A stretch of DNA of 64,000 nt, from contig NC_043011.1 of the NCBI RefSeq assembly GCF_006345805.1, positions 57,114,464 to 57,178,463 of the forward strand, in the 5' to 3' direction. The notes beneath the pieces are model-generated. The model did no database searches, was not told the origin of the DNA, and worked only from the letters and a program-made list of their open reading frames with translations. The DNA comes from Octopus sinensis (taxonomy: Eukaryota). The position numbers were made by a program, and so were the translations under genes. Positions 1 through 64,000 of the stretch are shown one piece after another (within the stretch, counting starts at the first letter, position 1; each line of letters opens with the position of its first letter).

Positions 1-297
1 CATGCTGGGGTACCAGCTTCAAAGGATTTACTCAATTATTGATTCCACCCAACCTATGGAAGTGAGATGTTAAACAATGATGATGATGATTACAGAGAGA
101 GAGAGAGAGAAAAAAAGAGAGAGAGAGATCATTATTTAATGGCAGTTATCCAATGGGTTGGATGGTTTGACAGGAGGTGGAAAGTCAAAGGACTGCAACA
201 AGACCCACTGTTTGTTTTGGCATAGCTTTTACAGCTGGATGCCCTTCTTGACACCAGCCACTTTACAGAGTGGACTAGGTGCTTTTTACCTGGTACT

Positions 298-1520
298 CAT
301 CATCATCATCGTTTAACATCTGCTTGCCATTCTGGCATGGATTGGACAATTTGACTGAGGACTGGCGAGCCAGATGGCTGCACCAGACTCCAATCTGATC
401 TGGCAGAGTTTCTACAGCTGGATGCCCTTCCTAATGCCAACCACTCCAAGAGTGTAGTGGGTGCTTTTATGTGCCACCAGCATGAGGACCAGTAAGGCAG
501 TATTAGCAACAGCTACGCTCAAATGGTGTTTTTTACATGCCACCAGCACAGGAGTTAGTCCAGCGGCACTGGCAGCGACCTCACTTGAATATTTTTTTCA
601 CGTGCCACTGATGCAATGCTGGCAATGATCATGCTCGAATGGTGCTTTTTACATACCACCGGCATGGAAGCCAGTCAGCTGCCTTGGCAACGATCATGCT
701 TGGATGGTGCTCTTAGTGCTCCACTAGCACAGATGCCAGTCATGCTGTGCTATCGCTGAATTTGATTTCGATTTCATTTGCCTCAACAGGTCTTCACAAG
801 CAGAGTTTAGTGTACAATGAAGGAAAGGTATACATAAGTGGGCTGGTTACACCCCTGGCATAGGCCACAGGTTAGGGTCTCACTTGGCTTGCTGGGTCTT
901 CTTAAGCACAGCATATTTCCAAAGGTCTCAGTCACAAGTCATTGCCTCGGTGAGGCCTAATGTTCGAAAGTTGTGCTTCACCAACTTATTCCATGTCTTC
1001 TTGGGTTTATCTCTTCCACAGGTCCCCTAGGGTGTGGCATTTTTCACACAGCTATCCTCATCCATTCTCACATGACCATACCAGCACAGTCGTCTCTCTT
1101 GCACATAACATCTCTCAAGGTACTTACACTGTTGAATATGCACACTGACATTACACATTCATCAGAGCATTTATAAGCAGCCATCTTTCCCCTTTTCTGG
1201 TGAGGATGTAGTCAATTTGGCTAGTAAGTCTGCCAGAATGGTAGGTGACTGGCAGGTTTCCTGAAGTTAGTATTGCAAACCATAAGAACATTTGCATCAC
1301 AGAACTCCAGCAGCCTGGTTCCCGCCTCATTGCAGGAACCAAAACCATGTATGCCAGGGAAGCCCCCTCTATGTTGTCCAACATGTCCATTGAAGTCACT
1401 AGCCACAAAGAGAAAGTCCCTGTCATTCGTCAACAAGGTAGTTTGCAAGAGGGTGTCATAAAATCAGGCTTTCTGTCCATCAGGTAGCCCCGGCTGAGAT
1501 AATGGTTGCTAACCCATGAT
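298..1520 (-). mobile_element. RTE-clade LINE remnant: endonuclease fragment fused to ORF C-terminus and long 3'UTR (family A tail)
   Basis: Minus strand reads PGLPDGQK..FYDT..FVASDFNGHVG..CNEAGTRLLEFCDAN..TNFRKP..SQIDYILTRK (APE domain). It then runs directly into MCNVSVH..VQERRLCWYGHVRMDED..KPKKTW, followed by a 3'UTR with internal repeats and an (ATG)n tail. Confidence 0.9.
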
Positions 1521-1551
1521 GAAGCACTAATCTAATCTTAAGTATTCTTAC

Positions 1552-1897
1552 CTGCACACTATATTTCGGTTGTTGACTTTCACTTTACTAACAGCGTCCC
1601 TGTACATGGTTTGGATAGCTCTCACCAACCACCCATCTACCCTTAACTTCTGCATTGACCACCAAATGAGGGAGCAAGGGATTCTCACAAAGGTTTTCTC
1701 CATATTGACAAAGGTCATGAACAGCAGTTTATTCTTTGTCCAAATGCTTTTCCTCGAGTTGCTTTATTAGGAAAAGAACATCAATAGAGCTTCATCCTGG
1801 CACAAAACAAAAAACTTCATCTCATCTAGGTTAAACCCCTTTCTAATTAGTTGAGCTGTGACCCTTTCTGTAACTTTCAAGACCTTGTAACTCATAT
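1552..1897 (-). mobile_element. RTE LINE reverse-transcriptase fragment (degenerate)
   Basis: FLIKQLEEKHL..KNKLLFMTFVNMEKTFVRIPCSLIWWSMQKLRVDGWLVRAIQTMYRDAVSKVKV resembles the RT motif around FVDLEKAFDRVP; stops and frameshifts present. Confidence 0.85.
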
Positions 1898-2411
1898 CTA
1901 AACACAGAAAAATAAAATGCTATGACAAAAGAAAAATTCTTATAATGAAACTGAATCTAATAACCTTTGAATTGAAATAACCACATTGGCTGTCAAGGCT
2001 TACACTTGCAGGAATTTATAGAATTAAAAACAAACAGAGCAAGAGAGATGGGGGAGGGAGGGGGAAGCATTATACAATACTTAGGCAACCTGATATGAGA
2101 AACAAAAAATACTGCCAGAAACAGAAACAGGAAATAGATTCAATAATAAACTGGCATTTATAACCAAAATATGGCAATTATTATTTTTATTAATATTATT
2201 ATCATTTGTAGTAGCAGTAGTAGTAGTAATCTGTCCCTTCAATCTGTTGGCTTTGTGGCATTATTGTTACTACTACTACTACCTTTATGATTTGTGCTTC
2301 AGGCAAGACGACAAACGTGATTATTCGGCTGAGAGTACTTTCATTTCCCAGTGACCATTGTAAAGATATGGAGAGAAGGATGCTGTAAACTCTATGCCAG
2401 CCAGCCAAAAT

Positions 2412-2790
2412 ATCATCATCATCATCATCATTTCAATACCCTCTTTCATATGTTCACATGGGTCAGATGGAGTTTACTGAGAGAGATCTTCTATGACCAA
2501 ATGTCCGTCCTTTTGTCTGCCTTCACCTATTTCTAAGCAAAGTAATATTTCCCCATTGCCAGACATGTCCTTCAAACAGTATAAGTCACATGCAACCATC
2601 ACATGACATCAAGACAAGGACACACACACTCGACAGGCTTCTTTCAGTTTCTGTCTTCCAAATCCACTCACAAGGCTTTAGGTGACCTGGGACTATAGCA
2701 GGAGACACTTGCCTAAGGTGCTGCACAGAGGGAATGAACCCATGACCATGTGGTTGGGAAGCAAGTTTTTCATCCACACACTCATGTCTG
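2412..2790 (-). mobile_element. SINE, working family E (tRNA-like B head + RTE-type tail)
   Basis: Head ..gggttcagtcccactg..ggaaactgaaagaagcc joined via (TG)n to the tail ..ggaaatattaccttgcttggaaacaggtgagggttgg..ggaagggcatc..catggaaaag..(atg)n. Other copies near 3322-3725(+), 13680-14055(-), 21362-21925(-), 26325-26700(-), 29935-30180(-), 32480-32750(+), 35960-36350(+), 37935-38327(+), 51355-51760(+), 58025-58490(+), 60285-60630(-) and 62960-63190(+). Confidence 0.8.
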
Positions 2791-4376
2791 TGCCTATATA
2801 TTTAATAAATTACAAGTCACCATCATCATCATCATTTTACATCTGCTTTTCCATGATGGCATGCAATGGATAAGAGCAAGTTCGCCCTGGACAAAATCTT
2901 AATCTATCATAGTTAAACGTCTCTGCAAAAGTTTTAGGTCTTGTTGTTTAACCTTAAACCAGTCCTGATTAAACAGGCTTACCTTTGTTTATATCCAGGA
3001 CAACCACAGTCGAAAATTACCTTCCTGTTTTAAGATGGTAAGGTGTAATTTGTGGAAATTTGGCAGCTAATTCTAGCAGGCTGAAAAGCAGCAGAAAAGC
3101 TTCCTCATCAGCTCATAGATTAGTATCTTATTGAGTCAATACAGGATTAAGCTCTCAGCTTCATGAAAAACCTGTAATTGATATAAACTCAATCCATGCA
3201 TGGATGAATGTCATGGATACTGTGGATAGATATGGGATTGCGTGGCTTGACATGTGCTGTAATCAGAGGTCTTGTAACAGGTGTGTATCTTTTACTCTCA
3301 ACACACTGATTTTTCACTCAGTAGGTTCAGGTGTGGAGATGTGGTTAAGAAGCTTGCTTCCCAATCATGTGGTCCTGGGTTCAATTCCACTGTGCATCAC
3401 CTTGGGCAAATGTTTTCTTCTATAGACCCAGCTCAATTAAAGCCTTATGAATGGATTTGCTTAATGGAAACTGAAAGAAGCTTGTTATGTGTGTGTTTAT
3501 ACCCTCCCTTGTCTAGACATCCTTTGAAGGCTGTATATGAGCATCATTGCCATACAAGCAATGTTGCTGAGCTTTTTCAATCTTCCATGAAAAACATCTT
3601 TGACTACGAGGAAATATTATCTTGTTTGTTTGGAAACAGCTGAGGGTTGGTGACAGGAAGGGCATCCAACCATAGAAAATCTGCCTCAATAAACTGAAAA
3701 AGTGGATGTTATGATGATGATGATGCAGTCTTAAGATTCAGAACAACTGGTCCTGATTTTAAAGAATGAAAGGAGATTATTGATGGAGATTTGATTACTT
3801 ACAGAGAAAATATTGAGCTATTAGAAAAGAAATTATCGATGTCTCATGGGACACAGAGTCAAGAATTTTGGTGGCTAAGAAACAATTCCCCATTCCATCA
3901 GCATGGATAGTATTTCACCACTGAGCAAATGATTTATGGGGAAAATGGTCCCCAAAGTCCGGAAGCCCTGTCGTTTTTGTTTTAGAGAAGAATGAAACAA
4001 TTACGTCAACGGATCACTAACACTGCTCCTCTTTGGATTTGTTTACATTGAATAGAATCTGTGTCACTGTTGCTAAGTAACCATAGTATTTTATCTATTT
4101 TGCTGCTGATATTTAAAGATCAGTTTTACATGTATATCTGAGGAGACTGTAATCACCGTATTGTTTCTGAGGCGTTTTGCCTCGAGAAACGACAATGAAT
4201 GGACAGGATTGCAGAACAAGGTCACTAGTCTGAGGCTTGACCTGGATATGTAAATAGATGTACTGTAGCATACATTCATACATAAACCAATGTCACATTG
4301 GTTATATTTATACGTGAATGGCTATCAGCTCATCTCTCTCTGATCATTATCCATCCACATGAATTTTTTTTTATTT

Positions 4377-4408
<32 letters not shown>

Positions 4409-4732
4409 ATTAAATGCTGTATCATATATTGCAACACATGCTTATCTGTTTCTATTATATATTTACTTATCTGTCCACAGGGAAGACTCATTATATTTAG
4501 GCCTTATCAGACGTCCTGTTATCACTAGAGATCATACTTAAATGGGTTATAGGAAATTTCGCTGTAAACATTCTTGCCGAAAATTTGCTGTTAGAATTTC
4601 GTTTTAAATGACCTCATCACAATTTTTAAATGTTTTATGTTGAATAAAGACTTGCCTACCTAATGTTTTTATAAAACCCCCTTTTTTTTTTTTAACTTTA
4701 AAAAATGTCATATGGCAAAATTTCTGGACACC

Positions 4733-4914
4733 GCAGGAGTGGCTGTGTGGTAAGTAGCTTGTTTACCAACCACATGGTTCCGGGTTCAGTCCCACTGCGT
4801 GGCACCTTGGGCAAGTGTCTTCTACTATAGCCTCGGGCCGACCAAAGCCTTGTGAGTGGATTTGGTAGACGGAAACTGAAAGAAGCCCGTCATATATATG
4901 TGTGTGTATATATA

Positions 4915-4955
<41 letters not shown>

Positions 4956-5206
4956 TATATATATGCATGTGTGTATTTGTGTGTCTGTGTTTGTCCCCCT
5001 AGCATTGCTTGACAACCGATGCTGGTGTGTTTATGTCCCTGTTACTTAGCGGTTCAGCAAAAGAAACCGATAGAATAAGTACTGGGCTTACAAAAGAATA
5101 AGTCCCGGGGTCGATTTGCTCGACTAAAGGCGGTGCTCCAGCATGGCCGCAGCCAAATGACTGAAACAAGTAAAAGAGTAAAAAGAGTAAAAAGAGTAAA
5201 GAGAGT
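4733..5206 (+). mobile_element. tRNA-derived SINE, working family B, full length
   Basis: Pol III-like head (ggagtggctgtgtggtaag..ggttccgggttcagtccc), central (TA)n/(TG)n, and 3' module ..ggcggtgctccagcatggccgcag.caaatgactgaaacaag(taaaagag)n. Other copies near 8760-9165(-), 17325-17620(-), 18290-18660(+), 30840-31100(-), 56280-56480(-) and 59568-59925(+). Confidence 0.85.
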
Positions 5207-5859
5207 TTAAATGTGTGATTATGACCGAGTGATGTAGTAATCCAGCATTGCTGTGTTCAGACAGGGCCCAAAAAGGCCCATTTGACACCACTGAAACATT
5301 CACACAACTTCATAGGAATAGATACCATCCTTATAACACCTATTAAAACACAGTATTAGAATGATCAAAACTAAAAGGCAAGTCCAGTCCCTCTTCACCC
5401 AAAGCAAACATTTAAACAGGTTTTGCCATGGAAAAAAAAAGAAAAAGTTTATCAACCGACCACTGCCATCATAGGTTGGTTATTGACGCTGGCAGGAACT
5501 GGATGAATCTTCAGTAGCATATTTTCGGTAAAATGGTTGGCGTTAGGAATGGCATCTGGCTATAGAAACCTTGCCAAAACAGACAACTGGAGCTTAGTGC
5601 AGCTCTTCTGGCCTGCCAACCCCTGTGAAACTGTCCAACCCCTGCTAGCATGGAAAATGGATGTTAAATGATGATGATTAGTTCATAAGCACTTGATTTC
5701 ATCAGGTTCCATATGGAAACTGTTCCAACAATATTGTATTTGATAGTATAAGACACAGGGACACGTAATACATATTCCAGCACATACTCACGAAGAAAAG
5801 TTTTTAATGCATTTAATCTTCTAATATTTAAAGAAACTTCTCCATATAGGATTATGCAT

Positions 5860-6560
5860 ATGGCGGCCTCTGATAAACATGTGTTTTTCTAAGCTCCTGG
5901 AAAATCGCGAAAGAGATATCTGAAAAGCTGCGAAGGCTTATTATAAATAAAACCCAAGGAAGCCTTGAATGTCTTCCTGAATGACAAGTATACACTAGAG
6001 GAAATATAAAGTGAAATATTTAAGCAGGAAGAATCTTTTGCGAATGTATGAATTATATACATCGCAAATAACAACATGTGGAATTTACGAAATTTCTAAA
6101 ATAACTGCGATTTTCAATCGAGAAAAAAAAAAAGAAATCATCATCATCTGAACAACTTTTGAGTGAAAATTTAACAAGACAAATTTAAAGAAGAACCATC
6201 TGGAATATACAGAAGGGAAAAACAGAAAAATTAAAAGCCGTTACAAATATACATTGGTTCCAACGTGATATTTTGGTTTTTCAAAAAAATGAAGAGATAT
6301 TTCAGCATGCTGGTCTGCTGCCTATGATGGGAATCGTGATTGATAGAAATTTCCATTGGTTGCGACATGCACACAGGAAGGACAACAGCGGATTCCCCCA
6401 GGCAAATCCTTTACTCCTGACGATGCAACAAGAAAAGAAACCATGAAAGCTCTAGACTGAAATTCAAAGACACTGCAAAAAAGGAATATGAAGCGGAAAG
6501 GAATCAATCAACCATAATAAATGGTGAGATCAAGAGAAAAACTGATCAACATGGAGAAAG
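5860..6560 (+). mobile_element. Old, highly degenerate LINE ORF C-terminal remnant (RTE-like)
   Basis: With frameshifts reads ..WLRHAHRKDNSGFPRQILYS..RLKFKDTAKRNMK, which resembles the LINE LRWFGHV.RM..RIPKQ..GRP.LRFKD C-terminus. Confidence 0.5.
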
Positions 6561-6899
6561 CTTATCAAGTCATGCCAAAGCCATGAACAGATAGATTGGC
6601 TGCAGGACAATATGGTCTGAAATATGGTAGAATTGAATTGGAATTGTTGATTGTGTAGTAGCAGGGAAGATATATTCTCAAAGAATAAATCAGCTTTCAT
6701 TTTGGGAGACTGTTCATGTTGATTGTGATATTAATAAATAAAATTGTCAAGTCAAACAATAGGAGATGGCTGAACGATTTTAAATAAACTCTGGGGAAGA
6801 TTAGGATTTGGTTGAAATTTAGTCTCAGGTCATTTCTGATTAAACAGACTGATGATGAGAGACATTCAAGTTATGACCATCACAACTTCTATTCAGACA

Positions 6900-7180
6900 G
6901 TGTATCATCATCTTCATCGTTTAATGTCCACCTTCCATGCTGGCATGGGTTGGACGGTTTGACAGGAAGAGTTGGCCAGGCAGAAGACTGCACCAGACTT
7001 CTGTGTCTGTTTTAACATGGTTTTTATGGCTGGATGCCCTTCCTAACACCAACCACTCTGCAGAGTGGACTGAGTGCTTTTTATGTGGCACCAGCTCAGG
7101 TGAGGTCCATTTTGGCAAGGTTTTTGCAGATGGATGCTCTTCCAGATGCCAACCACTTTACAGTGTGGACTGGATGCTTT
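6900..7180 (-). mobile_element. RTE-3'UTR-derived SINE-like element, working family A
   Basis: Signature catcatcgtttaa(c)gtcc..ccatgctggcatgggttggacggtttgac..ggctgcaccag..ggatgcccttcctaac.ccaaccac. Other copies near 125-290(-), 5530-5680(+), 10368-10550(-), 11345-11574(+), 14184-14415(-), 15517-15660(-), 20155-20345(-), 31595-31752(-), 32255-32447(+), 34793-35150(-), 37735-37915(+), 48644-48960(-), 49095-49323(+), 56620-56922(+), 57675-57925(-), 61838-62245(+) and 63290-63470(-). Confidence 0.85.
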
Positions 7181-7911
7181 TTCTAAGATATATATGATCC
7201 TGAAGACAAATATATAGTTTTTAAAATTTTATTTTAAGATGACATTGAATGATTTGAGCAAAATTTGGCTACTATTTTTAGTAGGTCAACTAATCGCAAA
7301 AAATTCCCGTTGTCAGCTCGTTAATAAATTAGCTTTTAGATGGTAATTAGATAATTTAGATCTTAAAATAGTCTGCAGAATTTTAATGTAGATTTGTAAA
7401 AAAGAAAAAAAAAATAATTTTCTATGGATGATGCCAAAATGTCAAAATAAATATCATTGAATTTTTTTGATAAAATTTTCATCCCTCTTTTTCGCAATTA
7501 TAGAAATGATCAATTTCATATGTTTTGCATCTACATCTATCTTTGACATTAAAATATATATATTTTCAATAAAATAAATTCTGCTAAATATAAAATTATT
7601 ACTAAACCAGTGATGGTTTAGGTTTTAATGAATAAATAAGTCATTGGTGAAGTTTTTGTCAAATTTCTTTGGATATTACCACAGTCGTTTTTTTTTTTTT
7701 TAAAGTAACAGTTCAATAAAGTCTTCTATTGTATCTTGAGGAGATAATTATATCAATAATGACAGAACGAGATGTGGAATCATTGTTGAGGTTGAGAATG
7801 GTGACGAAGGACTTTCACAAATCTGATTGATTAATTGGCCAAATGATTAATCAATTAATCAAACAATCAAGGAATTAATTGGCTACATAGTTAATCAATT
7901 AACTAATAATA

Positions 7912-8137
7912 ATAAGAATAATCTTTTCTACTGAAGGCACAAGGCCTGAAATTTTGGGGGAGGGGACTAGTTGATCACATTGACCACAGTATTGATTGGT
8001 ACTTAATTTACTGACCCCGAAAGGATGAAAAGGCAAAGTCAACCTCGGTGGAATGTGAACTCAGAACATGAAGACAGTCGAAATACTACTAAGCATTTCG
8101 CCCAGCACACTAATGATTCTGTCAGCTCACTGCCTTC

Positions 8138-8140
<3 letters not shown>
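7912..8140 (-). mobile_element. tRNA-derived SINE, working family C (Meta/Sauria-SINE-like central domain)
   Basis: Head gcgagctggcagaa.cgttagca..gaaatgcttagcggtatttcg..gagttcaaattcc plus core gactttgcctttcatcctttcggggtcgataaa..aagtaccag. Other copies near 13095-13302(+), 19945-20150(-), 38715-38930(-), 45245-45400(-), 47545-48125(+, three), 49800-50015(-), 50620-50850(+), 51105-51305(-), 52965-53100(+) and 55430-55640(+). Confidence 0.85.
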
Positions 8141-8170
<30 letters not shown>

Positions 8171-8375
8171 GAAGTGAACTAGAACCAGTGTGTGCATTTA
8201 TTATTAGCAAACTGACCCTCCCAAGATACAAGAGAATCTGTTTCAATACATGGGTTCACACCAAGAATATTGCAAACCAAATATGAAACTGAAAAAATAT
8301 TTTCAAAGTTACCATTTAATGATAATGGTGGCCATGGTGGAGCACCAAGAAATATAAATAGAAAGGTGTTGAGAG

Positions 8376-8415
<40 letters not shown>

Positions 8416-9501
8416 CGTGTGGAGGGGTTCCTTTATGATCAACTAGTCTACTTTTGCTGGTAGTATACTAAAACACCTGCTTTTGTTTATCATCATCATC
8501 ATCACCATTTAACATCCGTTGCCCACACTGGCATGGGTCGGACGGTTTGACTGGACTGGCATGCTAGAAGGCTGCACCCGGCTCCAATCACTAAATGCTA
8601 AAAGTGATTTGCAATAGTTGAAAAGGGGGGGCAGTTATGTCTTGTAGTTACCTTGTCAGGTGTTACTTCTGATAAAAGCTGAAGATGCTGGCTCTTGTGG
8701 CTCTCACGATAAAACACTCGATCAATCCAGGGAATGGAACGGTAAAATGATGATGTTCTTTTATCTTTCACTTGTTCCAGTCAGTGGGCAGTGGCCATGC
8801 TGGAGCACCACCTTGAAGAGTTTGGTCAGAACAAATTGCACTTAGTACTTATTTATTAATTATTTTGGTTAAAGCCAGGTACTTATTCTATTGGTCTCTA
8901 TAGCTGAACTGCTAAGTTACAAGAACATACACAAACCAATGCTGGATGTCAAGTGATAGTAGAGAGACGAACACATACAAAGACACGCACACACAAGACA
9001 GGCTTCTACATAGTTTCCATCTAGCAAATTAACTAATGAGGCATTGCTCACCCTAGGGCTAGAGTAAATGACATTTTCCCCAAGTTGCCACACTGTGGAA
9101 CTGAATCTGAAACCAAGAGTCTGCAAAGCAAGCTTCTTCACACACAACTACGTTGACACCTACACAGCCACAACAAGACTCGTTAAAAAAAAACCAAAAA
9201 CAAAACCACATAGGTAGAAAATATTGCTTACAACAAATAATTGAATTTCGTTTAAGCTGCAACAGATTACTTAGAATTAACGAGAGACGGCCAGCTAATA
9301 ATATTTATCTCCTCTAACAACACTCTCCACCCACACTTAATCCATCGATATATTTTTTCACCCACTACATCACCACATTACTTACTCGTATTTGCTCAAC
9401 CGATTATCAACATGTCGCATCATAATACTGGAGGATGAAGACTACCCTGACAGGGAAGATAACATGGAGACGTGTGTGTATGTCTGGGGGGGAGTCAGGT
9501 A

Positions 9502-9502
<1 letters not shown>

Positions 9503-9550
<48 letters not shown>

Positions 9551-9983
9551 ACCACCCCACCACCACCACCACACCACCACCACCACCACACACACCACCA
9601 CCACCACCACCCACCACCACCACCACCACACCACCACCACCACCACCACCACCACCACCACCACCACCACCACCACACCACCACCACCACCACCACCACC
9701 ACCCCACCACCACCACCACCACCACCACCACCACCACCACCACCAAACCGCACCACCACACCACACCACCACCACCACCACACCACCACCACCCCACCAC
9801 CACCACCACCACCACCACACCACCCACCACCACCACCACCACCACCACCACCACACCACCACCACCACCACCACCACCACCACACCACACCACCACCACC
9901 ACACCACCACCACCACACCACCTCACCACCACCACCACCACCACCACCACCACCACCACCACCACCACCACCACCACCACCAC
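9503..9983. repeat. Compound trinucleotide tract (GCC)14 followed by ~440 bp of imperfect (ACC)n
   Basis: Directly visible; it generates all the poly-A/T/P/H/V/W/G ORFs at 9392-10031. Confidence 0.97.
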
Positions 9984-10734
9984 CTGTCTTCACAGCTATT
10001 ACAAGTGATGCTGCTTTGTGTTGATAATTAGCATGCGTCTTGGAATCGTTGTTGTCAAGGAATTAAGTTTATTTTGTCTTATTTCACATAATAAAGAGTT
10101 AATGAACAAAGACACACTAACGAGATGTGGGTAGGAGACATTTAAGCACAGTTAGTTTGGTCGGCTCAAATTGTCAACCATGTTATGCATATCGTGGCCT
10201 TGATCTATAACAACATGGGTCAGCGCTCAGTCAAGGACTCTGCTTGGGTAACAAAAGCTCACCCACAGCAACCGTCCACAATGCACTGATTATCACTTGT
10301 CTTCACATCACTGTGCTGTGAGGCTGCATATTTTTTTTTTCATACAGATTACCCATCAATATACCTCCATCATCATTTAATGTTTGTTTTCCATGCTGGT
10401 ATGGGTTGGACAGTTTGACAGGACCTGGAAAGCCAGACAACTTCACCAGGCTCCAATTTTCTGTTTTGGCAGGGTTTCTACAGCTGGCTGCCCTTCCTAG
10501 TACCAACCACCTTACAAAGTCTACTGGGTGCTTTTCATGTGGCACCAGCAGCTCTGTTTTTGAACAGAAAAAATAGTTTTCACTCTCGTATTTTTATTAT
10601 TTACTGATGATATGTTGTTAAAGTTTATTCTAAATATTATTGCAACCATGAAACCACAATATCATTACGAGTATTTGAAGGTATTGATCCCTCTTCATTT
10701 CTTCCACTCATTTTTAATGATTCATCTTGACTGT

Positions 10735-10945
10735 TGTTGTTTAACCCCAGGTATGGCATGAATGAGCAGACCTGTGATCACTAGCATTCCAGCCATGGCT
10801 ACTTCAGCTCTGTTTAAAGCAGTGTGTCTAAGTCTATGATATCTAATATCCTTTCTGCTTCTTCTTAACACAGTAGGGTTCGATTTGAGGGAAATTTGGC
10901 TGTTATTTCTAACAAGTCAATTGACCAAGTAAAGGGCCTTCTCCA
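10735..10945 (+). mobile_element. Dispersed repeat, working family F (SINE-like, class uncertain)
   Basis: ttaaccccaggt..gagcagacct.tgatca..gcattccagcc.tg.c ... gatttgaggga.atttggctg.tatttcta. Related copies near 2935-3110, 22340-22560(-), a tandem pair at 22945-23370, and core fragments at 7245, 14735, 15370 and 48535(-). Confidence 0.6.
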
Positions 10946-13900
10946 CAGGACTTTTGTTTTTCTTGTTGATAAGGTTTTTAAAATACGTATGCATATATTA
11001 ATTGTCAGCCTTATTATAAAACAAACTGTAATTCTATGTCGGTAATGTCAGGCTTATCTTGGTTTATGATAGCCTTACTTCACTTGATGGGGCTGTGAAT
11101 TAATGGCAGAGAACTGGAATTATACTACAATGCTGGGACACACACTTTCTATTCTCATCTCTTTTACTTGTGACACTTTCTGGATTGCAGCTGTGCTAGG
11201 GTTTAGTCAAACAAATCCACCTTGGTATCTTTTATTTTATCTGTCAATTTTGCTGAACTGCTAAGCCACAGGGACATAAACAAACCAACAATGTTGTCAA
11301 GATAAACACAAAGACACACACACATATATATCCTTATATAAAAGCACCAACCGATCGTGGCTGTTTGCCAGCCCGCTCTGGCCCCTGTGCTGGTGGCATG
11401 TAAAAAGCACCCACTATACTCTCAGAGTGGTCGGCGTTAGGAAGGGCATCCAGCTATAGAAGCACTGCCAGATCAGACTAGAGCCTGATGCAGCCTCCAT
11501 GGCTTCCAGACCCCGGTCGAACCGTCCAACCCATGCTAACGTGGAAAACAGACGTTAAATGATGATGATGATGATACACACAATGGATCTTGACACAGTG
11601 CGTTTACCAAACTCACTCACAAGGGACTGACTGGGTGCCTTGAGGCCATAGAAAAAAACGCAAACCCAAAGTGCCATTCAGTGGGACTGAACCCGGAGCT
11701 ATATGGTTGCAAAGTGAGCTTCTTATCCACACAGCCATATCTCTTGCTTTTTACTAACGTTGTTACTGTGTAGCCGTATATGATGACTGGTATGTTATTA
11801 CAATTCATACAAATTTAATATTGAACAAATCTCAACAGACTTGACATAAAAAAACCCCAAAAAAACCCTTTTTCTTTCCCAATATTCTTTGTCATGATCC
11901 AATATAGGGAAATCAAATATCAGATAATTAAAGCAAATAAATAAATTCGCAATGTTTGAATTCTTTTTGCAAATGATTGGTTATTGTTTCGATAAAAACT
12001 ATTTCCTCTGCGCATATAATTATCCACGATGACAATGCCAACCGATCATTGGCTGCTGAGAAAAATCTATTGTGAATAAATCTAAACTTAATTTCTATTG
12101 ACCAGGATTTTGTGTTGCTTTTCCTTTTCCTTTTTTTTTACCTGCTCTGACCTAGCTAAATGCTCCATCTCTCTCTCCTGTTGTTATGCAGCTTTAGATG
12201 AATTAAGCGAGAGGATTTAATCCTTAGATTTCGACAAATATTTAACCCAGCTAACCAAATACGACTCCTGACAACACATAATGCTTAACTAGCATTAGTA
12301 AAAGTTAATTGTCTGAAAGTTGAGGTAATAGAAATGTAATTAAATAGTTATGCTGCTCTTCACAAAATGAAAATGGGATAATTTCATTTGAGAAAATAGT
12401 TGAGGCAATATCAAATTTAAAAAAAAAAAAAATTTTTATCAAAAGCATTAAATTCACCCAATTGAAAACAAAATTGCTGTAAAAAACAGGAAAATCAAAA
12501 ATTAAAAGAACCAAAGAAAAAAATTGTTTTCTCTCTCATTTTTTCTTTTTGATACTAATTATTATTATTATTATTATCAAAATATGATATATATTATTAA
12601 AAAAAAAAAATGCAAATTTTCAAAGAAACAATCTGGAAAAGTTATTTCACTGCACAGAAACTAATTATTCATTCATTCATGACTAAATTTCTATAGAAAT
12701 CCACTGCTTTTGTATTCTGATAAATTTATAAAATAATTGAAAATGTGGAGGACTTTAGTAAAATATAAACTTTTTTTTTTATTAAACTGGAACATAAAAG
12801 GCTTTTATGCAAAATTATGAAAATTATGGAAGAGGGTTTCAAATTAAATAAGAAAGCTTCAAAATGAAAGGTCTTGTCTCATTAATCCAGAGGCAATTCC
12901 ACTTGTTTAATAGGTGATTACCAAAAAGATGGTTTAACAATGAATGTATTTCTCTAGTTTTAAGAAAGTGGCCAAATTTAACTCACATACTGAGTAGCTG
13001 ATACAAAGTTGGCAGAGCTGAAAGAATTATATTGCATACAACCCATGCCAGCATGGAAAGCGGATGTTAAACCATGACGATGACGATAACCTTGTTAGCA
13101 AGTTAAGGAAAATGCTTAGCAGTATTTCGTCTGCTGTTATGTTCTGAGTTCAAATTCTGCCGAGGTTGACTTTGCCTTTCATCCTTTCGGAGTCAATTAA
13201 ATAAGTACCAGTTATGCACTAGGGTTGATGTAATCAACTTAATCCCTGTCTGTCTTTGTTTGTCCCCTCTATGTTTAGCCCCTTGTGTGCAATAAAGAAA
13301 TAGATATGAGTTTAACAGACAAAAGTGTAACATAAAACTATAGTAGTTTGTTTGTTTAGTCAGTCTTTGTATGGTTCTCTGGAGTATTAAGAGTGAAGAC
13401 AGAGTTTACAAACTGGAAAACAGAAAAACGAACCAACTATTAACAATAAATTCACTGTATTTTCAGGACTTCTTTGATGGATTTGCCCTCCTTGCAGCTG
13501 GTCTCCTTTAGGTGTGCGTTTTGTTCCTTGTTAATTGAAAGTTAAGTAAAGAACTTTGGAGGAACTCATTTGCCATTAAGAGGAGCTAACATGGAAGCTT
13601 GTACATGATAGCTTGACCTACTGGAAACAGTAGTCAAAACTTGTAGCATGCTTTACCGAAAGGAAATTAATTTGAGATACACTCATTGTTTTAACATCCA
13701 CTTTTCTGTTTGCATGGGTCAGGTGGAATTTGGAGGGACAGATTTTCTAGGGCTGGATGGACTTACTGTTGCCAACCCTCACTTGTTTATAAGCAAGATA
13801 ATATTTACCCATGGCTGGATATGTTTCCATGGAAGGACCAAAACAAACGACACTGCTTGTCTGAGAATGACGTCTGGTTACATCTATCATGTAATGTCAA

Positions 13901-14454
13901 GACAAAGAGGCAGGCACACACACACACACAATGGGTTTCTCTCAGTTTCCATCTATGGAATCTACTCACAAGACTTTGGTTAACCTGGGGTCATAATAGA
14001 AGACACCCAAGGTGTCATACAGTGGGACTGAACCCAAAACCATGTGGTGGGAGGAAAAAACAAAAACAAATCCTCAAATATTTCTCGTTGGAAAACCTTT
14101 GATTACAGTTCTGCTTCTGCAAAGCTGACATCAATTACCAATGTTAGTTAGACCCCCCCCCACCTTATGTAAAGGCTAACAACATCATCATCATCATCAT
14201 TGTTTAACGTCCGTTTTCCATGTTAGCATGGGTTGGATGGTTCAACCAGGGTCTGGGAAGCCAGGAGGCTGCACCAGGCTCCAATCTTGATCTGGCAGTG
14301 TTTCTACAGCTGGGTGCCCTTATTAACGCCAACCACTCCGTAAGTGTAGCTGATGCTTTTTACATGCCACCGGCACAGAAGCCAGTCAAGGTGGCGCTGG
14401 CATCGACCATGTACGGATAGTCTCCATAAGTCACTCGTCCAACTTCCTCAGTTA

Positions 14455-14600
14455 TCTATATATATAAAGATGAGAACATGAGTCTGTGTGAATCCCTAAA
14501 ACTTGAGAACTACACAACCGATTTCATTCAAATTTTACACATGCCTTACTTAATGTCCATGCAGTGTCATATTCTATAAAAATGTGGATATGAAATAACA
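14455..14600 (+). mobile_element. Possible non-autonomous Helitron 5' end
   Basis: A|TCTATATATATAAAG..gtctgtgtgaatccctaaaacttgagaactacacaaccgatttcattcaaattttacaca resembles the 5' architecture of Lep1-type Helitrons; no CTAG 3' end found. Confidence 0.45.
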
Positions 14601-14874
14601 GCAGCCTTGTTTACAGTTGATGGCAACATCAATGTTGTGAAGAACTTGAGAATCAAAGTGAGATCAAATTGACAAGCTTCAATTTAGATATTTTTTTACT
14701 CAGATATCGTGGCAGCCATTTTATTATTCATATATCATTTGAGAGGAATTTGGCTACTGCTTCTAATAGGGTCCCTTCTTGTAGTTTAACTACAGGGAAG
14801 CCCTGTTCAAACTGACATGACCAAAGATATTCTAGGATTCTAGCCCTCACCATCTCTCTCTCTCTTTATATATA

Positions 14875-15090
14875 CAGTAATCCCCCAATTATTGCAGGTA
14901 ATACATTCTAAAATCCCACCACGATAGGTGAAAATCTGTGAAGTAGAAACAGTACTGTACTGTATATTTAAAAAATTTTTTATAATTTGTATATTTTTAT
15001 TCTGTTATAAATGCAAAACAACACCATGGAGGAATCGATGTAAGCTTAAATAATAAACTACAATAAGTGAACCATGATACAATGAGGAAC

Positions 15091-15095
<5 letters not shown>
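14875..15095. mobile_element. pogo/Tigger-like MITE (221 bp)
   Basis: TA|cagtaatcccccaattattgcagg ... ccatgatacaatgaggaactactg: imperfect CAGTA-type TIRs and no ORF. A second copy lies at 52571-52955. Confidence 0.75.
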
Positions 15096-15177
<82 letters not shown>

Positions 15178-15220
15178 GTGTGTGTGTGTGTGTGTGTAGA
15201 TAGATAGATAGATAGATAAA
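15095..15220. repeat. Compound microsatellite (GT)n(TA)n(GT)n(GATA)n
   Basis: Directly visible. Confidence 0.95.
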
Positions 15221-15479
15221 GGAAGAAAAATAAAATGGAGGGAGTGAAGTTAATAAACCTTTATTAACCACAACAAATTAATCATTATCCCTTACAGCTG
15301 ACAGAGTGAGAGAGAGAGAGAGAACTATATTGTTCAATGTATTATTTTAAAAAAATGATAGCTTCTGATTTAAGGGAATTTGGTTGCTATTTCTAGGAAA
15401 TCAAAAGATCAAGTAAATTTCATTAATGCAAAATGGCATAGGATTTTAACAAAAGAAAAACTCTCTTTAAAACTAACTG

Positions 15480-15516
<37 letters not shown>

Positions 15517-15670
15517 ATCATCATCATCATCGTTTAACGTCCGTTCTCCATGCTAGCATGGGTTGGACGGTTCGACCGGGGTTCTGGGAAGCCAGAAGGC
15601 TGCACCAGGCTCCAGTCTAATCTGGCAAGTTTCTACAGCTGGATGCCCTTCCTAACGCCATATATATATA

Positions 15671-16956
15671 TAAGGTCATCAAGTATGAAATTTGTAGATA
15701 GGAAAAAAAAAAGTTTTGTAAGTTTTATAAATACAAGGAATAGTTTTATTCATCAAAATATGCACCCATATTGTCAATACACTTTTGCCATTTCAGTGGT
15801 AGCTTGTCCAGCCTAGAACCGTAAAAGCCTGGCAATCTAGAGTCAGTAAAATCTTGGAAGGCCTGTTTTACAGCATCGTCGGAATTAAATTTTTTCCTAT
15901 CAAAAAGTTATCCAAATTCTAGATGAAGTAGTAGTCAGTCAGTGGGGACAAGTTCAGGTGAGTATGGTGGATGATGGAGAACTTCTAACTCCTGTAGTTT
16001 CGCCAATGTCATTTTTGCGATGTGTGGTCTGGTGTTGTCTTGCAGCAAAATAGAAGTGGATCTGTTGACTATTCTAGGCTGTTTTTTGTAAGTTTCTGCA
16101 TCATTTGGTCCAGTTGGCTGCAGTATACTTCAACCATGATTGATGAGCCAGGTTTAATGAAATCATAATGGATCACACCTGTGCCTGACCACCAAACACA
16201 CACCATCAGCTTCTTTTGATGAATTTTGCTTTTTGGACCGTGTTTTGGTGGCTCATCTTTGTCCAGCCATTGTGCTGAACATTTATGGTTGTTGTATTGG
16301 ATCCATTTCTCATCACATGTTACAATTTGATTAAAAAGCGATTCATTTTTGTGACAAGAAAGTAGCATAATGCTGGCTTCCAAACATTACTGTTTCTGAT
16401 TTTCATTGAGTTCATGTGGAACCCACTTATCCAACTTTTTCACTTTACCAATTTGAACTAGATGAGTCAATATTGGTTTGCTTGCCAACACCAAACAACA
16501 ACGTTAATTCACGGGTATTTTAAGAGGTATTTGACTCGATGGAGGCTTTCAGTTTGTCATTATCCACCTTTGTTTCTGGTCGACCGCGTTGCTCATTTGT
16601 GAGATCAAAGTTACCAGAATGAAATTTTGCAAACCAATTTGATACTGTCTGCTGTGTACAAACATTAGAATGAAATACTCCATTAATATTCCGAGCTGTG
16701 ATGCTGTATTTTCAAGACAGATTTCATATTTCAAAACTGTACGAATTTCCGACTTACAAACAAAAACTCTAAACAAAAATAGCAAAAAATGATTTATAAA
16801 TACTTTATAAAGCGCAAAATGAGTTAGAATAAAGAAATAGATGTGTCAGCTTTCTAACAAAAAATAAAGATTGTCAAAATATAATAATGGCACAAAATGA
16901 GCAGCTGTCAAAGTTTACTATATACCTTACTACCAATTCCATACTTGACGACCTAA
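15671..16956 (-). mobile_element. Full-length decayed mariner (D34D) transposon, 1286 bp
   Basis: TIRs taaggtcatcaagtatgaaatttgtagatagg (left) and ttaggtcgtcaagtatggaattggtagtaagg (right, reverse complement), both TA-flanked. Transposase remnants: KSEIRTVLKYE, IVTCDEKWIQYNN, HQKKLMVCVWW, QDNTRPH, HPPYSPELVPTD, FYGSRLDKLPLKWQKCIDNMGAYFD. Many frameshifts. Confidence 0.93.
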
Positions 16957-18719
16957 TATATAGTATTGAAAGTTTCTGAAGAGAGTCAGATCTGAAAGAA
17001 GAGAGCTCTATATAGTCAGTATAGAGCTGAATTATATGATCAATATAGTCTGTGGCTCAGATAGAGGCACCTTAGGTTTCCGAATGCATATTTGTAGCCA
17101 GTGTAAGTATCAGTTGGTTGATTTCTTCAGTCACACTTTACATCGTAGAGAGAAAGAGGAAGAGAGATTAAAGGAGAGATTCAGATGCTGCATAAGAGGT
17201 GTAGGATGAGAGCACATACTAAGCTTGGTGGCAGGCAATCATTAAATGAGTATCACATTTACATGATGCACAGGGAGAAGACGAATCAAAGAACAGAGGA
17301 AGTGTGTGTGTGTGTGTGTGTGTTGTGGTTATGCTGGGAACATCCTTGAAGGGTTTTTAAATTGATCAAATCAACCTCAGCACTTATGATAGTCTGGTAC
17401 TTATTTAATCGATCTCTATTATCAAACAGCTAAGTTACTGTTTATCTATAAAAATATGCTTTTTTCAAAAAAATCGTTTGCTTCATTTATGATGGGTGTC
17501 TATACAGTTTCTGCTGACCAAATTTCACTCATAGGATATTGGTCAATTCAAGGCTGAGTAGATGATCCACTTGCCCAAGATGCCCCCATGTGAGGGATCA
17601 ACCTCAGAACGATGCAGTTATGAAGTCCTTAGGTCTCTCATGAGCCCCAAGATGCCATAAGAGCAGCAGGGTGTATGAGCGACTGAGATTAGAATATTCC
17701 ACCCCTAGATGGAATGCTGACCTCTCACCCAGTTCACTTCTTGGCCATTACTGGAACTCACAGCTGAGTGGATTGAATGCACTGCATGGTCCAGGAGTTG
17801 AAACCATGATCTTATAATCATGATTGAAATACTCTAAACACTAGCTCATGTGCCTTGTCAAGTCCTTAATCAGATAGTTATCCTTGTAAGCAGCATATTC
17901 CAAATAAAAATACAAAAATGAAATGGAATGGTTCTGTTAAATGAAGACGAAGACTTTTCTGATAGGCAGATGCTGCTAAAAGCTGATTCAGTTTTCAAAA
18001 CAACCGATTCCAGAAGGAAATGTCAGTAAATCTTTGAGTCTGCTGCATTTACATTGTACACCTTACCAGGGTAGCAGTACTATTCAGGGTAGTGAATGAG
18101 TGACGTTAGAAGTAAATATCTTTTTTGTTAGTCACCAAACAAACAGTCTTCCAGTACTTTCCATATTGGTTACATGAAGCAAACTATACTGTTTGCTTAA
18201 ATCACTTCTTTGTCAAACACGACATCTCTTGTGGGTGGACTCAACCCTTTTAGCAATGCCAGAGAGAGAGATGCACAAGAAGGGCTGTAGACACAGGTGT
18301 CACTGTGCTCTCGAACCACATGTTTCTGGGTTCAGTCCCACTGTGTAGCACCTTGGACAAGTATTTTCTTCTTTAGCCCAGAGCCAATCAAAGCTTTGTG
18401 GATTTGGTAAGCAGAAATTGAACAAAGCTCGTCATGTATGTGGTGTGTGTGTGTCTGTCTGTCCCCTGCTGCTACTTTACAATCAGTGTTGCTTTGTTTA
18501 TGTCCCTGTAACTTAGCAGTTTAGCAAAAAAAAAAAGGGCATATAGAATAAGTATAAGACATAAAAAATTAAGTACTAAGGTTGATTTCTTTAAACCCTT
18601 GAAGATGGAGCCCCAGCATGGCCACAGTCCGAATGATTGAAATAGGATAAAAGAAATAGGAGTGTTAATGGTTAAATATTTCATAAAAGAAACAAGAAAT
18701 TGTTATTTTTAAGTGATTT

Positions 18720-19300
18720 AATGTGTAGCAGATGAACGGTAGTAGTTTACTTCGACCCTCTGAGAGGGGACGGGGTTGGGGGGAATAACCAGAGCAGGAG
18801 TAGGGTTAGTGTTCAGTTGAAATTCCAGCAAGTTAGTGGTTGTTGGAAGGGAAACCTGAGCCATGCCGCTGTTTTACAGAAGGATTTACCAAAGTCTTTA
18901 AGTCTGGGGGGGTGGCGCAGTGAGACAGAGAGGTTTTAATGACTGACAAAGAGAGAAGGGAATGAAAGACGATGCATGGAGAGGAAAGGAAATGAGGTAT
19001 CGATAGTCAACCATGTGGGAAAAAAAGTTCACTTAAATAACATGTTAAGTAATTCGATGGAGTGCGGGGGTGGAATGTGGTATATAAGAAAGAAATTGTA
19101 GACTTTTGTTTGATGAGAGGGAAGTGTGGTGAGACGAGGAGAAGAATTCTGAAGAGATAAAGGAAATGGAAGAGGAAGAACAGCATTGCAAAAGCTCATG
19201 GATTGGCTGCCGATTGCAATAATAATAAGTGCATAACACATCAATAACGATGGTAGAAAACAAAATTTCATTTCGGAAAACATGGAGTTAACATTCAGTG
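18720..19300 (-). mobile_element. Possible degenerate retroelement ORF fragment (Penelope-like?)
   Basis: Purine-skewed unique stretch. Minus-strand pieces (FFLIYHIPP.., SFPFLSMHRLSFPSLFVSH) weakly echo the PLE RT-to-GIY-YIG linker. Weak evidence. Confidence 0.25.
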
Positions 19301-22300
19301 AAGCTGCAACCGATTATGAAACTCTGTATAATTGTTCTAATTAGAGAGAAAATAAATTACCAAAAAAACAGACAGGATTACTAGAAATGATTGTTATTGT
19401 GAAGTGAGCTATGTGCAGCACTAGGCATTAAATGTAGTGAAAAGATAAATTTATTAAAAGAAAACAAAAAAAAAAAAACAAGCAAAAAAAAGCATGGCAG
19501 AAGAGGATTATAAACTTTTGTTGTTTTTTTTTTTCTGAAGTTTTTACCATTTTTTAAAAGCATGTTCTGGTTTTGTAAAACTTTATTTTTAACAAATAAC
19601 AACCAGATGTAATTTAGCCGATTTTGTTTGTTTGTTTTCGTGGACTGTTTAGATTAAAGTATAGATTTTTCCAAACAGAGAATTTAGGAAGGAACCTGTA
19701 ATATTGGTTGTTAACTGCAATATAGACAAAAATTTTGTGTGTGAGAGAGAGAAGGATGGAGGGTAGGAAGAGAGAATTAAGTAAATGAGTTGTGTTTGAT
19801 TTTGACCACGAGAGAGAGAGAGAGAGAGAAAAAAGAAGGGGGGGGTCATATTTTCATAATCTATGGCATTTAAATTCTTGGTGTGCGCATCATGTCAGAT
19901 TCTTAAGTTGCTTCGGCTTCATAAGAGGTAAATAATAATGATAATCCTTTCTAATCTTGGCACAATTTTGGGAGAGTGGGTAAACTGATTATATCGACCC
20001 TAATGTTCAACTGGTACTTGTTTTGTTGACCCCCAAAAGGATGAAGGACAAAGTCAACCTCAGCAGAATTTGAACTCAGAACATAGAAAGGTGGCTGAAA
20101 TGCTGCTAAGCATTTTGTCTGGCATGCTAACGATTCTGCCATCTCATCAATAACCATCAACATCATTTAACTTCTACTTTTCATGCCGGCATGGGTTGGA
20201 TGATTTGACAGGGTCCACCAAGCTGTGGGGCTGTGCTGAGCTCCAATGTCGACTTTGGCATGGCTTCCTTGGCTGGATGCCCTTCCCAACACCAACCACT
20301 TCACAACGCGCATTGGGTGCTTTTAACATGGCACCTCTGGCACAAGTCACCAAGTAAATTGGTAGACAGCTATAGAACACAAATACTTCCTTCCCCATGA
20401 CTAAGCAGGGAGGGAGTATTTGAGAGGGGGAAGGTGGGCGTAGGTTTATACCAGGTGTCTTGCTATAAGGCAAGTACATGGTTACCCTGCATTAGATAAG
20501 GGTGGGTTAGAGTAGCTGAGGGAGAGGATAAAGATGGCAACACGGTGCCGAAATGAACTCCCAAGGTAAAGATTATCAAAATTAAATGTTGGGAGATTCT
20601 AACATTTTTTTCAGATGGATGGCAAGAGGATACTAAAAACAGTCCATTCTGCATAACAAACTGTTTATTATCTCTGGTTTGTAACATCCAGAAGAGTGAA
20701 CATCATTGTTGCCCTTCAGCCATATGTGAGGCAATGTATAGCAGAGATATGTCAATAACTGGGGGGGGGCAGAACAGTAACTTTTTTTAAAAGGTGACAT
20801 GGGAAAGCTTCTCAGGGATGCTTTCTGCATGAAGAACACATAGTTAATGGTATAGTTTGCAAAAGAAAATTTTTAATATTCTTCCATAATCACTCCCCGT
20901 CACCATTAGTGTTAATGATAATTATTTTCAAATGGGACAAGACAAGATTGATTGGAAACCGAATGTTGACATACAGTAAGAACTGGCCAGGAAAATCAAC
21001 AGCCTATTCACCTGGCCATGTCACTTCTTCACAGAAGTTGAACACACACACACAGAATACCAACAAATACGAAGACTGTTGTTTAAACTGTAAACCAAAA
21101 ATATCTGGACAAAGCTGAATTAGAAAGTTTTTTTTCTTTTTTTTTTTATTGCTTAAGAGCCTTGTTAATGTGTCACAATATTTGCAGAGCTGTGCTGCTG
21201 TGTATTTTGTGACCATGGCTTGCACAGGTACAATCATTAAGGTACTGACATCTGGCATTGTATTGTGACCATACTGTGTAATGTTAAACTAGCTTGGCCG
21301 TCACCTATGCTACTTCGATTTAATGGTTAGGAATTAGTTTAAAATGAGGATGCACTGCCAATCATCATCGTCATCGTTTAATGCCTACTTTCCCATGCTT
21401 GCATGGACCAGACAAGTTTTTCTTCAGAAGACTGGAAATGAACAACCCTGCTTGTAGGACAGTGATACACGTTTACACAAAACTCCCACCCCATATACAC
21501 ACACACAGAGACACTATACAGGTGTCATGCAAATTAGTATGTAAGTGCACCCCAGTGTCACATAAATTGCACCTGTGCTGGTGGCATGTAAAAGTACCCA
21601 TTACACTCTCAGAATGGTTGGCGTTAGGAAGGGCATCCAGCCGAAGAAAACCATGCCAAATCAGACCGGAGTCTGATGGAGCCGTCCACCGTGCCAGCCC
21701 AGTCAAACCGTCTGACCCATGCCAGCATGGACAATGAACGTTAAATGATGATGATGACACACACACATCAGGCTTCTTTCAGTTTCCACCTACCAAATCC
21801 ACTCAAAAGGCCTTGGTTGGCCTAGGGCTATAGTAGAAGACACCTGCCCAAGGTGCCATGCTGTGATATGACTGTACCTGAGACTACAGAACTAAGAAGC
21901 AAGTTTCCTAACTACACAGCCATGTTTGCACTTGTCCATTGTTTTCACACACACACACACAAGGATGCCTTCGACTGGTAAAAGGTCACAACTATAGAAG
22001 GAAGTAGTGTTCTTGACTGAATTGATACAAAGGTTCCGTAGCAAAACTCAGCAGCAGCAGCAATAAGGAGTCAAATTTTGGGGGTGAGTTTTTAAGTCAA
22101 TCAGATCAATCTCAATATACAACTGGTACTTATTTCATTGACCTGGGGAGGATAAGGTGAGGTCAAACACAGTGGGATTGGAGCACAAAGTAAAAATAGG
22201 TAATGGTTGTCTATTACCTCACAATAATAGTCTAATTTCTGGTATTACTTAATTATACAAACATAATGGAATCTTCTAAAACAGTGAATAGATGGGTGGG

Positions 22301-23489
22301 GGGTTCAATTTGAGTAAATAGAAACCAATGGGAATCATAGGTAAAAAATGGTTGGGAGGCATTACTCTAGATGGTTGTTGGACTTGCTAGAGCTAGAAAT
22401 AGTAGCTAAATCTCCATCATATCAAAGGAAAAAAAAACCCCAGACACAATGTGTTTGAATCAAAGACAAGATTGCTAAGAGAAAGATGTCTGTCTTTGAT
22501 TATAGATCTGGTTGGCTTGGTGGATTAAGGTTGACCTGTAGTTAAACAATAAACTTATGGGTTTGTTGCAATCAAATGGAAAAGCAGGTGAACAGACGTA
22601 CGTGTGTCTAGATTAATTATCAATCAACTTCAAAAGCCACTCAATGAAAGGATAAGAATATGGCTGACATTTACTGGAAGAGGTGTAAATATAAGGATTT
22701 CAGAATCACAATGAAATTCTGGAAGTTTGTAAGCAATTAATCTGCCTGTAATGACTGTTCTTTTGTTTGTCTTTCATCTTTCTCAATCAACCTGAGCCAG
22801 CAGGATTCAACGATAAGCAAGGAACAAACAATAGAATGCCAAAGATATATTAATTTGGAATTACAGTTTGAATTTATAATTACTAAGATTAATCTTGATT
22901 TGTGGAACGGGGTTGGATTATGTTTGAATTAATAACGAGCAGTCGTTGGGGTTATTTAGCCCCAGGTCAGTCATGATCAAACAAGCTTATCATGAAAGGC
23001 ATCACAGCTGTGACCGTCTTGTCTTTTTTCAGGCATAGTGATTCTAGATTCATGTAATCCAATACATTCTTCCCTTTTTCAGATGATAAAGTATGATTTT
23101 AGGGAGTTTGACTAATAATCCTAAGAGGTTCAGCACCCCTATAAAGACTCGCAGTGGATTGGCATCACAAGCTGTTGATATTTACTCCAAGATCATCCCT
23201 GATCAAGAATGCCTTATTACCAAAGGTTTTCAAGCTGTGACCAACCTCTTTTTTTTCTACAACACAATGTAACCAAGTTCAAATTATTCAAGGTGTCATT
23301 TTCTAAGACGGTTTGAGGGAGATTTAGCTCTATTTCTAGCATATTAAGAAACTACTTAGAAGCATGTTGTTCCTTCCGGTGTTTCTTGCCCCACTAATTT
23401 ATGTACGTCTTGCCTTCTTCAGAGATTGTTTCATATCCACCCCCAGGTTAAAAGTGGTTGAACAGTGCACTGGAGGGGACAACTGACAT

Positions 23490-23870
23490 TGCTTACTTAG
23501 GCCTTTTGGCGCTTAGGCCATCAATGATGTTTCTCCACCGTTCTTGACCCTGGGCATCCTTTTCTACTTCTCTCCTTGTCTTTTCAACTCAGGCCTTTCA
23601 GATTTTTGCTGCACTGCAACATACGTTTCTCTTTGAGGGAAGGTGGCCCTTCATAGGTTTCATTGGTTTTGAATCATGACCAATGCTTCTGTAACTTTGC
23701 TTTTTCTAGTTAGGAGTGTTGGTGCTAAACAAATCGACTTTTACCTCTAGGAAAAGGTGATCCATATTAGTCTGGCCTCAATCCTTTGACCTGTCCAACA
23801 TAGAAGACCCCACCAGGAGACTGTTCTGCTGGTAATTAAGATACATAAGCTACCATACAGCAACAAGGAC
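23490..23870 (-). mobile_element. Internally deleted RTE LINE (5'UTR joined to ORF end)
   Basis: Minus strand: cctggtggggtcttctatgttggacaggtcaaaggattgaggccagactaa (RTE 5'UTR-like), followed within ~250 bp by ..EVEKDAQGQERWRNIIDGLSAKRPK* (RTE C-terminus). Confidence 0.6.
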
Positions 23871-24552
23871 TGGACCTTGTGCAGGAGACACCTAATATGC
23901 CAGGTATATAAGTGATGTGTGCTGAAGAGACCAAAAATCAGAACAGAGAGAGTGAATGAGGATCGGAAGCATCACCAATGTTATATGAAGAAGCTGATCA
24001 AACAAAATGTTGCTAACTTTGGTGAAGCAAGAGTTTGTATGAATACGGCCAAGATTACACCTCGATATCTGGGTTTCCTTTTTCAGGATCATTTCTTTGT
24101 CTGAATGACGCATGAATTAGATAAACAAGACTATTAAAATACCTTCAAGACAGAAACTATTGACAAGACTATAATTCAAAATATTGTATAAACACAAAAA
24201 CTTTTTTCTTTTCTTTTTTCCCCTTCATTCTTCTTCACTGGTCAATTCCAACCAGGTTTTGTTCTGTTTGGCTTGTAATATGTAAATGTAACCATTGAAA
24301 CACACCCAGCTCGATATAGATATGAATTATTGTTAACTTAAGTGTCCACAGCAAATAACTTTTATGCATGATTCTGAAGAGTTGAATTTGGAATTGTGTC
24401 AATGACACCTCATGTATCAATAATTGCATATATTATTGTTGTATAGTATAGCAATGTTCAAGAGATTGATTTCCAATGAAACAATTGTAAATCAATGAAA
24501 TAAAAGGACTTGCTCACTCCACTCTCCTCGGTTATATTTATATATATATAAG

Positions 24553-24595
<43 letters not shown>

Positions 24596-25451
24596 AATAT
24601 AGATAGAGATATGTGTATGTGTGTTTGTATATCTTTCCTCGACAGTGTTAGGCCTCACTCATTCGATCCTTGATGGCATCTAGTGTTGGAGTATGGGATG
24701 AGGATGTAGGTGGGGGAAATGATTTATAAAAAAAGTAGACTATAATTGCAAAAGCAGTAGTAGTAGCAGCAGCAGCATCAGTAGCAACAGATGGTCTGAG
24801 TCAAAATTCATTTAGATATATTGTATTTTTTAACTTACTGTAAAATTAGTCAACACTATCAGTTGCAATAGAAGTTTGATATACACACACACGCAGTATA
24901 CACACATACATATTAGGGAGAGAGAGTGGTAAAGATGTTACATTTATTATGCTAACAGAAACTAATAAATAAGCAAAAACAATTATTAAAACAGATCAAT
25001 AGCCAATAGTCTGAATAATTTCATAATAGAAATAGAATTCAGAAATATAAGTTAAAAACAATATTTAAAACAAACTACAACAACAACAACATGCAATAAT
25101 GGCAACATTTTTTTTGTAATTGCTTTAATCGTATTTCAGCTGTAATTCAGCCATATTAAAATATATCATTTTTTGTTGTTGCTGGGTGAAACAGAACCAG
25201 CTTTGCCTCTACAGATTAATATGTCATGTGAAGAAGCTGATCTAGCAAAATGTATTGAGCTGTGGCCATCTTGTTTTCAATGTATGCAGGGCAAGTGGGA
25301 TTTGCATCCCAACACCCGAAAATTCTCTTCAGGGCCAAATTACCAGTCATTTACAGCAGGAATAGAGACCAACAACACTACCTGAATCAACTTGCTATAA
25401 AAGCATGTAGTAATTTTACCTTGTACTTATTCTTAGTGCAAGTTTTGAAGA

Positions 25452-25645
25452 GTGCAGTTCGATTTTAACAGTTATCTTTCCAAAGCTATAGTGGAAGTAA
25501 CAAAGGAGCATATTCAGCATATTTTGCTTTATGAGTTCAATAAAGGCAAGAATGCAATGGAAAATGCAAGGAATATTAATGCAGTATATGGGGATCGGAC
25601 AATAAGCATAAACCTGTGTCAACAGTGGTTCCAGAAATTCCAGAA
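25452..25645 (+). mobile_element. Mariner transposase N-terminal (HTH) fragment
   Basis: MEVTKEHIQHILLYEFNKGKNAMENARNINAVYGDRTISINLCQQWFQKF-type sequence (first codon GTG) matches the mariner/SETMAR HTH1 pattern; truncated. Confidence 0.85.
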
Positions 25646-25669
25646 TAAAAGTGTGTGTATATATATATA

Positions 25670-25800
25670 CAGGGTGTCCCCAAAAAATGTATACAAACCT
25701 TAAATAATTGTAAATTTGTTATTCTTTGTAAGCCTAGTACTTATTCTATCGTTCTCTTTTGCCGAACCACTATGTGTATACATTTTTTTGGGACACCCTG
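25670..25800. mobile_element. Tc1/mariner-type MITE, 131 bp, TA-flanked
   Basis: Near-perfect TIRs cagggtgtcccc(a)aaaaaatgtataca at both ends; TA on both sides. Confidence 0.85.
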
Positions 25801-25860
25801 TATGTATGTATGTATGTATGTATGTATGTATGTATGTATGTATGTATATATATATGTATG

Positions 25861-25893
<33 letters not shown>
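25801..25893. repeat. (TATG)n/(TA)n microsatellite seeded at the MITE TA target site
   Basis: Directly visible. Confidence 0.95.
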
Positions 25894-25897
<4 letters not shown>

Positions 25898-27399
25898 TGT
25901 AATAATTGCCTCACCATGAAATGAAATAAATCACCTGAATTTGAGTGCTAGGTCATCTAATTAATATTAATTAATAGAGAGCCAATAGAATGTGGGTTCT
26001 GAATACATATATATCATGATCATGTGATCCACCAGACTACCAGATGTTATAACATCACTAGTCACAATGCACTTTGCATTGTTTTAGCTTTTGAACGATG
26101 CCACCCTGCTGGCTGGGCAAGCAGGCCAACATTTCCCCACCTGATTGGAAAGCCAGTCTATTACAGGGCTATCTGTCTACAGGTGAGTGAACCGGAGCAA
26201 TGTGAAATGAAGTGTTTTGCAAGAACACAATGCATGACTTGGCCCAGGAATTGAAACCATGTCCTAGTGATTGTGAGTGCAGCATCCAAACCACTAGGCC
26301 ATGCATATTCACAATTATGTATATTCATGCCATCATTGTTGCATTACTGTCTACTTTTCCATGCCTGCATGGGTCAGACAGAGTTTGTTGAGGCAACTTT
26401 CCTACAGCCTGATGTCACTCCTGTCTCCAACCCCTCCCTTGTTTCTACACAATGTAGTATTTCCCTGGCATGTTTTCCATTTTCATGAAAGATAAGAGAT
26501 GAATGGCACTGCTTGTATGAAGGTGACACTAGTTTACAACTATCATACAATGCCACAACAAGTCAAAAACACACACACACACAATGGGCTTCTTTCAGTT
26601 TCCACCTGCCAAATTTCTACTTAAGTTTTTCCACCTAACAAGGTTTTAATTGGCTTGGGGCTATAGTAGGAGACACTCGTCAAAGGAGCCATGCAGTGGT
26701 GTGTCTGTAGAGAGGCAGAACTGAAAAAGCAGGGAACCAACTGGAGAGACACAGAGAAGACATCCCAGCATCAAGAACAGTTATCAATGGCCAATGCTCC
26801 ATAGGGTGAAAAGGGCTGAAGTAGAAATGAAAGACACGGTTGACCTCAGAGGGAATCAAACCCAGCGTGTAGATACTTAAAACACAAACTGTGAAGTGTT
26901 CTATGAAATACTTTAACGATTTTGCCATTTCGTTACATTAGTACCTCATACTTTGATGAATGCAAATCCAACAGATTGGAAGAGATGCAAAAATATTACA
27001 AATGGGTGAAAGTTAATAATTCTTGAAGCATAAACATAATGGATTGTGGAATGTAGGAAATAAAAACAAAATTGGTTTGCAGAATTTAACTGCTTTATTA
27101 GTTTAATTTAAAAAAAAGAAAATTAATTTTTGATTACATCTTACATATTAATAATTTCCTGTAACGTTTTGGCTTTTGTAGTAAGAGTATCACATTCCAT
27201 GACACATGGATACGTCTGAGGCAGTGAGGCTAAATCCAGTGTTGACATGGATACAACAGAGAAAGCGATGCTTTTGGATTGATGCTCTGCAGAGGAGAGC
27301 TTGCAATAATAATAATAATAATAATGTCAACAAATGGATCACCTACAATTGCCCGATACGACTGTGTGTATAAGAGAGATGTGGAGGTAAACTAAGACT

Positions 27400-27580
27400 G
27401 ACACAGATGAGAGAGAGAGAGAGTGAGAGAGAGGGAGGGAGAAAGAGAGAAAGGGGTGGGAGGAGAACGAAGAGACAGTTTCAGCCTATTGCAGCTGGAG
27501 AGAAGTCTGTGTAGGAGTAGGAAAAAAGAATGATATAGAGGGAAGAAAAAGAAACAGAGTGTGTGTGTACACACACACAC
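27400..27580. repeat. GA-rich low-complexity tract plus (GT)n(AC)n
   Basis: Directly visible. Confidence 0.85.
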
Positions 27581-30199
27581 AGAGATTAACAAATGCAAAA
27601 CACAAAAAGAATTAATAAAAATAATAGACAAGCAAAAGCAAGCTCTTCCATCTTTCAGATGCAGGAGAGATGGCCATATAAATAGCAATATGAAAGTGAT
27701 AGTAAGAAAAGTTAACGCAATTTTATATGTTTTTATTAACTATTCAAATGTTGAACATGCCATACAATAAATACGATACTAAATTAAATGGTAAAGATAG
27801 ACAAAGTGAAATTATATGAGACACTAATAATGGCTTTGCAGAAGTCAAGGTTCTGCCAGATTATAAATATACTTTGTCAAAATAAATTACACAGTTGACC
27901 TAGTGTTGAAAATAATACTAATGACATTTTATTGAAGTCATATCTATGTACGTGTGCGTGTCAGCTATGTATCATACTTAAAGTGAATACGTCATTGAAA
28001 GGCAAATTTACTGTGATATTCATCCAGAGATAACATCTCTTATGGATGTTCTGAGTTTAAAGACTACCATCATCTTCACCTTCCCAACTACTCCCACTCA
28101 CTGCTATACATAATGTGTGGTAGCCATGCGTCTCCGTTATATCAAAACACCAATACTTGTCCGTCTGTCCTGCTTAAGCCTTTCAACACTTGGCATGGCC
28201 AAGCACCCCCACCCACCAATTAGCAGCAGGAGCTTTTGTTTTTTTGTTGTTTTCTTGTTCTTTTTCTGTCTTGCAAGTTTGTTGGCAACCATAGTAATGC
28301 TGGTAGCCTGAAAAAAAGGCACCCCATACACATAGTAAACTTGTTGGTGTTAGGAAGGGCACCTAGCTGTAGAAAGCATGTCAAAACCGACACCGGTGCA
28401 CAGTGCGACTTAGCATGTTGAACTATCCAACACATGGAAAATAGAGGTTAAATGATAATGGTGACGATGATGAAAATTGTTCCAGCTGTGGCTAGCAAGA
28501 AAGGTAGATGCATCCTGGCCCTGTTGCACCTTATCAATGACATGTACTTACAGCCAACCACATTTTACACAAAATTTGTTGCTGTGTGTATGTATAGCTA
28601 GGAAACAGCTTTTCTTACAAGCATTTTATATTGAAGACACAACTGTATTCTAAGTTTGATCTTTTCTTAATAAGGATCTGCGATATTTCCATTATGCTTA
28701 GTTGGATCAATAACATTTCGAAACCCATTAAGTCCATTAACAGCGCAAGACTTCCCTGGCCTCATTATCAGAATGAAATGATGCTTTTGACAGCAGGTAG
28801 TCTGCATGCTTATAGCAGTAAATCATGAAAGCCTATGGGGAAAACTGTAAGCTGTTCTAACATCAGATTATATATATTTCTGTAGAAGTAGTTTTGACAG
28901 TAAAAAAATATTTATGATATTCAAGGATATTAGTGGCAAGCAAAAGATTATTAAGGTGTACTCCAAATGGTTGTATGGTAGAGTCCTGGAAAAAGATGAT
29001 GCATATCAACTTTTAAATTGCTAGTTAGACAATGTACTACAATACATAACCAAGTAAAAAAAATAAGGTCAAGGAGCTAAGAATTGCAGTAGTTTTAAAT
29101 GTATTCAGAAGACATTTAATGTCGTGGATAAAACACCAAAGAATACAGGGATACAAAAATGCTGTTCCTTAGCCTTGAATACAGAAAACAGGAGCTCTAT
29201 AATCTATATAGAATACAAACATTCTAATATAGATAAACACCCAAACCATTTGTTTCATTAGAAATAATTAATATTAAGTTTGGCCCATAGTCCCAAGTTA
29301 ACAACAGTAAGCTGCTTGCTGTTAAAACTACTCTCCAACAGACAACAGCACATAATATTTGTAACTTATACAAAATCACGAGAGTTGCATGGCATCTTGC
29401 CTATGTGCTAGGGTCGTGCAAAATTCCTCCCCATTCTATCTTCCTTTAGAAATTGGCTAACTATTTAAGTTATGAGAGCACAGCTGAAATGATGCCTGCC
29501 TCAAAAAGTTCTTTTATTCAATACTAAATATCCATGAGGGCTTGCGGTGAGAAACAGAGAGAGAGAAAAGCCACATCTCCATTTGCTAAGCATGTAAGAA
29601 GAGGAAATGTCAGAAAGAAGAGAAAAAAAAAAAGTCTTATGTTCTTTTAACAAGACAGATTATTCCACTTGCTTCAGATTCTCTTTTTTTTTTTTTTTTT
29701 TTAAGTGAGCTGGAAAAGAGATACTTGTCGAAATGGTTGCCATTAGAGGAGGCATCTAACTGTTTGGTACCTGCTCCAGTTCCAAATACTTGAATGAATT
29801 CTCACCAGCAGAGAAAACTGACATAGAATTCAACCAATGAATGAAGTGGGATGTTATCACTGTTCTTGGCAGAGCAGAGAAAATTTTCCTAAACAAACTC
29901 CCTATCAACTTTTAGATAGGGAGTTTATATTTATCAATCACCATGATACAACATCTATTTTCCATGCATGCATGGGTCAGACAGAATTTGTTGAGGCAGA
30001 TTTTCTATGGCCTGATGCCCTTCCTGTCACCAACCGATGCCCATTTCCAGGCAGGGTAATATTTCCCCATGGCCAGACATTCTTTTCACCTAAGACTGGA
30101 AACTAACAACATCACTTGCATGATGATGCTTGTTTATAACCATCACATGATGTCAAGACAAGTGTACACACACACACACAATCTGTAGTAGTTGATAGT

Positions 30200-30735
30200 T
30201 TGTTACCAGGGAAATCTAAGTAACAACGAAGGACAGTGCTCTGAAAGAATAGCTAACAGAGGAAAAATGTTTAGGGGTTTCTCTCTTCAAAAAGAAAAAG
30301 GACTGCTTGATGCTTGTGCATGAAGTGTGATGCTGCATGGCAACACGAGATGTGGGCACTAAATGTGGAGGATGAACAAAGATTGGAGAGAAATAAAGCA
30401 AGCATGCTCGTCTAGATGTATAATGATAGTATGCGCAAATGGCAGGGTATATATGAGCTGATAGATAAATTAGATACAAGATGAATTAGTTGTGGTGAGC
30501 GAGAATGAAGGTTGAATTGGTACAGGCAAAGATGTGTAAAGAGATGCCAGGACACTTTGGAAGAGGAAGGCTAAGGAAAGATGTGGGGGAAAAATGGTAA
30601 AAACTGATACCAGAATGTTGGACCTCAAAAATGCAATAAATGGCAAGAATCTGTTTGAAAGACCCATGCAAGCACGGAAAAACAGACCTAAATCACAAAG
30701 CCAACCTAAAAGATGACAGACCGAGTCTAAAGTGC
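30200..30735 (+). mobile_element. RTE LINE 3' remnant
   Basis: RLLDACA*SVMLHG..WALNVEDEQRLERNKASML..RLNWY..GHFGRGRLRK..TDTRMLDL..PMQARK resembles the RTE C-terminus. Confidence 0.8.
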
Positions 30736-31253
30736 TGGCCATAAATATTCTTCAGTAGAACTGCTGAGAATATATTCCAGAGAATATTATGAAAAGAAAG
30801 ATGTAACAGTTTATGAATTTAGAGTAAATTTATCAATCTTTTCTCTTTCCCTTTTTATAGTTTCAGTCATTTGACTGTGACCATGCTGGGGCACTGCTTT
30901 CATTAGTTTCAGTTTATTACACTGGATCCAAGACTTTCTCTGATACTTATTCTATTGTTCTAAGATAAAGAAAAAAAGAAAGAGAAATGCCAATTGTACA
31001 TGGCAGAAACAGAGATACCAGTATAACATACACACAACGGGTTTCTTTCAGTTTCCATCTACCAATAGCACTCACAAAGCTTTGGTCAAACGAGGGTTGA
31101 GTTTTTAAAGATTCCTTCTAAACCACATGGACTGCAGTTCCACTTTCAGCACCTGGGGCAACCAAAGCCTTGTGAGTGGATTTGCTAAGTTGGCAGATGA
31201 AAACTAAAAGAAGCCCATCGTGTGTGTGTATGTATATATATATATATATATAT

Positions 31254-31561
31254 ATCACGTGACCATGTGGCCGACCAGGCTATCAGATGTTGCTACACAT
31301 CACTGGTCACAATGCGCTTCGCATTGTTTTCGCCTTCAAATGACGCCACCCCTCTGGCTAAGCGAGCAGGCCAACAGAAGAAAGAGTGAGAGAAAGTTGC
31401 GGCAAAAGAATACAGCAGGGATCGCCACCACCCCCTGCCGGAGCCTCATGGAGCATTAGGTGTTTTCACTCAATAAACACTTACAACGCCTGATCTGGGA
31501 ATCCAAACCGCGATCCTACGACCGCGAGTCCGCTTCCCTAACCACTGGGCCATTGCGCCTC

Positions 31562-31564
<3 letters not shown>
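31254..31564 (-). mobile_element. tRNA-derived SINE, working family D
   Basis: Head gtggaggcgcaatggcccagtggttaggg..gatcgcggtttggattccc with clear A and B boxes; CpG-rich. A close copy lies at 58523-58829(-), with decayed pieces at 26015-26305 and 37325-37375. Confidence 0.88.
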
Positions 31565-31594
<30 letters not shown>

Positions 31595-31761
31595 CATCAC
31601 CATCATCATCATTTAACGTCCGCTTTCCATGCTAGCATGGGTTGGACGGTTCAACTGGAGTCTGGGGAGCCCGAAGGCTGCACCAGGCCAGTCAGATCTG
31701 GCAGTGTTTCTACAGCTGGATGCCCTTCCTAACGCCAACCACTCCGAGAGTGTATACATAC

Positions 31762-31794
<33 letters not shown>

Positions 31795-32201
31795 CGTATG
31801 TATGTAGTGTATATAAGGGGTTATAATCCAAGCTGTGTCCTTGAGAAGCCCATCTGCATGTTCACATTAATCCAATGCATGATGTTTATGTTTTAGTCTA
31901 AATGAGGAATACATAGCAATTGGAATTTCTGGTGAATTCTATTTGCAGAGTAATTACATACCAAAACAAAAGACTGCAAAAATTTGGCATAGTTTTGATT
32001 CCATGTTAAACATGTTTCATTCCAGGATAGGATTTACAAAGGTATGCATGTGGAAAAATATGTATAGAATCTCCTAGCCATAAATCGTGAGTCAAAGATC
32101 GGAAAAATAATATTATTTTCGAATCTATACCTTTGTAACTCTTATCCTTTATGAAGTGTGTGTAACATGGAACTAAAGATTTTCCAATCTTTTGTTTTGA
32201 T

Positions 32202-32233
<32 letters not shown>

Positions 32234-33399
32234 TATATATATAAATATATATATAAAAGGCGCTTGTGCCACTGCCATATAAAAGGTACCTGTGCTGGTG
32301 ACATATCAAAGGCATCCACTACACTCTTGGAATGGTTGGCATTAGGAAGGGCATCCAGCCATAGAAACCAAGCCAAATCAGACTGGAATCTGGTACAGCT
32401 CCAGTCAAACTGTCTAACTCATGCCAGCATAAAAAGCAGATGCTAAAAATGGTTATATATATATATATATATCAATATGACTGTGTGCTTGTGTGTACAT
32501 AAGTGTTTATGTGTACCCTTGTCTGGATATCACACGATGGTTGTAAATGAGCATCACTGTCATACAAGTGAGGTTGGTTGTCTCCAGTCTTCCATGAAAA
32601 ACATGTCCAACAATGGAAAATATTACCTAACTTGAAAACAGATGAGGGTTGGTAACAAGAAGGGCAGCTGGTCATAGAAAATCTGCCTCAATAAATCCTG
32701 TATGACCTACGCAAGCATGGAAAAGAGGACATTAAATGATGATGATGATATATTAGATTTTTTAAAATTCAGTGTAAAACTTAAAATTAAAAACAGGTGA
32801 GAATATAAACATGATTATATAATGGAGGATAGTACAATAACAGATGGAAACAAAAGATTTCCCTTATTGACATCCATACATATTTCTGTGAACTAAAGAA
32901 TGAGCAGTGATTGAGTTGAATGAAATCTGAAGAGTAAGAGAAATTCCTTGAACAAGTTAGCCATCCTATTCTTAAGTAATTAAGTTATTCTTTAAGTTTG
33001 TTTCAAGTCTTCAATAGATGGTCAATACTAATGATCAATTTGTCCAGCTATGTCATCAGTTATTGATTAACAAAAGAATTGGCTTCATGTCATAAGATTG
33101 CTTGGCTTGGAAAAGAAAGAAAAATCAATTCCTATTAGAAGCATGTATCTTCTTCAGATAAAAAAAAAAAACAGAAGACAGATGTTTAGTGTAATCTGCT
33201 GAGTAAGGTATGAAGCACACCCAAATCTGAATGCCAAAACAATAACAACAAAAAGAGCAAGATCTTTGGTCAGTGTTTCAACTATAATGCTCATTTTGGA
33301 GTTTAAAAACTCAGCTTGCCGAAGGGCTCAGTTTATAAAAGAGCTGTTTCAGAAATCCTCCATCCATTTTTGCCACCCATTATTCCAGGGAGGGTAGTA

Positions 33400-33660
33400 G
33401 CAGTAAAGTCCTCAAGCACCTTCTCCATAGGGTCCTAGCAGAAGCAACTGAAATAAAGGTCTCTCTTTGGATCCCTAATCATGGCCAACTGAGACCTGGT
33501 TGACCCCTAGGTCTCCTACCAGTTAGAACCTGTCTGTTGATCCTTTCTTGAGGCATCCTAACCACATGTCTGTAATACCAAAGCTGTGACCTCTCACTGT
33601 GAAGAAATAGTGGCTTGACCTGCAGAGTAAATAAATCATCATGGGTGCAGACCCAATGAC
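33400..33660 (-). mobile_element. RTE/Rex3-like LINE 3' remnant
   Basis: VKPLFLHSERSQLWYYRHVVRMPQERINRQVLTGRRPRGQP resembles EPLLL.IERSQLRWFGHVVRMP.ERL..GRRPRGRP. Confidence 0.8.
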
Positions 33661-34967
33661 CAGTGCACCAAGATGCCCAGTTTAAATGACCACCACAACA
33701 TGATGCTACATTTATAAGGCGTACCATTCAATGTGTCAGTTCACCAGGAAATGAGAGTAAAACAAGAGACCAACATTGGCTCACCATGGCTACAACCAGT
33801 TTGAAACTGGATCAGTGAATTGCTAAGTTTATCTATTTGGTGGAAGAAATGATGGACATTTAGTCTAAGGTGGACAACATCACAGGTTCTCACTTGTATT
33901 TCTATAAATCAGTTGTTTCTTTTATTGCAATCACTGGTTCATAGCATTTACGAGGTGAGACCAAATAAGCATCTTTACGATTCATGCAGATCACATGACA
34001 CACAAGATATTTGTTCAAAGGCATTGGCTAACACTTTCCTTCTCTTTTGATATTTACATCTATACTGGTGAGTGTGTGTGTGGGTGGGCAGTGACTTGCC
34101 AGAACCACTAAAGCAGACCATGTGGTATTTCAATTTGAATTCAAAACTTGCTGAGGGCAACTTTGTCTTTAATCTTTTTTGGTGGGGTTGATAAATATAG
34201 AATCGACCCAGTACTAGAGTTAATTTGTCTCTTTCTGGAGGGGGATCAACTGTGTCCAGAACTGCAGGTGGACTCTGCTATGTCCAAGTGACCCTGCTTA
34301 TTGTTGAGGCTTCATAGTGATAAACCTAGTTCCAGAAAATGATTTTAGAGAAAGAGACACAGAAGCATTGATGAAGCAAGGCTATGGTGGTACACAATTT
34401 CCTAAGGTGCCATGCAGTGGGATTGAACCCAACACCACAAGGCTGTAAAGGAACATCTTAAGCACACAACTAGGATTCACTCTTAACCATGGACTGATGC
34501 ACTTTTTTAATCACAGGAATGCATCTACCTTCTGAGACCACACAACTAAATCTGCACTGAACAACTTATCCAAAGACTAGACACTAATCCGTCTCTCCAG
34601 CTGGTCCTACAAATATTTTTATGAAAACTATCACAAGAAAATGCGCAAAAATTCAGATAACTTTTCTGATGCTGGAGATTATCGAAGTTTCGCTGATGTG
34701 TTTATCATAACACTGCATCAGAATGAATGTTTTTAGTTCAGACGCAGAACCCTCTTTACTCTGGATTATGTTTATATCATGCAGACTGTCTTCATCATCG
34801 TTTAACGTCTGCTTTCCATGCTGGCATGGGTTGGACAGTTTGACTGGGGACTGGCAAGCCAGGAGGCTGCACCAGGCTCCAGTCTGATCTAGCATGTTTC
34901 TCCGAGAGTGTAGTGGGTGATTTTTACGTGCCACTGGAACAGGAGCCAGTCAGGTGGCACTAGTATT

Positions 34968-35140
34968 GACCACGTTTGGATGGTGCTTTTTATGTGCTGC
35001 GGGGACAGGAGCGAGTTGGGGCGGAGAGGCTGGCATCGACCATGTTTGGATGGTGCTTTTTATGTGCTGCGGGCACAGGTGCCAGTTGGGGTGGAGAGGC
35101 TGGCATCGACCATGTTTGGATGGTGCTTTTTACGTGCCAC
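34968..35140. repeat. 70-bp tandem units inside a family A element
   Basis: The unit start gacca(c/t)gtttggatggtgcttttta recurs at 34968, 35038 and 35108. Confidence 0.92.
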
Positions 35141-36390
35141 TGGCATGTAAAAAGTTTAAAAAAAGTTTTAAAAGTTAATACCTTTAGACATAATGAGGAA
35201 CTATTTTTCATCGCTCATTAAGGTTAAGAGAAGAGGTTGCCATATTCAATTTGGTTTTTGTATCTATTCTCACCTATAATCATCAATGTTGGGTACTGAC
35301 GGAAAGAGTTGAATTACGAATACAAGAGGCAAAAACAGGGTTCCTCTGAAGGATTTCTCATGTTATGTTAGTCAATGGGGGTGCATAGCTCAAAGATCAG
35401 GATGTCTTTCCATGTTGACCAGTTACTTCTTGGGCACAGCTCTTGGACTATAGGCATGCGATTAGAATGTCACAGGAAAGAAGCACAAGACTGATTCTTT
35501 AAGCGAAGATAACTGATGGGAGACATAGGAGTACCTTATGTGCAAGATGATTGGATAATGTCCATAATGTCAGTTGGTCATACTTGAGGATTCTACCTTC
35601 ATGACCCTTGCAGGAATAGTGGGCAGAGAAGATGGATGGATGGATTATTGGTTAAATAGATATTTTAAGGGTATGAACAAAACACTAAGTTTAATGTATT
35701 AGTTTATGGATTTCAACAAAAGGAGTTAAAATTCCAAGGATGGCTGCGTGATTAGAGGTTCAACAACCAGGTTTCAAGTTTAGTCCCATTGCAAAAGACT
35801 TATGATAAGTGCCATCTACTATAGCCCAAGACTGACTGATGATTTGTGAGGTAATTTGGTAGATGCATACAGCAGGAACCCATTGTGTGTGTGTGTAAAG
35901 GGTAAAGACCCTTTCGGTCATGAATGACCATGGGATTTTACCTAGAAAGTTCCCTTGGCACAAGCATGACTGTATGATTGAGAAGCTTGCTTCCCGACCA
36001 CATAGTTTTAGGTTCAGTCCCACTGTGTGACATCTTAGGCAAGTGTCTTCAACAACAGCCCTCGGCTGACCACAGCCTTAAGAGTGGATTTGGTAGACAG
36101 AAACTGAAAGAATCCTGTTGTGTATATATGTATGCATGTGAGTAGGTTTGCATTTCCTTGTTTTAACCTCATGTAAATGAATGTCATTCACTTCTAGAGT
36201 TCTGTGAAATGTGAAAACACATCTGGCCATGAGGAAATATTACCTTGCTTGGAAACAGGTAAGGGTTGGTGACAGGAAGGGCATCCGACCATAGTAAAGC
36301 TGCATTAATATACTAACCCATGTAAGTATGGAAAAGTGGATGTTAAAGTGATTATATATAAACATACATGTGTGTGTGAATATACACATA

Positions 36391-37261
36391 GAGGGTGCAA
36401 TGGGTAAATTGTTGCCATTTTATATTTTTTATTTCACACAAGAACATGGTTTCTTTTTGATTTTGTCAACTACACAGTATAGTAGGATCAGTTGTGCACC
36501 ATCTGTGAGAAAAACAACACCATGACACAATTTACTCTGCCAGAAATTTGGAAATGACATGCTGTACTGTTTGGCATTCGCACTGGAATCTCCAATACGA
36601 ACATTTCAGAGTGTCTGGGTGTCAATCTGAGAACATGTACCAAGAGTGATAAAAATCAAACATCCAGTTAACATCATGGTGTTTGGAGTGAACACTAGTG
36701 ATGGCAATGTTATGTCTCCATTCATCTTCCCACATGGCCTCAGTCTCAACACAGAGGCCTGCATCAAGTACCAGGAGGAGGTAGTGCTGCCCTGGGTTAA
36801 GAAGGTGGCTGCTGGAAGACCCGATGTCTGGCAACAGAACTCTGCACCATGCCACACAAGCAGGAGAACCTAGTCATGGCTGTCAGACAATTTCTGCAAC
36901 CACATCACCCCTAACATCTGGCCACCTAACTCCCCAGACTGCAACCCCTTTCATTATTGTGTGGAGCACAGTTGAGAAAGAGACCAACAAAACTCCTTGT
37001 AACCCCAAAGATGAATGAAGGCAAGGACTTTGGCAGCATTTACTAACTTCAACAAGTTGACCGTCCAGAAAAGTTGCAGGAGATTCTGAAGTTGGCTGGA
37101 GGCTGTGGTTGAAGCCAATGGCGATTTTATTGAATAAATTAACTCTTCTTTAGTAATTCAAGATATTTTTATGCAATTTTGGTAAATATGTCAGTTAAAA
37201 TGAGATGTTTGTTATTTTTATATTTATGTAATTTAGACGACAGTTTATTCACCGCACCCAG
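36391..37261 (+). mobile_element. Internally deleted maT-like (DD37D) Tc1/mariner element, 871 bp
   Basis: TA-flanked imperfect TIRs (gagggtgcaatgggtaaattgttgcc and the reverse complement ctgggtgcggtgaataaactgtcgtc). Reads KHPVNIMVFG..WQQ(N)SAPCHTSRRT*SWLSDNF..IWPPNSPDCNPF(H)Y, with 37 residues between the second and third catalytic positions. The N-terminal HTH is fused almost directly to the catalytic half. Confidence 0.88.
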
Positions 37262-40200
37262 TACATTGATGTTCCAGGTTTGTCAACAGAAGAGAGAAAT
37301 GGTGATGATTTCCACATTACAACTAGTATTGACCAGACTATCAGATGTTGTTACACACAACTGGTCACAATGCACTTCCTTAATAAGTACTGGTCTTGAA
37401 AAACATGTACCGGGGTTGATCCATTTGAACAAAACCCTTCAAGACAGAGCTCCATGATGGGATGCAGTCCAAAGACTGAAACAAGCAAAAGATACAAGAG
37501 ATTAACAGGAAACTTTGGAAACACAAGAAGGACCAAACTTGAAGAATTCCATCTGCATTAATCAACTCTAGAGATCTGAAACATTTTCAAAACTAAAATC
37601 ATACTCAACTGGAATAGGTGGTAGTAAGTTCTGGGTAGTTTATTCTGAATGAGAGAACTATGTCTCTAGTGTTTACAAAATGATTCACCACTCCCTGTCT
37701 GGTCCTCATAATACAAGTTACTTGGTTACCTCACTGGTGCTGGTGCCATGTAAAAGCACCCAGTACACATTGTAAAGTGGTTGGCTTTAGGAAGGGCATC
37801 TAGCTGTAGAAACCATGTCAAAGCAACAGAGCCAGGAGCAGTTCTCTGCATTGCCAGTTCCTGTAAACTGCACAACCAAAGCTAGCATGAAAAACAGACA
37901 TCAACTGATGATGATACACTCATTCACTCACACACACAGGTGCAGGTATGGTTGTGTGGAAAGAAGTTTGTTCCCCAACCACATAGTTCTGGGTTCAGTC
38001 CCAGTGTGTGGCACATCTACTATAACCACAGCCCTGGGCAAGCCAAAACCTTGAGATTGGATCTGGAAGGTGAGAACTTTGTGTGTATGTGTGTGTCCGT
38101 CCTTGTCCTGACATCACATGATAGTTGTAAATGATTATCACCGTCATACAAGCAGTGTTGTTCATTTTCAATATTCTCTCTAGTCATGGAGGGGAAATAT
38201 TACCTTGCTTGGAAACAGGTGAGGAATGGCAACAGGAAAAGCATCTGGCCATAAAAAAAAATCTGCTTCAATATACTTCTTCCGACCCATTCAAGCATGG
38301 AAGAGTGGACGTTAAAATGACGATGATGAAGGGTGGAAATGTGTGCGTGTGTGTTCATGGCTACAACTTGGTGCCCTTTGACCGTTTCCTCAGAACTTAA
38401 TGAAAAACGCATACTTTTAATGAGATTTGTGTGGGGTTAAGATTTCGAGGATACACACTATAATTATGTGGATTAAATTTAAGAAGAAAAAAATTATATG
38501 TGAAGTTTCAGGTAATTTTCCGCGTATTTTTCTCCTTTTTCGTTTTAGTTATGCTTGAAACATCAACATTAAATAATCTACACGTCCGAAAACATATTTC
38601 AGCAAAATGTTATTTAAAGGCATGCGTTTTAAGGAGAGTTATGAGGAAACAAAATCCGCAAGCAGGAAAAAATGGTTCGCGTAGTCGTCCTCACGAAAAA
38701 AGATAAATAATAATAAATAATAATGATGATGATTTCAAATTTTAGCACAAGAGGAGGAGGTAAGTCGATTACATTGACGCCAATGCGTAACTGGTACTTA
38801 TTTTATCGACCCCGAAAGGATGAAAGGCAAAGTCGACCTCGGCGGAAGTTGAACTTACAATGTAAAGACGGACGAAATGTTGCTAAGCATTTTGCCCGGC
38901 ATGCTAACGATTCTGCCAGCTCACTGCCTTAATAATAAGAAATTTTGTCAACCTATACCATCGATAACATATCTCTGCCAAATTTCATTAAAAAATATGC
39001 ATTTTTCAAAGAAGCGGGGCACTAAACTGCATTTGTGTCTTCAGAAGTATTGTTTGTGGTTATTATTTCACGAAACCCTCCCCCGCACGTGTGGCCTTGT
39101 GCCAGTGTTGGGAAATCGATAATATGACAAGAATTCATATTGGTTCAATATGTATCGAATAAAACTTATTGCTATCTTTCTCTCTTTCAATCAACCGAGC
39201 CAAGAGGATGAAAGGTGGTTGGAATGCGCCCCTTCCACCTGCTGGAAACGGCACAGAAAAACATTCTCCCTTATAAAACACTTCCTTTTATCTTAAAACG
39301 GGGAGGGGGGAAAAAGAAAAGAAAAGAAAGAAAGAAAGCAAACACATTTCATAATGTAGTCCTGGTTAGGGTGCTCAGAAATTAGAGAGAATGACCATTG
39401 TTGGAATTATTTCGAATAGAACTAACCTGGGGGCTGAAACGATTACAGCAACTCAAATTTTCCAACCGAGTTCAGCGGGGTTTGTGTGTTTGCGTGTATA
39501 TATATATATATACACTGTTCACTTTCCAGACATTTGTACATTACTGCATTTGCTTTATACACACTTTTGACAAGTTGTGGTGCACTTGAGCACTGTATAC
39601 AATAATTTCATTATTATTATTATATACACACACACATAAATAAGCACATAGGTGTAAAACAAGGAGAGAAAGAAAGTACTTGAATGCCAAAAGTTGAATA
39701 ATATAGTATATTATTAAGTTTGAAACTGTTTAGCTTCAATGGCATGTATATATATCTTGCGCCCCCACACGTGCCTGTTTTCCCGACAGCATAAATACAA
39801 ACACAACTGAACTCTTTATCATAAGGTTATGTGTGAGTCATTATAATATGCTTTTAGGACTTAATCTGCCTTTCTTTACTTCCTCTACACACAGCAATTT
39901 CAAAGAGCAAAAAAATAACAAAGGAAAAAAAACAAAAAAAAAAGGCTAAGAATGAAACAAAAAGAAAAGTTTCAACCAGAATTCTCCTTTTAAAGCTTAA
40001 TTATTTTTACTTCCAAGATTTTTTTTCTCGTTATTCTTTAGAGAAAAATATGGCGAAATTATAAACAAAAATTGAAAGTATAATGCCAAAAACAACAGAT
40101 TCTAAAATTTCTTGGTCAATAATAGAAATTAATTAAATATCTGTCTATCTATTTATGCATGTATCGTCTATCTATAGCTTCTTCAAGTTCCATTTAATAT

Positions 40201-42651
40201 GTACAGGATGTTGAACTGTGTGTGAGCACATTGCAGTCTTGTCGAAACTATTGGCAAGTCTGAAACACTCTGAGTTCCTGAACGGAATACTGAATCAAAA
40301 GATTTAAATAAATAAAGAGATGAATAAAGAGAAGAAAAAAAAATATTGATACCCCCAAAATTAATGCCAACAATTTTTTTTTATAGCACTGGGGGTGATT
40401 GATAACGAAGAAAATAAAAGGCGTTTCTTATATAATATCGAGTTTAAATGGTGTTTCTTTTTTAAAAACTGATATCGTGCATATTGGTGAAAAAAAATCT
40501 GGTAGGAAGACGTGTGGATATAATAAAAGCTAATATAAAGGAATAAACATTTTAAAAATGCCAAACCAAAAATCTGTTAGTGGTAAATAAGCTAGGACAC
40601 TCATCACAGACATCATCATCTCTTCAGCAGCAACATTATGTTTCTACATAGATACCAAATCAATTATTATTATTATTTTTTTTTTGGCCATGCTAGTTCC
40701 CCCCATTTATCCAAGAAGAATGCTGGCATCAGAGGAGAGTAAATGGCCCAGTGGTTCTGGCATGTGTAAGGGAGAGAGAGTGGGAATTAGAGTAAAAAAA
40801 AAAATTGGCAAGAAAAATGTGGCGATCTCTGACAAGGAGGAGGAATGAGGGGAAATAAAGATCTTGTTGCTTTCAAAATATGGCAGTGGGATGGGATAGA
40901 AGAATAAACGCAACGACGATGGCCAAAAAGCTGGCTGTCCGACCACTCCAGCACCGATTTAGGGCAAACATGCTGAAAATAATAATATTTAGAGTTTATC
41001 ATGTAGGATTTTATATCAGAAAAAAAAATAGGAGGAGGTGGATTTGATAAGAAAAAAAAAAATTGGTGGATGATTCGATAACTATGGAAATAGTAATTTC
41101 TCCCAAATGGAAAAATAGTCCTAAAGAAGGAAACGGAAAAAAGAAACAGAATTAATTCAATGTATGGCACAAGAAGAAGAATAAGTTAGTAAATTTCAAT
41201 GAAAGCGAGTCGAGTAGTTTTAGTTCTATAAGGAATAACTGTAGTTTTATATAAAGAGATTTTTACTCGACTTGGTCAACAAAAACTGCCCACAAAAGAC
41301 TTTTTCAATAGGAAAAAAAAAAAAAATTGTAGAATCGAAGCTTTGTTATTTTTTTTTTATTTCCTTTATTTCATTGTTTCATGAATGTCAGAATAGAGAA
41401 GAATTCTTTCTCTCTCTCTCTCTTGCAGACTTGTGTGGACATAAAGGCGGAGAAAGAGAGAGAGAGAGAGAGACAGGCCTTCTAGAAGGTGGTGCTCAAT
41501 TAGAAAGAAAAAAAGAGAGCTAATGATGAATTATAATGAAAAAAAATGTTTTAAATTGTTCCGAAAATACTGAAGAAAAATGTTAAAGTGAAAACAGCGA
41601 GTGAGACCCGGAGACATCGGATGCATGGAAAGAGAAATTGGTAAAATCTCAAATGCTAAGCAGACACTAAGTTGATCTCTGTATGATTAAGCACCAAGGT
41701 TGGGGGGTTTAATATTATTCCATTTAATCCCATTCTTTTGCAATTTTAGTTATTTTATTTTTTTTTTAATATTCTCTGACGTGGATATTTTCTTTTGTTC
41801 TGGAAAATCCTACCTTCCAAGTATATAAATAAATAAATGAAAAAATGCGGGGAAAATAAAACAAATAAATGGCAGCAAAGTAGGAAGTGATGATGGTCGT
41901 TTCTTGTATTTTCCAAGTGTGGAGAGGATTTTTTCATATACGAGCAAACCAGCTGCTGCCAGCTTAGGTTTAGTTCTTGACTAAATCTGTGTATATTCGT
42001 AGTTGTGGAGATATTTCATGGTCTTATAAGATACGATAGGATACGAAGATATGAATGTAGAAGCAAAGATACATGAGAGAGAACAGAGAAGAGGCGAGCA
42101 ACTTGCTGTCGTCCTCCGTTCAGTCATTGTTACGAAAACGGTGAAACCATTAAACGAATCGGGAATATATATATATATGCAGTGGGGGGTTTTGTTTTCT
42201 CTCTCCCCCAGCTTTTATTATTTAGTTAGTCAATTTAAAAGATAAAATTTCATGAATTCGAAGCAGTAGTGGTTAATTAAAGACTAGAAAAAGCACTCGG
42301 AGGAGATCAGAAATAAGAGCAGATGGAAGGGAAAAACGGGAATACGGTGCGATGAAAAACAGCCAGAGAAAATCTACACGAAATGAATTAAATGTGGATG
42401 TGTGTATATATGGAAATGTGTTTAGGATGAAGAGAAATATATAAGAGGGTTGGGGGAATTTGGTGATATTTGTGTTCCCTGGTGAGGGTGTTTGGGAATG
42501 AGAGGAAGAAAATGAGGTATTTTTTGTGGCTGTGGAGTCTCGATTATGGTGAGGAGCGCTGCTACAATCAACAACTCAGCTGAGAAGAGAGAGAAAGGAT
42601 CATAAACAAACAGGAAATATATATATGTAAATCTTAATGTTTTTCGCCTAC

Positions 42652-42718
42652 CCGTGACATCGGAAGATTCTCCAGAGGGTGGCCCGTTGTCTCTGTGTGC
42701 TCCAATACACCCTCCCAT
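42652..42718 (-). CDS. UBTD1/2: Ubiquitin domain-containing protein (UBTD1/UBTD2 orthologue), coding exon 1
   Basis: ATG at 42718 (context GAAATGG) reads MGGCIGAHRDNGPPSGESSDVT+G, then a GTAGGC donor at 42651. This matches the recalled human UBTD2 N-terminus [23 protein letters not shown], with the same phase-1 exon end and an MGxC lipidation-type start. It lies head-to-head with MMS19, as UBTD1 does in human. Confidence 0.88.
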
Positions 42719-43065
42719 TTCATCTAGGGAAAGGTGGAGGACAGTTGAGCCAAAATAATCCGCTTGTAGAGGGAACCCCCTTCGAAGTGCAGCCGATCAC
42801 AACCACCGCGGCTTGGCCTGCTTCTCGTTCGATGACGTCACAATGCCGCCGTCTGTTTCGCAGTCGCAGCTCTGGACGCGCTTTGATACGTCAAAATTCA
42901 TGGATCTCCTTCAAATACTCACCATGCCTGCTTTTATTATCTCACTGCTCTAGCATCGTACAGCCATCCTACATTTATTACTATTCAAACCCAGCCATTG
43001 TAAATATTTATTATAGCCACGTTATATATGCATATATAGAAACGCAACTTGCAATATTGTTCATG

Positions 43066-43102
<37 letters not shown>

Positions 43103-43401
43103 CTCTCTCTCTCTCTCTCACTTTTTTTTTCTCTTATATAAATTCCAGAACATAAATTTTAATTTAAAACAAAAAAACCGGATATTTTGATATATAAAAT
43201 ATCTGAAATTTTTTTTTAGAAAAAAAAAAAAGTCAGCGATTTTAATGTGTTTATTTTAGTATAAATGTAGCTAAAAAAGCGTGTGTGTGTGTGTATATGT
43301 GTGTGTTGCTTGGTTCAGTGTGTTGATGTTGCTGCATGTATGTGTATGTGTCATAGATCCCTGTTATTGATGACGTCAGAATTATTGTGTTCTTGACAGA
43401 A
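42719..43401. promoter_or_regulatory. Bidirectional promoter / 5'UTR region shared by UBTD and MMS19
   Basis: 683 bp between divergent ATGs and locally CpG-retaining. Contains two perfect TGACGTCA palindromes (42833-42840, 43371-43378), a T9-AG-A12 tract (43209-43231), and (CT)n/(CTAT)n and (GT)n tracts. Confidence 0.75.
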
Positions 43402-43486
43402 ATGGCCGCTTCCAGCACGTGGAGTAACATTGTGGAGAACTATTTGGCCGGAGTCAATGATTCTGCTGCCTCACAAATTGCAATTG
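43402..43486 (+). CDS. MMS19: MMS19 cytosolic Fe-S assembly component, coding exon 1
   Basis: MAASSTWSNIVENYLAGVNDSAASQIAI+G, then GTTTGT. It aligns to the recalled human ...ALWGLVHDFVVGQQEGPADQVAAD, ends in phase 1 at the equivalent residue, and joins in frame to the exon at 63753. Confidence 0.88.
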
Positions 43487-44844
43487 GTTTGTTGTCAACA
43501 CTTTACTACATCATTCTCAGATATATCTAGCTGAAAAGCCCATGTCCTGTCGCTGTAAACCCATGTATTAATTGTCATTAATTGCGATGGTCGATGACTT
43601 TGTGTCATCGGACAAACAATGTTTGTATCGTTTCCAGCCACAAGTGTCCTTCCTGTTGCATTAATTCCTCTTGTCCATATATATTCTTCGTGATCTATGT
43701 TTTAAACTTCAAATGTGTCTGAATATATGTATGGATGTCTTGCTACCATCACGAATAAGCAAATCTGTTACATGTTTACGCATATATACCCACATATATA
43801 TATATATCTGTGTGTGCATGCTAGAGATATGTCAATATGTTGGTTATGTTTTCTTTTAATTCTTAGAATGTCTGTTTTCCTTCAACCTGGGATTTTTTTT
43901 TATTACGTACAATTAAAAGTTACTGTATTAGCTCCAGTTATTTGCCAAAATATTCAAAGAATGGCAACAGCTCTCTAAACGTTTGTCTGTTGAGACATGA
44001 ACCCGTTCACCCAGTGGAGATAATTGTTATTGAAGTCTCAAAACTAATTTAAAATACCTGTACAATTGGACACTTCTTAGCAATGATCTAATGTTCTTTT
44101 TTATTGTTTGTAGTCAAAAATCCAGTCCTGTTTCTAAAGATATGGCTCTCTGTTCCGTCTGTCATTGTAAAGTTTATTTGCTCTAAAACCCAATTTTATT
44201 GAAAAGTAATTAAACTCAGACAGAAGCTGACATTACTTTAGTTTTTATCTTTTTGGCAGACTTTATCATCATAATCACAATTATTATTTTTATTAAATGT
44301 CTATATTTTTGCTCTCCTTAATTAGATTTTATTGACAAAACAATTCTAAAAATATTGTGCAGCATTGTTATTTAAAAAAAAATTTAATTATATATTTGTT
44401 CATATTGGATATTAGCCAGCATAGGAGTTATTTATAACTTACAAAAATTCAATTGTCAAACATTATTAAACCGTATTCTTTGTATAATCACATATTAATA
44501 TATTATCTGTTAATGAAACCATAACCTTTCCTTGTTGTTAATGACCTCCCAGTCCGTATATTTCATTCCTCCAGACCTTCCTCTATGCTGTCAATCAATA
44601 TCAGCGGATTATTGATTAGCAAAAACCTGACTGACTCTGTTTATGTTTATAGAACACATAAATATATATTTATTTAGCAATACGTTTTACAGTAATCGTT
44701 AAGCCACAGCTATGAAATTCGTTCTCAGAATAATTTAAAATATATAAACAAAGTCATACTCCTCTCCTGTCCAACAGTCTTCCACTGTTGGAAAGTGGAC
44801 GCCAAAATAGAAACCATTTGAATTTTCAACATTCGATATTTTGG

Positions 44845-44891
<47 letters not shown>

Positions 44892-44905
44892 ATATATATA
44901 TATCA
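44845..44905. repeat. (TA)n microsatellite (representative; similar tracts at 4905-4965, 15482-15513, 24540-24590, 32200-32255, 54345-54372 and 54565-54601)
   Basis: Directly visible. Confidence 0.95.
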
Positions 44906-47760
44906 TATCATTCATATATAGATATCATGTATGTATATATCATTCATATATAAATTCTCTTAACTTTTAGTACCAAAATGTTTCAAAAACTTTGAGAAAT
45001 GTTCCACCTTTCAAATGCAATATTTAGTTTTTAAGTGTTTATATTTACTTTAACTTAATTGAAGAAACACATTTACTTTACTTCATACGTCCCTCAATTC
45101 TTTGACAACTTTCAACAAACCTAAATTATGTTTTCGCTATGACAGAAAAGCAAAAATATGAATGCCTATATCATTTCCCAAAATTGTTCGTTGTAAACTT
45201 TTTGTCGTGCGCGCGCGTGTATGTATATATGTATATATGCTTTCTTATTTGGGGCTAATAATACTTGGGTGGTACTTTTATTTTATCGATTGCGGGGTGG
45301 GATGAAAGGCAAAGTTGATATCGGGACGTTAAGAGCAGAAACAAAATACCGCGTGTCATCATCCTTCCCTCAACGAATGCTCCGACGATTCTGCGAATCC
45401 ACCCCATATATGTACGTGTGTGTATGTGGTGAGTGTAAATAAATCTAAACTATTGCCTCCCGGGTGTTCTACAGCAGGAAATTACTTTCTTAGCTTCTAA
45501 ATCTGCGATCAGTCTTCCTCCAATTTTCTTATTCTTGTTTTCTTTTTATCTGCAGTTGCTTCATAACTTTTTTTATTCTTTGGAATTTTCTGTATGAATC
45601 CCAGAAATCTTCTGAAAATTCAAAAAATAAAGTTATGGCGTACTCAAAGCAGAATTTCGCCCGTTTATTCTAACGAACAGATAGATTCATATTTCATTTA
45701 ATTATTTCAGTAAATTTATATTTGTTTAATGTAGACTGTGGTGTCTAAAGCGTCTTCTCCTGGTTCGGAAAAATCAATGATCTGGAAAGGTTTTGGAAAA
45801 TCGATGTTGTACGTGTAATTATATAGACACATCCGAACATTTTGGTAGGCTTGTCGAATAATATATATTACTTGGGAAGAAAATGACGTGTGTGTATTAA
45901 CATGAAGAGTGTGTTTGTACTAACTTAATGAACGAGGTACTGTCGCATTATACTTAAGTTCCACCCCTAATTCCGAAGACCACAATTGGGTCCCAACAGT
46001 ATGAGAAGGTACTCGTACACATCTCCCTTCTAAGCAAGTTATGTAGATAATTATTATGTATGTAACTAAACGGATAAATCTACTTTAAAACAAATTAAAG
46101 CAACATGTCTGTTTTTGGTACTATTGCTACCCTCCCTCCCTCCTGCACTCTAACAATATCTAACCAGGAAACGATCTCAGAATCGGTTTTTCTCCCCATC
46201 TGGCGACAATCATTAAACTTCTATTATGTTTATTTTAATTTTACTTTGAAATGTGTCGGTCGATGACGGCTCAGCTAGAGTTTGTTGTTATTAATAAACT
46301 TAACAGACAGAAACTAGAAAGCTAGGATAAAAACATGAATTCCATGAAAAGGAAAGTTAAGGAATTAAGTATCCTCCCAAGAATATTATTCCGTCAAGTA
46401 GAAGGAAGGAATCGTTAAAAAAAGAAAGGAAAAAAGCCTCTTTCAAAGACAAAACTATCAGTCATCATTTAACGTCCGTTTTCCACGCTGGCATGGGTTG
46501 GACTGTTTGACTAGAATTGTTTTTTAAAGATAAAAATGTAATCAAAAACAAAGTAATTTTATACATTTGACTGGGGTAGCTATGTCTTTCCTCTGTTTCA
46601 AGATGCAACAGCTCCCGTCTAACTTTCCAACCCATGCCAGCATGGAAAGTAGACGTTAAATGATGAAGATGACATTATTAGTGTAGTTGTCATCATTTGA
46701 ACTATTAACATCTGAAAGTGAAAGAGTGTTTATACTTGTTTTATGTTTGCCCCTTGGTCTGTTCTTCATTCTCCCACATTGTCTTTTTCTCTCACTTTCT
46801 TGTTCTTTGTCTGACACCCAGCCTTACTTACTCTTTGAGGTGAAAGATGAGTAGATAAGGAAAGGAAAATGTGTGGTAGCCTACCTATTAGTAATAAAAA
46901 GAAGGAAAGTGACAAATATGTAAAAACAAACAAAACAACCTAAATATAAATAAGTTTCTTCTGTCTTTACATATACATGTATATATAAAGTAATGTAAAC
47001 AGCTTGGTGCAGTATAAGATCATAGAGAAAAAAATTTATTGTCACTAATTGTGAGTGAAGGGTGCTTCAGCACTGTGTGTGCTTGTGTTGGTGATATAAT
47101 ATTGACAGATGTTTGTAGGTCAATATGTGTATGTAGAGGGTATCTGTTGACATTTAGTCTTGCATTTGGGTTTGTGGGTGGAGTCTAGTTTGTTGCTTCA
47201 CACAAGCTTGTGTTTATGTGTGTGTTTGTTTATGCTGTGAAATCTCTTCGCCACCCAAACTCTTTTTTTCCTCTTGCTTTCCCATTTCATTGATTTTCTC
47301 CATCACCCTCCACCTCCCCCCCACCATTAGTTGAATAATATAATGCACACATTATCTCTGTCAACTTTCTACAGGAACACACACACACACACACACAAAC
47401 TTGTAAGTATCCTTAGAGAGACTCCCATCCTGTTGGTTACGACTGAAATGCCTTTGACCAATAAGTCCAATCAACTGATATTGCTTAGTGTGATTTGGAG
47501 CTGGCAACATGTATTAATTAAATATTGAATATTGTTATTATTATTAGGGTGGTGAGCTGGCAGAATCGTTAGCACACTGGATGAAATGCTTAGCGGTATT
47601 TCATCTGTTGCAGCGTTGTGAGTTCAAATTCCACCGAGGTCAACTTTGTCTTGCATCCTTTCAGGGTCGATAAATTAAGTACCAGTAAAACACTGGGGTT
47701 GATGCAATTGATTATCCCCCGCTCCTCCAAATTTCAGGCCTTGTGCCTATAGTAGAGAGA

Positions 47761-47792
<32 letters not shown>

Positions 47793-50700
47793 GGTGGCGA
47801 GCTAACAGAATCCTTATTGTGCTGGCCAAAATGGTTGGCTGCATTTGTCTGTCTTTACATTCTGATTTCAAATTCAGCCAAGGTCAACTTTGCCTTTCAT
47901 CCTTTCAAGGTTGATAAAATAAACTGATAGAATTGTTATCACGCTGGGCAAAATGCTTAGTGGTATTTTGTCTGTTGCTTTGTTCTGAATTCAAATTCCA
48001 CTGAGGTTGACTTTGCCTTTCATCCTTTCAGGGGGTCAATAAATTAAGTACCAGTAAAACACTGGGGTTGATGTAATCGACTAGTCCCCCTCCCTAGAAT
48101 TTCAGGCTTTGTGCCTTTAGTAGAAAGTATTTGTGTTATTTTTCATTTCGTTTCAAAGTTTCCTGTCTTCAGACCCTAAATGTAATTTTCTAATTTTTAT
48201 GTATGTCATTTACTTAATTAAACTAAATTTCACAGTATTTGACCTTTTGTTTGTATGAAGTTTTAAAAACTGTTTGAAATCTCAATAAATTGAATTTCAT
48301 TATTTAAACAATCATATTATGTTAGGTTAGTTTTCTTTTGTTTGTTTTAAATGGTAACAATCAAAGCTGGAATTTGTTGTGCCATTCACATATTCTAATT
48401 AAAATTTTTTTCTAATTCTGTAATGTTGTAAATATCACAAACCCACTTTCATTGAAGCATCTACATTTGAATCAAATCATTTTGAAGTTTATTGATCACT
48501 GTAATTATTTCTAGATAAGCTAATGCCTTTACACAGTTGCTTTAGCTGCTAGAAATAGCGGCAAATCTCCCTCAAACCACACCATAGCATCTTTAAAAAG
48601 TAGGAGGGCATGTTGAATAATGTGGTTTTGATAACAAGAAGGGATGATGATGATCATCATCATCATCGTTTAACGTCCGTTTTCCATGCTAGCACAGGTT
48701 GGACGGTTCGACCGGGGTCTGGGAAGCCAGGCAGCTACACCAGGCTCCAGTCTGATCTGGCAGTGTTTCTGCAGCTGGATACCCTTCCTAACGCCAACCA
48801 CTCCGTGAGTGTAGTGGGTGCTTTTTATGTGCCACCGGCACAGGTGCCAGGGCAAGCTGGCAGCGGCCATGATCGGTTGATGCTTTTTACGTGCCACTGG
48901 CACAGAAGCCAGTCAGGCCACATTCGGATGGTGCTTTTTACGTGCCACCGGCACAAGTATCACCACAATTGGAAAGCGCTTTGATCATATGTCTGACCAC
49001 TGTGCTGGACGACAACTCCTTTTAATTTTGTTTATGCATTATACTTATGTACATACATACGTATGCATGCATGCTGGTGTTACATAAGAACACACCTGTG
49101 CTGGTGCCACATGAAAATCTCCCATGTTGGTACCACATAAAATGCATCCAGTATACTCTGTAAAGTGGTGGGCATAAGGAAGGGCATCCAGCTGTAGAAG
49201 CCATGCCACAAGAAACAACTGGAGCCTGGTGCAACTTGCCTGTTTGCCAGACTGGTCAAACCACCCAACCCATGCCAGCATGGAAAACAGACACTAGATG
49301 ATGATGATGATGATGATGATGATATATATTGACGGTGCATATAGATATAAAGAGAAATGGTTAATGAATAAATCTTATTGAACTGCTCGTCTAGTCATAT
49401 TGACTCGTTGGCAGCTTAATTAATTCAGCATAGTTTGAATAGTTTTTGTCAATATCCATAGACTGTCTTTGTTGGAAATTGTCCTTCATAATATTTTAAT
49501 GCTACTTGGGTGGTTGTCTGTTGGCTGGAATAGAATGCACTGGGCTAAATGTTTGTAGTTGTTGTGTTGAGAGAAGAAATATAACAAGAGTAGTCAGGAG
49601 ATGAAACAAACAGATAGGAGTGACTGCCACCACTGACTCTGTTTAGCCAGTTTTTATCAGAGACCACTATTATAATCAGGGTAGAGCCATATCTTCAGTT
49701 ATTAGTACACTGTACAACCATTCACTGTATGGTGGTGATGGTGGTTCTATGTGGTCATTGAACCTGTTACAAACAGCAGCCAGATCTCTCTTTAATTCTA
49801 ATTTTGGTACAAGGCCAGTTATTTTGAGGAGACAGGGAGGAAGTCAATTAGGTTGACACCAGTGCTTTCAGCTGGTGCTTATTTTATCAAACCCCAAAAG
49901 GATGATTGGCAAAAGTTAACCTCAGCCACATTTGAACTCAGAATGTTAAAAACTAGAAGAAAAGTACCATGGCATTTTTTTCTGGCACTGTAATGAGTCT
50001 ACCAGCTCACTGCACTTTGTCATAACTCTTTTGGTACCAACTCCTCTAACACCCTGAAACTACCCCTGATTCTCTGAAACAAACTTCCTGTTTTAGAGTG
50101 ATCAAAATTAAAATTTTCCAAAGAACCATTTATTTTTCTTTGTATTTTACAACTATTAATCTGTCCCTCTCAATCTTGTTTTACCCTCCCCTATCATCCT
50201 GCCTAGAACTTTTACTCACTCATTTTCTTTCAATTAAAAGGGCCGCTTTAGGAAATTAATCTTGCAAGTTGATTCCACTAGTGCTGGTGCCATGAGGAAA
50301 TAAAAAGTAGCCACTACATTTTATATAGTGCTCAGAACCAGAAAGAGCATCGAGCTATAGAAACTGTGCTGAAGCAGACGTTAGAGCCCAACGCTGTTCT
50401 CTGACTTGTCCTCTGCTGTTGATCTGTCCACCTCTTGCCAGCATGGTAGATGGGTGTTAAAATGACCACAAGGACTTTTCACTGATGTATATTGGTGAAA
50501 CATAAATGCACACACATGTGCCCCCCCCCCCACACATGTGCACCCCCCACACACACAAATACATGCACACGCACATGTATGATGGCCTTTTGCACAGTTT
50601 CTGTCTATTATATTCCATGCAGGCGGCGAGCTGGCAGACACGTTAGCGCACTGGGTGAAATGCTTAGCGGTATTTTGTCTGTCGTTACGTTCTGAGTTCA

Positions 50701-52570
50701 AATTCCACCGAGGTCGACTTTGCCTTTCATCCTTTCGGGGTCGATAAATAAAGTACCAGTTTCGCACTGGGGTTGATGTAATCGACTTAATCCCTTTACC
50801 TGTCCTTATTTGTCCCCTCTATGTTTAGCCCCTTGTAGGCAATAAAGAAATATATATTCCATGCAGTAAAGCATCAACCAAACTTTGGTTATAGAAGTTG
50901 TCACTTGCCCAAAGTACCATGTTATGCAATTGAACTGGGAAGCATGGGATTTGAAGCAAGTTCCTTAACCTCACATCCCTGCCTGGTGAAAATGCAATTT
51001 CAGTGATGCAACGGATTGACTTGCTGCACTCGACTCTCACAGTGCACATCTTTCACTGCTTTACATTGGTAGGAAACAATGTGTGGTGTCATGCAGGTAC
51101 ATACCTATTTCTTTACTACCCACAAGGGGCTACACACAGAGGGGACAAACAAAGACAGACAAACGGATCAAGTCGATTATATCGACCCCGAAAGGATGAA
51201 AGGCAAAGTCGACCTCAGCGGAATATGAACTCAGAACGTAAAGACGGACGAAATACTGCAAAGCATTTCGCCCAGGGTGCTAACGTTTCTGCCAGCTCGC
51301 TGCTTTTGCAGGTACATACCTGTATTACATATAGATATGTAATACATGTTATACATCTGTGTGGTTAAGAAGTTTGCTTCTAAACCACATGGTTTCAGAT
51401 TCAGTCAGTCCCTGTGCTTGGCATCTTGAACAAGTTTTTTAACAGCTCCAGGCTGACTGAAGTCTTCTGAGTGGATTTGGAAGATAGAAATTGAAGAAGC
51501 CTATTGTGTGTGTGTGTCGGTTGGTTGGTCGTTGTGTGATAGTTGTAAATGAGTGTTGCTGCCATGCATACAGTGTCATCCAGTATTCTATAAAAACATG
51601 TCTGGCTTTGGGAAAATATTACTTTGCTTAGAAACAGGTGAGGGTTGGCGACAAGAAGGGGTCTGGCCATAGAAAATCTGCTTCAATAAAAAAAATCCAT
51701 CTGACCCGTGCAAGCATAGGAAAAGGGGGGTGGGGTCATGGAAATAAAGACGATGATGATATACATACATATAAAAGCAAATGCATGCAACAGCTTTCCA
51801 AGTAGTTCCCATACATGAAATCCCACTCTCAGATTGTTGCTATGGTGGGACATGCTATCCAGACAATCTCGGTAGAAACTACTGAGATTAAAGACCAGTG
51901 CTTTCTAGATGTTTAAAGCTCACACTGTTCAACCTTTGAATTGTTACTGGGCTTTTTTTTTTTTTTTTTTTTAAATTTCAATTTAGCTTTTAAATTATAG
52001 CCTTTGTGTTGCATCCAACACCTGGACCGTACAACAATTGTCTCCTTGTGAAGTTACAACAGAAATAAAACACCTGTCATGTGAAATATTCACATATATG
52101 AATATATACATGCAGGCACACATAAGACATTTTAGACAGAGGCATTTTAGACTAAAAAACAAAATAACAGTGTTGTCAGATTTCAAGATGACACAAAATG
52201 ATTGAGAGAGAGAGAGATGATGGTGGTGGTGATTGGAGAAGGGCGGGCAGGCTACGCTGTAGAACCTGTCTAACTAAATCTTGCCAACCTGAGAGTGGGA
52301 TAGGAACAATGATAATGTTGACTGCCCCTGAACAAAATACACAATGATAAGAGTGCAGTTGTTAGTACAGGATTACTGGCTTGAAAACCTTAGGAGTTTA
52401 AATTCTAACACCAACCTTCTCTCCTTCCTGTGTTATTGTCTTTTTAGCTCTAAAGGCTGTGAAGTTGATAACAATAAAAAACAAAAGTGTCAAGGAGGAG
52501 AAAGTGAAGCAAAGAATAAGTTAGAAGAAAAGGCATTAATACAGCAGATTGTGTTGCTTGCTTTGTAGTA

Positions 52571-52955
52571 CAGTAATCCGTCACCAAATTGCAGTTCACT
52601 TATTGCGGTTTATTATTTAAGCTTACGTCAATTCCTCCGTGGTGTTGTTTTGCATCTATAATAAAATAAATATATATCATCATCATCGTTTAATGTCTGT
52701 TTTCCATGCTAGCATGGGCTGGACGGTTTGACCGGGATCTGGGAAGCCAGAAGGCTGCACCAGGCTCTAGTCTGATCTGGCAGTGTTTCTACAGCTGGAT
52801 GCCCTTCCTAACGAGGATACCCTTCCTAACGAGATGCCCTTTATACAAATTATAAAAATAATATACAGTACAGTACTGTTTCTACTTTGTGGATTTTCAC
52901 CTATTGCGGTGGGGTTTTGGACTGTAACACCCCCACAATAGTTGAGGGATTATTG
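52571..52955. mobile_element. pogo/Tigger-like MITE split by a family A insertion (52678-52843)
   Basis: Both halves match the reverse complement of 14875-15095; TATA is duplicated around the inserted A element. Confidence 0.82.
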
Positions 52956-54339
52956 TATTTCTTCCAACTCCTTTATATTCTGAGTTCAAATTTCGCCAAG
53001 GTTGACTTTGCCGTTCATCCTTCTGGGATCAACGAAATAGGTTCTAGCTGAGCATTTGGGTTGATGTAATTAATTAGCGCCTTCCCATAAAATATCATTG
53101 TCTTCATCAATGACCTACCTTGTGAACTGAATGTGTTGACAGAAAACAAGCTTGTCTGGTGTGTGTGTGTCCAGAGCTGGATGTGGTGATGTCATTTCTC
53201 TTGTCACCAAATACTGTTGGTTGTTTACCTTCAAAGATGTGCAAAATAAGAGATCCTTTACTTGAACAACAGGTAAGGGTTAGCAACAGGAAAGGTATCC
53301 AGCTGTAAAACCCTATAATCATCTAACCATTACGAACATGGACAAAACAAACACAAGAATGAATGAATTTACAATTTCTTGCAGTGATTCTATGTTACAA
53401 GACTGTCTTGCCACCCTTTCCTCCTTTCAGTAACAAAACAATGAGACATCTGTTAATTGCACAGTGCTCCTTCTGTCTGCAACAGTGGACTTAATACTCT
53501 CTCATGGTATACAAGTGGAAAGAAGAAAAATTAGTATATCGTTGATAGTAGCACTTGATACTATGACAAGGTAGGACTGAATAGTAAGCCTGACCCCATC
53601 AGCTCTGTTTCATTTAGATCTGTGGTGTGATAAGTCTGTTGAGTAAGATATTTTCAAATATGTCCATCCTGTCTTTGTGTGATATGACAGCGTCTCAATA
53701 TTTATGACTAAGATGGCAAGCTAGCAGAATTGTTAACATCTCAGACAAAACACTTAATGGCATTTCTTCCTACTCCTTAAGTTCTGGGTTTGAATTCTAC
53801 CAAGGTGAACTTTGTCATTCATGCTTTCAAGGTTGATAAAGTACGTACCACTTGGGCATTGATGTCAATATAATTGGCTCCCACCACAATGACTGACCTT
53901 GTGCCAAAATTAGAAATATTTAAGACTAGAAGCATGCTTTGTTGAGAGAGAGATTTCAGCACTGACAGATTTTTATCTGCTTCTAGTTGCTGATATTCAT
54001 TGAATGGTCTCCAGCTCTTCCTTGCCTTTCTCTATTCTGGTTACCATTTCAGAATTTACTTAATTCTTACTTTACAATCATCTCATGTTCTTGACATTTG
54101 AGCTGCTGTCCTTATCGCAAACAATATAATATTACTTTTTCTTTTTTTTTATCTCTGCTTAAGTTAATCTCATTTATTAGGCAAAAATTTGTTTAATTCT
54201 CTCTGCTTGGAGAATATCTGCATAAATTATGCTTTCATCTTGAAATGACCTGATCTTTTTTTTTCATATATATGTTAAAGCCCATCTTTGTGGGTTTTGT
54301 GCTGTTTTAGATTCAGACAGCATTCCTCACACCTTTTTG

Positions 54340-54372
<33 letters not shown>

Positions 54373-54377
<5 letters not shown>

Positions 54378-54560
54378 ACCTCGTGAGCACCGCCAGCAAT
54401 TTTTTTTCCTCTGTCTTTCCTTCTCCTTTGTTTCCGACGAAGAGGTCCGCTCGAAACGTTAAACCCTCCTTCTTCCCTTCTTTCCTGAGCATCCAATAAT
54501 ACTTTATTTGTTCCACGTCCTCGCGTTGCTGTGTTTTTTTGTGTTTTCTTGTTTGGATTA

Positions 54561-54563
<3 letters not shown>
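54373..54563 (+). mobile_element. Penelope-like element terminal remnant inside a (TA)n tract
   Basis: Contains ccgacgaagaggtccgctcgaaacgtt, matching the C.GA.GAAG...CGAAAC pattern typical of PLE terminal repeats. Pyrimidine-rich, CpG-retaining, with (TA)n on both sides. Confidence 0.65.
54430..54464 (+). ncRNA. Minimal type-I hammerhead-ribozyme-like motif (U4C variant)
   Basis: GUUU-CCGACGA-A-GAG(GUCCG)CUC-GAAAC-GUU|AAAC: helix I of 4 bp, helix II of 3 bp and a loopless palindromic helix III. Activity is untested. Confidence 0.5.
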
Positions 54564-54605
<42 letters not shown>

Positions 54606-57600
54606 CTTCACTGTCTTTAGGAAATCTATTTTTCTTCATGATGTGGTGAAGGAATTCATTTTCCAACCATGTGATTTCAGGGTCAGTCCCACTGTGTAGC
54701 ACCTTGAGCAATTACCTTATGTCACGCAAAACCTTATGGGTGGTTTTGGTTGACGGAAACTGAAAGAAAGCTCATTGTGTATATCTGTATGTGTTTGTGT
54801 GTGTCTGAGTGAGCTGATATTGCCCTCATTTAATATGCGTTTACTCACTGATTGTAAACAGTGGCTTTGCTAACAGTGTTGTTTCCTTGCAGTCCACCAC
54901 AAAAACATGTCTGGGCTTTTTGATATGTTGCATGATCTTTGTAAACAAAAAGTTCATTTATACGGTGTAATTTGTTTCCAGTTCTCCATATAAACATATC
55001 TGGGCTGTTTATGTTTGATAGACAGGGAGATTATTGCCGCACTTGGAAACAAATGGGGATTGATGACTAGGAGGGCGTCCTACCATGGGAGGCTGTCACC
55101 CAACAAGCACTCATTTGAGTCAACGCAAGCATGGAAAAGTAAATGTTAAAACAGTGATGATGTGTTGGAGTGTAACCTGTCATGTGGGTCAGCTAATGTT
55201 AGAGATGTACTTGGGTCACTGCAACTAACATCAGGTGATATTGCATAGGTATGATAACGACAATGTTACTATTTTTCAAATTTTATAGTAGTTTTACAAA
55301 ATAATGGAATAAATAATAATTTTGAAGATAAAAGGGTTTTTTTTAAATTTGTAATGTAATTAAAACAAAATTCTCATTTGTATATTTACAATAAATATAC
55401 ATTCTCAATAACAATATTATTGTTTAACAAGGCAGCGAGCTGGCAGAATCGTTAGCACGCTGGGTGAAATGCTTAGCGGTATTTCGTCTGTCTTTTATGT
55501 TCTGAGTTCAAATTTCGCCAAGTTTGACTTTGCCTTTCATCCTTTCGGGATCAATAAAGTACCAGTTGCGTACTGGAGTTGATCTAATCTACTGGCTCCT
55601 TCCCCCAAAATTTCGGGCCTTGTGTCAAGAGTAGAAAAGAATATTACTGTTTAGCTATCAATTAAGGACATGTTACATTACCTCATACTACCAACATTGG
55701 CAACAGTATGTCTCAACACAACCTGTTGTATGACAGGTAATACTAGTTACCAAGGGAGGTAAATGCCTTGAGTTATCTCCCATTGAGGGATGGACAAACA
55801 GAGAACACTGCCAATTATATTGATAGGTGTTTGTGCGAATATTTTTTTTATCATTTGAGCTGTTATTTCACCTCAAGACAGTCTTAGCTGCTATTACCAA
55901 CAAGTTAAGTAACCGTGTTGTGCTTTTACATTAACTTGTGAGAACAGTTGATTTTTATAATTAAAGTTGTGAGGGTTAACATAGCTACTATAATCGCCCT
56001 ACAGATTTTTTATTAACTCTTTAAGACCTGTATGTCAAGACACCACAACTGTTTCAATTGAGCCACGTGTAACCACAGTTCAAATTGGGGTCAGAAAATG
56101 GAAACTAGGCATTCTTCTGTGTGAGAAACAAAATTTGGTCTTGTTTCAATAAGTACTTCCTCTTTACACCTCTTGCATTCATTTTTTTTCTTTTGTTTAT
56201 TGAATGTTTTGGATTTTTTTTTTGTCTGTTTCTGGGGATAATTCAGGCAGTGAGTTAGAATTTGGTGATATATTCTTTTTTTGGTGTTAGTCATTGGACA
56301 GTGGCCATTGTGGGGCACCGCCTTGAAGGGTTTAATCAAAGAAATTGACCCCAGTGCTATTTAAAAAAAAAATTAAATCTGGTACTTATTCCATTGGTGC
56401 TTTTTTATTGAACTGCTAAGCTGTGGGATTTAAACAAACCTACACCGGCTGTCAAGCTGTAGTGGGGGTGGGGTGGGGACAATTATGCATGTGCACCCGT
56501 ACAAACTACATTGAGTTTTAAATTTTAATGAAGGAATTATTTTAGTAAAACTTGTCAGCACAACCTTTTAAACAAAAGTTATTTTAATATTTGCTACAAT
56601 TTGAGTAATTGTTAAAAGGGCACCATTCGAGCGTGATCGTTACCAACGTTGCTTCACTGGCACCTGTGCTGGTGGCACGTGTAAAATGATTCGAGCGAGG
56701 TCATTGCCAGTACCGCCTGACTGGCCCCCATGCTGGTGGCACATAAAAAGCACCCACTACACTCTCAGAGTGGTTAGTGTTAGGAAAGGCATCCAGCTGT
56801 AGAAACTCTGCCAGATCAAGATTGGAGCCTGGTGCAGCCATCTGGTTCGCCAGTCCTCAGTCAAAATCGTCCAACCCATGCTAGCATGGAAAGCGGATGT
56901 TAAACGATGATGATGATGATGTTGATACGAGTGATGTTACTGCGATCAGCCGTTGGCATACTGTTCAATATGTGTCAATGTGCTTCAGTGCTCATCTGGC
57001 TTATTTCCTTTGAAGAAATCAATGGAAAATGTTGGCAATATTGATAATTAATTTTATTTACAAAGAAATCACGTTTAAGCACCATTTCAACATATTTTTC
57101 TCTTTCATATCATTTGTTATGGAATGAAAGGAATAAAAAAAAAAAAAATTGCTTTCATTCATTCTTTGAGTTTTGAACAAGAACACTAATGGTTTCAATA
57201 TATGTTAATATCTGCTACAAGTCTGGTGCCATTGTAGATTTTGTCACTGCCAAGAACAAATCTGTTTTGCAAAAGACAAAACAATCTCTTTTAAGTGTTA
57301 TTACTTTATTATTGCAATAATAATACTTTATTATTATTATTATTTTATTTAACCATAAAATTAATTCTAAATTACTTGGAATTGTCAGTTTTGTTCAGTT
57401 CTTTTACATTTCGAAACAAAAATTAAAAGAAAATACGTAGAAGAAAAATAAAAACCTGGGCTTCCCCTGCATCTGAACAGTTCTGGATTAATTTCCTGAA
57501 TGGTAGCAATTCCTCTTAACCAAAACTCAATTCTTCGGTTGCTTTAATTTATCGATCAATAGAATCTTTAACCTTCAAGGAAACAATTTCCAATACTGTG

Positions 57601-60600
57601 ATTCTGATGGTGATGGTTAGGATTAGGATTCCTAAGCAGTGCTAAAACGAGCCTCTACCATAGTGACAGTAGGCACTTTATCCGTTTTTCCATGCTGGTA
57701 TGGGTTGGATGGTTTGACTGGAGCTGATAAGCTGGAGAGCTGCACCAGGCTTCAGATGTCTGGTGTGGCATGGATTTTAGAGCTGGATGCCCTTCCTAAT
57801 GTCAACCACTTTGCAGTCTGTAATGGGGGCTTTTGTATGTGGCACCGGCACAGGTGCCTTTTATGTGGTACCGGCACAGGTGCTTTATACATGCCACAGG
57901 CATGGGTGCTTTTCATGTGGCACCAATATGTGTGGATACACACCATATATTTTATATATATGTGTGTGTGTGTGTATTTCATAACCAAGAGAAAAAGTAC
58001 TCAGTACATGTGAAGTATATGAATTATAGAGATGTAGGCATGGGTTTATGGTTAAGAAGCTCAGTTTGTGACTATGTGGTTTCAGGTTCTGTCCCACTCT
58101 GTGGTACCTTGCAAGCCTTCTATAGCCCTTGGTTAACCAAAACACAAAACACTGTGAGTAGGTCTGCTAAGATGGAGACTGAAAGAAACTTGCTAACCTT
58201 GTGAGTAGATCTGCTAAGATGGAGACTGAAAGAAGCCTGTTTATTGTGTGTGTGTGTCCCTTTGTTTTGACATCACGTGATGGCTAAAAATGAGCACCAC
58301 TTTTATACAGGTGATGTAGTTTGTTTCTAGCCTCCCATGTAAAAGATTTTGGGCCTTGAGGGAACATTAATCTACTTGGAAACCTTGAGGGTTGGTGACA
58401 GGAAGGGCACCCAGAAGTAGAAGCATCTTCCTCAGTGAATTCTGCTTGACTCATGCCTGAAAAAGAGAATGCTAAAGGTTGATGATGATGATATATATGG
58501 TATATATGGGGGGTGTGTATTATATATCACCGTGACCGACCAGGCTATCAGATGTTGTTACACATCGCTGGTCACAATGCGCTTCGCATTGTTTTAGCCT
58601 TCAAATGACACCACCCCACTGGCTAAGTGAGCAGGCCAACAGAAGAAAGAGTGAGAGAAAGTTGTGGCGAAAGAGTACAGCAGGGATCACCATCACCCCC
58701 TGCTGGAGCCTCGTAGAGTTTTAGGTGTTTTCGCTCAATAAACACTCACAACGCCTGGTCTGGGAATTGAAACCGCGATCCTACGACCGTGAGTCCGCTG
58801 CCCTAACCACTAGGCCATTACGCCTCCACGTATTATATAATATATATATATATGTGTGTGTATGCACATGTTTAAAGTTGCTGTTCATGATACATGTTGA
58901 GTTAGCAGACTTGTTCTCTTCACTTCAGTAGTTCAGAGAGAAGTCGTCCTGTTGTGTGCAGCGTGTGTGAAAATGGTTGCTCTGTTACAAGAAGAAAAAA
59001 AAAAAAAAGGAATTGATTTGAATCTCGCTGCTGCTGGAAATACTTCAGCCTCTCATCGTAGCTGTTCAATTACTGACTACTATGGAGTTTTCTTTTCAAT
59101 ATATCTACCACAACTATAATCACTTTTGTCATATCGTTGCTCTACATATTTCAATAAATTCAGGGTTGAATTCATTTATCTCTTATTCTCTTTAATCAAT
59201 ATCTCATGGTTTTTAACTTTCTCATAAAATTTACGCAAACTGCAATTCAATTAGCGATCTTTCAGTACTGTTTTCTCCAGCGCTCCCTGAAAGAGAATCC
59301 ATTATATAACAGAATATATGAGTTTTGTTGTTTTTTTTTAATAAAAAAGGGGCAAGTTTTATCTCCTGTCTATAACTTAAAAAGCTTGGTTTGAAATCAC
59401 ATGATTTCTGGTTCGGGCCCACTGCATGGCACCTTGGGCAAATGTTTTCTTCTGTAACCTTGGGCTGATCAATGTTTTGTGAGTGGACTTGGTAGATGGA
59501 AACTGTGTGGAAGCTTATTGTTTGTGTGTGTATATATATTTATATATATATATATATGTATATATAGGAGCAGGAGTGGCTGTGTGGTAAGTAGCTTGCT
59601 TACCAACCACATGGTGCCGGGTTCAGTCCCACTGCATGGCACCTTAGGCAAGTGTCTTCTATTATAACCTCAGGTCAACCAAAGCCTTGTGAGCAGATTG
59701 AAGCCCATTGTATATATGTATGTGTGTGTGTGTCTGTATTTGTTCCCCCACCATCATGTGACAACCGATGATGGTGTGTTTACGTCCCCTGTAACTTAGT
59801 GGATTGGCAACAGAGACTGATAGAATAAGTACTAGGCTTATAAAGAATAAGTCCTGGGGTCGATTTATTCGACTAAAGGCGGTACTCCAGCATGGCCACT
59901 GTCAAATGACTGAAACAAATAAAAGGATATATGTATTGGTGTAAGGAAGGGAATCCAACCGTAGAAACCCTGCCAAATCAGATTGGAACCCAATTATTTT
60001 TGTTCTAAAATAGTGGGAGAAGTATTTGTAATAATAAATTGAACCAGAAAAGATGGCACTGTGTGGGGACTAGAATGTCAAAGAATAGATCCAACGTTTC
60101 CTCTGCATGGTATAAGAAGATGGCTAAAAGAGGTTGAAGTAGGATTTGCACTCTGACCTTTGAAAACCCTCACCAGCAATCAGTGACTACCCCAAAGCAG
60201 ACCCATGGGTTGGAGGTTTGTCATCTGCCCAGAGTGGGCAACCAACAACAAATGGTGGATGAAGCCTCCATGCTGTTACTGCTACTACTCATCGTCATCA
60301 ATGTCCACTTTGGCATACTTGCATGGATCAGATTGAGTTTATTGAGGCAGATTTGCCTGATGTCCTTTCTGTCACCAATCCTCACTGGTTTCCAAGTCAG
60401 GTAATGTTTCAAAGAAGATTGGAAATGAACAGCACTCATTTTACAACTCATTTTACCTGGTGTCAAGACAAGAACACACACACACACACATGCACACATT
60501 GTGGGCTTCTCTCAGTTTCCATCTATGAAATCCCTTCTATAGCCAGAAGACACATGCAAGAGGCCAAACAGTTGGATTGAACCTGACACCACATGATTGA

Positions 60601-62244
60601 GAAGCAGACCTCTTAACCACACAGCTGTACATCCATACCTATTAAATACAGAGATAGAGTGATTATGGTTTTTTTTTCCTCTTCCCAAGTAAATCTCTGC
60701 TGACTATTTCTAGATAAATATATTTACTCAGCTCACAAGATGTGGTTTATTTCTTTTTCTTTTTCCTTATTTTTTTTTAATCCACTTCTAAATACATAAG
60801 TACTTTGAGGATTTTAGAGCAACCGAGTAGCAGCTATTGAAGGTTTTCTTGCAATACAGACTTACTATTAACTGTTAGCGAGTAATACTAATGTCTTGTA
60901 TTGATGCACACACACAAACATACATACATATGTACGTACACAGATATGTACATAGTTAAAATTTACAGAAAACAAAGGACAAAGATTGGTGAGGAAACAA
61001 CTAAGTTTATTAGTTTGATGCTTGGGAAGAATGGTAAAGTCTTTGACAGTTTTGAACCTATGCTCTTTGACGGAAGGAATGAGAGGAAAAAATGTGTTTA
61101 ATGGTTTAACATGATGAAATGACCAGAGATTTGGAATCCGAGCAGTTACCTTATTAGCACCTTAATCCAATCCAGATTCTGACTGACCATATCAAATGAT
61201 GGGTAACTTAAAGAATTGTTTATGATAAACAATTACATGGTAATTGATAGGTAAACCTTGAGTTCATTGGGCTTTATACATCATACGGAATTCATAATCA
61301 AACAATCATTAAGGAGAATGGAGATTTATACACCTTCAAAACTTGTTTATCACAGCATTATTCTTATTAACCCTTCAGCATTTAAACTGACCATATCGGA
61401 CCAAAACATTCGACCCACTAGAATAAGTACTAGGCTTACAATGAATAAGTGGTGGGGTTGATCTGTTCGACTAAAGGCGCTGCTCCGGCATGGCCACAGT
61501 CAAATGACTGAAACAAGTAAAAGAATATATATATATATCTCCATTTGTATGTATGTGCACACACACACACACACATGCAATGAACTTACAAGCTTCTTTT
61601 AGTTCCCAGTTATGAGATCCCGTCGCAAGGCTTTGGTTGGCCTAGGGCTATAATAGAAGACACTTTCCCAAGTTGCTACACAATGCAATTGAACCCAAGA
61701 CCTCAAGGTTGGGAAGCAAGCTTTTTAATGACATGACCTCACTAGCACCTATGGCATGAAATTAAATACCCTAATGTATTTAGGCTTGTATGATACCATG
61801 TTTTGCCAGTCCACTTTATAATAATAATAATAATAATGATGCCTTACTGGCACTTGAGCCCCGTGCTAGTAGGGTATTAAGAGCACCATCCGAGCGTGAT
61901 CGTTGCCAGAGCAGCTATCTGGCCTCCGTGCCGGTGGCATATAAAAGACACCATTCGAGTGTGATCATTACCATCATCGCCTTACTGGCACCTGTGCCGG
62001 TGGCATCTGTGAAAGATTTGAGCAAAGTCATTGCCAGTACCGCCTGACTGGCCCCATGCTGGTGGCACGTAAAAGCACCCATTATGCTCTTGGAGTGGTT
62101 GGCGTTATGAAGGGCATCCAGCTGTAGAAACACTGCCAGATCAAGATTGAAGCCTGGTGCAGCCATCTGGTTCGCCAGTCCTCAGTCAAACCGTCCAACC
62201 CATGCTAGCATGGAAAGCGGATGTTAAACGACGATGATGATGAT

Positions 62245-62505
62245 GGTGATATAGCATGCAAGAGAGAAGACTTTGGTGCTGTCATGTATGTGATGCATGT
62301 GGAGGCTGGCGTTTGGATAAAGAAGAGCCAAATGATTGAAGCAGAGGAGCCTGTGGAAATAAGGAAGACATCAGAACAATCGATGAAAGCCGATCTTAGG
62401 ATTCTGGACTTTGTGAAACGGAAGAGAAGGAAGTGCAGCAAATGGCAAGATTTACTGTTGAAGAAGATTTGCCTAATCCATGCAAGCATGGGAAAGTTGG
62501 CGTAA
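62245..62505 (+). mobile_element. RTE LINE 3' remnant directly after a family A tail
   Basis: IACKREDFGAVMYVMHVEAGVWIKKSQMIEAEE..MKADLRILDF..KWQDLLLKKICLIHASMGK plus an (atg)n tail. Confidence 0.7.
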
Positions 62506-63469
62506 AATGTTGATGACGATGATGATGATGATGTTGATCATTATCATCAACTCAGAATATAACTAAATAGATTTTATTGTTTCTGCCAAGCTGTCTTTAT
62601 AACATATGTGCATGCATAGCTGTGAGGAAAAGAAGTCTTCTGCCCTACCTCATGGTTTTCGGTTCAGTCCCAGTGTGTGGTGCATTGGGCGGGTGCTTTC
62701 TGCTATAGCCCCTGGCCAACCAAATCTACCTTTGTGAATGGATTTGGTTGATGGAAACTGAAAAGAAGCCTGTCATATATGCATGTATATGTACTTTGCT
62801 TAGGCATAGTGATGCAAATAATCTGCTGTTAAAATTTTAAAAGGTTCTGAGAGAGCTATAAAGGTGATGCTCAGTTCTTAGTAGATTGCATCTCCTAGCT
62901 GAAACGACTCTAAGCCAATGAAATTGTTTATACAATGCCTGTTCCCTTCTCAGTCCTTTCGTTTCATGTGTATCCTCGTCTTAGCATCATAAAATTGTTG
63001 TACATTAATGTCATTCATTCCCAATATTCTATGAAAACATGTCACATGGGGAAATACGACCTTGCTTGGAAATGAGTAAAAGTTGGCAATGAGAAGGGCA
63101 TCTGGCCAGAGAAAATCTGCCTCAATAAATTCCCTCCGACCCCTTGCAAGCATGGAGAAGTGTTTCTTAAGATGATGATGATGATGATATGCCTGTGCTA
63201 TGTAAAAAAACACCCTAATTCTGTACGTGGTGAAGCAATTAACTGACCCCTGATTATAATTATAGAATATTTTATTTATATATATATATTATATTATCAT
63301 CATCATTACATAACATCTGTTGTCCATGCTGGCATGGGTTGGGTAGTTTGATCAAGGCTGGAAGGCTGGACCAGACTTCAGTCTGATTTGGCTGGGTTTC
63401 TACTGCTGGATGCCCTCCCTAACACCAACCACTCGAAGAGTGTAGTGGGTGCTATTTGCATGACACCGC

Positions 63470-63670
63470 TGTTTGCCATGACTGCGATTATGCTCAGCTT
63501 GATGGGTCTTCTCAAGCAGGACATAATGTCAAAGGTCTCAGTCATTGCCTCTGTGAGGCCCGACACTTCAAAGGAATTCAGCCACTTTGCCTCCATGAGG
63601 TCCAACGCCTGAAAGGAACTTGCCTCCGTGGGCCCAGTGCTCAAAAGGAATTCAGCCACTTTGCCTGTGT
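63470..63670 (-). mobile_element. RTE ORF-end fragment with a local 24-bp duplication
   Basis: GLTEAMT matches the C-terminus at ~950; caaaggaattcagccactttgcct occurs twice (~63568 and ~63644). Confidence 0.65.
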
Positions 63671-63752
63671 GTCTGTGCATGCGTTTATATATATACATAT
63701 ATATATAATGTAAAATATGTGAAATTTAGTAATACTCTTTCTTTCATTTCAG

Positions 63753-63801
63753 GTTTAACAAATAAAGAAGTTAATCTCCTTGAAATAGTGCAATGTCTTG
63801 G
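63753..63801 (+). CDS. MMS19: MMS19 coding exon 2 (49 nt)
   Basis: Strong acceptor (ctctttctttcatttcag) and donor (GG|gtaagt). Encodes (G)LTNKEVNLLEIVQCL(G), against human DVKSGNYTVLQVVEALG. Length and phase (1 to 2) fit the vertebrate exon 2 as I recall it. Confidence 0.9.
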
Positions 63802-64000
63802 GTAAGTGTTGTGATTTTGATTAACCCTTAGTCTACCAGAGAAAATGTATGTCGCTAATTACTAACTGGGTCCAATGGATCCAATATTTTTCTTTTAATT
63901 AAATTTTATTCAAACTACCACTATTTCTTAGCTACATTATTATATATGCTGTCAGGTGAATGAAGAATTACTGTTTCTCACAAATTTTAATTAAAAAAAA

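What the first reader, a model, noticed from the sequence alone, without database searches (positions are those of the whole stretch)
42652..43486. Head-to-head MMS19-UBTD gene pair apparently conserved between a cephalopod and human
Seen: a UBTD-type exon 1 (-) and an MMS19 exon 1 (+) diverge with only 683 bp between ATGs. Established (recalled): human MMS19 and UBTD1 are head-to-head on chr10 across a very short intergenic gap. Inference: this divergent linkage dates to the bilaterian ancestor and survived the extensive genome rearrangement of coleoids, suggesting a constrained shared promoter linking cytosolic Fe-S assembly with a ubiquitin-domain protein. I do not know whether this microsynteny has been reported.
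Basis: partly seen in the sequence, partly recalled or inferred. Interest (0 to 1): 0.75.

Follow-up and report, generated by a model that had tools for sequence, protein, structure and literature searches.

The report
Ancient divergent MMS19–UBTD gene pair
In this octopus genome the first exons of the Fe-S-assembly gene MMS19 and the single UBTD ubiquitin-domain gene point away from each other across 683 bp, and the same neighbour pairing shows up in other molluscs, an annelid, a sea spider and a hemichordate, so it is a real, very old but fairly ordinary example of a conserved bidirectional gene pair.

Summary
Window 42652-42718 (-) is coding exon 1 of the genome's only UBTD gene. Window 43402-43486 (+) is coding exon 1 of its only MMS19 gene. 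683 bp separate the two ATGs.

Spliced transcript contigs from four runs join 42652 to UBTD exon 2, 66 kb away. They also join 43486 to MMS19 exon 2 at 63753, 20.3 kb away. Annotated Octopus proteins start with exactly these peptides.

The interpretation of an ancient linkage is supported.
- Five metagenomic animal contigs show the same head-to-head layout, with ATG-to-ATG gaps of about 214-653 bp.
- UBTD and MMS19 have consecutive or near-consecutive protein accessions in Octopus, Lottia, four bivalves, the sea spider Nymphon, the hemichordate Ptychodera, the annelid Owenia and a crinoid.
- The pair is missing upstream of UBTD in arthropod-like and cnidarian-like contigs, so it has been lost in some lineages or is bilaterian-specific.

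A TGACGTCA palindrome lies 69-115 bp upstream of the UBTD ATG in four of the six head-to-head loci.

The human arrangement is recalled, not tested. A functional link between the two proteins is not shown. I found no earlier report of the pair. It is a new member of a known kind, conserved bidirectional pairs.

The parts
1..42651 (-). 3' part of UBTD intron 1. The whole intron is about 66 kb. Exon 2 lies outside the window at G000:C15:57090856-57091086.
   Evidence: UBD-domain exons found at C15:57090826-57091071 and 57077225-57077320 on the minus strand. The exon 2 acceptor ttccag|TTTCTATTGG was read in L003. Transcript contigs jump from 42652 to that sequence.
42652..42718 (-). UBTD coding exon 1: MGGCIGAHRDNGPPSGESSDVT plus the first base of the next codon (phase 1). 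The N-terminal MGxC looks like an acylation-type start.
   Evidence: sequence; 22 of 22 identity to P0002, and a unique match; contigs in X1, X2, X3 and X13 fit from 42652, and in X1, X2 and X13 the listed loose end there continues into exon 2.
42719..42831 (-). Minimal UBTD 5' UTR. One contig (run X3) extends it to 43025.
   Evidence: table 8: UBTD contigs end at 42781, 42818, 42831 and 43025. Contig ends are only lower bounds for the TSS.
42833..42840 (.). TGACGTCA palindrome (CRE/ATF-like), 115 bp upstream of the UBTD ATG and just beyond the 5' ends of three UBTD contigs.
   Evidence: only 2 matches in the 64 kb window, both in this intergenic region, against 0.39 expected; the same octamer lies 69-89 bp upstream of the UBTD ATG in L027, L037 and L038.
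43067..43119 (.). (CT)n microsatellite inside the AT-rich middle of the intergenic region.
   Evidence: GC falls to 0.23-0.27 at 43000-43300.
43371..43378 (.). Second TGACGTCA palindrome, 24 bp upstream of the MMS19 ATG and at the 5' end of the longest MMS19 5' contig.
   Evidence: the X2 contig starts at 43374.
43374..43401 (+). Minimal MMS19 5' UTR.
   Evidence: table 8: MMS19 contigs begin at 43374, 43397, 43401 and 43405.
43402..43486 (+). MMS19 coding exon 1: MAASSTWSNIVENYLAGVNDSAASQIAI plus the first base of a Gly codon (phase 1).
   Evidence: identical to the N-terminus of the annotated Octopus vulgaris MMS19 (P0364); contigs in 4 runs continue from here into exon 2.
43487..63752 (+). 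MMS19 intron 1 (20,266 bp).
   Evidence: Donor G|GTTTGT at 43486/43487 and acceptor tttcag|GT at 63752/63753. The junction is seen in contigs.
63753..63801 (+). MMS19 coding exon 2: completes the Gly codon, then LTNKEVNLLEIVQCL and two bases of the next codon.
   Evidence: The loose-end consensus AACAAATAAAGAAGTTAATCTCCTTGAAAT equals this exon.

Best explanation
This is the 5' junction of two real, expressed, single-copy genes transcribed away from each other. One is the octopus pro-orthologue of vertebrate UBTD1/UBTD2, on the minus strand with 3 coding exons over about 80 kb. The other is MMS19, on the plus strand and spanning more than 55 kb.

The first exons are 683 bp apart ATG to ATG. The outermost transcript-contig ends are 348-542 bp apart, so the two genes are driven from one compact divergent promoter region. 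The head-to-head layout was inherited from at least the protostome-deuterostome ancestor. It was kept in cephalopods even though the flanking first introns grew to 66 kb and 20 kb.

Inferred, not shown: the pair persists because the two core promoters and their shared proximal elements are packed too tightly to be separated or invaded without damaging one of the genes. Those elements include TGACGTCA (CRE/ATF-type) sites next to both starts. This would give broadly co-regulated, housekeeping-like expression.
For: Gene identity
- PF16455 hits only two minus-strand exons on this contig, at 94.3 and 35.8 bits.
- PF14500 and PF12460 hit only plus-strand exons downstream of the window.
- The exon 1 peptides equal the annotated and transcript-derived octopus proteins.
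- The splice phases fit.

Transcription
- Contigs of 447-3481 nt from 4 runs, 4 studies and 2 organism labels carry both exon1-exon2 junctions.

Age of the layout
- Head-to-head layout with gaps of 238-653 bp occurs in L027, L037, L038 and L083, and about 214 bp in L043.
- UBTD and MMS19 have consecutive accessions in Octopus vulgaris, O. bimaculoides, Lottia, Mercenaria, Mizuhopecten, Argopecten and Nymphon. In Ptychodera they are two apart. They are close in Owenia, Mya, Ylistrum and Antedon.

Compactness and motif
- The intergenic gap stays at 683 bp or less while the flanking introns are 30-100 times larger.
- TGACGTCA occurs only twice in 64 kb, both times here.
- The same octamer lies at a similar distance from the UBTD ATG in 3 other head-to-head loci, and in none of the 10 loci checked where no MMS19 was found upstream of UBTD. 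It is also missing from head-to-head L043 and L083.
Against: - True transcription start sites are unknown, because Logan contigs cannot show starts.
- One UBTD contig reaches 43025. The two CRE-like sites are 530 bp apart, so these may be two separate promoters rather than one shared one.
- The motif is missing from L043 and L083. L037 and L038 are related bivalves, so they are not independent.
- With 6 of 100 shuffles giving 2 or more matches, the window count alone is weak evidence.
- The pair is absent within 3-10 kb upstream of UBTD in arthropod-like and cnidarian-like contigs, so any constraint is not absolute.
- Co-expression in octopus was not measured.
- Orientation in the named species is inferred from accession order only.
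Confidence: 0.72

Rival explanations
1. Neutral persistence. The pair is ancestral, but it is kept only because a 0.2-0.7 kb intergenic target is rarely hit by rearrangement breakpoints. There is no shared regulation and no functional relation between the two genes.
For: - The pair has been lost in several lineages without obvious consequence. These are the arthropod-like contigs L025, L053, L084 and L085 and the cnidarian-like contigs L060 and L062.
- In octopus the two CRE-like sites and the contig 5' ends suggest two core promoters about 0.35-0.55 kb apart.
- No known biochemical link between UBTD and MMS19 was found in the papers searched.
Against: - The octopus lineage inflated the adjoining introns to 66 and 20 kb, yet the intergenic gap stayed at 683 bp. 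That argues for purifying selection against insertions there.
- A TGACGTCA site recurs at similar positions in distant head-to-head loci.
- A human tumour data set reports positive UBTD1-MMS19 expression correlation, r = 0.36 (PMC13388116).
Confidence: 0.24
2. Convergence. Cephalopods and vertebrates acquired the MMS19-UBTD juxtaposition independently.
For: Coleoid genomes are heavily rearranged (general knowledge; PMC9023564 abstract). Some lineages lack the pair.
Against: Adjacent gene models on the same contig or chromosome occur in gastropod, bivalves, sea spider and hemichordate, and close ones in an annelid and crinoids. Five independent head-to-head contigs were found.
Confidence: 0.02
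3. Mis-assigned exon. The 22-residue minus-strand exon belongs to another gene, or is a chance ORF.
For: The exon is very short and lies 66 kb from the next UBTD exon.
Against: Spliced contigs in three runs continue from 42652 directly into the first bases of UBTD exon 2. The peptide is identical to the N-terminus of the octopus protein and nearly identical to that of Lottia. No other copy exists in the intron.
Confidence: 0.01

Closest known systems
Human/vertebrate MMS19-UBTD1 divergent pair on chromosome 10 (recalled, not tested here; a smelt BAC carries both genes, PMC3499448)
   Same: The same two gene families. Divergent orientation and a sub-kilobase gap, as I recall for human. UBTD has 3 coding exons, a very short first coding exon (MGxC...) and a very long first intron.
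   Different: The octopus has a single UBTD gene, which is pro-orthologous to both UBTD1 and UBTD2. By similarity it looks more like UBTD2. The human intergenic sequence and any CRE site there were not examined.
Conserved head-to-head pairs with bidirectional promoters and ancient metazoan microsynteny (for example Irimia et al. 2012, PMC3514665)
   Same: Two unrelated genes kept as divergent neighbours with a very short gap across phyla. Lineage-specific losses occur.
   Different: I could not verify that this pair is in any published list. The supplements of PMC3514665 are not held, and the names are absent from the supplements of PMC9023564 and PMC8851819. Surveys that use blocks of 3 or more genes would miss a two-gene pair.
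CRE/ATF-site promoters (TGACGTCA bound by CREB/ATF bZIP factors; general knowledge)
   Same: Perfect 8-bp palindromes lie within about 25-115 bp of both start codons. The octamer recurs upstream of UBTD in three other animals' head-to-head loci.
   Different: No binding or activity data exist for these sites. The motif is absent from two head-to-head loci, and the statistical support is modest.

Membership tests
UBTD (UBTD1/UBTD2, DC-UbP) family | N-terminal UBD domain (Pfam PF16455) | tested here: met
   two minus-strand exons at 94.3 and 35.8 bits, both over the 27-bit cut-off. These are the only hits in the genome.
UBTD (UBTD1/UBTD2, DC-UbP) family | C-terminal ubiquitin-like domain (PF00240) | tested here: met
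   Exon 3 in L004 is 92% identical over 133 residues to P0002. The precomputed Pfam for P0002 lists PF00240 and PF16455. The genomic exon itself was not rescanned against Pfam.
UBTD (UBTD1/UBTD2, DC-UbP) family | The window's exon 1 is spliced to the UBD exon and encodes the conserved MGGCxG N-terminus | tested here: met
   loose ends at 42652 equal the reverse complement of the exon 2 start read. N-termini in Lottia and Liolophura are the same or nearly so.
MMS19 (MET18) family | MMS19_N (PF14500) and MMS19_C (PF12460) domains on the same strand downstream of the exon | tested here: met
   54.6 and 44.4 bits; 50.2 and 36.9 bits. All hits are on the plus strand of C15, 27-55 kb downstream, and are the only hits in the genome.
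MMS19 (MET18) family | The window's exon 1 is the true N-terminus | tested here: met
   P0364 (Octopus vulgaris MMS19) residues 1-45 equal window exon 1 plus exon 2. N-terminal profile at E 1.8e-5; the splice to exon 2 is seen in 4 runs.
Bidirectional (head-to-head) gene pair | Divergent orientation with less than 1 kb between the starts | tested here: met
   683 bp lie between the ATGs. Transcript contigs approach to within 348-542 bp of each other. The exact TSSs are not known.
Bidirectional (head-to-head) gene pair | Shared regulatory element and co-expression | tested here: inconclusive
   CRE-like octamers sit at both ends and are partly conserved. No expression levels can be obtained from contigs. 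Only a human tumour correlation of r = 0.36 was found.
Ancient conserved microsynteny (bilaterian) | The same neighbour pair in both protostome and deuterostome phyla | tested here: met
   Consecutive or near-consecutive accessions on the same contig in molluscs, Nymphon and Ptychodera, and close ones in Owenia and Antedon. This is indirect, since orientation was not read. Orientation was read directly in 5 unnamed metagenome contigs.
Ancient conserved microsynteny (pre-bilaterian) | The pair is present in cnidarians | tested here: not met
   in cnidarian-like contigs L060 and L062, UBTD exon 1 is at 7904 and 7255, and no MMS19 lies in the 7-8 kb upstream. This samples one anthozoan-like lineage only.

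The most novel reading that the evidence does not exclude
The pair has been kept for more than 500 million years because the two products work in one pathway. For example, UBTD could act as an E2-binding adaptor that tunes the ubiquitin-dependent turnover of MMS19 and the cytosolic Fe-S targeting complex, with both genes driven together by a conserved CRE/ATF-responsive divergent promoter.
Probability: 0.08. Interest if true: 0.65.

Novelty: new member of a known kind. Interest (0 to 1): 0.38.

Why it matters
The finding gives a cleanly documented divergent gene pair that survived the coleoid genome reshuffling and a roughly 100-fold intron expansion with its sub-kilobase gap intact. That makes it a useful natural test case for asking what keeps bidirectional promoters together.

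UBTD proteins are poorly understood. A neighbour relation with MMS19 that is as old as bilaterians is a cheap, testable hint about co-regulation or a shared pathway.

It does not change any general picture. Hundreds of such conserved pairs are already known as a class.

Tried and rejected
I could not read neighbours and orientation directly in named animal genomes. I used contig lengths, accession order and metagenome contigs instead.
- **The search of earlier findings** returned nothing near this place.
- **Paper searches** found no report of the pair. I searched MMS19+UBTD1, MMS19+'bidirectional promoter', MMS19+microsynteny and UBTD1+'head-to-head'. The supplements of PMC3514665 are not held. 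The supplements of PMC9023564 and PMC8851819 do not contain the names.
- **RefSeq XP numbers** are not always positional. Liolophura, Pecten and Ostrea have both genes on one chromosome but distant accessions, so I count them as uninformative rather than negative.
- **Gutless-worm-type contigs** L068-L070, L075 and L076 show no MMS19-like start within the 0.5-1.3 kb available upstream of UBTD exon 1. This is too short a stretch to call absence.
- **L052**, a fish-like UBTD1 contig, has only 2.8 kb upstream and is uninformative.
- **Spliced models.** Exons were searched one by one by reference, so the joined step was left out.
- **Possible mammalian contigs.** L044 and L045 are 100% identical to a mammalian UBTD2 exon and could be human. 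They were in the first batch scans, before I recognised them. I then excluded them and did not save, compare or search them further.
- **No human sequence** was fetched or searched. The human layout is from memory.

Full report
**Where the window lies.** The window is G000:C15:57114464-57178463 of a 2.72-Gb genome. Contig C15 is 67,901,367 bp long. That is the contig length recorded for the Octopus sinensis MMS19 proteins (XP_029645965.1, XP_036365686.1). The UBTD entry P0490, shared by three Octopus species, also carries an O. sinensis-series accession (XP_029645891.1). The genome is therefore O. sinensis or something indistinguishable from it.

**Observation.**
- On the minus strand, an ATG at 42718 opens MGGCIGAHRDNGPPSGESSDVT. 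It is followed by one more base (42652) and a GT donor.
- On the plus strand, an ATG at 43402 opens MAASSTWSNIVENYLAGVNDSAASQIAI. It is followed by one base (43486) and a GT donor.
- 683 bases lie between the two ATGs.

**The minus exon is UBTD exon 1.**
- The UBD domain (PF16455) hits only two places in the whole genome. Both are on the minus strand of C15, 66 kb and 80 kb beyond the exon.
- The ORFs there read like UBTD exons 2 and 3.
- A word search with exon 2 returned P0002, a 233-residue protein from transcript-sized contigs of a close octopus relative. It starts MGGCIGAHRDNGPPSGESSDVT|VSIGRNQPL.
- The window exon matches P0002 at 22 of 22 residues. No second copy exists in the 66-kb interval.
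- The exon 2 acceptor is ttccag|TT TCT ATT GGA. The phase-1 G of exon 1 completes the Val codon exactly as in P0002.
- Logan contigs of 1046-1195 nt from four runs fit the window from 42652. Where the loose ends are listed, they continue with the reverse complement of the exon 2 start.
- A junction across 66 kb can only come from spliced RNA, so the exon is expressed as part of UBTD.
- This is the only UBTD gene in the genome, so it is pro-orthologous to both vertebrate paralogues.

**The plus exon is MMS19 exon 1.**
- MMS19_N and MMS19_C match only plus-strand exons on C15, 27-55 kb downstream.
- A full-library search with one MMS19_N exon gave MMS19 representatives from many phyla.
- A 30-position profile of their N-termini ranks the 43402 exon first among 3446 six-frame segments of the window, at E 1.8e-5.
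- Exon 2 lies at 63753-63801, with a matching phase-1 acceptor.
- The annotated Octopus vulgaris MMS19 (P0364, CAI9735793.1) and the Argonauta protein begin with exactly exon 1 plus exon 2.
- Contigs of 447-3481 nt from four runs start at 43374-43405, run to the end of exon 1 and continue into exon 2.

**Anatomy of the gap.**
- UBTD contigs reach 42781, 42818 and 42831, and in one run 43025. MMS19 contigs start at 43374 or later. The untranscribed core is therefore at most 348-542 bp.
- Contigs cannot show true start sites.
- GC peaks at 0.54 next to the UBTD exon and falls to 0.23 in the middle. The middle holds a (CT)n run and A/T tracts.
- The palindrome TGACGTCA occurs twice in the 64-kb window, against 0.39 expected. 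Six of 100 shuffles reached two matches.
- Both copies are in the gap. One is at 42833, 115 bp upstream of the UBTD ATG. The other is at 43371, 24 bp upstream of the MMS19 ATG.

*Route 1: metagenome contigs.* A metagenome scan with a UBTD alignment gave 80 loci.
- Five loci carry MMS19 on the opposite strand immediately upstream of UBTD.
  - L027 has a nearly complete MMS19 gene and a 297-bp ATG-to-ATG gap.
  - L037 has a 238-bp gap and L038 a 265-bp gap. Both have bivalve-like proteins.
  - L083 has a 653-bp gap and unclear affinity.
  - L043 has a gap of about 214 bp, and its MMS19 N-terminus match is weak.
- Arthropod-like loci L025/L032, L053, L084 and L085 show no MMS19 within 3-10 kb upstream of UBTD exon 1.
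- Cnidarian-like loci L060 and L062 show none within 7-8 kb.

That includes small scaffolds:

| Species | Shared scaffold size |
|---|---|
| Nymphon | 0.39 Mb |
| Ruditapes | 0.55 Mb |
| Ylistrum | 0.91 Mb |
| Anneissia | 1.37 Mb |
| Lottia | 1.83 Mb |
| Mizuhopecten | 2.2 Mb |

*Route 3: protein accessions.* These are consecutive or close in the following species:

| Species | UBTD | MMS19 | Relation |
|---|---|---|---|
| Octopus vulgaris | CAI9735791 | CAI9735792-95 | consecutive |
| Octopus bimaculoides | XP_014789268 | XP_014789269 | consecutive |
| Lottia | ESO87853 | ESO87854 | consecutive |
| Mercenaria | XP_045188983 | XP_045188984 | consecutive |
| Mizuhopecten | OWF55074 | OWF55073 | consecutive |
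| Argopecten | XP_069139370 | XP_069139369 | consecutive |
| Nymphon | KAG1659352 | KAG1659353 | consecutive |
| Ptychodera | XP_070539632 | XP_070539634-37 | two apart |
| Owenia | CAH1783559 | CAH1783557 | close |
| Mya | WAR22376 | WAR22381 | close |
| Ylistrum | XP_060063592 | XP_060063604 | close |
| Antedon | XP_071948240 | XP_071948228 | close |

Accession order is a proxy for gene order and says nothing about strand. Together with the five contigs where strand was read, it places the pair in molluscs, annelids, a chelicerate, a hemichordate and crinoids.

For vertebrates I rely on recall of the human and mouse MMS19-UBTD1 layout. I also have a 162-kb smelt BAC that carries both UBTD1 and MMS19 (PMC3499448).

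The simplest reading is one origin, at or before the protostome-deuterostome ancestor. Some arthropods later lost the pair. Anthozoans either lost it or never had it.

**Motif.** TGACGTCA lies 69-115 bp upstream of the UBTD ATG in the octopus, L027, L037 and L038. It is absent from L043 and L083, and from all 10 checked loci where no MMS19 was found upstream of UBTD. This is suggestive of a conserved promoter element. The sample is small, and L037 and L038 are related.

**Mechanism.**
- *Shown:* two expressed genes, divergent, with a gap of 683 bp or less. The neighbourhood is ancient.
- *Inferred:* the gap is a compact bidirectional promoter region whose tight packing resists both breakage and insertion. 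The contrast with the 66-kb and 20-kb first introns in the same genome is the best argument for constraint.
- *Main rival:* whether the constraint reflects co-regulation, or merely the small size of the target for rearrangement, cannot be decided here.
- *Not claimed:* I found no evidence for a biochemical link between UBTD and MMS19. The only related datum is a weak positive expression correlation in human tumour data (PMC13388116).

**Novelty.** I found no report of this pair in the searchable library. The class, conserved head-to-head pairs and ancient microsynteny, is well known (PMC3514665). I rate this as a new member of a known kind, of modest interest.

**Procedural notes.**
- No human sequence was fetched.
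- L044 and L045 are possibly mammalian or human UBTD2 contigs. I set them aside once I recognised them.

Noticed in passing
window 42833-42840 and 43371-43378; L027:9211, L037:1420, L038:614: The only two TGACGTCA palindromes in the 64-kb window flank the two first exons. The same octamer sits 69-89 bp upstream of the UBTD ATG in three other head-to-head loci. It is absent upstream of UBTD in head-to-head L043 and L083 and in the 10 loci checked where no MMS19 was found upstream.
   Followed up: partly
window 42652-43025: One UBTD transcript contig (run X3, 1099 nt) extends the 5' end to 43025. That is about 200 bp further than the contigs of the other three runs. It may be an alternative upstream start or a longer 5' UTR.
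   Followed up: no
window 41313-41423, 41752-41769, 41822-41848: Many unrelated transcript contigs touch these places for only 18-25 bases and then run on unlike the window. They look like short pieces of a dispersed repeat inside UBTD intron 1.
   Followed up: no
window 42313-42648: Low-depth contigs (depth 3-5) cover intron sequence just downstream of UBTD exon 1. They carry A>G at 42415 and 42433, G>A at 42487 and T>C at 42518. There is also a G>A at 42784 in the 5' UTR in two runs. These are most likely differences between individuals or unspliced pre-mRNA. RNA editing cannot be judged without DNA from the same animal.
   Followed up: no
window 9392-10031: ORFs of 160-210 codons are open in several frames on both strands of the same 640 bp. 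This is typical of a low-complexity or repeat stretch without stop codons.
   Followed up: no
L060:7904-10393, L062:7255-9579, L058: Cnidarian-like contigs from metagenomes (84-93% identical to Exaiptasia UBTD) carry a compact 3-exon UBTD gene. No MMS19 lies in the 7-8 kb upstream, so the pair is not head-to-head in this anthozoan-like lineage.
   Followed up: partly
L044, L045: Metagenome contigs with an exon 100% identical to mammalian UBTD2. They are possibly mammalian or human contamination and were set aside without further study.
   Followed up: no
Octopus bimaculoides entries: The O. bimaculoides annotation splits MMS19 into a 110-residue N-terminal model (XP_014789265.1) and an 863-residue model (XP_014789269.1). 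The long first introns probably broke the gene model.
   Followed up: no
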